NCBI GenBank assembly: GCA_950097015.1
Contig: CATNEN010000025.1
Location: forward strand, 6,758,001-6,822,000
Direction of reading: 5' to 3'
From: Macrostomum hystrix
Lineage: Eukaryota > Animalia > Platyhelminthes
DNA: 64,000 bases
Shown here: positions 1 to 64,000 of the stretch, one piece after another
Numbering within the stretch: position 1 is the stretch's first letter
How the letters are laid out: every line of letters starts with the position of its first letter
Notes under the pieces: generated by a model
Told to the model about the DNA's origin: nothing
What the model saw: only the letters and a program-made list of their open reading frames with translations
The model's database searches: none
Translations under genes and position numbers: made by a program

Positions 1-365
1 CATTTTCCATTCTCCCATCTCACCAGATCCTTCTCCATTCTCCCATCTCACCAGATCCTTCTCCATTCTCCCATCTCACCAGATCCTTCTCCATTCTCCC
101 ATCTCACCAGATCCTTCTCCATTCTCCCATCTCACCAGATCCTTTCCCATTCTCCCATCTCACCAGATCCTTTCCCATTCTCCCATGTCACCAGATCCTT
201 TCCCATTCTCCCATGTCACCAGATCACTTCCCATTCTCCCATCTCACCAGATCCATCTCCATTCTCCCATCTCACCAGATCCATCTCCATTCTCCCATCT
301 CACCAGATCCATCTCCATTCTCCCATCTCACCAGATCCTTCTCCATTCTCCCATCTCATCAGATC
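1..365. repeat. 28-bp minisatellite (CATTCTCCCATCTCACCAGATCCTTCTC)n, MMS19 intron
   Basis: Direct tandem copies, period 28. Confidence 0.95.
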
Positions 366-454
366 TCACCAAAACACATCTTTTTTTATCTTTTTTTCAA
401 TTCCTTTCCCTTTAAGAGGGCCACAACTACAAGGAGAATATATAAAAGCCTCAC

Positions 455-668
455 TCTATTGATAGATTGCGAGCGAAGGCTTGCACGCAGACAAAAGAGG
501 CGGCTTTGGTCACATCATTGACGCTGGTTCCAGTGAAAGCTCCAGTGAAGCTTTCAAAATGCCCGGTCCACAGGCCGATGGCAGGAGATCGCGCAGCCTC
601 CGATGCCATTGCTGTCTCCGTGGCCAGTCTCAGGGCTTCCAGGCGCGGTCTGATCTCTTCGGTTGCTG
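455..668 (-). CDS. MMS19: MMS19 exon 10 (AATEEIRPRLEALRL ... FARNLSI)
   Basis: TTTGCAG acceptor gives an open frame in phase 1; GA|GTGAGG donor. The exact acceptor is uncertain. Confidence 0.6.
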
Positions 669-3600
669 CTGCAAATGGGTGGTCACTATAGAATTAGTCA
701 CTCAGAGCAGACTTATGGCTTTTCGATGTCCTTCATCCCACTTCCCACGTGTATTTTATCCCACTTCCCACCAGTAATTTAACACACTTCCCACTTGTGT
801 TTTATCTAACTTACAACCTGTGTTTTATCCCACTTCCCACCTGTGTTTTATCCCACTTCCCACCTGTAATTTATCCCACTTCCCACCTGTGTTTTATCCC
901 ACTTACAACCTGTAATTTATTACACTTCCCACCTGTGTTTTATCCCACTACCCACCAATAATTAATCACACTTCCCACCTGTTTTTTATCCCACTTCCCA
1001 CCTGTCCTTTCTCTTACTTCCCATCTGTCTAATCCTTATCTCCTAATCTGTCCCTTGATCTAGAATCTCACAAAGACATTATCTTTAAGTATTTTTAGCC
1101 AATCATAACCCAAGTCTCACCAGCCCCCGATCCGGCGTCCACGCACAGCCGCATGAGCAGTTGCAGCAGGGCCTCGCTAATAGTAACTGGCAGGTCGCAA
1201 AGTTCGGCTAGCAACAATAGCGACTCAGCTCGCACGTCAGCATCAGCGTGATCTGTGAAATTTTTTATAAATCATACGCAATTTTAGTAGTATAGAAGGA
1301 ACATTTTAACAAAAAATATTTAAGTTAATAAGATACGCACCAGTTGCTAACGGCAAAAATCCCTTAGAAACCAGATTTGCCGCTTCGTTCATTCCGTCAG
1401 GCGTTCCAGTTGCTAGGCGACGAGCAAAATCGCGCACCAACTGTCGGGTCAGCTGACCGGGCAGTCGGCGCAGCCTACTGTGGCCGCCCAGCTCGCCAAG
1501 CAGGTGCTCAACAAAGCCGGCTCGCTGTTCGCAGTTGGCTAGTCCCGGCTCGGCGCACAGTCGGGCCATGCAGGCCAGGCAGCCGACACGCAGCTGATCG
1601 CCGATTGGCTCGGCCGATTCCGCTACAGAATCTGCCAAGCTGTACAGAGCGGCACCGATTGTCTCGAGTTCGCCAGACAGGTGAGCAACTAGAGGCTGTT
1701 GAGTCGAAGATGACTCGGCTGCCGGGTTGACCGACGGCGATGGTGACAGAGAGGCGATCAGCAGACGGCGCAGAATGTCTAACAGGCTACATTTAGTAGC
1801 CGACTGGGGTCAGAGTAAGGCATTCCTTGGTTTAGTAGCTGTTTTTCTCTACTGAAAGCAATGCATAAAAGTACACGAAGGCTTACATCTTTCCTATCCG
1901 CTAGTCCAGCGAGGATGTCCGGCAGAATGCCCGTCAGCAGTTTCAGCCGGATTTCGTAGCCGGCGGATAGGGAGGCCGATTCCAGTGCGCGGCCAGTGGC
2001 CTCCATCACATTGGGATCCAGCTCGCGCAGATTCGGCCGGCATTCTGGGTTGGAAAACAATAAATCAGTTTTACATAGCAAGTAAAATAAAGCATGCCTA
2101 AAAAATTGAACCTCCTGCTTTAATCATTGAATCAACTGACCAGCTTGGAAACAAACAGACCTCATGGACTCACACAGGCATTCACAAACCTCATGGACTC
2201 ACACAGGCATTCACAAACCTCATGGACTCACACAGACATTCACAAACCTCATGGACTCACACAGGCATTCACAAACCTCATGGACTCACACAGGCATTCA
2301 CAAACCTCATGGACTCACACAGGCATTCACAAACCTCATGGACTCACACAGGCATTCACAAACCTCATGGACTCACACAGGCATTCACAAACCTCATGGA
2401 CTCACACAGGCATTCACAAACCTCATGGACTCACACAGACATTCACAAACCTCATGGACTCACACAGGCATTCACAAACCTCATGGACTCACACAGGCAT
2501 TCACAAACCTCATGGACTCACACAGGCATTCACAAACCTCATGGACTCACACAGGCATTCACAAACCTCATGGACTCACACAGGCATTCACAAACCTCAT
2601 GGACTCACACAGGCATTCACAAACCTCATGGACTCACACAGGCATTCACAAACCTCATGGACTCACACAGACATTCACAAACCTCATGGACTCACACAGG
2701 CATTCACAAACCTCATGGACTCACACAGGCATTCACAAACCTCATGGACTCACACAGGCATTCACAAACCTCATGGACTCACACAGGCACTTAGAACACA
2801 CGGACCCACACAGACACTTAGAACACACGGACACACACAGACACTTAGAACACACGGACACACACAGACACTTAGAACACACGGACTCACACAGACACTT
2901 AGAACACACGGACACACACAGACACTTAGAACACACGGACTCACACAGACACTTAGAACACACGGACTCACACAGACACTTAGAACACACGGACTCACAC
3001 AGACACTTAGAACACACGGACCCACACAGACACTTAGAACACACGGACTCAGACACTTAGAACACACGGACTCACACAGACACTTAGAACACACGGACTC
3101 ACACACACACTTAGGCCTGTCCTCAAAACAAAAAATGAGCTCACCTTTGAGAAGCATGCTAAAGAACTCGTCTCTGGCAGTCGCATTGTCCTGATCAGCG
3201 CCGGCAATCCTAGCGGCAACTGCGGTAAACGCTGACAAGGCTGTACGCCTCTCATCATCGGCCACCGCCGAGCGAAACATGGCCCGCCGGAATGCGGCCA
3301 ACAGCTGCTGGCCGTAGGCTAAGATAGCTTCAACCGGATAGACTGGCGCGGCGTTGCGCAATAAATTAAACGACTCCAGCCGAGCCGAACGCAGATCGGA
3401 AGCCAGCTTCTCTAATAGCAGAGGAATCATGAATTCGGCGAATACTGGCGTAGATGCTAGACAATTAGTGTGCAATTCAACTAGCTGTTCTCGTGTGACA
3501 CTTCCAGAGCCGCTCTGAAATGGGAAAGAAACTTTAGAGCTGATAAATTGCTGCAAAAACCGTTTTTTATTTAAAGACGTGACTAACTAGGGTTTAGCGA

Positions 3601-6592
3601 CAATACTTAGGGTTTACAGTTAAAAGCGGCCTAACCTTAAGAATAAGGTTCTGCTGTTCACCAAAACTGACAGTTAGGGTTTATTGAAATGACATACAGT
3701 CTGGGTTTAATGATAAGACTGACAGTTGGGTTTATTGATAAGACTGACAGTTGGGTTTATTGATAAGACTTGACAGTTAGGGTATATTGGTAAGACTTGA
3801 CAGTTAGGGTTTATTGATAAGACTTGACAGTTGGGTTTATTGGTAAGACTTGACAGTTGGGTTTATTGATAAGACTTGACAGTTAGGGTTTATTGGTAAG
3901 ACTTGATAGCTAGGGTTTATTGATAAGAATTAACAGTTGGGTTTATTGGTAAGACTTGACAGTTAGGGTTTATTGGTAAGACTTGACAGTTAGGGTTTAT
4001 TGATAAGACTTGACAGTTAGGGTTTATTGATAAGACTTGACAGTTAGGGTTTATTGGTAAGACTTGATAGCTAGGGTTTATTGATAAGACTTGACAGTTG
4101 GGTTTATTGGTAAGACTTGACAGTTGGGTTTATTGATAAGACTTGACAGTTAGGGTTTATTGGTAAGACTTGATAGCTAGGGTTTATTGGTAAGACTTGA
4201 CAGTTGGGTTTATTGATAAGACTGACAGTTGGGTTTATTGGTAAGACTTGACAGTTGGGTTTATTGGTAAGACTTGACAGTTGGGTTTATTGATAAGACT
4301 TGACAGTTAGGGTTTATTGGTAAGACTTGACAGTTAGGGTTTATTGGTAAGACTTGACAGTTGGGTTTATTGATAAGACTTGACAGTTGGGTTTATTGAT
4401 AAGACTTGACAGTTAGGGTTTATTGATAAGACTTGACAGTTAGGGTTTATTGATAAGACTTGACAGTTAGGGTTTATTGATAAGACTTGACAGTTAGGGT
4501 TTATTGATAAGACTTGACAGTTAGGGTTTATTGATAAGACTTGACAGTTGGGTTTATTGATAAGACTTGACAGTTAGGGTTTATTGATAAGACTTGACAG
4601 TTAGGGTTTATTGGTAAGACTTGATAGCTAGGGTTTATTGGTAAGACTTGACAGTTAGGGTTTATTGATAAGACTTGACAGTTAGGGTTTATTGATAAGA
4701 CTTGACAGTTAGGGTTTATTGATAAGACTTGACAGTTAGGGTTTATTGATAAGACTTGACAGTTAGGGTTTATTGGTAAGACATACAGTCGGTTTATTGG
4801 TAAGACTTGACAGTTAGGGTTTATTGATAAGAATTGAAAGGGTTCCAGTTAGGGTTTATTGATAAGAATTGAAAGGGTTCCAGTTAGGGTTTATTGATAA
4901 GAATTGAAAGGGTTCCAGTTAGGGTTTATTGATAAGAATTGAAAGGGTTCCAGTTAGGGTTTATTGAATTTAAAGCATGAATTTATACAGAATTTATACT
5001 GGATTTATGAATTACAGGAAGGAAATGATTTTTCGGGAATTTGAGTAGCCTATTGCACTCAGCGTAGGTGGTTTTAGGTATGTGCAAAGTTTGGTGCGAT
5101 TTGGTTGAGCGGTTTCGGCGTCTATAAAGACAAAAGGTTGCACACACACACACAGACACACAGACAGAGTTTTCACTTTTATATATATAGATGGATAATA
5201 TATTACCGGTGTAAAATCAATAGGGAAATAGCAGGCGATAACTTCAAACATGTCCTCGCGAAATCGGCTAATATCGAATTCGGCCACGACCTTGGGGAAC
5301 AAGTCGAATATTATCAGTAGATTGCGTGGATCTTTCTCGGCGTCGATTGCTTGCACGAAGCCGAACACAAAGTCGTGATTGATGCTTTTGAGTACTGTCA
5401 AAGAAGACAAAGGACATTAGATCTTATTCTGAATATACAAAACCGAATCTAAGTGTTTTAAAACTTAGAAGCTTACAATGCAACTTGTTAAACAATAGCA
5501 GCTGGTAGATCTTGTAGACAAACATTCGCTCTGTTTGACTGAGAGTTTGCACTTGCAGCTCGGTTGACACGGATCGAAATGCTGCTTCAGCAGCTGCGTC
5601 TGACAGGTTGATGCAGCCGCACTGTCAAGCGACAACAAGTATACAGGCACTTTTTCACAAATGCACAAGTACTATCGGCACATTTGTACTTTAAGTTGTG
5701 GGGGAGATGGTTAGGAGGCGGTTTCTGGGGAGATGGGATGGTAGACGATTGTTGGGGGAGATAGGATGGTAGGCTATGGTTGGGGAGATGGGATGGTAGG
5801 CTATGGTTGAGAGATAGGATGGTAGGCTATGGTTGGGGAGATGGGATGGTAGGCTATGGTTGGGGAGATGAGATGGTAGGCTATGGTTGGGGAGATGGGA
5901 TGGTAGGCTATGGTTGGGGAGATGGGATGGTAGGCTATGGTTGGGGAGATGGGATGGTAGGCTATGGTTGGGAGATGGGATGGTAGGCTATGGTTGGGGA
6001 GATGGGATGGTAGGCTATGGTTGGGGAGATAAGATGGTAGGCTCTTGTTGAGGAGATGAGATGGTAGACGATTGTTGGGGACATTGAGGAGGCCATTTGG
6101 GGGGAGAAATATTGCTGCAAGGTTATAATAATTTTCTTACCAATATTGTAAGACCTGATATAGCATGACTTGACACACTGAAGTGATCAGACAACTTCAG
6201 GCACATGAACTGGACAAGGGTTGTTACTAAAAATAAGATTGGCAAATTGAAATTCTGATTCGGCTTAATATGTACAAAAATATTAAGAAGTAAATCCTTC
6301 ATGATAAGAAAGTACAATTCATACCTTCCTGCTCATTGAGATGAGTTGGTGGCAACTTTTGAAGCACATTAGCAACCTCACCAATTGCACTTGCTCTTTG
6401 CTCAGCCTTGGTTGAAGTTAGATCAGGTCTAAAATAATGCATTATGTGAATAATGTTAAGAACATTGGTTCTAGCATTTTCCAAAATAATAGGCTAATCA
6501 AGCAATAGAATTACTTACTGTAGTGATTCAATCAGCTGAAGAATAGAGCACTGCTTATTTGCAATATCCGCTGCCAACATTTCAATATCCAT
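455..6592 (-). CDS. MMS19: MMS19 / cytosolic Fe-S assembly HEAT-repeat protein, 5' part; gene continues off the left edge. Exons 6592-6519, 6428-6325, 6226-6141, 5621-5477, 5394-5207, 3514-3145, 2044-1887, 1803-1341, 1252-1121, 668-455
   Basis: All junctions are GT-AG with matching phases (2,1,0,1,0,1,0,1,1). The translation contains FGFVQAIDAEKDPRNLL, FEVIACYFPIDFTP and LASTPVFAEFMIPLLLEKL, which match the MMS19 N-terminal domain (human FGFIQVMDGEKDPRNLL, FEVTSCYFPIDFTP, LASTPRFAEFLLPLLIEKV, from memory). Confidence 0.93.
735..1025. repeat. Degenerate ~23-bp minisatellite (TTATCCCACTTCCCACCTGTGTT)
   Basis: About 12 diverged copies in MMS19 intron 9. Confidence 0.8.
1121..1252 (-). CDS. MMS19: MMS19 exon 9 (DHADADVRAESLLLLAELCD ... 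AGSGA)
   Basis: TTTCACAG acceptor, G|GTGAGA donor; 132 nt, phase 1 to phase 1; HEAT-like. Confidence 0.75.
1341..1803 (-). CDS. MMS19: MMS19 exon 8 (SATKCSLLDILRRLL ... KGFLPLAT)
   Basis: CCCCAG acceptor, G|GTGCGT donor; 463 nt open, in phase. Confidence 0.75.
1887..2044 (-). CDS. MMS19: MMS19 exon 7 (ECRPNLRELDPNV ... ADRKD)
   Basis: CCCAG acceptor, GAT|GTAAGC donor; resembles human DCRHHLCEPDMKLV. Confidence 0.8.
2160..3113. repeat. Compound minisatellite: 29-bp (CACAAACCTCATGGACTCACACAGGCATT)n to ~2788, then 27-bp (CACTTAGAACACACGGACTCACACAGA)n
   Basis: Tandem copies filling MMS19 intron 6. Confidence 0.95.
3145..3514 (-). CDS. MMS19: MMS19 exon 6 (SGSGSVTREQL ... DEFFSMLLK)
   Basis: TTTCAG acceptor, G|GTGAG donor; contains LASTPVFAEFMIPLLLEKL. 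Confidence 0.92.
3665..4965. repeat. 26/27-bp minisatellite (GACAGTTAGGGTTTATTGATAAGACTT)n
   Basis: Tandem copies in MMS19 intron 5; variant units at the 3' end. Confidence 0.95.
5207..5394 (-). CDS. MMS19: MMS19 exon 5 (EKDPRNLL ... CYFPIDFTP)
   Basis: Signature MMS19 motifs; GACAG acceptor, CCG|GTAATA donor. Confidence 0.95.
5477..5621 (-). CDS. MMS19: MMS19 exon 4 (CGCINLSDAAAEAAFRSVSTELQVQTLSQTERMFVYKIYQLLLFNKLH)
   Basis: GACAG acceptor, |GTAAGC donor; matches human EVHVQSLPQVDRHTVY. Confidence 0.85.
5700..6075. repeat. 27-bp G-rich minisatellite (GGATGGTAGGCTATGGTTGGGGAGATG)n
   Basis: Tandem copies in MMS19 intron 3. Confidence 0.95.
6141..6226 (-). CDS. MMS19: MMS19 exon 3 (VTTLVQFMCLKLSDHFSVSSHAISGLTIL)
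   Basis: TTTTTAG acceptor, |GTAAG donor; 86 nt, in phase. Confidence 0.8.
6325..6428 (-). CDS. MMS19: MMS19 exon 2 (PDLTSTKAEQRASAIGEVANVLQKLPPTHLNEQE)
   Basis: TTTTAG acceptor, G|GTATG donor; 104 nt, phase 2 to phase 1. Confidence 0.8.
6519..6592 (-). CDS. MMS19: MMS19 coding exon 1 (MDIEMLAADIANKQCSILQLIESL)
   Basis: ATG at 6592, donor CA|GTAAGT; resembles human VAADVKSGNYTVLQVVEAL. Confidence 0.75.
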
Positions 6593-7479
6593 AGTGCACA
6601 AACTTGCTGAAATTATAATAAAGCAAATTAACTGAAAATGTGATTGATAAGCACAGAGGCCATTGTTTTTATACTTAAATATGGATCTGGCATAACACTT
6701 TGCAATTGAACTATAACTCAGTCTGTGTTCAAATTCAACCTTTACTTTGAATAAAATTTGTTAGGCCTAATTATTATCTGCAAGTAAAGTAGTTCTAATG
6801 CATTTTAGACATACTGCTGTTTGTAGAGTTTTAGTGGTTAGCAGCACTTAGACTTTTGTGTGTTGATAGGAGCCAGATTTATATGAAATCATCAACTGGC
6901 AGGAAACCTCTGAGGAGCATCTACTGGCCTAAAAATGCACTTAGCTAGGGAAAACATTAGCTTTACCCCAATTGCAATGCCTTAAAATGAGACTGGAGTC
7001 ATTACTGTACTCAATTTAGCTACAAGCTACTATGATATTCAAATTGTTTACTCCTAGACAAAAAACTAGGCAATTATTGATTGAATAAAATAAATAATAT
7101 GAATCCAGCATTGGAACTAAATAAATATATCTGAATGATTGGGGAAAACTCTGATTTACTGAAAGCCTGAGGCAATGAACAGGCTGGATATAGAGGAGAT
7201 ACAGGGAGAAATTTAAATGAAGAGTATAAGCCCTAGTATCATTTCAATCAAGTATTGAATAGTAGAAATTATTTAGAAAGTGTTGTTGTTGCATAAGTTA
7301 GAGTATTTTACTTCCAAATAATTGGATTAGATTCAAACAATAACACACATGAATGAATTAATAATTATAAGCAGATTCAAAAAGCAATAAGAAAAAGGGC
7401 CCTATTTTTTTACACACAGGAGTTTTGAATTAAAAAACATTAAACACAATACAATACAATACAATAAGTACATTGTCCA

Positions 7480-9320
7480 CCGACCACAAGTGGCCTGAAA
7501 GGCGGGGCATTGTCTACAAATGCTCTTGCCACTGTCTACAAAGAGCAGCAGCTGGCTGCGGTGGGTGAGGCCATCCGTGCTGTCATATCAGCCACCCCGG
7601 ACAGGAAGAGTGGCACCATCTGGACTGCCATTAACACCCTTACAGGTAGGAAACACTTAACCTGGCAGAGACACACCAGAGGAGCACAAGAACAGCCTGT
7701 GGGACTTCTTCTCCAGCAAAGTGAACATGCCACCTCCTGCACTCCCCAATGCACTCGCACTACCACCAGGCACATCGCTGCCACCTCCACACAAATTCTG
7801 CACTGGACATGTGACTACAACCAACATCTCTCAGCTCGCCAAGAACACACCAGGTAGCAAGGCTACAGGCCCCGACGAAATCCCAATCAAGGTGCTCAGA
7901 ATGCCCAAGGTTGCCCAGGAGATAGCTCGGGTGATCAATGGTGTCCTTGACATAGGCATTGCACCTCCTGAGTGGACCCAAGCCCACATCGTCGGCATCC
8001 CCAAGAAGCCAGGCACAAACAAAATCGAAGAACACCGAGGCATGTCCTTAATGTCCTGTGCTGCCAAGCTGTATAACAAGTTGCTACTGATGCACTTGTA
8101 GCCTGTGCTAGACCCATACCTGTGGCATAAGCAGAATGGGTTCCGGCCATGACGCAGCACTGTCACACAAATTCTTGCGCTCCAAAGAATCATTGAGGAA
8201 TTGCGCATTCGCCAATTGGACCTTTTCTGTCTGTTCATTGACTTCCTGAAGGCTTTCAACTCAGTGGCTTGAGGCACGATACCACTGGTTACCAATACCG
8301 AGCCTACAATGTACCAGAAAAGCTGATCGCAGCAGTGATGGCGCTCTATCAAGACACGCTCGCCACTGTGGTCACACCTGATGGCCTGTCTGAACCATTC
8401 ACAACATCATCCAGAGTAGTGAATAGGAGTAGTAGGAGACACCCTCGCTCCTTTCCTGTTCATCCTCATCCTGGACTGGGTGCTGCGGACAGGTCAACCG
8501 GACAACTCAGACAGCTACATCCTATGCAGGCGAACAAGCAGCTGGCACCCAGAGAAGCAACTGGCAATCTTAGGCAACGTCAACCACCTGGCCCTGTTAG
8601 CCTCCACCGCTGAAGGTGCCCAATGCCTGCTTGACAGCCTTGCTGCTGCCACTACAAGGGTTGGCCTCAAAATCAACGCCAAGAAGACAGAGGTCCTCAC
8701 TGTGCCTACTGACATCTGTCTTCCCAGCATAGACAGCTTGACGGCAACATCCCTACCCCAGTGTGAGCAGTTCCGGTATCTTGGCATTCTTGTGCCCAGT
8801 GTCCAAGAGGATTTGCAATGTCGCAGAGGGCTCACCTGGGTGGCTTTCCGCTCAGTTCGAGTTGTGCTTCAAAGCAACACCCTGCCAGATCTGCTGAGGA
8901 CCCGACTGTTCCAGGCGGTTGTGGAAACCGTGCTTTTCTACAATGCCAAAACAAGGACCATGATATAGGTGCTGCAATGTCAGCTGGACGCAGCTCACTC
9001 CAGCCTGCTGCGCCCTGCCTTCAGCATCCACCGCCACACAGATCACAAACCAGGCCCTCTATCAACAGGCAAAGCTGAGCCCTCCAAGCATGATGCTGTG
9101 ACAATGGCGCCTGAAGCTGATGGGTGACGCTCTCCGTGCTGAGTCCTACTGCCCGGAGCCGCTGCAGGAGGTTTTGCTGCACACGCAGCAGGGCCCATAC
9201 TGGTGAGGTCAGGCGCAAACCCGGAGGTTCATTGACTGTCTTTTAGAAGATGCCAGGGTGCCCGATCAGGCTAATGGCGCTGCCTTCATCAGAGACTGTG
9301 CGGCCAGACCTGATTTTTGA
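7480..9320 (+). mobile_element. Degenerate non-LTR retrotransposon (RTE-like) reverse transcriptase remnant
   Basis: KATGPDEIP, PEWTQAHIVGIPKK, HRGMSLMSCAAKLYNK, QNGFRP, LFIDFLKAFNSV, GLKINAKKTEV, QFRYLG. It has in-frame stops and frameshifts, and the YADD region reads GNVNH (dead). Clade assignment is inference. Confidence 0.85.
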
Positions 9321-11089
9321 CAATGCCCCCAATTAAACACAAGCATAAACTATTCCATTAGTTGAGACAGAGTCAAACATAATTGCTGGACTGGAAATAG
9401 CTAGCACCTAGGTAATTTATTACCATTTGTATAACTATAAATGTAAAAAGCATAGCATACAGCCATACTCGCATACTGTTTGAAATTCAAACATGACTCG
9501 ACAAAATAGTATAAAATCGTAACTAGTTGACTTTAATTACATTATATCTGCAACTGGCACATTGAACCTCGTTATAAAATAGTAGTAATAGTAGTAGCTA
9601 TAAGGGAGCAGCAGCACGGCACAGCAGCGCAGCATCGACTTTGTCACCGACACCTTAGGCCTAACTAAGCCCTTTTGGATCATGGAAAAGTGTGTTCTTT
9701 AAATTCGTGCTAATTCGGATTAAATCGGCTTTAAATAGCCTAATAGATTAATCCACCTCCTTTTGCTCTTTTTACTAAGCAAATGCGAAAAAAATAACAT
9801 TTTAATTTGTTTCTTACTAGTAAAAAGCGTTGTATGATAGGCCCTACTCCAAACTTTTTTGCACTAGCAATTGACATGCCGTGTGTCGTGAATTTCTTAT
9901 GATCGTAAAGTTGCTCGCTTGGCAAGTAGGATAAAGAGAAAAGCGAAAATCAACATTAATTTTAGTTAAACGACGCGTTTCGCACAACAGTGTGCATCTT
10001 AAAGTTTATTTTAAATGAAGAAAACAAGTAGAGATCGGAAGTAAATAAACATGAAATTTTTGGGGTGTAAATTTAATCAATATTTTAAGTACATATTTGT
10101 TAGTCCGTAAGTCGAGAGGCAAAGTCATGGGGCGGATTGTTAGCGTTGCAGCCAACAGTACAGAATGTACTGTCAGTGCCCCTTCCCTCAGAACACACGG
10201 AGAACAGGGCCCGCGCCACTGTGTTGGAGTTGAGTGTTGAGGTTGGGGGACTTTTTCAGACTTTTAAATTAAGAGACTGTTCACATTTTAGTCTGGATTA
10301 ATTGCTAAAAGACTCAAACACTGAGATGGCTAAAAACAAGAACATAAGTCTGATGCCAATGCTGCAGTCATGCTTAGATTTCTCATTTCTCATGGATAAC
10401 ATTTTGATAGGGCCTACCATTAGATATTTTACTAGCACACTAAGCCCCCTTGTGGCACAAAATAAAAAAACACTTTTCACATGTATCAATAAAATACACA
10501 AGTTAATGAAATGAAGAATTTCCATAGCAACCAGTCACAAACATCCTGTTTGACTATCACTTAGGCTCTTTTGCCTATAAAAATCAAGTGCCTATCTAAA
10601 CTTATGTTGTAACATTGGTATCTATCTAGTATAGGCCTAGCCATTGTACTACAAAGTCTAAAGAAATTTGTCCTGTTTGCCTGTCTAAAGTCTAAAAATT
10701 AGCAATAGGCCTAATTGCGAATACCCCCTTAGCAAGATTAATTCCCCTTTCAAGCCTCGTTAATTGAATTCATGAGGCATATTGATACCCCCTTGATGCA
10801 AATTACACTTATAGATTAGTCTTGACTTATTTAATATTCATAAATGATCAAAATATTGAAATAGAAAAAATGCACCTAGGAAACAAATGATGGCTGTCAT
10901 TATCTGTATCTATATTTTCATATAAATGATACATACATTTATTCTTACACATATCTACTGCACCCTGTACCCTTAGTAAAGGGTCATTCGAACATCAATG
11001 AAACATCAGTTAAACATCAATTAGTTTAACAATGTCTCCCCAGCAACAGAGCACAAATGTCCCCCAATGGCAGAAAACCAATGACCCTA

Positions 11090-11345
11090 TATAACAGAGT
11101 GCTCCACTCTAGCAGGTAACAAATGAATCTCTTTAGCAGGTAACAAATTTATCTTTTTAGCAGGTAACAAATGAATCCCTTTAGCAGGTAACAAATTAAC
11201 CCCTTTTAGCAAATAACCAATGCCCCCTTGAGTGGAGGTCTAATGCCTCACTTTAGCAAAGCACCAATGCTCCTCTTTAGCAGAGAACTAAAGACCCCTA
11301 TTAGCATACAACAATGTTCCTTCTTAGCTGGTAGACAATGACACC
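11090..11345. repeat. Old degenerate minisatellite (TTAGCAGGTAACAAAT...)
   Basis: Four good copies, then decaying copies. Confidence 0.55.
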
Positions 11346-12029
11346 CTAAGCAGAGAAAAATGGAGAAAATTAATACAGGCAACCAATGCCATCCATCTCC
11401 TATTTAAGCTAATTATTCCCTCATCAGGCTAACATAATCCCATGTGGGTAAGCTCATTCACCATCATTTACCTAAGTATCCTGTAATTCAGCAAACCAAC
11501 ATCTACAAAGGTTAATAAATTAGTCAATTGTACTCTTATTAAGCTACCTATACCTGTGAATAGCCGAAAATACTTCATTATTTACTCACTAATCAAATAA
11601 TACCTCATTAAGCTAATTTTCCTCTCATTGTCCTCTCATGAGAGGATAGCCGCCATGTAATTTAACTTGACAATAAATTTTGTTTATTAGCAATAAAATG
11701 TTGAAAGTAAAAGTAAAGCATATCAAATTTGTTCTCTGAAGATAATTATAAAAGTAGTCAGTTAGCATCATGGATCACTACTTTAAGAAAAAAAATATAT
11801 AATTAGATGCATTGCAGAGTCGAACAAGGGACAGCCTAGCCTAACCTATGCCTAGTGCCTACATACAGGCTCTTCTGACTGTTAAGTTGAGGGAGGGTAT
11901 AAAAATGAACCTTATAAAATTGAGTCTTTCAGTGTTGGCTCTAATTATAAAATAGGAATCTCAATGAGTACACTTTATTGGACCTTATACCTTAATACTT
12001 TGTCCAATACAAATATAGCCCACAATGTA

Positions 12030-12096
12030 GCTTGTAGCTTAGTGGTCAAAGCCTTGGACTTATGAACAAGAGGTCGTGGGTTCGTATCTCAGCCCA
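12030..12096 (+). mobile_element. tRNA-like SINE head fragment
   Basis: TAGCTTAGTGGTCAAAGC...GAGGTCGTGGGTTCGTATCTC has A/B boxes but no proper acceptor stem. Confidence 0.4.
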
Positions 12097-12322
12097 ATAT
12101 TAATGTGCATAATTTATATTTTTTATCTACCAAAGATGAACAATAGATCATCAAAAGAGACTTCTAAATCTTTAATCAATACAGTGGCAGTTGAAAGTAA
12201 AGGCTTAATAAAATCTGTGCATTGAAAGTATAGCAACGGTCAATCATTTCAGGCCGGCTAATTAAGGCCGTTTAAAATAAATCACCATTTTTTCAAAAAG
12301 AAAGTAAATCAAAGTTGCGCAA

Positions 12323-12748
12323 ATGTCCGACACCCGCTCGCCAATCACTTACGAAGATCCGGACCGGCTGTTAAAACTCAATCGCGACTGTCTGGAGAAT
12401 CCCTCGCCGGCTTATCCACACTTTGAGTCGCCGGGCGAGGCTATCAGCTATGCCACTAACCAGACGATGAACGCGCTGCATCCGAATGAGATTAGATTCA
12501 ATGCATTCGGCCTGCCAAGGCCAAGCTTTGTGTTTGGCAACGTGTTCCACCGGCCGCCTCTGGACAATCATCATCTGAATTGGATGGGCGGCATGTTCAC
12601 AATGCAGGGCCGGGATTATCCCAAGTACTGCCAGATTATGGAGCGGGACCTCTACCGCTGCCTGTCTCGTGTCGGAGTGCAGAACATTCACAAATGGTGC
12701 CGCATCTATTTTGACGATTATGACGAGTGCGCCAATCACTATAAGGAG
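12323..12748 (+). CDS. NDUFS5: NDUFS5-like exon 1 (142 codons)
   Basis: ORF 12323 up to the GT donor at 12749; carries the twin CX9C. Confidence 0.82.
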
Positions 12749-15700
12749 GTGAGAGAGTCCGCTATTCTTAAACTCGAATTCTCTGGTTAACTAGGTCTAA
12801 ACCAAATTTTCATAACAGCTTCTAGCCTTCCTTTTTTCGTCCGTTGTTACATCCCCCCCACCCTTTCAATTGCATCTTTTCCTATCCCTTTAGTCCTTAG
12901 GTTGCAACTTCTATAATCCGTAGTGTAGCGATTGCGGCCACGTAATGTTAAATTTTATTTGGCGGAGAACAGGTAGCATGCAGCGCGTTACAAAAGATAA
13001 TGATTTATAGGCCGGCGCGTGTACATGAGCTTAAGCCCAATGCACACTGCCCCGGCCCAGCGCAAGTGCTAGTCAAAGTTTGGGTGGCCGCCCTAGCACG
13101 CAGGGCGCTGGAGAGAGCGGCCGCCACAGTAGCCTATATTAACTCTATAATCCTTTGGCTCTAAACTCTATAGTACCTTGCTTTATCATCTATAATTAAC
13201 CTTCTGACCTTTATGTCCATAGGTTCCGACCTCTATTATCCATAGCTTCTAGTCAATATGGTCCTTAGTTTTCGATCTACATAGTCCATATGTTAGTATC
13301 TCTGGTTTTCGCCTTTATAATATGACAGATGGCAGCGGGTTACCTCTTTTACTTTAAACGCCGTCTGTGTTTTTTCCACTAATTTTCAGCTTAATTGTTG
13401 GTTTTTTATCCTAAATAATCCTTAGTTTTGAGTCTAAGGATTATATAGATTAGAGCCTAAGGATTATAGATGTTATGCAACCTAGAGATAATAAAGGTTA
13501 TACAACCCGATTTTTTTCTTCCGTTTTTCATCCGGCATGGAATGTATTCGCCGTTTCGCCGTTTAAAATGCCAGATGAATCCGGCACAAAGTTAACATTC
13601 CGGACGAAAACGTGAAAAAAGAGCAGAAGAAGGCCTTCATCCTGAACCTGTTCCCGAATTTTTCCGGAAAGTTTTCTGGCGCTTCAACTGGATAAATTAC
13701 ATACAAAAATACGGATAGGTTTTCGGATTAAACCGGATGAAGTGGCCTATGTTGCTCTCTGGCTGCCAACTGAACTACATAGTGTATACACTTAGATTAA
13801 GTATACACTTATATACTTAGATTATGATGTCACTACACGCGCGCAATTAAGTTGAGTTGAGTCGTTAAGTTGCTTGCTTATATAGCGCTACACCTTGTGT
13901 AAGCAAGCAATATGTCGACTGTCTTCTAGGTATATACATGGAAAAGAACTTAAGTGTCGATAACTTGCTTAGGTATAAAGTACTTTATCTGACTGTTTAA
14001 TTGCAAAGGAGAAATAACAAAGTTGCACAAAAGCGGAGCACACAAAGCTGGACAATTTGAGTAGCACCAAACAACCGCGAAATTGCAAAACAATAATAAG
14101 GCAACCTAAAAATTGAGTCCCATGCAAGCATCGAACCTGTCACTTACTACTTACTAGCAGTCCACTAATTACTACTTGGATTGGCTTTATTCGTTTGCAG
14201 CACGCGCAGAAGCATGTCATCGGAGTCACCCAGTAGGTCTGACATGTCTGTATCGGCGGCAGTAGCCGCAGTGACCGCCGAAGTGTCACCTGTCGGAGGG
14301 GGATCACTGGCCGCAGCCAGGGCCGAAGAAAAAGTGTCCGTGGACACGCCGCCGGCTGGTGCCTCCCTGAGCAGTTAACAGACAACCGTGTGTTGCCGTA
14401 TGCTACCTAGGCATGCATAGTGAACGGACTTATGTATTAATGCTAGAATGCTACTGCTACCTAAAGAAACTGCATGCAAGTAAAACGATGCAAAGATAAA
14501 CTGGCAGTTATACACGGAGCGCGTAGACCAAAATGTTTGTTTCAAACAAAATTTTTTTTAAAAAGCTCACGGAAAAGCTGTCGTGATTTTGCAAAGCAGT
14601 TTCTAAGCGAAGCCAAGTTGCGTGTGCGGCATCAGGTCAATTTTGTCGGTGACACTACGCACGAGCCAAGAATTTCCTCGGCGCGCAACGTCCGGGTGGG
14701 TTCACTGCTGAGGTCGCCGAATGGATCTACCAGGAGGCGACGGACATGCGAGTAACCCAACCCCGGTTCTGAGATGTGGTCGGAACCACACATCAGAGGA
14801 TGCAACCGCAGGATCACCGTCGCGCGACACTACTCGACATCATTGAAGCGAATGTCGTTAAGTACACTGACCACAATTGGATAGTCGGTCATGCACCTCG
14901 TTAACGCTCAATAGACCGGACACACTTCGACTCCGCTCGTGCTACATAGAGCAAATCCGTCTTCGCACAACATGTACGACAGATCGCTGCGTAGTTGGTA
15001 AAAAAAGTTTCTCTGCGTCCATGGCAAGGTCCGCCGGCCACATAACGTGTCTAGAAACTTGCGAGACTCCACGACTGTCCGTACCTGAGCTGGAATGGTG
15101 AACAACCAGAATTTGGGTTCAAAAGCAGTTGTTGCAGACTGTGTGGCACTTAGATGTTTCCGAGATAGTTCCCACTGACGCCAGTTGTGATCAGAGAGTT
15201 TTGCCCTGCTTAGGAAGATGATTCCCTGGCACCAGTCTGTGAAGCATAGCGAGGATCCCTGTCACGCCGCCCAGAGAGACATTTAAGTCCCGAGCACAGG
15301 AACCGACCTCACAATTAGCTTGCTTTTCCGAGTGTCACTGGCAAAGCAAAAGTTAACTGCCATGATTGTTACGGGCATCGTCATCGCCGTCGTCTGGGTC
15401 GTCGAGTGCCGAAGCGAAGGCCGATTTATCGTCTGGGAATTAAGACTGTGGTTAGGAGTCCCGGTCTGACCCATCAGCCACAGCCATGCACTTCTTCATG
15501 TACCGTCGCATGTAAATTCGGCGGCTCATAGTGTGATCGATGTCGCCACCATTGTCCATCGATGGCACCGCCGAATGGAATGCAATTGATTGGGGTACAA
15601 AATAAGATGGCATTCTTCTATATAGAATTTAAGGTAGAACGAACCTACGACAATCGGGACGATATTATTTATATTCTGAAGCCTAATAAAAAGACTCCAA

Positions 15701-16742
15701 CGCTAATCCAGCGTAAATTGTAAATTTAATTAAGAACTGAGTATAAGATTTGATTCTGCATTCAACAAGAGCATTGTTTTTATGTGGAAAATTGATATTT
15801 CCTATTTGCGTCTTCATGAACTTTCAAAGACGCTTAGCAAATGACTTATGTAAACAAAATCAGATTGATATGGCTAGCTAGTTGAAATATACAATCAGAT
15901 ATACACAATTAAGAAACACGGAAACAAGCCGCTAAGAAACGAACGAGCTTAACCTGGCTGTGCAATGGTACCACGCATGCACGCTACGGACCATATATTT
16001 TTAATCAAAAAACGCCAAAGCACACTTTTTGCGCTATCAGTAGTGACAGTAAACAGTCAAACAAGGGTGTCAGACATTATAATATCATATTAAATGATAT
16101 TATAACATCATGACATCATGATATATGACATCATATTAAAACTGCATTTGTCCGAAAAAAACTAATTTTCTTTGGCTATCTGCTGGAAGAAACGGCGGAG
16201 CAAAATGCGGATCAAAATACGGATGAACAAACACAGTTTGCCCGGACATTTCTGGAAATTAACCATGCTTTATCCTAATGCAGTCCGGGCAGCCGATCAG
16301 AAAAAAATCCGTATGTAATTAAGACAAAATTTACCATAAAAACACGTCTTCTGGATTTTTATCCGGACGATAGTTGGACGAAAGTGCCAACCGGATAAAA
16401 ATGCCCTAAATCCGGACAAAAGGCGGATTAACTCCGGACCAAATATTCAGGCGGGATTGAGGTTATACAGCCTACGGATTATTGTGCTTGTACAACCAAC
16501 GTATTATAGAGGTTATACAACCTAGGTTATACAATTATTAAGTTTGTAGGAAACTCCGAATCTCAACTTTATCAATGTTGAGATATTTTAAGTAGGATTC
16601 CAGCAATTAATCCCTTTACATATAACATCTATGGAACCCGCAGATGAAGCGCTACCGTTATCTGCAGCGCATGATGCGCGAGAAAAAAATGGAGCCCCTG
16701 CCGGTGCCGCCCTACGACGCCTACTGGCCCAGGAACTCCTGA
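12323..16742 (+). CDS. NDUFS5: NDUFS5-like complex I accessory subunit (twin CX9C), 174 aa, join(12323..12748,16644..16742)
   Basis: YCQIMERDLYRCLSRVGVQNIHKWCRIYFDDYDEC is a twin CX9C resembling human [35 protein letters not shown]. The donor GAG|GTGAGA at 12748 and acceptor CCGCAG|ATG at 16643 join in phase 0 to MKRYRYLQRMMREKKMEPLPVPPYDAYWPRNS*. Confidence 0.8.
12896..16525. mobile_element. Probable extent of the DNA transposon in the NDUFS5 intron
   Basis: CTTAGGTTGCAACTTCTATAATCCGTAG (12896-12923) is inverted relative to GTATTATAGAGGTTATACAACCTAG (16501-16525) and to a third copy at 13457-13485. CCGGA-rich subterminal tracts lie at 13520-13740 and 16150-16440. Confidence 0.4.
14600..15330 (-). 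pseudogene. Decayed CACTA/EnSpm(CMC)-like DDE transposase fragments inside the NDUFS5 intron
   Basis: The minus strand reads, with stops and frameshifts, ILAMLHRLVPGNHLPK, FTIPAQVRTVV, LSYMLCEDGFALCSTSGVEVCPVY and ILRLHPLMCGS...LVDPFGDL. This follows the order of the LPK, P-xQ, DG-lF-ss-wP and lW.G-fl.P motifs of animal EnSpm-type transposases (pattern recall, not a search). Confidence 0.45.
16644..16742 (+). CDS. NDUFS5: NDUFS5-like exon 2 (terminal)
   Basis: GC-rich 99-nt island with CAG acceptor, phase 0, ending in TGA; basic helix plus Pro-rich tail as in NDUFS5 C-termini. Confidence 0.72.
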   Translation: MKRYRYLQRMMREKKMEPLPVPPYDAYWPRNS

Positions 16743-17244
16743 GTGCTATGAAAATTTGAGAATTAAATTATTCAACTTTACTATTTAGGAAACTGTACTA
16801 CGTTTTAGTTTTGTCCCATGGATTTTCAAATTGGTGATGCTATCGACTCTTCAGACTTACATGAGCTATTGTGGCTAGTAATGAAAACTTTGCCGTAGTT
16901 ACAATTAGATTGATCTTTAGTCCACTAGCTATATCTGTGTGAAAGTCATCCTTTAGACTTCCTTTACTATTACTTCAGACTTCAGTAGATAGGATGTTAA
17001 ATACAATTGGTGTAAAATAAATATGCTGAAATGTAATAACTAGATTGAAGTTGCGTATGTTCGTTGTAGCAACTAATTATCACGTCATGTACGGATGATT
17101 TTTTAGCTTTTTTGCTTTCCGATTCTTTAATAGTTTAGCATTGTTTTGTTATAATTTATAATTCAGTTGCTAAAATGGCTAAAGTTGCTAATACTAGAAC
17201 TACCAAGGCGTTTAGCCGCCCGTTTTTATACTAAGGGGCCTGAA

Positions 17245-17650
17245 ATATTTTTGGGAGCGCTTGAATGCTAACAGCGTTTTGTGGTGACTGATTGGTTGAC
17301 AGACTAGGCGATGGTGTCCTGTGGTTGAGCTGCGCCTAATATTTAGGCTTGATCAGTGAAATTGAAGAAATTCACGTCAGGGTGTCCATAGTAGTCTAGT
17401 TCCACCTGTTGTAGCCCTTGAAGGTCCAGCAATCCGTCTAGATAGGGGTAGGTGACCACCAAAGACGGAGTGACATGCTGATAAATTTTGGAGGCCTGGC
17501 AAGGCGGCACTGAGTCGCAGTGCTATTTCGTGTATATGGGTGTATGAAATACACTAGTTCTTATGGAAAAAATCAGACCTTCGGCCAGAACCATTGAATA
17601 TCTCGACAATCTGAAGAGCTGGCGACTTGATTCTTGTTTCAGAAGATGCG
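17245..17650 (+). repeat. Unclassified ~400-bp dispersed element, copy 1
   Basis: Collinear with 54811-55237 from GCGC(T/C)TGAATGCTAACAGCG to TTTCAGAAGATGCG. Confidence 0.85.
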
Positions 17651-17929
17651 CAACAGAAAGTTGGCCTGTGTTATAGAGTTTACTTTAGAGTTTAGGTATG
17701 ATCCACTTAGACCATATAGGATTATTGAAGGCTCATTTGGACTACATGGGATTATCGATTATCCAATTTTATGTAACAATTTAGATGAAGTCACCCTAAT
17801 AGTTGACATCATTAAACTCATAGTTATATTCTTACGAATTGTATTAAAACAATCGACACTTACTTCAGAAAATCACAGTTATACTATACTACTGTTGCCA
17901 GTTAAACAAGTAGTATCGCACGATTCAGC

Positions 17930-18171
17930 ATGACTGGCAATACACGCGTGGATCTCAAAGTTGTGCTTCTTGGCAAGGAGTACGTTGGCAAGACGGCGCT
18001 AGTAGAGCGCTTCCTTCATGACAGGTTTCTAACCGGCAGCGCTTACCAGAGCACCATTGGCGCCGCCTATGGCTCCAAGGTCATCCGGTGTCACCAGCGC
18101 GAAGTTGTGCTGGGCGTCTGGGACACGGCCGGCTCCGAGCGCTACGAGTCTATGGCCAGGATATATTATCG
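17930..18171 (+). CDS. RAB24: Rab24 exon 1
   Basis: [22 protein letters not shown]...YYR, CG|GTGCGG donor. Confidence 0.93.
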
Positions 18172-19668
18172 GTGCGGGACAGTTATGCTAAATATGCAAA
18201 TACAGTTATTGCAAATATGCTAATACGAGCCTGTATTAGAACCTCACATTTTACCTGGCTTTGCCTACTGCCAGAGTAGGTTGATCCTCTGTGATCTGCT
18301 CGATGTGCTGTCCTTTTAGATTGTTCAGGTTCTTGAAAATGTAGGATTCGGCTAGTTTTCCAGGTTAACAACTCCAAAAATCCTCAGCTAACGGTTGCCA
18401 TTTCTGGCTTTTCGAGTTCTTTCTAATTCTTTGTTTAAGTTCATCAGCTTCCTGAATGCTGATTAGTTTAAGGCCGTCAGCTTCCCGAATGCTGATTAGT
18501 TTAAGGCCATCAGCTTCCGAATCCTTAGTTTAGGGTCAGCAGCTTCTAGTATTCTTAGCTTAGGGTCATCAGCTTCCCGAATGCTTAGTTTAGGGTCATC
18601 AGCATCTAGAATTCTTAGTATAGGGTCATCAGCTTCCTGAATGCTTAGTTTAGGGTCATCAGCTTCCAGAATCCTTAGTTTAGGGTCATCAACTTCCAGA
18701 ATGCTTAGTTTAAGGTCATCAGCTTCCTAGTTTAAGGTCATCAGCTTCCTAGTTTAAGGTCATCAGCTTCCTAGTTTAAGGTCATCAGCTTAAGGTTTCC
18801 TGCTTCTCTAGTCCTCATGTTTACCTCATGATACCTTCTCAAAGCCAACAATGTCTGCCCCTCACTCCTCAGCGGTGCAGGCGCCGCCATTGTCTGTTAC
18901 GAGTTGACCGACGCTGGCAGCCTAGACAGGGCCAGATTCTGGACCAAGGAACTGCGCAAATACGAGGAGGATCGCTGCCGTATCTACCTGTGCGGCTGCA
19001 AACGCGACTTGGCGCTGGATGAACCGTCGCTGCGACAGGTTGGCGAAGCGGAAGCTGCCGAATTAGCTAATAGTAAGTTCCCAATTTATTGTTTTCGAAT
19101 CGACAATCTATCTATTTAATAAGAAGAATAAAAATAATTGATTACACCTGCTTACATTACAATGGGGTCATATGTTCAGCCGACAGCACAGCCGCAGCTA
19201 TTGCGCGGCGCATCTGAAGGCTGCGTACGGCTGTTCAGTCTATGGACTGGGGGAAAGCCACACCCTTAATTACCCCAGCTACTGTTATTACCCATTTTAC
19301 AGCTGGGTGAACTGAAACTTGCAGTCTTGAATCGAACCCCCGACCTTCAAATCCGACACTCTAACGGTTAGGCTACAACCCCAGTTAATGTTAACTATCT
19401 AATCAAAGCACACGGAACATAATCTTCACCAGGCGTCGGTGCTCTGTCAATTGAGACTTCGAGTAAAACTGGCGAAAATATCGACGCCCTATTTCGCCGA
19501 GTAGCCGAAGATTTCGTCCGCGGCGGAGTTGACGTTGGCGATGGCGGTTCGCAGCGGGCGTTCGCTTTGGATGGCGCCAACAGGTCGGCGACTTCGGGAT
19601 CGTCAGGGGCAGCGGATTCCGTCGGCGGAAATAGCGGCGGTCGCAGTCGCTGCTACTGCCTGAACTAA
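17930..19668 (+). CDS. RAB24: Ras-related protein Rab-24, 225 aa, join(17930..18171,18873..19072,19433..19668)
   Basis: Rab24-diagnostic GKEYVGKT P-loop and [10 protein letters not shown] (Ser at the catalytic Gln position), plus [24 protein letters not shown] and C-terminal CYCLN*. Splice phases 2 and 1 are consistent. Confidence 0.95.
18445..18792. repeat. 30-bp minisatellite (TTAGTTTAGGGTCATCAGCTTCCNGAATGC) contracting to a 22-bp unit
   Basis: Tandem copies in Rab24 intron 1. Confidence 0.9.
18873..19072 (+). CDS. RAB24: Rab24 exon 2
   Basis: CCTCAG acceptor; [13 protein letters not shown]...; A|GTAAGT donor. Confidence 0.92.
19134..19380 (-). mobile_element. SINE family 1 copy (internally deleted) in Rab24 intron 2
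   Basis: Shares CAGCCGCAGCTATTGCGCGGCGCATCTGAAGGCTGCGTACGG and GAATCGAACCCCCGACCTTCAA with the other copies. Confidence 0.8.
19433..19668 (+). CDS. RAB24: Rab24 exon 3 (terminal)
   Basis: CACCAG acceptor; [23 protein letters not shown]...RCYCLN*. Confidence 0.9.
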
Positions 19669-20344
19669 TTGAATGATTTCTATTGAGCTTTCACTGTAGA
19701 TTTTTCCGAAAAATCCATGAAGACCTATACTTCAGTTTAGTCGAGAGACAAATGTGTTAAAATACTGTGCAATTTATTTCACTCCTAAAAATGGATAAAT
19801 ATTTAGCTCTCATTGCTCGTGCCTTTTAAAATATGCGACCATTTTTGTGTAAAGAATCTACAACTGTTCAGTTTTTTGTTAACCTGAATTTATTGTGTAT
19901 TTATACTGAGCCCTTTATGTCTGACATAATACCCATGACCTAATTCGGGACTTGAGTGCTAATCTGCATAGGCCAAGCAACCACAGCATGTTGTGTTATA
20001 CATATTACATATTTCATATTATATATTAAAATTATGCATTATTCACGGCCAATCTATTGATTGTAAACACCATCAGTTTTCCTTTTTGTTGCTTCCTTTT
20101 GAAAATTATTGATGAAGCGGTGCCTAACTATGTGTTTTAACTATATGATTAGGCTCTTTATGGCATTCAGCTTGCTGGGCAGTCTTAACGCGTATAAATA
20201 TAAGTTAAAAAGGAGCAAGCCTTGCCTTTTCATGCAAGTCTTGCAAAAACTCCGATTGAAGAAAGTTTTCAAGAAAGTAGCTACATTGATGACGTTAAAT
20301 TCCTCGCGAAATTAAAATTCACTCATGTCCAGAACTGTTCCAGT

Positions 20345-21930
20345 TCTGTAGCTTTGAGGCTCTCTGATTCTGTAGCTCTGAGGCTCTCTGATTCTGTCGC
20401 TTTGAGGTTCTCTGCATTCCTTGGCTTTAAGGCTCTCTGATTCTGTAGCTTTGAGGCTTTCTGGTTCTGTAGTTTTGAGGCTCTCTGATTCTGTCGCTTT
20501 GAGGCTCTCTGATTCTGTAGCTCTGAGGCTCTCTGATTCTGTCGCTTTGAGGCTCTCTGATTCTGTCGCATTGAGGCTCTCTGATTCTGTAGCTTTGAGG
20601 CTCTCTGATTCTGTAGCTTTGAGGCTCTCTGATTCTGTCGCTTTGAGGCTCTCTGATTCTGTCGCTTTGAGGCTCTCTGATTCTGTCGCTTTGAGGCTCT
20701 CTGATTCTGTCGCTTTGAGGCTCTCTGATTCTGTCGCTTTGAGGCTCTCTGATTCTGTAGCTCTGAGGCTCTCTGATTCTGTCGCTTTGAGGCTCTCTGA
20801 TTCTGTAGCTCTGAGGCTCTCTGATTCTGTCGCTTTGAGGCTCTCTGCATTCCTTGGCTTTAAGGCTCTCTGATTCTGTAGCTTTGAGGCTTTCTGGTTC
20901 TGTAGTTTTGAGGCTCTCTGATTCTGTCGCTTTGAGGCTCTCTGATTCTGTAGCTCTGAGGCTCTCTGATTCTGTCGCTTTGAGGCTCTCTGATTCTGTC
21001 GCATTGAGGCTCTCTGATTCTGTAGCTTTGAGGCTCTCTGATTCCTTGGCTTTAAGGCTCTCTGGTTCTGTAGCTTTGAGGCTTTCTGGTTCTGTAGCTT
21101 TGAGGCTCTCTGATTCTGTAGCTTTGAGGCTTTCTGGTTCTGTAGCTTTGAGGCTCTCTGATTCTGTAGCTTTGAGGCTTTCTGGTTCTGTAGCTCAGAG
21201 GCTCTCTGATTCTGTCGCTTTGAGGCTCTCTGATTCTGTCGCTTTGAGGCTCTCTGATTCTGTCGCTTTGAGGCTCTCTGGTTCTGTAGCTTTGAGGCTT
21301 TCTGATTCTGTAGCTTTGAGGCTCTCTGATTCTGTAGCTTTGAGGCTCTCTGATTCTGTAGCTTTGAGGCTCTCTGATTCTGTAGCTTTGAGGCTCTCTG
21401 ATTCTGTAGCTTTGAGGCTCTCTGATTCTGTCGCTTTGAGGCTCTCTGGTTCTGTAGCTTTGAGGCGTTCTGATTCTGTAGCTTTGAGGCTCTCTGATTC
21501 TGTAGCTTTGAGGCTCTCTGATTCTGTAGCTTTGAGGCTCTCTGATTCTGTAGCTTTGAGGCTCTCTGATTCTGTCGCTTTGAGGCTCTCTGATTCTGTC
21601 GCTTTGAGGCTCTCTGATTCTGTCGCTTTGAGGCTCTCTGATTCTGTCGCTTTGAGGCTCTCTGATTCTGTCGCTTTGAGGCTCTCTGGTTCTGTAGCTT
21701 TGAGGCTTTCTGATTCTGTAGCTTTGAGGCTCTCTGATTCTGTAGCTTTGAGGCTCTCTGATTCTGTAGCTTTGAGGCTCTCTGATTCTGTAGCTTTGAG
21801 GCTCTCTGATTCTGTAGCTTTGAGGCTCTCTGATTCTGTCGCTTTGAGGCTCTCTGGTTCTGTAGCTTTGAGGCTTTCTGATTCTGTAGCTTTGAGGCTC
21901 TCTGGTTCTGTAGCTTTGATTAAGGCTCTG
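20345..21930. repeat. 24-bp minisatellite (TCTGATTCTGTAGCTTTGAGGCTC)n
   Basis: Tandem copies; the source of the LSDSVALR and ATESESLK ORFs. Confidence 0.97.
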
Positions 21931-22057
21931 AACGAACTCACAGTGCCGGCGCCACTGTCAAAGCACGTCGGGTCGTTGAGGTTGTCCAACTGGGCTGGAA
22001 GTAATGTCAGTTCAGACATTAAATTATAGACACAGCCGACATAGACGAGGTTCACTA

Positions 22058-22175
22058 AATGAGAAAGTCAGGATTGTGTGCCGGTGTACGGTATATGCGT
22101 GTGTGCTCAGGAGTCAGCGAAATGGGCAGAATTAAATGATGTGCCAATCACCAAATGATGTGCCATTGCCTCCTG
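22058..22175 (+). mobile_element. SINE family 2, 3' fragment
   Basis: ATGAGAAAGTCAGG...GTGTGCTCAGGAGTCAGCGAAATGGGCAGAATT...TCACCAAATGATGTGCCATTGC. Confidence 0.65.
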
Positions 22176-22509
22176 CATGCGACAGAAAGACAGATGGATA
22201 GATACATCGCACTTCTTGGCGCGACTGACACATGTTCAATTGGACTGGTAAAGCATCGAGTTTTAAAAATCGAATTCAGTTTATTTTCTAGATAATATTT
22301 AATAAAATTGAATGGACAGGTTCGGCAACAGTGGACATGTGAATATTTAAAAAAGAAACAATATTATCGATCGGGTCATTTTTCCTCTTTTCCAAAATAC
22401 GAGCTTTCTGGTATGTCTACCTCGCATAAACACATAGACAGACAATCAGCTTTTACACTTCTACTGGGATTCATCAAATCCAAGTTGTTCGTTATTTCGT
22501 TATTTCACC

Positions 22510-24240
22510 CGGACTCACCTCCAGCTACAGGCCGATCCGCCTGCTCGGCTGCATTGGCAAGCTGGCCGAGGCTGCATGGCTTCCGTCACACCCGCTCGAC
22601 GGAGGAGCAGTGAAAAAGCCCCGCTACTCGCACAGCGCTCCAGCAGCTCGCCGACTTTTCCATGACAGTGGGGTCTCTTTTCCAGTTTGCTTGCCGAAGT
22701 CTGCTGGCAGGAAGTTTGCTTGCTTCGGTTTTTTGTTTTCTTGCGGAGAGTTTTCTGATTTCAAATTTTCATTTACTTATATACAGGGACCGTGTTCCTT
22801 CAAGTAAGCACAATTGACGAAAAGAAACCAGTTTTCTGTGCATTTCTTGTAAAAAAGACTTTGCAGACTTCAATACAAAAAGTATATTATACCGAATGAT
22901 AAATTTAGGGATTTGTACAAAATCTATATTATTATTTGTGCTAAAATTGAGAACTAACACAATTTATCCGAGGGGCCTGCCTGAAGGCGATCGGTGCTAG
23001 CGCTATCGGTGCTCGGACTGATCTTCATGGACGATCTGCTGGAACCCGCCCCTCCCAGCTGCCTACGCCGATGATACCACCTTCGGAGCGCAGGGGCCTA
23101 CTCTGCATGCGGGACTGCGAACGAGCTAGGCCTCCAACAAGCCGCCGACCACCTGATCTGAGCACAAGCAAATAGGTGGTGTGTATTTCTCCCTGGACCC
23201 GCGACTGGGCGACTCCCAGGCCCAATAAGAATAACACCCGCGTCTGCTCGGAGTCTTTTTGGACTCGCAGCTCAAGTTGCGACATCAGGTCAAGGTGGCA
23301 CGACAGGCCCTACAAATTCGTGTCTGCATCCTCCGCCGCCTAACCGGTCGGGACTTGAAGCAGTCCTCACACTCTAAGGAACCTGTACCGCCCTTATACT
23401 GAGCCAGCCGTTCTGCACGGCGCCTCATTCTGGCAGGTCAGCGCCTCGGACTCCTGCACAGGGTAGGTCGAGAAGATCCATCTCGCAGCAGCCAGGGTCA
23501 TCAGCGGTTGTTGCAGATCGACGCCCGCCCGCGCGCTTCTCGCCGAAGCGGGCTTCCAGCCCCTGGATGATTCGTCGAAGGCTAGGGAGGATGAGGGCAT
23601 CCTCCGCTGTGTCAGGAAACGCCGCTGGCGTCTCTAGAGACGAGACCCGTCCATCATCGCCTCAAAGCCGCCGGCGCCACGGTATGCGCCGCTCCTGGAA
23701 CGGACCGCTCTGCAAGTTTCTGCATTCGGCTGGCTAACCTGCCCCGCGTGGTCAACTCGGCGGGCCCCCACAAAAGTCGGACACTAATAAGATTCGGTTC
23801 TTCCTGGAGCTAATTATGCCAATTACCAGCCGCGACAACCCGGACCGCCGTACGTGATACGCTTGGCGACCCTCGAGACGCTGGATCACCAGCGGCCCTG
23901 GAGCTCTGGAGTCTGGATCGATGGCTCCTCCCCGGCTGCCACTGCTTGCGCTACCCTGATGGTGAACGGTGCCATCGAGGCGCGCGCCGCATGCTCCTCC
24001 TTCAGAGCCAAAGAAACTGCACTCCGCATCGGCCTCGCGAGACGCTCCTTGCTCGCCCGCACCTTCAGGAGCTGCGCGGCATTCGGTGCCCCACCGACTC
24101 CGAGGCGCTGATCTGGGCTCTGGAGCCCAGCGCACGCGCGGACACCTAGCGGAAGCGAAATCTGGATGCCACTTCTCAGGATTGCAGCGTGGACCCACAG
24201 TGGACACAGTGGGTCGCAAGTCACTGCGGCCCCCTCATAC
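22510..24240 (+). mobile_element. Degenerate I-group (Ingi/Nimb/I-like) LINE remnant, RT plus RNase H
   Basis: SYRPIRLLGCIGKLAE and HGFRHTRSTEEQ (22510-22610); RLLGVFLDSQL...ILRRLTG (~23240-23360); RNase H-like VWIDGS...CSSFRAKETAL (23900-24030). Fragmented, with an AT-rich gap at ~22760-22960. Confidence 0.75.
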
Positions 24241-26746
24241 AAGAACGAGGCTTAACGAAGTATATATACTGCACTGCAGCACGCTCGTTTTGGAGATAAT
24301 ATGCATTCCGAAGGTTTATCAGTAAGTGAGAGGACAGTGGCCGAACTGTGCCGCAACCCCCTGAGCCTCGGATACATCTGCGACAATTCGTTTGCTTCTC
24401 TTGAGTTGTCGAAGTTCTTGGTGGAAAATAATCCAGATGATGATAATGATAATAATGATCAGGCTGTAAATACGGTGCGGAAAGATCAAGAAACTACCAA
24501 TCAACTGAAGGCGAAGAATTGCAGCAACATAATCGCAACCAAGCACATAGAAGCGGTGTCGAGTGTGCTGACGAAGTGGCGTCACTAAAATGAGTAATTA
24601 TGCCTTGTGTAGTTGAATGAAGTCACAAGTGTGGTTTGTATGCATGGCAGGCCCCACTTCGCCGGTACTATGCGCCAGCCCATTCTGATAGAATTTCTGT
24701 TTAAATTTCTGTTCTTTTAATTACCTAAATGTATGACCAGCCTCAACTCTGACCTTAAAAAACAGCTGGCTTCCAGTTAGATGGATGCCCTGGTTGCGCA
24801 GAGTGATTTTAAATCTGGCAATAGACGACAGAAGGCTTTTAAATATGGGGGCTTTTATAATAATAGTCGATGACTGATGGTGGGACATTCGTTGCGAAAG
24901 CAGCTACACCAATAATATTAATCCTTCGTTAAATAATCCCAGACTCACAAAAATTCACATATTTGCATCACATTATCATTAGATTAGCTATCAGCAAATT
25001 TCATTCAAGGACGACTAAACGAAGAGTTCCTCTATTGGGACCTCCTTGATTTCATAATATCATACATTGTATGGTGCACTGTGTTCAATGACGGTTTTAG
25101 TTAATTAAAATAATTAAAAGACGGCTTTTGGATTTAAAACTGAAAAGTTTTTTAATTAATAGCATGTTTTAAAACTTGTCAATTTGTTTTAATAGGTTTC
25201 AGTTTCATGCCTTTAATTCAAACGAGATAACGAGGATCCGACTATTTTAAAATCGACATCTGCTGAGAAAAATCTAATACACGTACCTAGTTTCAAGGCA
25301 TGCCATTAAGGATGGCTAATTAAAAGGATTTTATTTCAAACGAAGAAAGAATACGTAGCACAGCAAGACCAAAAATATCGCTGGCTTCACACAACTTTCA
25401 AGTTTCTTGAAAAACTTTCGGCAAATTTTTGTCAGTAATATACAATGCCAATATCATTAAAAAATTTTTTTGCAGCTATTTGTGGTATGACTGGGACAGC
25501 AAGAATACAATTCTAAAAAAATTGACCTCTACAGGTCGTTTTATGTGTATATTTATTGTGTGGATAGACATGTGAGACAGAGAGCAGAGGGAGGTAGATT
25601 AGATTTAAATGGACAGATATAGGACATTAGGTAGATAAATGGATATACTTATAAAAAAGTAAATTTTTGTTTTTTTATAATAATTTTTTTGTATTACATT
25701 ACTTATGTTATTGTAAAGAAATATTTCATACTTACCTATTTTGCTTATTATTAGTTATCAGCTAGCTTTATCTATGTTTATCAAATTTAAGGGTTATGGT
25801 CTCTTTGTCTGTTGCCATCTCCTCTGATAACAGACAGACAAGTTGACTTGTCTTCATGATTTAATATTTTTATGTAGTTCATTATTTAAAAGGAATGCAT
25901 TTTCTCTTTTATGCAAATAAAAAATTAATGCATGATTTACCAGTACCATACAAAAATATAGTTCTTTTCAAATACAACTTGCATATTTTTTTGCTGCAAT
26001 AAAAGGCATACCAGAAAAAATTTCTGAAAAAATCCAAGAAAAAAAATCTTTCTTAAATATCTAAATCCTAAACATGGAACCCAACAGTTAGGTAGCTATG
26101 TAACATACATGCCCAACACCCGTCCAACCTATCCAAACTGGATGGGTGAAATGGTTGCCTGCCAAGGTAAGTCGCAAAAAAATGCAAAAAAAACAAAAAT
26201 TGGAGGAAGAAAGAAAGAAGAAGAAGCAACAGAGAAAAGAAGGGAGGGAGAAAAGAGAGAAAGAGCAGATGGGAGAAGAAAAGAGAAAAGGGCAAGAAAA
26301 GTCATATACAGATTGAAAGTTAGGTTTCAATTGGGAGGAACTAAGTCATAGCACTAGATGGATGAAATTTTGAAGTTGGGCATGTATGCTATGTAATATT
26401 GACTAAATATGTAAATACTTTGTGTCTTAGACAGTATGTATAGTTTATTAGTTCCAAACTTTGTTTTTAATTTAAGTTGTAATATATATATTCAACTTTT
26501 ATCTATTTGTCTGACTTGTGCATTTTGAGTATTATAGCTATGTTATAAGTCTACACAGTAGTTATAAAGACACTGTATGCCATATTTGAAAAACATTAGA
26601 TCAAAGGTGATGCATGCATAGCCTAATAAATATTGTATCTAACAAGTAAACAGAAAAACTCCAATAAAGTAAAATGCAATTGTTCACCCATTTTTAAATC
26701 AAAACACTTTTTCTTTTCAGCTGCTCAAATGTAGATAGACAGACCA

Positions 26747-26816
26747 ATGTTCCTCAAGGTGATAACTTTCTTCCTTGTATTGCTCTTTTGCAATGCAGGC
26801 ATTGGAGAATGCAGAA
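26747..26816 (+). CDS. INSR: Insulin receptor exon: signal peptide (MFLKVITFFLVLLFCNAGIGECR)
   Basis: Hydrophobic N-terminus; A|GTGAGT donor, phase 1. Confidence 0.8.
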
Positions 26817-29800
26817 GTGAGTTTGTAGTCATGTATTTTTGGGCCAGTAATTATTTTCAATCTATAATAAGTGCTGTAATCATTGTTGTAGTCGAAAAAA
26901 AATTATTTTTACCTGCAGTTTGCTCGTCCATAATTCTGACCATGTCGGCAACTGGCAAAGCCAATTCATTCTCTGACTGCACAGCTGTGGACGGCAATGT
27001 TGTGCTGAGCATGATGGATATGAACGGCGAGTTGAGCTTCTCTAATCTGCGCGAGATTTCCGGATTTTTGGTACTTTACAGGCTTCGAAATCTCACCACT
27101 TTGGCCGATCTGTTCCCGCAGCTGACAGTGATTCGGGGCCTGTCTACGCACGATAGCTACTCGCTAGTGCTGTTCGACCTTCCAGATCTGCAGGTAGCTA
27201 CTCCCAGTATTTGGAACCCCCGAATAATTTTCTCATGCATTTTCTGTAGCTTTGAAAAACTTCATGCTTTGTCATTAGCAATCTATTTTCTTGGCCTGCC
27301 ATTTCATATTTGTCGATTATCCATGACTTCCCATTACCCCGCTCTGTCTGGATCAATCATTTCTCCACTCTGTCTGGATCAATCTGTTCCCAGCTCTGTC
27401 TGGATCAACCATTGCCCAGCTCTGTCTGGATCAATCATTGCCCAGCTCTGTCTGGATCAATCATTGCCCTGCTCTGTCTGGATCAATCATTGCCCTGCTC
27501 TCTCTGGATCAATCATTGCCCTGCTCTGTCTGGATCAATCATTGCCCTGCTCTGTCTGGATCAATCATTGCCCTGCTCTCTCTGGATCAATCATTGCCCT
27601 GCTCTGTCTGGATCAATCATTGCCCAGCTCTGTCTGGATCAATCATTTCCCAGCTCTGTCTGGATCAATCATTGCCCAGCTCTGTCTGGATCAATCATTT
27701 CCCAGCTCTGTCTGGATCAATCATTTCCCAGCTCTGTCTGGATCAATCATTGCCCTGCTCTGTCTGGATCAATCATTGCCCTGCTCTCTCTGGATCAATC
27801 ATTGCCCTGCTCTGTCTGGATCAATCATTGCCCTGCTCTGTCTGGATCAATCATTGCCCTGCTCTGTCTGGATCAATCATTGCCCTGCTCTGTCTGGATC
27901 AATCATTGCCCAGCTCTGTCTGGATCAATCATTTTCCAGCTCTGTCTGGATCAATCATTTCCCAGCTCTGTCTGGATCAATCATTGCCCTGCTCTGTCTG
28001 GATCAATCATTTCTCCACTCTGTCTGGATCAATCTTTTCCCAGCTCTGTCTGGATCAATCATTGCCCAGCTCTGTCTGGATCAATCATTGCCCAGCTCTG
28101 TCTGGATCAATCATTGCCCTGCTCTGTCTGGATCAATCATTGCCCTGCTCTGTCTGGATCAATCATTGCCCTGCCCTGTCTGGATCAATCATTGCCCTGC
28201 TCTGTCTGGATCAATCATTGCCCTGCTCTGTCTGGATCAATCATTGCCCTGCTCTGTCTGGATCAATCATTTCCCAGCTCTGTCTGGATCAATCATTTCC
28301 CAGCTCTGTCTGGATCAATCATTTCCCAGCTCTGTCTGGATCAATCATTTCCCAGCTCTGTCTGGATCAATCATTTCCCAGCTCTGTCTGGATCAATCAT
28401 TTCCCAGCTCTGTCTGGATCAATCATTTCTCCGCTCTGTCTGGATCAATCATTTCCCAGCTCTGTCTGGATCAATCATTGCCCTGCTCTGTCTGGATCAA
28501 TCATTGCCCTGCTCTGTCTGGATCAATCATTGCCCTGCTCTGTCTGGATCAATCATTGCCCTGCTCTGTCTGGATCAATCATTTCCCAGCTCTGTCTGGA
28601 TCAATCATTTCCCAGCTCTGTCTGGATCAATCATTGCCCTGCTCTGTCTGGATCAATCATTTCCCAGCTCTGTCTGGATCAATCATTTCCCAGCTCTGTC
28701 TGGATCAATCATTTCCCAGCTCTGTCTGGATCAATCATTTCCCAGCTCTGTCTGGATCAATCATTGCCCTGCTCTGTCTGGATCAATCATTGCCCTGCTC
28801 TGTCTGGATCAATCATTGCCCTGCTCTGTCTGGATCAATCATTGCCCTGCTCTGTCTGGATCAATCATTTCCCAGCCCTGTCTGGATCAATCATTTCCCA
28901 GCTCTGTCTGGATCAATCATTTCCCAGCTCTGTCTGGATCAATCATTTCCCAGCTCTGTCTGGATCAATCATTTCCCAGCTCTGTCTGGATCAATCATTT
29001 CCCAGCTCTGTCTGGATCAATCATTTCTCCGCTCTGTCTGGATCAATCATTTCCCAGCTCTGTCTGGATCAATCATTGCCCTGCTCTGTCTGGATCAATC
29101 ATTGCCCTGCTCTGTCTGGATCAATCATTGCCCTGCTCTGTCTGGATCAATCATTTCCCAGCTCTGTCTGGATCAATCATTTCCCAGCTCTGTCTGGATC
29201 AATCATTTCCCAGCTCTGTCTGGATCAATCATTTCCCAGCTCTGTCTGGATCAATCATTTCCCAGCTCTGTCTGGATCAATCATTTCCCAGCTCTGTCTG
29301 GATCAATCATTTCCCAGCTCTGTCTGGATCAATCATTTCCCAGCTCTGTCTGGATCAATCATTTCCCAGCTCTGTCTGGATCAATCATTTCCCAGCTCTG
29401 TCTGGATCAATCATTGCCCTGCTCTGTCTGGATCAATCATTGCCCTGCTCTATCTGGATCAATCATTGCCCTGCTCTGTCTGGATCAATCATTTCCCAGC
29501 TCTGTCTGGATCAATCATTTCCCAGCTCTGTCTGGATCAATCATTTCCCAGCTCTGTCTGGATCAATCATTTCCCAGCTCTGTCTGGATCAATCATTTCC
29601 CAGCTCTGTCTGGATCAATCATTGCCCTGCTCTGTCTGGATCAATCATTGCCCTAGCTGCTCTGTCTGGATCAATCATTGCCCTGCTCTGTCTGGATCAA
29701 TCATTGCCCTGCTCTGTCTGGATCAATCATTGCCCTGCTCTGTCTGGATCAATCATTGCCCTGCTCTGTCTGGATCAATCATTTCCCAGCTCTGTCTGGA

Positions 29801-32800
29801 TCAATCATTTCTCCGCTCTGTCTGGATCAATCATTTCCCAGCTCTGTCTGGATCAATCATTTCCCAGCTCTGTCTGGATCAATCATTTCCCCGCTCTGTC
29901 TGGATCAATCATTTCCCAGCTCTGTCTGGATCAATCATTGCCCTGCTCTGTCTGGATCAATCATTGCCCTGCTCTGTCTGGATCAATCATTTCCCAGCTC
30001 TGTCTGGATCAATCATTTCCCAGCTCTGTCTGGATCAATCATTTCCCAGCTCTGTCTGGATCAATCATTTCCCAGCTCTGTCTGGATCAATCATTTCCCA
30101 GCTCTGTCTGGATCAATCATTTCCCAGCTCTGTCTGGATCAATCATTTCCCAGCTCTGTCTGGATCAATCATTGCCCTGCTCTGTCTGGATCAATCATTG
30201 CCCCGCTCTGTCTGGATCAATCATTTCCCAGCTCTGTCTGGATCAATCATTGCCCTGCTCTGTCTGGATCAATCATTGCCCTGCTCTGTCTGGATCAATC
30301 ATTGCCCTGCTCTGTCTGGATCAATCATTGCCCTGCTCTGTCTGGATCAATCATTGCCCTGCTCTGTCTGGATCAATCATTGCCCTGCTCTGTCTGGATC
30401 AATCATTTCCCAGCTCTGTCTGGATCAATCATTGCCCTGCTCTGTCTGGATCAATCATTGCCCTGCTCTGTCTGGATCAATCATTGCCCTGCTCTGTCTG
30501 GATCAATCATTGCCCTGCTCTGTCTGGATCAATCATTTCCCAGCTCTGTCTGGATCAATCATTTCCCAGCTCTGTCTGGATCAATCATTGCCCTGCTCTG
30601 TCTGGATCAATCATTGCCCTGCTCTGTCTGGATCACTTAAACAGTCATTGATCTAAAAGCTAACTATTCCTATTAATAATACCCACCCGTTTGCTTCCGC
30701 ACCGCAGGACATGGCCCTACCAAAGCTTCGTCGCATCGATCGTGGCGGAATCAGAGTTGAAAGCGCGCCGAAACTCTGCTATCACGCCTCTGTTAATTTC
30801 TCAGCTATACTTAGTCCGCATTACAAAGCCACTTTTCACAATGTTCCCGATAAAACACTATGCAACGATGTTTGTCCTGGCGAGCTGAGGTGGCATGAAC
30901 GACCCGACCGGTCCAAATATGTCTACAAGTGAGCCGGGTTATATCGTAGGACGCTAACAATTTAGATGGTAGATTAATAATCCTGCGCAGACTGAATTTC
31001 TTAAAATCAAAAGGCGAGAAATATAGTTTCATTAATAGTTGAAATAGTTAAGAGAGTACAATCGCAATCTAGGATAAAAAAATCGCATTTATAGCCGGCT
31101 AATGTATTGTGTGTGTATGTGTGTGTACAAAAGTCCTGACACTAGCTTTGCAAGGCCTTACTAAATGTCAAAGCAATTTCCTTTCGTCTGTTGGCTAGCT
31201 ATATTGTGTATTATAAGGCCAATATATTGCTAGTATCGTAAAGCTTTCCTATTCCGTTGTGTCCTAACAGCAGACTGCTGCTAGCTAGGCCTAACGGAAT
31301 TGAATCATTCCATCTACTAGTTTGGTCCGCTCTAGCTATGCCTAATGGCCTAGTGCGACATTCTGAAAACTGGGCTAATCACCAGCAGCTAGTCTGTGCG
31401 GCTGTCTCCACTAGGTCTCCATAGAGGGAAGGCTGTCCCAGTTATAAATCATCTAATCCTCCACACCAGCGGTCGAAGCTTGGATTGTTGTTTGGACGGA
31501 AAAGGATCTGTCCCTTTCTCTTTCCCTTCTCTCTCTCTCTCTCTCTCGCTCTAGAAATTTTTTTGTCTGCAATTGGCAATTTCCTTAGTGCTACGGTTTT
31601 CTACCGCGTCTCATTTTGCTTATATTTGCGTAAATCAGATTTAGTGTAGAAAAAAACAAAACACGACTGAGTTTGTTTTTTTCTTTTGTCTCTCTGCGAC
31701 TAATAAATTATTTAAAAAATATCTTACTCGAAATTTTATACGTCACGCGTGTTAAAAAAACGTGTAATTATTGAGGTAAATTTGTTTTTGAAAAGACAGC
31801 AAAATAACTAGGTTGGTAAGAACTAGGACTGAAAGCTGTCTAAAGCAATACCTGTCAGCAATTTAAGTAATTGCTAGGCCCTACGATGCAGTTTTCTCCT
31901 GATACTAGTAGTCTTGCATCTTGTTCTATTTCCGGTAGAATAATAATTAGTTTGGAAAGATAGTATGCTTCTTAACTGTTTTGGCAGATTCTGTTGTCTG
32001 CTTTAGTTTGGACTTATAGTTCGACTAATCGACTGCCTTCCGTTTGTGTATCTAGGCAATCATTTAACCATGTTTAGCCCACTGTTGTGCTGGGCATGGG
32101 CTCTGTAATTGATGATTCTGTTGTCATGTCACGCACTTACAGTCTAAATTTACTTGCACTAAAATAATATTCTCCTATGTGGTTAGACAGCTATGTGGTC
32201 AGAGCTCCGGACTCACGACTGAAGGTCGAAGGTTCGATTACCGACATAGGCGTAGGAACGGGGGGACAGTGGGGCCATGGCTCCCCCACATTTAAAATGC
32301 AAAATGTTGACTTTTTGCTTATTTTTTACTATTTTTTACTTCAAGGGCAATATTGAAATAATAACAATTGTCATTTTTTGGGATTTTTTTCGGGGAAATG
32401 GATCCTCCCCTTGGCCTTGGCCCCCCCCACTTTTTTAATCATTCCTACGCCTATGATTACCGACTCCACTGGAAAAAATTGTGTCCTTTAGCAAGACACT
32501 TAACTCTGCATTGCTTCAGTTCACCCAGCTGTTAAGTGGGTACCAGCATTAGCTGGGATAATTGAGGGTGGGTGTGGCGTCCCCCCAGTCCATGGACTGA
32601 ACAGCCGTACGCAGCCTTCAGATGCGCCGCGCAATAGCTGCGGCTGTGCTGACGTCTGCTTACCTGGCCCTAAAAGGGCATGTGTGATCAATTATTAATT
32701 AATACGAGTATTTTTAATGGTATGCTACTCACGAAATTACTAACAAAATAATTTGTTGACTAGAATATTTTCAAAAGCGGGATTTGACGGACTAAAAGCA

Positions 32801-35800
32801 TGAAAACGATAGTGCGCCGTATTTAGATGCATGAAATAAATAAGTGTTTCACCTCGGTGATTGATAAATAGAAAACTACGAGTATATCCTTTATTATTCA
32901 TCGGCTAGATTAACCAGTCTGACGAATAAATACAATCTATAATCACCAGACGCTCTAAGCTAAGAGAACACAATTGAAAAGGAGAGAAATTATAACGAAA
33001 CCATTTCTATCAGTAATGTTTCTTCCCTGGAGAATGAGTTTGCGTTTTCTACTCCATTACTGCTCACTATATAAGGCTTCAGAAAATACAGTTATTGAGA
33101 TTCAACTTATTTTCTTTTTCTGTTGGCCCGATAGAGGGTCGCGGAAAGAGCCAACGTCAATATTTTTCCTCTACCGAAATTTCACAACTGCTATTTCATT
33201 CTAGCCTAACGGGTTAATAGTTATTTAAAATAATTTCTAAAATCGCTATTAACTATATTTTGATATTGCGAGATATATTTAAAACAATAAAATAGTTTTA
33301 TGGTGTAAAACAGACAGATTGGTTTAATGCGGGCTAAATGAATTCAAAGTACTCATATAAATCAATAAAGTATTAGATATATGGCTAAAATTCCTGTGGT
33401 AAATATGCCAAATTATATTTACGTTCACTTTGTCAGCTGTTGTCTTTAATAGGTCTCTATTTAATAATTATTATTAATAATTAATAATTGATTACACCTG
33501 TCTGATTGGGCCAGATGTGCAGCCGACATCACAGCCGCAGCTATTGCGCGGCGCATCTGAAGGCTGCGTACGGCTGTTCATTCCACGGTTTGGGGAGGGG
33601 GCGCCACACCCACCTTCAATTATCCCAGCTTATGCTAGTACCAATTTAACAGCTGGGTGAACTGAAGCAATGCAGAGCTAAGTGTCTTGCTAAAGGTCAC
33701 AAATTGTTCCAGTGGAGTCGGTAATCGAACCCCCGACCTTCAAGTCGTGAGTCCGACGCTCTAACCACAAGGCTACAACCCCTCTTTTATGCTACATATA
33801 TGTTTTATGCTACACATATAGTACATTATCGTGTTAGAAGGCATTTATAGTATTCTTATGCATTACTTAGTCAAACGCATGCTACTATGCTAATTTTTTC
33901 TTTCGATCTTGCGTTAGTCGCTTACCGGCCTTCAATTCGAACTAGTTGAGGGGTAGTTTCACTGGCTAGTCATATTTGGTCATGAACGCATTTTTACTGT
34001 ATCGTCGTACGTTACAAAATTTAGACCCAAGAATGCTTATCGACGTGCTAGTCTGTGGTTGAGCCTCTCCTCTGTCCCTTCATCAGTCTGTGGCTGAGCC
34101 TCTCCGCTGTCCCTTCATCAGTCTGTGGCTGAGCCTCTCCGCTGTCCCTTCATCAGTCTGTGGCTGAGCCTCTCCTCTGTCCCATCATCAGTCTGTGGCT
34201 GAGCCTCTCCTCTGTCCCATCATCAGTCTGTGGCTGAGCCTCTCCTCTGTCCCATCATCAGTCTGTGGCTGAGCCTCTCCTCTGTCCCTTCATCAGTCTG
34301 TGGCTGAGCCTCTCCTCTGTCCCATCATCAGTCTGTGGCTGAGCCTCTCCTCTGTCCCTTCATCAGTCTATGGCTGAGCCTCTCCTCTGTCCCATCATCA
34401 GTCTGTGGCTGAGCCTCTCCTCTGTCCCTTCATCAGTCTGTGGCTGAGCCTCTCCGCTGTCCCTTCATCAGTCTGTGGCTGAGCCTCTCCTCTGTCCCAT
34501 CATCAGTCTGTGGCTGAGCCTCTCCTCTGTCCCTTCATCAGTCTGTGGCTGAGCCTCTCCTCTGTCCCTTCATCAGTCTGTGGCTGAGCCTCTCCTCTGT
34601 CCCTTCATCAGTCTATGGCTGAGCCTCTCCTCTGTCCCTTCATCAGTCTGTGGCTGAGCCTCTCCTCTGTCCCTTCATCAGTCTATGGCTGAGCCTCTCC
34701 TCTGTCCCTTCATCAGTCTGTGGCTGAGCCTCTCCTCTGTCCCATCATCAGTCTGTGGCTGAGCCTCTCCTCTGTCCCTTCATCAGTCTGTGGCTGTGGT
34801 TGAGCCCTATATATTGTAGTTAAGAACAGACATTGACTGCAGCAGCTTAACAACCATGAGAAACTAGCTGGCTATCCCGAATCCCGCATTGCAGTTCGCT
34901 GTGCCCCTATCCGGACAAATGCTGGAGCCGGTCAATCTGCCAGAGCCGCTGCAATCCAGTCTGCGGAATCTCCGGCTGCCTCATCGGGCCGGAGGCTGAA
35001 AAACTGTCCACTGCGGGCGTCAATCCCAGCAACACCTGCTGCCCACCTGCCTGCCTGTCCGGCTGCTTTAACTTAACCGTCAGACACTGCGCCGCTTGTC
35101 GTGGCTTTCGACTTAACGGCGCCTGCGTTGACCGCTGTCCGCCAAAATACGTGTCCTACAAGGAATGGCAGTGCATCACCGAGCGAGAATGCGTCAGCAG
35201 ATCCACTGGCGCCAAATCGTCGTCCAATAGTCTGAGCGTCACCGAGCGAACCAAGATGAAGCTGTTTAACGGCACCTGCGTGCAGGCCTGCCCGCTTGGC
35301 TATGCTGTTAGCAATGGCCAGACCTGCGTCAAGTGCGCCGACGCCCGCAACTGCGCCAGATACTGCGATTCCCAGCTGGTGCACTCCATTGACGATCTGG
35401 AGACCGTCAAAGGCTGCACTGTTATGCCCAAACTCATCATATCGCTGTCGGATAATATACGTGAGTGTTGGCCACTTTGACCGCGTCATTAAACCCGAAT
35501 ATATTGTAGGTAATAGTTTCTAAGGGATTTCTTAGGGATTAAAACTCATTTGGGTAGGGGATTTCTTAGGGATTAAAACTCATTTTGGTAGGGGATTTCT
35601 TAGGGATTAAAACTCATTTGGGTAGGGGATTTCTTAGGGATTAAAACTCACTTGGGTAGGGGATTTCTTAGGGATTAAAACTCATTTGGGTAGGGGATTT
35701 CTTAGGGATTAAAACTCATTTTGGTAGGGGATTTCTTAGGGATTAAAACTCATTTGGGTAGGGGATTTCTTAGGGATTAAAACTCATTTGGGTAGGGGAT

Positions 35801-38800
35801 TTCTTAGGGATTAAAACTCATTTGGGTAGGGGATTTCTTAGGGATCAAAACTCATTTGGGTAGGGGATTTCTTAGGGATCAAAATTCATTTGGGTAGGGG
35901 ATTTCTTAGGGGTCAAAATTCATTTGGGTAGGGGATTTCTTAGGGATCAAAATTCATTTGGGTAGGGGATTTCTTAGGGATCAAAACTCATCTGGGGTAG
36001 GCTATTTCTTCCGGGGATTGAAACACATCTGGAGTTAAATATTTCTAAGGGGATCGAAACTCAAAACAATGGGACCCATCGTTGTTCCTCAGGGATATTG
36101 GTCTGAGAGGCAAACGCGGTACCTGTTCACCACTTGCCCCTATAATTTCTTGTGGGATAAAAAATCACACACAACATGACTAAATGAGGATTTTCTAATC
36201 AAGCTTCTCTGGGGTCTAAGGATCAGAGCTGCTCTATGTAATGATTTGTCATGCAAATTGGATTGACAATTTGTGATGGAAATGAGTGAAAAGCAATTTT
36301 TTGGATCCTAATTAAAAAGAGGATGAAATATTACCTACGTGAATCAGGTGCCTCATTTTCATCAAGATTTGCCCCCAAGCTTCGTTGCCACTTCGGTGTA
36401 GAAAAAATATAACGCAAGCATTTTCTGCTTGAATTACTTAACTTCACGTTTGTGTTATCATCTTTCCGAGCTAGTCCTAATTGGATTTGAAATTTATGTT
36501 CTCAATCTTCCCCTGAGTTGATCGGCGTCGATCAACCGACAATAAATGCTACCCGCTAGCAGTCATTAGTGGCGGCTTGTTGCTCCGCAAGCAGTCAACA
36601 TTTTTCTGGGCAGGGATTTTAGCTCACGTGCTGCGCCGTCTAGAATTTCCTAATGCTGTGTTTTTTTAACCGCATTTTTTTCTAATAGTACTTTTGATGA
36701 AATAAAGCCGAAAGATTTCATAGTTAGTTATTTTGGGTAAGCCATTTGAAATCAATCATTTATTTGATATATACATTTTTTTGTTAAACCTGCCCTGATT
36801 AGCCCATATGTACAGCACAGCCGCAGCTATTGCGCGGCGCAACTGAAGGCTGCGTACGACTGTTCAGTCCATGGACTGGGGGGACACCACACCCACCCTC
36901 AATTACCCCAGCCAATGCTGGTACCCATTTAACAGCTGGGTGAACTGAAGCAATGCAGAGCTAAGTGTCTTGCTAAAGGACACAAACTGTTCCAGCGGAG
37001 TCTGGAATCGAACCCACAACCTTCAAGACATGAGTCCGCTGCTCTAACGACTAAACCCCAATGTTATATACATACGAGATTTCATGTATTTAACGATTTA
37101 TGTCACGTATTAGGATTAGGCATTCGTTTATTTATAGCTACACTCAATATCAGACATTCTAGTACAGAAAAGGAAAGCCAATTATTTTAATGGATCTTTC
37201 TGGTTTAATCTAAAGTAAAAGCGTACCCTACCCTAAAGACTGTCTGTCTGGCAGTCGCATTTTTTATTATAAATTATAATCTCTATATCCTAAAACGAAG
37301 CACCGTGTCTCTAACAGTCTTTTGCATTATGTTTTTACTATTTTTTGCCGAATATTTACTCAATCGGCTTGTGCGTGTCTTATGTAAGACCTGAAAAAAT
37401 AAAAAACTAAAGAATATGACACGTTCTATAAATATATCGTTAGTGGGTTTCAGAAGCAATAAATGATTTTCATTGCTAGAGGTAAATCTAACATACTGAA
37501 GGTTTGGTATCGCGTGGCACACTCAATGACTGGGATGAGACACTATATGACTAGGATGGCACACTCAATGACTAGGATGGCACACTCAATGACTAGGATG
37601 GCACACTCAATGACTAGGATGGCACACTCAATGACTAGGATGGCACACTCAATGACTGGGATGGCACATCCTGACTAGGATGAGGATAACATTTTAAGGG
37701 AGTTATTTGACTGACAAAATTCGCGCTGCTCGCTTTGATAAAAGGGCATTACCTTGTATAGACTGCACTCTGTTCAGGCCCTAGCCTGTACGGCGACCAT
37801 GAATCAATAACGCAATTTATTCATACTGTTTTTTTGCGTAGTGGTCGCGTAGGTGGGTCTTATAAATGTATCCAACCCTAACATCTGGAGTGTATAGAGG
37901 GGCTGCAACTGGAGCTAGGAAATTCACCCGCGGATGAACTTCTAGGGATAGGAAATAGGAAATGGAGAGTTAGTTGGACTTCTCATTTCCTGTGCGGCTC
38001 TACAGGGAGTCATCTATTCATAATGAAAATGACTATAAGGAAATGGAAATTTAATGAAATGGGCCTTAGCTCTCGTTGATTGAAATGCTCATTCGATTCA
38101 CTAATTTTTTTCTATCAAAGACTTGCAGCGGAGGGAGGGCTTGGGGTTCTTCTGGTGCAATTTATACCCTTGAGGGCTGACCTCACTCCGTAGCACAGTG
38201 AGAGTGTACACTGTCAGACGATGCAAAAAACAGGGTAGATGTACACCCCTGTGTGAGTGATTTGCCTGCGTACTGTAAGTTCCTATCTGTGTGCGTGTGT
38301 GTTTTGGAATCAGTGGATAGAGCAGCACATTGCCTCCTCGCCCGCTGCATGTCTAACATCACCAAATTATTCGCCAGTACTCAAAGCTCACTTATAATTA
38401 TTGTTATTATTAGTATTATTCTTCGCTAGAACACTGCCACTCAAAAACACCGACTCAATTTTCTCAGGAGGGTGAGTGGCGGTTAAGAGCGGTTAACGCG
38501 TTTACCTCTCGCACCAAGGTCCCTGAGCTCGATTCCGCGACATTTGGGGCGCTGCCGCATAGAGAAGGCTTGGGGGCTTGTCGTGAAATTGACGCCATTG
38601 AGGGTCTACCTTCCAAGGCAAAGTGAAAGTTGACACTGCCTGACGATGAGAAAGTCAGGGCATGGTAGAGCGTGTGCCTGCGTACAGTATCTGTGTGTGT
38701 GTGCTCAGGAGTCAGCGGAATGGGCAGAATTGCCTCCTAGCTGGCTGCGGGTCTAGTGTCACCAAATAATTGCAACCGTCCTGAAATTATTATTATTAAC

Positions 38801-41800
38801 TATTATTATGACTAATTATAATTCGCTCCTCGCCGAATCCGCTATTGCCAATTCCAGCCGATCTGGAGAGACGCCTAGCTGAGAGTTTTCGCGACCTGAC
38901 GGAGATTGAGCAGGACCTGATGATTCTAAACTCACCTGCGCTTAACTCACTGTCCTTTCTGTCCAATCTGCGTGTTATACACGGCCGGCGCTACAATGAT
39001 ATGGGCATAATGAAGTAGGTGAAAATGGTAGTCTATTTGGACTTTATTGTATTTACTTTTATGTTCGTGAGTCTCCGATTTCTCCCATCCCTGACTCTCC
39101 GAATTCTCCCATCCCTGACTCTCCGATTTCTCCCATCCCTGACTCTCAGATTTCTTCCATCTCTGACTCTCCGATTTCTCCTATCCCTGACTCTCAGATT
39201 TCTCCCATCGCTGACTCTCAGATTTCTCTCATCTCTGACTCTCAGATTTCTCCCATCTTTGACTCTCAGATTTCTCCCATCACAGACTCATTGATTTTCC
39301 AATCCTTGACTGTCTTTTTTCTCCTCATCTGACTCACAGACAAATTAATTGCAAACTCCCAGTGTTATTTTTTTCTCCCGTTTCTCCCGCTCTTACTAAA
39401 GCAGCCAGCAGAAGGAGACGGCCACGCTGACAGTTGAGCACACCGACTTTCTTCAATCGCTGTGGAACACAACCAACGGCAGGCGGGTACTTATCGCTCG
39501 CGGCAAAGTTCGCTTCTACATGAATAGGCGCCTGTGCAATCATCACATTCTAGAATTTGTTAAAAACACTCTAAACGTCGTGGATACCGTTGATGTGGCT
39601 CAAGATTTATCTCCGCGCACCAATGGCGACCTGGCATCGTGCATTAATCGCACCTTTGACATTGTGGTCGGCCTAGTCACCTCTCGGGGTGTGATGCTTC
39701 ACTGGCCAATGCTGGAGGTGAAAGACAGCCGATCTCTGCTTGGATATTCAATTTATTACCGCCAAGTCCAGCCAGGTAAAACTGTCCAGTACGCGGATCC
39801 TTCTACCTGCGAAATTCGCAAGTGGCAAACAGTATTCACCACCTGCACTAATCTGTTTGTGCCGGACAACATCATGGCCACCAGCGTCAATACTAAATCC
39901 GGCGTTAAACTCGGTGACGACGGCAAAGTTGAAGGCGTCGACAAGCTGCGCGTCTCCTGTCACCTGTCCAATTGTTCGCAGTGCGTCGGCGACTGTGAGA
40001 GAAAACTGTCACCGCGCCAGTGCCAGTTCATGGTGCCAGTAAGTTTACTTGCGCGCCTATGACTGTGGAGACCCGTTCTGACAACCTTCTCTGACACCCC
40101 AACTCTTCCCCTGACACCCGGACTCTTCTTCTGACACCCCAACTCTTCTCCTGACACCCCAACTCTTCTTCTGACACCCCAACTCTTCACCTGACATCCA
40201 GACTCTTCTTCTGACACCCCAACTCTTCTTCTGACACCCCAAGTCTTGTTAAATCACCTGAACTTGTTGAAGCGCCTATGACTGTGGAGACCCGATCTGA
40301 CAACCTTCCCTGACACCCCAACTCCTCTCCTGACACCCGGACTCTTCTTCTGACACCCCAACTCTTCTCCTGACACCCGGACTCTTCTTCTGACACCCCA
40401 ACTATTCTTCTGACACCCCAACTCTTCTCCTTACACTCGGACTTTTCTTCTGACACCCCAACTCTTCTCCTGACACCCAACTCTTCTTCTGACACCCCAA
40501 GTCTTGTTAAATCACCTGAACTATTCTGTGACACCCCAACTCTTCTCCTGACACCCAACTCTTCTCGGGACACCCCAACTCTTCTCCTGACACCCCAACT
40601 CTTCTCCTGACACCCCAACTCTTCTCCTGACACCCCAACTCTTCTCCTGACACCCCAACTCTTCTCCTGACACCCCAACTCTTCTCCTGACACCCCAACT
40701 CTTCTCCTGACACTCGGACTTTTCTTTTGACACCCACTGTCCTATCTAATACCAGGAAAGAAACTACGAGTATAATTGTGCATTATGCATGTAGCTATTA
40801 TATCAAATTTTCAGGTTCTTATTAGTTTAATTCACAAGCGATGACTCTATCCCTACTCCAATATATCGTTCCCCTCCAGTCACATGACCCGCTTAAAAGT
40901 ACACAGTAGGCTGAGCAAACTTTCCTGGTCCCAACCTGCGAGTCTGGTCTGCTTCTATAAGTGGAAGGGCAGATTGTCTCGATCTCTCATTTGTTTCATT
41001 TTATCAGTAGATAAATTGATCATATATGCTACAAAGTGTTGCATTTTTATGGCCTATAGTTATTATATAGTTAAGTAGCGTGCCTGTTAAATGAGGGTTC
41101 GATATTTGGACTCCACTTCAGTGGAAATTGTACCGACTGACTCCATCTGATAGCGTCTAACTGCATCGCGAGATCGTTAAATGTACTTTTGGCTAGCAAA
41201 TTATGGGATAGAAGTTGTGTACTTTATTTTCTAGTTTCGATCTGCCTTCATTCGTGGCCGAATATTGATCTAGTCTCCGGATCTGTTCTCTTTCTGCACA
41301 GTCAGTCCTACTTATAATAAATCACTAGCTACGAGTAGCCTAATCTTCATTTTACATGCAGTTCTTAGCAGCTCAGACCTATCATTCTGTGGCTTAATAA
41401 TCTTCTCTTCATTCGAATCGCTCACAACTCGCTAGTCACGTCCGAGCCCCACCCCGTCCTAAAAAACCAAGCTGGCGCTTATGAGAATAGCCATCAGTTC
41501 AGTGTGTCTATCTAAAACAAATTTGTATCAGCTTTTCTTTGTTAGATTTATGATTCTTGTTATAGAGTACAGATTAGAACTTATACGAATCTTGCTAGTC
41601 AGTTTATGTCAGATCTAGTCAGATCAGACTAGTCTGACAGCATAGATCACTGTCTTGTTTTACTTATTGTCACCTTGGTTGTCACCTGTCCTCACTGATA
41701 ATCACCTGTACTCACTGATAATCACCTGTCCTCACTGATAATCACCTGTCCTCACTGATAATCACCTGTCCTCACTGATAATCACCTGTCCTCACTGATA

Positions 41801-44800
41801 ATCACCTGTCCTCACTGATAATCACCTGTCCTCACTAATAATCACCTGTCCTCACTGATAATCACCTGTCCTCACTGATAATCACCTGTCCTCACTAATA
41901 ATCACCTGTCCTCACTGATAATACCTTGTCATCGCTGATAATCACCTGTACTTACTGATAACCACCACTCCTCACTGATAATCACATTTCCATACTAATT
42001 GTCACCTGCCGTCACTGATAATCACTGGAACCACCGTGTTTTTTGTGACCGCGTTACCATAGCAACAGCTTCTTAAAATTCGTTCGCAATCCCCATAGGG
42101 CCTGAAGCCGGCCAGCCGCTACGCCATGTTCGTGATGCCCCAGGTGGTGATCGAGCGTCAGCAGGAATACGGCAGCAAGAGTCGGATAATCTACACCGAG
42201 ACTATGCCAACTCAACCGTCGCCGCCGCACGATTTCAGCGTGGAATCCGAGAGCGCCAACGAGATCCGGTTGAAATGGAAGCCGCCTCTAAAGCCAAACG
42301 GCAATGTCACTCACTATCTGCTGCGCTTCAAAGAGATGCCCTCGCATCAGAACAATTTAATCTACGTTGACTACTGCTCAGATAGTGATAACAGACCAAT
42401 TAGTCTGGCTGCACGGGAGCAGCAGCAGCAGCAACAGCAGCAGAACGCCTTGGCCGGAGCCGGCAACGAAGACGCCTCTGGTCGGCGAATGAACTTCACG
42501 ATGGACTGCCAGAAGCACTGCTCGTGTGGAGTGCAGCCCGATCCGCGTCAGCGAGAGGACGTCATCTATTTTGAGGACACACTGTTTAAAATCATCTTCA
42601 CGCGTAGGTAAGTACATGGGGTGTTGAAGGATGTCAGAAGTAGAAATCCCGCGCTATTTTTCTCCCTGGGGAAAAACCATCACTTTTATACTCATCTGTG
42701 TCATTCATGCGGCTTTGATGTTCTCATTTATTTCATTTTTTCCATATTTCCATATTTCCCAGTGCTACAAATATGCCAGAGCAGAGTCTGTTGTTCTCTG
42801 ACTCTCAGAGTAGGCGTGAAGTCATGCGGCTTTCAACGGATTATTATCATTCAAAAGCTCATCTGATAGGCAAAAAACTTTTGGCATACAGAGTTGAGTG
42901 CATTGAATAGAATATTGATGATACTGGTTTTAAATAGAATCGTCACTCAATATAAACGAGTAATCTTAGTGTTTTCTAAAAAACTTTATTAGCTAAGGAA
43001 TACAGTGGTCTTCTAGACAATAAGAATAGGCCATTGTGCTGATCAACTAAAAGCTTATGTGCGACTAGTACACTTGTATTGTATTTTTGCTTCAGGACTT
43101 TACTTACAAAAACAAAGCTGTACTATTAGGCCGTTTCTGTCAGTGTGTCTTTCAGTGTTTTTAGCACACAAAAGAACACATGCTCCACTTAAGCATTCAT
43201 TAATAAAATCTGACGTCATATACAGACGTTAAATTCTGCCAGAATGTTTTTGTGTAACTAGCTAGGTACTAGTGTACTTATGTGATACTAGCGAACTGCA
43301 CTGTTATTAGAATTCTTATATTCTCATTAGAATCGAGTTCTCAGCCCCAAGAGAATCGTTCTCAACCCATGAGAATCGTCCTCAACCCATGAGAGTCGTC
43401 CTCAACACATTAGAGATTTGTCCTGAACCCATGAGAATCGTCCTCAACACATTAGAGATTTGTCCTGAACCCATGAGAATCGTCCTGAGCACATGAGAGA
43501 TTTGTCCTGAACCCATGAGAATCGTCCTGAGCACATGAGAGATTTGTCCTGAACCCATGAGAATCGTCCTGAGCACATGAGAGATTTGTCCTGAACCCAT
43601 GAGAATCGTCCTGAGCACATGAGAGATTTGTCCTGAACCAATGAGAATCGTCCTGAGCACATGAGAGATTTGTCCTGAACCCATGAGAATCGTCCTCAAC
43701 ACACGAGAGATTTGTCCTGAACCCATGAGAATCGTCCTCAACCCATGAGAATCGTGCTGAACCCATATGAGAATCGTCCTCAACCCATATGAGAATCGTG
43801 CTCAACCCATGAGAATCGTGCTCAACCCATGAGAATCGTCCTCAACACATGAGAATCGTCCTCAACCCATGAGAATCGTCCTCAACACATGAGAATCGTC
43901 CTCAACACATGAGAATCGTCCTCAACCCATGAGAATCGTCCTCAACACATGAGAATCGTCCTCAACCCATGAGAATCGTCCTCAACACATGAGAGATTTT
44001 TCCTGAACCCATGAGAATCGTCCTCAACACATGAGAGATTTGTCCTTAACCTATGAGAATCGTCCTCAACACATGAGAGACTTGTCCTGAACCCATGAGA
44101 ATCGTCCTCAACCCATGAGAATCGTCCTCAGCCCATGAGAATCGTCCTCAGCCCATGAGTATCGTGCTCAACCCATGAGAATCGTGCTGAACCCATATGA
44201 GAATCGTCCTCAACCCATGAGAATCGTGCTGAACCCATGAGAATCGTGCTCAACCCATATGAGAATCGTCCTCAACCCATGAGAATCGTGCTGAACCCAT
44301 GAGAATCGTCCTCAACCCATGAGAATCGTTCTGAACCTATTTGAGAATCGTCCTCAGCCCATGAGTATCGTGCTCAACCCATGAGAATCGTGCTGAACCC
44401 ATATGAGAATCGTGCTCAACCATATGAGAATCGTCCTCAACCCATGAGAATCGTGCTGAACCCATGAGAATCGTCCTCAACCCATGAGAATCGTGCTGAA
44501 CCCATGAGAATCGTCCTCAACCCATGAGAATCGTCCTCAGCCCATGAGAATCGTGCTCAACCCATATGAGAATCGTCCTCAACCCATGAGAATCGTCCTC
44601 AACACATGAGAATCGTCCTCAACCCATGAGAATCGTCCTCAACACATGAGAATCGTCCTCAACACATGAGAATCGTCCTCAACACATGAGAGATTTTTCC
44701 TGAACCCATGAGAATCGTCCTCAACACATGAGAGATTTGTCCTTAACCCATGAGAATCGTCCTGAACACATGAGAGATTTGTCCTCAACCCATGAGAATC

Positions 44801-47800
44801 GTCCTCAACACATGAGAGACTTGTCCTGAACCCATGAGAATCGTCCTCAACCCATGAGAATCGTCCTCAGCCCATGAGAATCGTCCTCAGCCCATGAGAA
44901 TCGTGCTCAACCCATGAGAATCGTGCTGAACCCATATGAGAATCGTGCTCAACCATATGAGAATCGTCCTCAACCCATGAGAATCGTTCTGAACCCATAT
45001 GAGAATCGTCCTCAACCCATGAGAATCGTTCTGAACCCATATGAGAATCGTCCTCAACCCATGAGAATCGTTCTGAACCCATATGAGAATCGTCCTCAAC
45101 CCATGAGAATCGTGCTGAACCCATGAGAATCGTGCTCAACCCATATGAGAATCGTCCTCAACCCATGAGAATCGTGCTCAACCCATATGAGAATCGTCCT
45201 CAACCCATGAGAATCGTTCTGAACCTATGTGAGAATCGTCTTCAACCCATGAGAATCGTGCTCAACCCATATGAGAATCGTGCTCAACCCATATGAGAAT
45301 CGTCCTCAACCCATGAGAATCGTTCTGAACCTATTTGAGAATCGTCCTCAACCCATGAGAATCGTGCTCAACCCATGTGAGAATCGTCCTCAACCCATGA
45401 GAATTGTTCTGAGCCTGTATCTATCCGGTCTAAAAAACGCGGCACAGAAGCGTACTGCTTTAATGTTAATATAACTAGTCTGTTCTTTGGTTTAACTAGC
45501 TAGACAATATTGTACTGTACTGACCTTTTAAGCAAACAATCTTACATTGTGTGGATTTTATTGTGTTGGTATTTCTCTAGTCCGGTGACGGTTTTTATAG
45601 ACGATAGAAAATAAACACACAGACGCTGCGTGATTGAACGACTATAAAGCTAGGCTATTTTTAGTGTGCTCAAAAACATTTTTCTACCTGCGTATTACGA
45701 CAGAGTTTGCGTGCTCACCACTAGGAGCAATTAAAAGTACTTGTGTGTAATGCGCGACAACAAAAGCAACAATAACAAGCGAGCATTTTGCACGCAAGCA
45801 CACGCACACACACACCCCTTCCTCACGCTACGTACTCGTATACGAGTATATGTATGAAGTAAATATCTTGTTTGAACTTGTAGCCTAGTGGTTAAGGCGT
45901 CGGACTCACGACTTGAAGGTCGGGGGTTCGATTCCCGACTCTACTGGAACAATTTGTGTCCTTTAGCAAGACACTTAACTCTGCATTGCTTCAGTTCACC
46001 CAGCTGTTAAATGGGAACCAGCATTAGCTGGGATAATTGAAGGTGGGTGTGGCGTCCCCCCAGTCCATGGACTGAACAGCTGTACGCAGCCTTCAGATGC
46101 GCCGCGCATTAGCTGCGGCTGTGCTGTCGGCTGCACATCTGACCCAATTGGGGCAGGTGTAATCAATTATAATTATTATTATTGAACTTGTACAATCTAT
46201 TAATGCGTAGCGTGAGTACTGAATTTTTCGTCAGGAAGTCGTGGCCATACTACTTAATAAAATGCTACTACTTTAATCTATTTATCATTTTATTCTATGC
46301 ATTTATATGTATTTATTGTTATTTTGTGAACTGGAAATAACAAAAATTTAAGCAGTCCTGAGCTAGTGCAGTGCAGTGCAATACAAAATTTTTTTCAAGT
46401 GTGAAGTTCAAAGTTCACTTTTTGCCTACCGTTTAGTTGATTCTTCAATAGTTGTCATTCTGTATTTTTTTAGAGTTTTTTAAGAAGCAGTTGACAAAAT
46501 AAACTTGGGTTAAAGATTAGTACAGCTAAGTGGTGACGTCTGTTTGTTCCCATGGAAATTAACCTCAACACCATGAGAATCGTCCTCCAACCCGATGAGA
46601 ATCGTCCTCCAACCCGATGAGAATCGTCCTCCAACACCATGAGAATCGTCCTCTAACCCGATGAGAATCGTCCTCCAACTCGATGAGAATCGTCCTCCAA
46701 CCTCATGAGAATCGTCCTCCAACCCGATGAGAATCGTCCTCCAACCTCATGAGAATCGTCCTCCAACCTCATGAGAATCGTCCTCCAACCCGATGAGAAT
46801 CGTCCCCAACCTAATGAGAATCGTCCCTAACCCGATGAGAATCGTCCCCGCCTCAATGAGAATCGTCCCCACCTCAATGAGAATCGTCCTCCAACCTCAT
46901 GAGAATCGTCCTCCAACTCGATGAGAATCGTCCTCCAACCTCATGAGAATCGTCCTCCAACCCGATGAGAATCGTCCTCCAACCTCATGAGAATCGTCCT
47001 CCAACCTCATGAGAATCGTCCTCCAACCCGATGAGAATCGTCCTCCAACCTCATGAGAATCGTCCTCCAACCCGATGAGAATCGTCCCCAACCTAATGAG
47101 AATCGTCCCTAACCCGATGAGAATCGTCCTCGCCTCAATGAGAATCGTCCCCACCTCAATGAGAATCGTCCTCCAACCTCATGAGAATCGTCCTCCAACT
47201 CGATGAGAATCGTCCTCCAACCTCATGAGAATCGTCCTCCAACCCGATGAGAATCGTCCTCCAACCTCATGAGAATCGTCCTCCAACCTCATGAGAATCG
47301 TCCTCCAACCTCATGAGAATCGTCCTCCAACCCGATGAGGGTCGTCCTCCAACCCATGAGAATCGTTCTGAACCCATATGAGAATCTCATGAGAATCGTC
47401 CCCAACCCAATAAGAATCGTCCCCAACCCTATGAGAATCGTCCCCACCTCAATGAGAATCGTCCCCGCCTCAATGAGAATCGTCCCCGCCTCAATGAGAA
47501 TCGTCCCCAACCCGATGAGAATCGTCCCCAACCCGATGAGAATCGTCCCCAACCCAATGAGAATCGTCCCTAACCCGATGAGAATCGTCCCCGCCTCAAT
47601 GAGAATCGTCCCCACCTCAATGAGAATCGTCCCCAACCCAATGAGAATCGTCCCCAACCCGATGAGAATCGTCCTCCAACCCAATGAGAATCGTCCCCAC
47701 CTCAATGAGAATCGTCCTCCAACCTCATGAGAATCGTCCTCCAACTCGATGAGAATCGTCCTCCAACCTCATGAGAATCGTCCTCCAACCCGATGAGAAT

Positions 47801-50800
47801 CGTCCTCCAACCTCATGAGAATCGTCCTCCAACCTCATGAGAATCGTCCTCCAACCCGATGAGAATCGTCCTCCAACCTCATGAGAATCGTCCTCCAACC
47901 CGATGAGGGTCGTCCTCCAACCCATGAGAATCGTTCTGAACCCATATGAGAATCTCATGAGAATCGTCCCCAACCCAATAAGAATCGTCCCCAACCCTAT
48001 GAGAATCGTCCCCACCTCAATGAGAATCGTCCCCGCCTCAATGAGAATCGTCCCCAACCCGATGAGAATCGTCCCCAACCCGATGAGAATCGTCCCCAAC
48101 CCAATGAGAATCGTCCCTAACCCGATGAGAATCGTCCCCGCCTCAATGAGAATCGTCCCCACCTCAATGAGAATCGTCCCCAACCCAATGAGAATCGTCC
48201 CCAACCCGATGAGAATCGTCCCCAACCCAATGAGAATCGTCCCCAACCCGATGAGAATCGTCCCCATCTCGATGAAAATCGTCCCCAACCTGATGAGAAT
48301 AGTCTTCTACCCATTGAGAATCGTCCCCAACCCGGTTAGAATCGTACTCAAGTCCATCTACATTACCTCTAATTGATTAAGCATCGAAACCAACCCAATC
48401 GCAGCGATATGGACAATCCAGTGTTTTCTTGCTCTTTATCTGGCGTGCCATGCAATTTTTCGCCATTCGAGTACGACCAGCTGTCGCAAGACTTGCGGCT
48501 CACAAATTGCGTCTTTTATTTTGGCGACGACCATTGTCAAAAACTGTTTAATAAGTAGATCTACGGTTACTTGTTCGCACTTTTATTGACATTAATTCAG
48601 ATCAAAGAGATTTTAAGTCTGCACTACTTTCGCATTTGTGATAGATATGCCCTCTGTTTAACTAGAAGTTTTGTTATGGTACATCAACTATTATCTATGT
48701 ACTATGCTTTTATTGAGCCGTCGTTTTTTAGAACTGCATGTACGATCTAAAAGCTACAATCAGCAATATGCCTTATTTCTTTAAGTAGGAATTTGCCAAC
48801 CTCGGACCACAAAGCTGTCTCATCTCTCCCATGTCTCATCTTTCCCATGTCTCATCTCTCCCATGTCTCATCTCTCCCGTCTCATCTCTTCCATCTTATC
48901 TTCCCCCTGTCTCATCTTTCCCATGTCTCATCTCTCCCATGTCTCATCTTTCCCATGTCTCATCTCTCCCATGTCTCATCTCTCCCATGTCTCATCTCTC
49001 CCATGTCTCATCTCTCCCATGTCTCATCTCTCCCATGTCTCATCGTTCCCATGTCTCATCTCTCCCATGTCTCATCTCTCCCATGTCTCATCTTTCCCAT
49101 GTCTCATCTTTCCCATGTCTCATCTCTCCCATGTCTCATCTTTCCCATGTCTCATCTCTCCCATGTCTCATCTCTCCCATGTCTCATCTCTCCCATGTCT
49201 CATCTCTCCCATGTCTCATCTCTCCCATGTCTCATCTCTCCCATGTCTCATCTTTCCCATGTCTCATCTCTCCCATGTCTCATCTCTCCCATGTCTCATC
49301 TCTCCCATGTCTCATCTCTCCCATGTCTCATCTTTCCCATGTCTCATCTCTCCCATGTCTCATCTTTCCCATGTCTCATCTCTCCCATGTCTCATCTCTC
49401 CCGTCTCATCTCTTCCATCTTATCTTCCCCCTGTCTCATCTTTCCCATGTCTCATCTCTCCCATGTCTCATCGTTCCCATGTCTCATCTCTCCCATGTCT
49501 CATCTCTCCCATGTCTCATCTTTCCCATGTCTCATCTCTCCCATGTCTCATCTTTCCCATGTCTCATCTCTCCCATGTCTCATCTCTCCCATGTCTCATC
49601 TTTCCCATGTCTCATCTCTCCCATGTCTCATCTCTCCCATGTCTCATCTCTCCCATGTCTCATCTCTCCCATGTCTCATCTTTCCCATGTCTCATCTCTC
49701 CCATGTCTCATCTTTCCCATGTCTCATCTTTCCCATGTCTCATCTCTCCCATGTCTCATCTCTCCCATGTCTCATCGTTCCCATGTCTCATCTCTCCCAT
49801 GTCTCATCTCTCCCATGTCTCATCTCTTCCATCTCATCTCTTCCCTCTTCTTATCTCTTCGTTCACTCATCTCTACCCTGTTTTATCTCTCCCTGCTTCA
49901 CCTCTCCTGTCTCATTTCGCCCCTGTCTCATCTCTGTCAATCCGACCCGATTGTCATATCTTGAATTGTCATCTTGGCCCGCGAGTCATGTAAGTTTTGT
50001 CCTTGCATCAGTTCATCCCCTGAGAAAAGAGTTTTAACACAGTGGAGTGCACGATCTGAGAAACATTCGGTTTTCTTCATTTCCAGAATTTTCCCACTGA
50101 AGATGGAGTCACATTTGTAATGTAACAGGCTTATTTTAATTGTTTGCCAATGTTTTTTAAATTGCTTGATGAGTTTCACTTGACACTTGACAGTAAAAAA
50201 GTGTCCCAACTTCATTTTTTCCACAGGCCCTCATTGTCGGACGATGCGGGATTAAAAATCAAAATCGAGGATTTGAAACAGCCGCGCTGGCTGACCAACT
50301 CCAGCGGGGTCGGTCGGACCCGACAGTCGGCCTCCACTGCCGCCTCTGCTTCTGCCAACCAGGAGGAGCGATGGATTCAGTCTTCAACGGCGGCGACAAC
50401 AGCTGCTCCGACTACAACAGCGCCGGTTACTAGCGCGTCGCCAACCGCTTCTACAATGAAGGCAATCCCCCAAGCTACTCCGCTACCAGCTCCTGGCTGC
50501 GACAATGAACAATGCCCCAGGAACATTGTTAAACAGTTGGAAACAGCTAGCGACAATCGGCGCTGGATTGATGGCTATGTGACTGTACGAGGCACATCCT
50601 ACACTGTCACTAATCTGAAGCACTTCACTCACTATGAACTGTCGGTGAGTGAGATCAATCTCTGTATGTCTTATGACATCTCAAATACTTTGCTCTGAGA
50701 TTTGGGTTTTATTCCCCAAAAACTATGCTTGCTTCTTATCATGAAAGGGTGAAATTTAGATTTCGTTCTCAATCATGATCGGATGAGATTTTGATGTTCT

Positions 50801-53800
50801 CAATCATGATAGGGTGAGATTTTGATGTTCTCAATCATGATGGGGTGAGATTTTGATGTTCTCAATCATGATAGGGTATGATTTTGATGTTCTCAATCTT
50901 GATAGGGTGAGATTTTGATCCCATTCTCAATCATGATAGGATGAGATTTTGATGTTGTCATTTTTATAGTGAGATTTTTATGTTGTCATTTTTATAGTGA
51001 GATTTTTATGTTCTCAATAATGATAGGGTGAGATTTTGATGTTGTCAACTTTGATAGTGGGATTATTATTTTTTTAATAATGATAGGGTGAGATTTTGAT
51101 GCTGTCAATTTTGATAGTGAGATTTTTATGTTCTCAATAATGATAGGGTGAGATTTCTATTTCGTTCTTAATCTTGATAGGGTGAGATTTTGATCTCCGT
51201 CATTTTTTTAGTCCGAGATTCTTTTCTGTATTAGAGTTCTATATTTATTTATACTAGATACTTCTTTTTTTAAGCCTCTTCAAATAAATGGAGACTTTGT
51301 AAATTATATCCACCCTCCCATTGTGCCGCAGCTCATCGCCTGCCAGGAGGAATTCCGGCATCCGCAATACCAGACCATTTTGCACCTGTGCTCAAACCCG
51401 GCCCGCATCATGAAGCGCACCAACGGCCTGGTCCAGGCGGACCGCATACCCGGCGCATTGCGATTCGAATCGCCCGAACTCAAGGAGCAGCCGGGCGACG
51501 TGCGCCTAATCTGGCAAGAGCCGAAAAATCCCAACGGCGTTGTTAAGCACTACGAGGTGCAATACAAGGGCCCGTCACATCGCAGCTGGCAGTACCTGTG
51601 CGTCTCCTACAGGGAGTGGCTGCTCAGCGGCAATGAGAAAAATCCGCCGCTTCTGCTGAGAACAAGCCGCGCCCTGCCCGACGGTCCCGACGAGCTCATG
51701 AGCAACGACAGCATTGCCAGGTGAGCCATAGAGAGGGGGAAAGGGTCTGGACGTTTCAGACTTCCCGCACTGTGGGAGTTTCTGAGATAGTGGGAAAAAG
51801 TTCCCATATTGCTTTAGTTGGGATTTCACGGACTATTGGAGGAAATTTTTTCGATTGGGATTTCTGAGATTGTTGGGGGAAAATTCCCCGATTGCTTTGG
51901 TTGGGATTTCTGAGATTTTGGGAGAAAATTCCCAGATTTCTTCTATTGGGATTTCTGAGATTTTGGGAGAAAATTCCCAGATTTCTTCTATTGGGATTTC
52001 TGAGATTTTGGGAGAAAATTCCCAGATTTCTTCTAATGGGATTTCTGAGATTTTGGGAGAAAATTCCCAGATTTCTTCTATTGGGATTTCTGAGATTTTG
52101 GGAGAAAATTCCCAAATGGCTGATAGCTTTGGTTGGGAATTTTTAATTGTGTGAGGAAGTTGCCAAGATTTATTTGTTTGGGATTTATCTGAGTGCTAGT
52201 CGTAAAATATTGTTGATTTCCAAGTTATTTTTAAGGGTCGTGTGAAGCGTTTAAACAAATAATTATAGCGTTATGTTTACTAAAATCCAGAAAGAACACT
52301 AGCAACTGTTTAAGCAACTGTCTATCAACGCTACAATTTGACACTCGTATTTAAACTAGCATAATTGTAAGACAAAGTTGCAACAGTCCTTATTCATGTA
52401 CGCAAACCAGTTTTTGTCCATCTATTACTGGCAGCTGTCTATTATATAGTTTTCTGTGCGAATTTGTATAAATAATATCAATCTTCTTTTTAACAGATGG
52501 CCTATCTGTGCTGTTTTTCTTTTATTTTCATATACAATTTAATTTTCCATTCTCCTGATGTCTGGCTACTCGTGGAAGGAGGGGGGAGGTTAAACCCGCG
52601 CCTCCCATGTCAATATGATGAAGGAGGCAAATGTGCCTTAAACGAAAATAAGCCATTATAAGCTTACTATTATATTATACGATAAGGATGGAATCAGTTC
52701 CGCTTTCCCTCATCTCTTACCCAGGGCTCGTATGCTTAGCATATAGGGATTGCTCCTAAATATTTTCAGAAAGCAATCAGGTATGAAACCTGCCCAGCTC
52801 TCTCTCCAGCCACCTGATACCCCGCCACGCCGCTTGCCCTTATTTGCCTCATTCTCTCTTCTCTCTCTCTTTGGCTCAATTTCCACTTCCTTCCTGACTC
52901 TGATGATGGTAAGTATTTCTCATTGCTAATGTTTAGTTATGTATTTGATTATAGTTGTTAGTATATTATTAGTTAATTGTGTTGCTAATTTCTACTCTGT
53001 ATTATTGGCCTCTCTAATCTTCCACATGTGTCAATCAAATTATACTGGTCTGTCTATTATATTTTATTAATTAACTAATAATTCAGAGACAGACAGATAG
53101 TTCTGCTAGCAAGGGTGTATATAATGTACGAGTGTTTTGACATATTTAAATGCTCTACTGATACTTATCTCACCCATTGTTTAATCAGCAGCAGCAGCAG
53201 CAGCAGCAGCAGCGGTGACGGCGGCGATAACGGACTAGCCGTACGCAGCGACACGCATCAGCGACGGGACGGCGCTGGTTCAAATCCTTCTTTATCAGTC
53301 TCCGGCACCGGCGGCATCCTGTTGAAGGACCTCAGCCAGGGCAGCTACCAGTTCCAGGTGCGCGCCGTCACCACCCAGGGCCCTGGCGATTGGTCGCCGG
53401 TGTCTTCAGTCGAAGTGCCCGGCCGGGCCGTCACTGAGATGGCCACGGGCCTGGGACTGGCCGGCGCAATGACCGTGGCCTTGGTGTGCGCCCTGCTAGG
53501 CTGGCTGGTCTGCCGGCAGCGCGGCTCACGGAAGACCATTGTGACGGAGAATCCCGACTACTGGAGCTATACCTACGCGCCGGATGAATGGGAGGTGCCG
53601 AGAGATCAGGTCAGTACTTTTAGTACTATTATTATTATGTAAATATTATTAATAATTGCGGGCAATGGCACATCATTTGGTGACACTGGACCCGCAGCCA
53701 GCGAGGAGGCAATTCTGCCCATTTCTCTGAGTCCTGAGCACACACGCACACACAGGTGTGTACATCTGCCCTGACTTTCTCATCTTCAGGCAGTGTACAC

Positions 53801-56800
53801 TATCAATGTGCCTTGTAGGTGGGCGCTTGAGGGCGTAAATTGCACGACAGGCCAAATAAATGTGGCCTCACCGTGGAATCGAGCTCAGGGACCTTGGCGC
53901 GAGACGCAAACGCGTTAGACCGCTCTGCCGCCCTTAAATTATTGTTCCATCACAATATCATATAAAGAGCATATGAGCACTCGGAGACTTTGAAGATTGA
54001 ATGCATCGGACCTGTCTCTTATTATCGACTGCAAAGTCCTTTGTGATAAGCTCATTTTCCTGTGATAAGCCAAACCTGCTTGAATTAGTTGTCTTTTGTA
54101 GCATTTCTCTCTAATCATTTCCTGAGTACGTGTTGGCTTTTTTGAGCTCCAATTTTGCCGCTTCCCCAGACCGTGCCATTATCCATCCCAATTTCATCTG
54201 CCGTCACCTGTCTGCGCCTTTCCTGTCTGTGCGTCTGCTCTCCACACTAATTCTAATTGCCAGGCGAAATTGTGATTATACAAATTCAGCTGTAAGCGCG
54301 CTTTCCACATGACTGTCTTCTTCTTTCAGGTAGGAATAAGACGGGATCTGTGTCTGTAATTGTTATCCTTCCATCAATATTCCTTTCTGTCTTCTGTGTA
54401 TCTAAAGTTCTAGGGGACCCAGTATTTATAGCTTCGGAATTCTGACTCAAAGGTCAAAATGAAAACAATTCGTGTCCTTAAGCAGGACACTTAATTCCCT
54501 GGTGGTTCTTTTTCAGCCAGTTGTAAAAATTGTTATTAGCATCAGCTGGGTTAGAAATTTGGCGAGGCGAGGCGGCCGTCCTAGACTGTCCACGGACTGA
54601 ACAGCTGTACCCCGTATAAAACGGAACGGTCACAAAAAAGGCTTGTGACCGTCAATTCGAATGTTATGATGACATGTTACCGTTGGTGGCCATTTTTGTG
54701 GCCGTTTTTTGCAGGCATGTGTTACTTGATTTCTTTCTTCATGCAATATAGTATGACTATATAAAATACACTTAACAGTAGAACTATCAAGGGGAATTCT
54801 CCCCCCTGTAATTTTTTGGCAGCGCCTGAATGCTAACAGCGTTGGGTGGTGACTGATTGGTTGACAGACTAGGCGATGGTGTCCTGTGGTTGAGCTGCGC
54901 CTAATATTTTGGCCTGATCAGTGAAATTTGAGAAATTCGCGTCAGGGTGTCTATAGTGGCCTAGTTCCACCTGTTGTAGGCCTTGAAGGTCCAGCAAATC
55001 CGTCTAGATAAAGGTAGGTGACCACCGAGGACGGAGATGACGCAGGCACATTCGGGTGACATGCTGATTAATTTTGAAGGCCTGGTAAGGCCGCACTGAG
55101 GCGCAGTGCTAATTCGTGTATAGGGGTGTATGAAATACACTAGCGCTTATGGAAAAAAATCTGACCTTCGGCCAGAAATATTGAATATCTCGACTTTCTG
55201 AAGAGCTGGCGACTTGATTTTTGTTTCAGAAGATGCGTGCCTGCGTTGTTCCGTTCGAGTGCAGCACAAAACATTGTCAGGGGGGACTCCCCCCTGGGTA
55301 GTTCTACTATTAATTAAAATGCATATACTCATGCTCAGAAGTAGAACACATTTGACGCAAATTGGCAGTTTTAGAAATGACCAGATAGATGCATGGAGCA
55401 GAAAACATAAACTTCACAATTTAGTTGTAAATTATGTTACACTTCAGCCATCAGCCGTACGAGTCATGGAGGTCAGCGAACGATCACATAAATGGTCACA
55501 GGATGGTCAGATAGAACTGTCACACAGAACAGTCACATAGAACGGTCACACAGAACGGTCACACAGAACGGTCAAAGAACAGTCACACTGAACGGTCACA
55601 CAGAACAGTCACAGTAAACGGTCACACAGAACAGTCACAGTAAACGGTCACACAGAACAGTCACAGAACGGTCACAGAACAGTCACAGAGCGGTCACAGA
55701 ACGGTCACGCAGAACAGTCACACAATACCTGCGAAACCTGCGTGATCTTCTCTCTTTCTTTTAATAACTTTGCGTGATTGAGTCTTCTTTCATTTGATTA
55801 ACAGCATTCCTTTCTCACCTTCCATCATCCAGGTAACATACAGCGAGAGTGACATCCTTGGCACCGGCTCGTTCGGTCGCGTCTACCGCGGCGTTGTCCG
55901 CTCGCTAAGCACGCCGGCCGCGCCCTATCTGCCCTGCCGAGAAGACGTCCCAGTGGCCGTCAAGAATGTCAACGAGAAGGCCACAATGCGCGAACGGCAC
56001 GAGTTCCTTCAGGAGGCCACGCATATGAAGAAATTCAGGCAATGCGCTCACGTTGTGCGCCTAATTGGCGTGGTGTCTGAGAATGTCCCAATTCTTGTGC
56101 TCATGGAGCTCATGGAGAATGGCGATCTCAAGACCTGCCTGCGACAGATGCGACCAGATTCTGACGATCCCATCAGCAGGCCGATGTACGATCGAACCCG
56201 ACTGGTGATCTGGTGCGCCCAGATTGCCGACGGTATGTTTTACCTGGAGACTAAAAAGTATGTCCACCGCGACCTAGCCGCTCGAAACTGCATGGTTACG
56301 TCCGACTACTGCGTCAAGATTGGCGGTGAGTGTTTCAATTGAGTCGCCAATCTGTTCCACATATTTAATTAGGTCGCCAGTCCCTTCCACATATTTAATT
56401 AGGTCGCCAATCTGTTCCACATATTTAATTATGTCGCTAATCTGTTCCACATATTTAATTAGGTCGCCAGTCCCTTCCACATATTTAATTAGGTCGCCAA
56501 TCTGTTCCACATATTTAATTATGTCGCTAATCTGTTCCACATATTTAATTAGGTCGCCAATCTGTTCCACATATTTAATTTGGTCAACAATCCCTTCCAC
56601 ATATTTAATTTGGTCAACAATCCCTTCCACATATTTAATTTGGTCAACAATCCCTTCCACATATTTAATTTGGTCGCCAATCTGTTCCACATATTTAATA
56701 TGTTCCACAATCCGTTAATCCTGTTACTTTTCCTACCAGATTTCGGCATGACTAGAGACGTGTACTACTCAGACTATTACAAGAAGGAGGGCCAGGCGCC

Positions 56801-57311
56801 CCTGCCAGTTCGATGGATGGCGCCGGAGTCCCTTCGCGACGGCGTGTTCACAACGGCCACGGATGTGTGGTCATACGGCGTTGTGCTGTGGGAGATTGCC
56901 ACCCTAGCCCAGCAGCCGTTCAACAGTCGCAGCAATGAGGAGGTTGTGAACATGGTGAAGTCTGGCAAGACCCTGCCGCAGCCAGACGACTGTCCCGAGT
57001 TCCTATCCAGCCTCATGACCCACTGTTGGGCTCAGAAGCCTCGCTCGAGGTCGTCCTTTCGCGACCTACTAATCATGCTGGACTCGATGCCGGAACTCAC
57101 GGAGTCATTTAGGCGGCAGAGTTGGTTTCACAATGGCAGCAGCTCCCAGGGTGACTCGGCTGTGTCTGTACACCTGCCAGAAAGGGACAGCAAGAGGCTA
57201 AGCCAGCAGCAGCAGCAGCAGCTGTCTCAGGATATCAGAAAGCCGCCAGAAGAGATCCCAATGCTCGGGCCACAGTCGGTGCCCAATCCCTATGTACCGC
57301 TGAGGGCCTGA
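26747..57311 (+). CDS. INSR: Insulin receptor / IGF1R-family receptor tyrosine kinase, ~1574 aa (1624 aa with the candidate cassette exon). Exons 26747-26816, 26919-27193, 30708-30928, 34895-35460, 38858-39014, 39405-40038, 42099-42607, [48405-48554], 50227-50644, 51332-51720, 53189-53609, 55833-56325, 56740-57311
   Basis: Domain order: signal peptide, L1 (LFPQLTVIRG), furin-like Cys-rich region, L2, three FnIII (WKPPLKPNGNVTHY, WQEPKNPNG), alphaCT (FEDTLFKIIF), TM, NPDY, kinase (GTGSFG, VAVK, HRDLAARN, DFGMTRD, LPVRWMAPESL, DVWSYG). All junctions are GT-AG and sum to an open frame. This is a family assignment; orthology to INSR versus IGF1R is not implied. Confidence 0.95.
26919..27193 (+). 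CDS. INSR: Insulin receptor exon: L1 domain, first part
   Basis: CCTGCAG acceptor; DCTAVDGN, LADLFPQLTVIRG; CAG|GTAGCT donor. Confidence 0.92.
27335..30635. repeat. 26-bp minisatellite (GCTCTGTCTGGATCAATCATTTCCCA / ...TTGCCCT)n, ~3.3 kb
   Basis: Two interspersed unit variants; fills insulin receptor intron 2. Confidence 0.97.
30708..30928 (+). CDS. INSR: Insulin receptor exon: L1 end and start of Cys-rich region
   Basis: CCGCAG acceptor; LPKLRRIDRGGIRVESAPKLCY, CNDVCPG; AA|GTGAGC donor. Confidence 0.9.
32179..32700 (+). mobile_element. SINE family 1 copy interrupted by a MITE
   Basis: Collinear with 45878-46182 apart from the insertion at 32245-32455. Confidence 0.85.
32245..32455. mobile_element. 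211-bp hAT-type MITE
   Basis: TIRs CATAGGCGTAGGAA / TTCCTACGCCTATG; perfect 8-bp TSD ATTACCGA at 32237-32244 and 32456-32463. Confidence 0.9.
33484..33780 (-). mobile_element. SINE family 1 copy
   Basis: Reverse complement of 45878-46182, full length. Confidence 0.85.
34050..34797. repeat. 35-bp minisatellite (CAGTCTGTGGCTGAGCCTCTCCTCTGTCCCTTCAT)n
   Basis: About 21 tandem copies. Confidence 0.97.
34895..35460 (+). CDS. INSR: Insulin receptor exon: furin-like Cys-rich domain and L2 start
   Basis: TTGCAG acceptor; KCWSRSICQ, CCPPACLSGC, CVQACPLGY, KGCTV; C|GTGAGT donor. Confidence 0.92.
35523..36000. repeat. 34-bp minisatellite (GGGATTTCTTAGGGATTAAAACTCATTTGGGTAG)n
   Basis: About 14 tandem copies. 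Confidence 0.95.
36805..37058 (-). mobile_element. SINE family 1 copy
   Basis: Reverse complement of the family; 3' tail is shorter. Confidence 0.8.
37515..37680. repeat. 21-bp minisatellite (GATGGCACACTCAATGACTAG)n
   Basis: Tandem copies. Confidence 0.9.
38165..38395 (+). mobile_element. SINE family 2, older 5'-truncated copy directly upstream of the full copy
   Basis: GTGTACACTGTCAGACGATG..., ATTGCCTCCTCGCCCGCTGC, CATCACCAAAT. Confidence 0.55.
38468..38774 (+). mobile_element. tRNA-derived SINE family 2, full-length copy
   Basis: tRNA-like head (GTGGCGGTTAAGAGCGGTTAACGCG...GAGCTCGATTCC); body ATGAGAAAGTCAGGG...GTGTGCTCAGGAGTCAGCGGAATGGGCAGAATTGCCTCCT...GTCACCAAAT is shared with 53662-53933, 22058-22175 and 38165-38395. 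Confidence 0.75.
38858..39014 (+). CDS. INSR: Insulin receptor exon: L2 domain
   Basis: TTCCAG acceptor; ALNSLSFLSNLRVIHG; AA|GTAGGT donor. Confidence 0.88.
39070..39310. repeat. 24-bp minisatellite (CTCAGATTTCTCCCATCCCTGACT)n
   Basis: Tandem copies in a short receptor intron. Confidence 0.9.
39405..40038 (+). CDS. INSR: Insulin receptor exon: L2 end and FnIII-1
   Basis: QSLWN, GKVRFYMNRRLC, TNGDLASC, RSLLGYSIYY; CCA|GTAAGT donor. The acceptor is ambiguous by 3 nt (39402 or 39405). Confidence 0.88.
40085..40737. repeat. 20-bp minisatellite (CTGACACCCCAACTCTTCTC)n with embedded block duplications
   Basis: Tandem copies. Confidence 0.93.
41685..42025. repeat. 20-bp minisatellite (CACTGATAATCACCTGTCCT)n
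   Basis: Tandem copies. Confidence 0.93.
42099..42607 (+). CDS. INSR: Insulin receptor exon: FnIII-1 end, FnIII-2a, insert domain and alphaCT
   Basis: CCATAG acceptor; GLKPASRYAMFV, WKPPLKPNGNVTHY, DYC, FEDTLFKIIF; AG|GTAAGT donor. Confidence 0.92.
43330..45415. repeat. ~20-bp minisatellite family (CATGAGAATCGTCCTCAACC)n with mixed variants
   Basis: Tandem copies of 20-22 bp. Confidence 0.95.
45878..46182 (+). mobile_element. tRNA-derived SINE family 1, full-length copy
   Basis: A box TAGCCTAGTGG and B box GGTTCGATTCC; central TGTGTCCTTTAGCAAGACACTTAACTCTGCATTGCTTCAGTTCACCCAGCTGTTAAATGGG (CORE/Deu-like); (ATT)n tail; TTGAACTTGTA directly repeated at 45872 and 46182. Confidence 0.85.
46565..48345. 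repeat. 21-bp minisatellite (ATGAGAATCGTCCTCCAACC[C/T][G/C])n
   Basis: Tandem copies sharing the ATGAGAATCGTCC core with 43330-45415. Confidence 0.95.
48405..48554 (+). CDS. Candidate 150-nt cassette exon of the insulin receptor insert domain
   Basis: Acceptor CCAATCGCAG|C and donor AA|GTAGAT. Symmetric phase 2-2 and stop-free in the receptor frame (S-DMDNPVFSCSLSGVPCNFSPFEYDQLSQDLRLTNCVFYFGDDHCQKLFN-K). Confidence 0.6.
48815..49930. repeat. 16-bp minisatellite (TCCCATGTCTCATCTC)n
   Basis: Tandem copies. Confidence 0.95.
50227..50644 (+). CDS. INSR: Insulin receptor exon: insert-beta (S/T/A-rich) and FnIII-2b
   Basis: TTTTCCACAG acceptor; YTVTNLKHFTHYELSV; TCG|GTGAGT donor. Confidence 0.88.
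50755..51200. repeat. Degenerate 31-bp minisatellite (GAGATTTTGATGTTCTCAATCATGATAGGGT)n
   Basis: Diverged tandem copies. Confidence 0.85.
51332..51720 (+). CDS. INSR: Insulin receptor exon: FnIII-2b end and FnIII-3
   Basis: CCGCAG acceptor; IACQ, ADRIPG, WQEPKNPNGVVKHYEVQY, YLCVS; AG|GTGAGC donor. Confidence 0.92.
51770..52140. repeat. 45-bp minisatellite (TTGGGATTTCTGAGATTTTGGGAGAAAATTCCCAGATTTCTTCTA)n
   Basis: Tandem copies with a 15-aa ORF period. Confidence 0.9.
53189..53609 (+). CDS. INSR: Insulin receptor exon: FnIII-3 end, TM helix and NPXY juxtamembrane
   Basis: LSQGSYQFQVRAVT, GLGLAGAMTVALVCALLGWLVC, ENPDY, YAPDEWEVPR; CAG|GTCAGT donor. The acceptor is ambiguous within the CAG run. 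Confidence 0.9.
53662..53933 (-). mobile_element. SINE family 2 copy
   Basis: Reverse complement of 38468-38774. Confidence 0.75.
54470..54610 (+). mobile_element. Old, diverged SINE family 1 fragment
   Basis: GTGTCCTTAAGCAGGACACTTAA ... GTCCACGGACTGAACAGCTGTAC. Confidence 0.5.
54811..55237 (+). repeat. Unclassified ~400-bp dispersed element, copy 2
   Basis: As copy 1, with an extra ~20 bp near 55035-55055. Confidence 0.85.
55490..55730. repeat. ~13-bp minisatellite (GTCACACAGAACG)n
   Basis: Tandem copies. Confidence 0.85.
55833..56325 (+). CDS. INSR: Insulin receptor exon: kinase N-lobe to the DFG junction
   Basis: LGTGSFGRVY, VAVK, EFLQEA, MELMENGDLK, VHRDLAARNC; G|GTGAGT donor. Confidence 0.96.
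56340..56710. repeat. 30-bp minisatellite (CCACATATTTAATTAGGTCGCCAATCTGTT)n filling the kinase DFG intron
   Basis: Twelve tandem copies. Confidence 0.95.
56740..57311 (+). CDS. INSR: Insulin receptor exon: kinase C-lobe and tail (terminal)
   Basis: CCTACCAG acceptor; DFGMTRDVYYSDYYKK, LPVRWMAPESL, DVWSYGVVLWEI; TGA at 57309-57311. Confidence 0.96.
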
Positions 57312-58934
57312 GTGCTACATTGTTATTGTTTGAATTTGAGTAACCTTTCAGCTGTACGCAGACACACACACACATATATATATATATCTAACCGCTGCGT
57401 CCGCTCAATTGTTCTACTTGTTATACTTTAAACAATAGAGATTTTGTTTGTTTGATATGTTTATTTATTCGGAAAAAAATTATCTACAATATTTTTCAGA
57501 CATAGCTGCAACACCTGAATATTTTCTTATATTTCTTACCGCTAAATTAATATTCGCATGATTCTACACAGGCTCTGTTCCTTGGGAATTAAAATAAAAT
57601 TATTAGGCGCCACTAGCAACCGTTGCTACGGCATAGGAAATCCAAACACTGACCTGTTGCGTTTAAATCAGATTTCTCCAAAAAACATTTGCCGAATATT
57701 ATTGACTCACAATTTTCCCATGCTAATATCGTATTCCATATACCTGTCATTTTACAGTTTATTTAACTACTGGCAAGACTGCATGTTTTTTAGTCTACAA
57801 ATTGACCATTTCGTTCTAATCAATGTCCTCACCATACTACTTGCGCGCCCGAATCACAGTAGCGCAGTTCTAATACGCTTTTTCCAGTGTCCCGAGTTTA
57901 TTGCTTCACTGCTCTAGCCAGATCACTATTCGATGAGTAATTTTTTCACACCTGAGATTTGCTTGTTTGCTTGCTTTTGTATTGCCACTTTATTGACTAG
58001 GCTTTTTTGGTCTTCGTAAAATATTCCCAGCAGTTCTGTTTATATATGTATAAATTGTACTTTTTCCTGTTCCTAAAATCTTTCCTTTATTTTCCTTATT
58101 GTTTTGTCTGGTCTGCTATTCTATGATTATTCGGCAATAAACTTGTACACGTCACATCTTCTCATTAGTTATTTTAGAATCGCATGATTATATTATAAAA
58201 GGATTATTAAAATTATATAGTCGGCCAAATCATTTTTTATCCGAGTCTATTTAAATTCCTGAACTGACGGTTGCGCGGGTCGCGGTTTTTTGTTACTTTT
58301 TTTTCAAACGTTTGTTTTACTTAAGTATGCTTGTTTCTAAGAAATTGTTCAGCGCTAGTTCTCTATTTTTTATTGTACTTTATATTTTTTTAGAATTGAG
58401 CAAAATCCCAAACTCGCTAAGATACCGGAAATTTCAGAAATTTTTGTTAAATCTCATTTACATTCTATCTGAAATTAGCTACAAAAACACTTTTTTCTGC
58501 TTTTGTTTTTGTCTTTAGTTTTTTTAACGTTATAAATTTCGGACCCGATGGCATTCCGCTACTGTTCAGTGAATTCCACATCCGCTTCGGATATTTGCCG
58601 CTACAAAGTTTTGATTTGCTTCTGAACACTGTCGGTTGTTTGTTTGTTACAGTTTTTAACAAACACAAAAGATGCTTCACTATATGCTGCTTAACGCTTT
58701 TGTTTACTTGGCCTGCTTGTTGTGTTTTGTCGCTTTCGTTTAGTTTGCGTTTATGTCTTATTTTAATGTTGGTTTCTATGCCAGAATCAGGTGTTGCTTT
58801 GGTTCACTGCTAAACTACTACTAAGGACTAATTATGTAATCCTTCAATTAGTAGCGAAATAAAAACTTTCCAAATATAAATATAAAATTGACAATTATAA
58901 TTTCATTTCTTAAACTCGTGTGTCTCAAATACTA

Positions 58935-60450
58935 CAGTCAGTCAGCTGTACCAGACTCTCCCACAGTCGGTCAGCTGTACCAGACTCTCCCACAGTCAGT
59001 CAACTGTACCAGACTCTCCCACAGTCGGTCAGCTGTACCAGACTCTCCCACAGTCGGTCAGCTGTACCAGACTCTCCCACAGTCGGTCAGCTGTACCAGA
59101 CTCTCCCACAGTCAGTCAGCTGTACCAGACTCTCCCACAGTCAGTCAGCTGTACCAGACTCTCCCACAGTCAGTGAGCTGTACCAGACTCCCACAGTCAG
59201 TGAGCTGTACCAGACTCTCTCCCACAGTCAGCTGTACCAGGCTCTCCCACAGTCAGCTGTACCAGGCTCTCCCACAGTCAGCTGTACCAGAATCTCCCAC
59301 AGTCAGCTGTACCAGACTCTCCCACAGTCAGCTGTACCAGACTCTCTCAGTCAGTCAGCTGTACCAGACTCTCTCAGTCAGTCAGCTGTACCAGACTCTC
59401 TCCCACAGTCAGCTGTACCAGACTCTCTCCCACAGTCAGCTGTACCAGACTCTCTCCCACAGTCAGCTGTACCAGACTCTCTCAGTCAGTCAGCTGTACC
59501 AGACTCTCTCAGTCAGTCAGCTGTACCAGACTCTCTCCCACAGTCAGCTGTACCAGACTCTCTCCCACAGTCAGCTGTACCAGACTCTCCCACAGTCAGC
59601 TGTACCAGGCTCTCCCACAGTCAGCTGTACCAGGCTCTCCCACAGTCAGTCAGCTGTACCAGACTCTCCCACAGTCAGCTGTACCAGACTCTCCCACAGT
59701 CAGCTGTACCAGACTCTCCCACAGTCAGCTGTACCAGGCTCTCCCACAGTCAGTCAGCTGTACCAGACTCTCCCACAGTCAGCTGTACCAGGCTCTCCCA
59801 CAGTCAGCTGTACCAGGCTCTCCCACAGTCAGCTGTACCAGACTCTCCCACAGTCAGCTGTACCAGGCTCTCCTACAGTCAGCTGTACCAGACTCTCCCA
59901 CAGTCAGTCAGCTGTACCAGACTCTCCCACAGTCAGCTGTACCAGACTCTCCCACAGTCAGCTGTACCAGGCTCTCCCACAGTCATCTGTACCAGGCTCT
60001 CCCACAGTCAGCTGTACCAGGCTCTCCTACAGTCAGCTGTTCCAGACTCTCCCACAGTCAGTCAGCTGTACCAGACTCTCCCACAGTCAGCTGTACCAGG
60101 CTCTCCTACAGTCAGCTGTACCAGACTCTCCCACAGTCAGTCAGCTGTACCAGACTCTCCCACAGTCGGTCAGCTGTACCAGACTCTCCCACAGTCAGTC
60201 AGCTGTACCAGACTCTCCCACAGTCAGCTGTACCAGGCTCTCCCACAGTCAGTCAGCTGTACCAGGCTCTCCCACAGTCAGCTGTACCAGACTCTCCCAC
60301 AGTCAGTCAGCTGTACCACTCTCCCACAGTCAGTCAGCTGTACCAGACTCTCCCACAGTCGGCTGTACCAGACTCTCCCACAGTCGGTCAGCTGTACCAG
60401 ACTCTCCCACAGTCGGTCAGCTGTACCAGACTCTCCCACAGTCGGTCAGT
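58935..60450. repeat. 25/29-bp minisatellite A (CAGCTGTACCAGACTCTCCCACAGT[CAGT])n
   Basis: Tandem copies. Confidence 0.95.
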
Positions 60451-61159
60451 CACTCAAGAAGATCAAACTCAGTAGCTCCCTTCGGACTAAGCAAAGCTAG
60501 TGAATATTTACAGTTACTTTTGAATGGTCCAGAATTCGTTAGCAATAAGTCTACCTGATATTATATGCTATATTTGTTAATGCTCATCTAGCCACACCTT
60601 GGCAGGCTCATTAAAGTAACCCTCCATTGTAAACCAGGCCGATTTTGTTCTCGCAATTCTGTTCACCTCAAATTTTCTAAATAACTTTTTTTATGTTTAC
60701 TTTTTTATTGGCTCACCGATTTTGTTTGTTTATAGCCCAGAGTATATATATTATTGTAGTCCCCTTAGAAACGTGAAGCGTTCTCTTCAGCCAGATGCTT
60801 GCTAAGTTTGTTGACGTTTTTCTTAGCTTAGTACGATTTGTATCAAGTCACTTGTTTAGAAGTTCTTTAAAATTGCTCTCGTTCTGTTATTTTGAAATTT
60901 GTTTTAGTTCATGTCAATCGTATTTGTAAATTAATACGGCCGTCATCTCACTTGCGTCAGCGAATCCTTGTATATACAATATTGGTTGAGATGTCCGTCG
61001 AATAAACATCATTTAAAACTATTAATTTATAAGCGCCATGCCTGTACTTCTCTGTCGATTCCGTCGACTGCTGCTTCGTGTGCAAATTAAGTCATTTAGA
61101 TAAGCTGATGATATGATTATCTAGACGTATTGATACTTACATTTAGGCTGTCAAGCCAG

Positions 61160-62232
61160 TTTCACTCCTTCAGATGGACTAACTGTCTAGCCAGTTTCAC
61201 ACCTTCAGTTCGACTAACTGTCTAGCCAGTTTCACACCTTCAGTTGAACTAACTGTCTAGCCAGTTTCACACCTTCAGTTGGACTAACTGTCTAGCTTGT
61301 TTCACGCCTTCATTTGGACTAACTGTCTACCCAGTTTCACACCTTCAGTTGGACTAACTGTCTAGCTTGTTTCACACCTTCAGTTGGACTAACTGTCTAG
61401 CTTGTTTCACACCTTCAGTTGGACTAACTGTCTACCCAGTTTCAAACCTTCAGTTGGACTAACTGTCTAGCCAGTTTCACACCTTCAGATGGACTAACTG
61501 TCTACCCAGTTTCACACCTTCAGTTGGACTAACTGTCTAGCTTGTTTCACACCTTCAGTTGGACAAACTGTCTAGCCAGTTTCACACCTTCAGTTGGACT
61601 AACTGTCTAGCCAGTTTCACACCTTCAGTTGGACTAACTGTCTAGCCAGTTTCACACCTTCAGTTGGACTAACTGTCTAGCTTGTTTCACACCTTCAGTT
61701 GGACTAACTGTCTAGCTTGTTTCACACCTTCAGTTGGACTAACTGTCTAGCTTGTTTCACACCTTCAGTTGGACTGTCTAGCTTGTTTCACACCTTCAGT
61801 TGGACTGTCTAGCTTGTTTCACACCTTCAGTTGGACTAACTGTCTAGCCAGTTTCACACCTTCAGTTGGACTAACTGTCTAGCCAGTTTCACACCTTCAG
61901 TTGGACTAACTGTCTAGCCAGTTTCACACCTTCAGTTGGACTAACTGTCTAGCCAGTTTCACACCTTCAGTTGGACTAACTGTCTAGCCAGTTTCACACC
62001 TTCAGTTGGACTAACTGTCTACCCAGTTTCACACCTTCAGTTGGACTAACTGTCTAGCCAGTTTCACACCTACAGTTGGACTAACTGTCTAGCCAGTTTC
62101 ACACCTACAGTTGGACTAACTGTCTAGCTTGTTTCACACCTTCAGTTGGACTAACTGTCTAGCTTGTTTCACGCCTTCATTTGGACTAACTGTCTACCCA
62201 GTTTCACACCTTCAGTTTAACTAACTGTCTAG
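61160..62232. repeat. 35-bp minisatellite B (GTTTCACACCTTCAGTTGGACTAACTGTCTAGCCA)n
   Basis: Tandem copies. Confidence 0.95.
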
Positions 62233-62704
62233 TAATTTTGACACCATCAGCTTGTGCTATTTGTCCAATAAAAAGCCTTAGATGAACAGTCGTAGATGAA
62301 TATTGGCAGGCTTCGAACAGCAGTGTAAGCCGTGTATATTTGTCTGCAAATGTCCACAGCAGTCGCGCTTTCTGTTTAATTCGCTTCGAAAATTCTCCGA
62401 GTCTTCTTTCTCTCTGTTCAGTTGCTTGAAATGTACGCTACTGCATGTATCTGGTTGTATTGTGCGCACCGATTGCTTCGGTAACTATCCATTTTGTTCG
62501 CGTTACTGTCTCGTCACGATTTGCAAATAAACCTATTGCTGAGGAATGAGCACTGAATTACGACTCCTATTATATTTTACCAATTCTCTGTTGATTTGTT
62601 TACTGATTATCTCAAGTTGTATAGAGCAAAAGTTATCTCACTGTGGCTCACTTATACTTTTTTATTTTTGCATCCATACCAGTTCATCCGAACACCGCCT
62701 CCGC

Positions 62705-63250
62705 TGTACCAGACTCCACTGTCAGCTGAACCAGACTCTTCCACAGTCAGTCAGCTGTACCGGACTCTTTTACAGTCAGTCAGTTGTACCAGACTCTCCC
62801 ACAGTCGGTCAGCTGTACCAGACTCTCCCACAGACAGTCAGTTGTACCAGACTCTCCCACAGACAGTCAGTTGTACCAGACTCTCCCACAGTCAGTCAGT
62901 TGTACCAGACTCTTCCACAGTCAGTCAGTTGTACCAGACTCTCCCACAGTCGGTCAGCTGTACCAGACTCTCCCACAGACAGTCAGTTGTACCAGACTCT
63001 CCTACAGTCAGTCAGCTGTACCAGACTCTCCCACAGACAGTCAGTTGTACCAGACTCTCCCACAGTCGGTCAGCTGTACCGGACTCTTTTACAGTCAGTC
63101 AGTTGTACCAGACTCTCCCACAGTCGGTCAGCTGTACCAGACTCTCCGACAGTCAGCTGTACCAGACTGTCACAGTCGGTCAGCTGTACCAGACTCTCCC
63201 ACAGTCAGTCAGTTGTACCAGACTCTCCCACAGTCGGTCAGCTGTACCAG
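62705..63250. repeat. Minisatellite A, second array (29-bp)
   Basis: Same unit as 58935-60450. Confidence 0.93.
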
Positions 63251-63919
63251 AGTCCAGTCTTTCCATACAACAAGAAGCAGAAGACATAATCAGATTTTGG
63301 TCCTTCTTATCGATTGACAATGTAGGCACTTACAAGCGTTCAGTAAAAAGAATAGTTTACAATAATTTATTTTTTATGCAGACAGATAGCTCGTAGTGCT
63401 GATTATATTTACGAGTATTTTATGCTTCCAAAATCTTGAAGCAGTTGAAAAAATCTGTTTCTTTTTTTCGTTTTTTATAGTTAGATCTGCGAGTGCACAG
63501 GATTAGAACAAGAGTATAGTTGGGTGATTGGAGTACAGTACAGTAAGTCTTAACTGTCACTTCGATTAGCTAATAGATAAAGAAAAAAAGAGGATGTTGA
63601 GAAAGAGAAGCTAATAGATAAACCTGCATTAATGGCGATCAGGAATCTCTAAATAACCTTTCTAATCTCCCATGAGAATTTTCTTATTAAAATGATACTA
63701 ACTACAGGCTAGGTAAGTCTTGGCGCGAATGAGAACTATTATTTAAAATCACTATAATCCATACGTGTAATATCATGTCTTACAAACTCAAATAACCATG
63801 ACAGGGACTGACTGGTAGAAGGTATTAACTCAGCCCAATATCATTGAAAAACGCGTACAACAATCAAACCATCTTGCTATGAACTGAATTAGGAACAGAC
63901 ACCATACGGTCCAGCAATA

Positions 63920-64000
63920 TTCACACCTTCAGTTGGACTAACTGTCTAGCTTGTTTCACACCTTCAGTTGGACTAACTGTCTAGCTTGTTTCACACCTTC
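63920..64000. repeat. Minisatellite B, second array (runs off the right edge)
   Basis: Same unit as 61160-62232. Confidence 0.9.

Follow-up and report, generated by a model that had tools for sequence, protein, structure and literature searches.

In mammals, optional exons that come straight after the alphaCT-coding exon of the insulin receptor gene determine which ligand is preferred; in C. elegans they govern targeting to neurons or production of a decoy. The site of INSR exon 11 is already known to carry an independent exon in an invertebrate, namely daf-2 exon 11.5 of C. elegans, which gives the cassette form DAF-2c, whose position is like that of the mammalian exon and whose use is promoted by RBFOX via UGCAUG (PMC4876481). 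Its donor is weak, and skipping of that donor leads into an in-frame stop and yields the secreted decoy DAF-2B (PMC7041946). A limited literature search found nothing on an exon at this position in flatworms, nor on a duplicated alphaCT in any insulin receptor. Here we examine a candidate for such an exon in a Macrostomum insulin receptor gene lying in a 64-kb stretch of DNA, the whole of which we call the window. Our preferred reading, at a probability of about 0.45, is that the candidate is a duplication-derived minor exon, skipped by most transcripts, whose use would either add a further, degenerate alphaCT or cut the receptor short as a secreted form. That figure, like the grading of the other readings, is a judgement and not a computed value.

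The insulin receptor gene is on the plus strand and runs from at least 26919 to about 57308, with eleven exons mapped and with introns filled by minisatellites; the first exon, encoding the signal peptide, was not located upstream of 26919. The gene has the features of insulin/IGF receptors, with an L1-CR-L2-FnIII ectodomain, an alphaCT, a TM helix and a tyrosine kinase. The closest database relative is Macrostomum lignano Mlig028477g2 at 69-75% identity, and judged from sequence the window receptor is the ortholog of Mlig028477. Besides the ortholog, two more M. lignano receptor paralogs were retrieved, which are referred to as paralogs 2 and 3. The ortholog model (P0002) stops just past the TM helix because of a one-base assembly frameshift at about 27895-27917 of its locus, L001, and the kinase exons are intact downstream. 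The end of the FnIII-1 exon (window ~39950-40038) carries a Cys-rich insert with five Cys within about 22 residues, and a similar motif is found in 3/3 M. lignano paralogs. Elsewhere in the window, as read from translations only, there are a spliced Rab-family GTPase gene at 17930-19665, a single-exon ORF of 155 aa with a paired-Cys motif at 12323-12790, and decayed reverse-transcriptase/RNase H retroelement fragments at 7500-9100 and 23200-24150. The features in and around the intron that follows the alphaCT exon are these:

42099 to 42607, plus strand: the receptor's counterpart of INSR exon 10 (FnIII-2a, Cys cluster, alphaCT), 72% identical to Mlig028477g2, with donor AG/GTAAGT in phase 2
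42540 to 42602, plus strand: the 21 alphaCT codons that are the putative source of a duplicate
42608 to 50226, plus strand: 7.6-kb intron at the INSR exon-11 position, with a non-repetitive part of 2.7 kb
46566 to 48349, no strand assigned: array of a 21-22-nt minisatellite, ending 56 nt before the candidate acceptor
48369 to 48404, plus strand: branch-point-like CTAAT (48369-48373), C-rich tract and CAG acceptor (48402-48404), with a score of 9.8, the median of real acceptors
48405 to 48554, plus strand: candidate exon, and candidate only, of 150 nt in phase 2-2, coding for 50 aa with 4 Cys
48490 to 48552, plus strand: probable copy of the exon end that codes for alphaCT, diverged but without gaps, with 7/21 aa identical to the gene's own alphaCT and 9/21 to that of the M. 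lignano ortholog
48555 to 48560, plus strand: very weak donor GTAGAT, where read-through reaches an in-frame TAG at 48556-48558
48735 to 48740, plus strand: TGCATG, an RBFOX-type motif, 181 nt downstream of the donor
48816 to 49935, no strand assigned: array of a 16-nt minisatellite
50227 to 50644, plus strand: receptor exon equivalent to INSR exon 12, without an R-x-x-R motif

The initial annotation had described the candidate as a hidden cassette exon, and the anatomy that it listed is all present: a C-rich CAG acceptor like the others of the gene, the CTAAT, a length of 150 nt in phase 2-2, and 50 aa with four Cys (spacing 6/18/8) in a segment that is open in the receptor frame only. With this anatomy confirmed, 48405-48554 remains a candidate exon. 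The claim that it shares the junction and phase of INSR exon 11 holds as well. The upstream exon ends FTR-AG/ at 42607, the downstream exon starts /G-CCC-TCA at 50227, the alphaCT register is exact against the vertebrate match ending FVPR, and the phase of the human INSR exon 11 junction equals the phase here. The candidate preserves the reading frame and lies in the intron that immediately follows the exon coding for alphaCT.

Splice models were trained on 27 acceptors and 25 donors from Macrostomum receptor genes. Of 1382 intronic AGs, the candidate acceptor belongs to the best-scoring 1%, and across 25.7 kb of unique intron the candidate is the sole in-frame, stop-free segment with an acceptor that strong. 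The donor, AA/GTAGAT, scores 2.0, and all 25 real donors score higher, at 2.8-11.5. It had been likened to the donors at 27194 and 39015; all three begin GTAG, but the other two keep the G at -1 or the G at +5, and the candidate has neither. Two further intronic segments of the same gene, 41472-41597 and 55265-55471, are in-frame and stop-free from AG to GT with summed splice scores above that of the candidate, and we take these to be chance pseudo-exons. Codon usage in the candidate lies between intron and exon, in that 17-28% of intronic open frames score higher and 5-9% of real exon windows score lower. The TGCATG is the only sense copy in the 7.6-kb intron, for which we estimate a chance of about 7%.

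The R-x-x-R cleavage motif is absent from the exon after alphaCT both in the window gene (50227-50644) and in the M. lignano ortholog (P0002 515-650), so that alphaCT, unlike in IR-A and IR-B, may not form the free end of a chain. Both receptors are possibly uncleaved. Paralog 2 of M. lignano has two R-x-x-R furin motifs after its alphaCT.

What the initial annotation missed is a likelier origin of the segment, by partial duplication of the alphaCT-coding exon end. When the peptide is searched against the M. lignano locus by tblastn, its best match is the alphaCT itself. The match consists of the last 21 codons, 48490-48552 against 42540-42602, aligned without gaps and ending one codon short of the donor register. 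Anchored at the donor, nucleotide identity is 39/90 against the gene's own exon end and 44/90 against that of the M. lignano ortholog, compared with a null of about 1200 intronic GT sites that has a mean of 29 and a maximum of 37. The anchored protein p values are 3e-4 against the own exon end, 2e-5 against the ortholog and <2e-5 against paralog 2. The anchored match is robust at 45, 66 and 90 nt (p <= 0.006 in all windows and <0.001 in most); the donor anchor had been fixed in the initial annotation before the likeness was known, and these window sizes were picked afterwards. In the same donor-anchored comparison, no other exon end of the window gene matches the segment. Without the anchor, alphaCT is still the best match in the whole intron, although the likeness is then weak, with p of 0.02 against the ortholog exon and 0.45 against the own exon. 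For the own exon only, a family-wide control gave 31/66 for the candidate and 30 for the next best site across all introns. On these sequence comparisons we consider it likely that the homology to the alphaCT exon end is true.

The extent of the copied sequence was also considered. Sequence comparisons detect no source for the 5' half of the candidate. Duplication of the whole of exon 10 with an internal deletion finds no match in the exon body, and a chimeric origin, in which the start of exon 12 is fused to the end of exon 10, was tested and is unsupported. Among about 1200 AG sites the candidate acceptor is the best match to the M. lignano exon-10 acceptor, yet it is not so for the window's own exon-10 acceptor; both adjoin C-rich arrays. 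Tandem genomic duplication has been described as a route of intron gain (PMC3265369), and the point in common with the present case is that splice signals are supplied in one step by duplicated gene sequence. The published case is an intron gain, whereas here the donor-side copy alone is well supported.

Codon positions 1, 2 and 3 differ in 7, 8 and 13 of the 21 codons, so positions 1 and 2 have changed nearly as much as they would without protein constraint. In neutral simulations, only 0.5-10% of runs leave a 63-nt block at this divergence without any indel or stop, and the gap-free, stop-free 63 nt suggests constraint on the frame. In exons of minor forms, protein change is relaxed while the frame is preserved. 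Of the alphaCT residues by which the human receptor contacts ligand or L1 (PMC8513149), the copy retains the equivalents of 704, 705 and 714, and those of 706, 708, 709 and 710 are altered, which makes a full second binding helix unlikely and a spacer or linker likelier.

In M. lignano, the ortholog model splices the two flanking exons directly and skips the candidate position. The 4.7-kb intron of the ortholog, present in one genome copy, has no homolog of the candidate by tblastn, blastn or sliding match, and paralog 2 likewise has none and also skips the position. Direct joining of the flanking exons is seen in M. lignano models only. The initial annotation had proposed alignment to insulin receptors of related species, and no conservation of the segment is found in either gene. 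The scale of this comparison is given by the four-fold sites, which are 51% different between the window species and M. lignano, the single and distant congener compared. One paralog-2 model, P0004, has a 38-aa insert at the same junction, drawn from L002 14765-14864 behind a strong acceptor; we reject it as a prediction artefact, as it maps to frameshifted intron pieces and is missing from four other models.

Searching SRA runs with the segment alone gave no match recorded as RNA, and two runs that contain part of it. Over 48350-48815, run X1 has one contig of 223 nt, unspliced across the candidate acceptor, and run X2 has one contig of 158 nt, unspliced across the candidate donor and extending 23 nt beyond it; X3 and X4, from the X1 study, have nothing on this interval. 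There is no spliced contig and there are no joints or loose ends over 48350-48815 in X1-X4, where the RNA type is presumed, no positive-control exon is included and contigs drop rare variants. No short database fragments spanning the alphaCT were found. The sole variant seen in the candidate, 48483 G>T, is synonymous at the third base of a Leu codon, and a single site of this kind is weak evidence. Downstream, neither the canonical poly(A) signal nor any of its common variants occurs within 1.5 kb of the read-through stop.

These results could also describe a dead relic, in which part of the alphaCT exon end was duplicated, perhaps served once as an exon and is now unspliced, leaving the skip form as the only receptor. 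The alphaCT similarity, the near-neutral change across codon positions, the decayed donor, the lack of inclusion among the RNA-candidate contigs and the absence of the segment from M. lignano all suit this account. It has to explain, though, how a copy that was never selected came to be free of gaps and stops together with an in-frame acceptor in the top 1%, which is rarely the case, and, as a dead exon loses its frame fast, the death must be recent. We find it rather doubtful.

The candidate sits in a 466-nt non-repetitive island between the arrays 46566-48349 and 48816-49935, and no second copy of the island exists in the 64-kb window or in the compared M. lignano receptor loci. The earlier description of it as a unique island is right as to repeats, but the last 63 nt of the candidate resemble the upstream exon end. 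An array ends 41-138 nt upstream of 7/10 downstream real acceptors of the receptor gene (window 30635-56699). The orthologous introns (window 43346-45404 and 46566-48349; M. lignano L001 23231-23874) have 20-22-nt minisatellites with a common 9-nt core (blastn E = 9e-8) and are otherwise unalignable. The window also contains a dispersed element of about 305 nt with a tRNA-like head, in copies 84-91% identical (45878-46182, 33472-33778, 32455-32704, 36784-37053 and 19124-19316). It is probably a SINE; ARAGORN called no tRNA in it.

Ordinary intron DNA could also have produced a chance pseudo-exon, with an acceptor tract that is the decayed last unit of a C-rich minisatellite, which it does resemble, and with a coincidental alphaCT likeness. 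Stop-free stretches are not rare, as 8% of unique intronic 49-codon windows lack stops, and the two chance segments noted above surpass the candidate in summed splice score; the unanchored similarity is weak, and the windows for the tests were picked with the likeness already in view. Against coincidence, the anchor was set beforehand and still gives the p values reported for every window size, and a Cys spacing of the type described below for paralog 3 occurs in 0/357 intronic peptides. On balance a pseudo-exon seems unlikely.

Paralog 3 of M. lignano (Mlig016060g2 / 001612g3 / 006624g1) has a separate 162-nt exon in the same intron, in phase 2-2 and with four Cys, at L003 22733-22894. Its acceptor scores 8.6 and its donor -4.4. 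All of the NCBI paralog-3 models (3/3) read through the weak donor to a stop, giving proteins of 916-925 aa without a TM helix, while the TM and kinase exons lie downstream and another model splices onward to 1541 aa. Between two genome copies the exon has 0 differences, compared with 14/500 nt just downstream. The real-looking exon, with the donor that is read through, lies within L003 22733-22970 and L004 31118-31358. The truncation in these models may reflect genuine short transcripts or incomplete assembly, and paralog 3 is a candidate DAF-2B-like secreted receptor in M. lignano. Its Cys spacing is 6/19/2 against 6/18/8 in the window candidate, and the shared spacing, absent from those 357 intronic peptides, has a post hoc p of 0.003-0.03; alignment similarity between the two exons is not significant (p ~0.5).

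That a M. lignano paralog has such an exon makes a real extra exon in the window gene plausible. To that extent the initial annotation is partly supported, while its isoform switch and ligand effect stay conjectural. Inclusion junctions did not turn up, the segment is missing from the M. lignano ortholog, and the donor is very weak. A constitutive exon, by which every receptor mRNA would carry the 50-aa insert and there would be no switch, could claim the open frame, the good acceptor and the tolerance of such an insert in paralog 3. It is very unlikely given the weakest donor of the set and the lack of spliced coverage in probable RNA runs of the same or a near-identical organism, which come with no positive control. 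If the X runs are RNA and the receptor is covered in them, they argue against constitutive inclusion and are still compatible with rare or cell-specific use.

The last alternative, that the segment was stranded or shuffled here from a gene for a DEG/ENaC channel, as the initial annotation had suggested from a loose C-x6-C likeness, can be set aside as most improbable, since no DEG/ENaC match appears in Pfam, NCBIfam, PDB sequences, Foldseek, VIA or Atlas and the portion likened to the second Cys motif of the channel is explained by alphaCT. The 49-aa peptide is in fact blank in Pfam, NCBIfam, PDB sequences and ESM Atlas features, at the low sensitivity that a length of 49 aa allows. Single-sequence AlphaFold models of it have a best pLDDT of 73, with the other four at 50-57. 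The best is a hairpin, short helix and strand, which speaks for the channel reading, but four of the five models fall below 57. It has no meaningful structural match, the best Foldseek E being 1.6 and the best VIA Z 3.4.

The preferred reading of a duplication-derived minor exon can be set out as follows. A tandem duplication would have copied the 3'-terminal part of the upstream exon or more, including alphaCT codons and donor, into the following intron, and the duplicate would since have retained its frame as a minor exon, one that may still be used at present. Once splicing enters at the strong acceptor, two outcomes would be open at the very weak donor. By the first, which taken singly is rather unlikely, splicing to the next exon would place 50 residues, a Cys-x6-Cys linker followed by a degenerate alphaCT-like segment, in the insert domain, comparable to DAF-2c or IR-B. 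By the second, which is unlikely and against which the lack of a poly(A) signal counts, read-through of the donor would meet the immediate stop and give an anchorless ectodomain fragment comparable to DAF-2B, or else a substrate for NMD. We would expect the copy to serve as a spacer or disulfide-bearing linker and not as another helix able to bind ligand; an influence on ligand binding would be hypothetical. The downstream TGCATG and the array 56 nt before the acceptor each lend slight support as context.

A stronger version, of a regulated alternative exon born from alphaCT, would give a receptor in which a disulfide-bearing linker connects two tandem alphaCT-like segments, and the same exon might also yield a secreted decoy; we regard this version as somewhat improbable. 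If it is true, the tandem-alphaCT exon and the paralog-3 exon would together mean that splice control arose at this intron a third time independently, mammals and nematodes being the other two cases, and the flatworm case would make the intron a repeated site of regulatory invention. If no transcripts exist, the segment is a minor fossil of exon duplication. Macrostomum is amenable to RT-PCR, in situ work and RNAi, and so the question is cheap to settle.

Among the systems to compare, mammalian INSR exon 11, the basis of IR-A and IR-B, shares with the candidate the intron position, the phase, the place right after alphaCT and the preservation of frame. The mammalian exon has 36 nt and no Cys, makes a major isoform and extends the alpha chain at the end that furin sets free; the candidate has 150 nt and 4 Cys, is followed by an exon without R-x-x-R and is known here from genomic sequence. 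The paralog-3 exon lies in the same intron as the candidate and is like it in having phase 2-2, four Cys, a strong acceptor, a very weak donor and a read-through stop, and unlike it in being backed by gene models and between-copy conservation and in having no detectable alphaCT copy. For daf-2 exon 11.5, splicing, cell specificity and function are established, the exon is conserved in C. briggsae, and the stop comes 46 nt after the donor. In the window candidate the stop is immediate and a poly(A) signal did not turn up; M. lignano lacks the segment, part of which would be an alphaCT copy. What the two have in common is an invertebrate insulin receptor as host, the position, a weak donor with a stop behind it, and a downstream UGCAUG.
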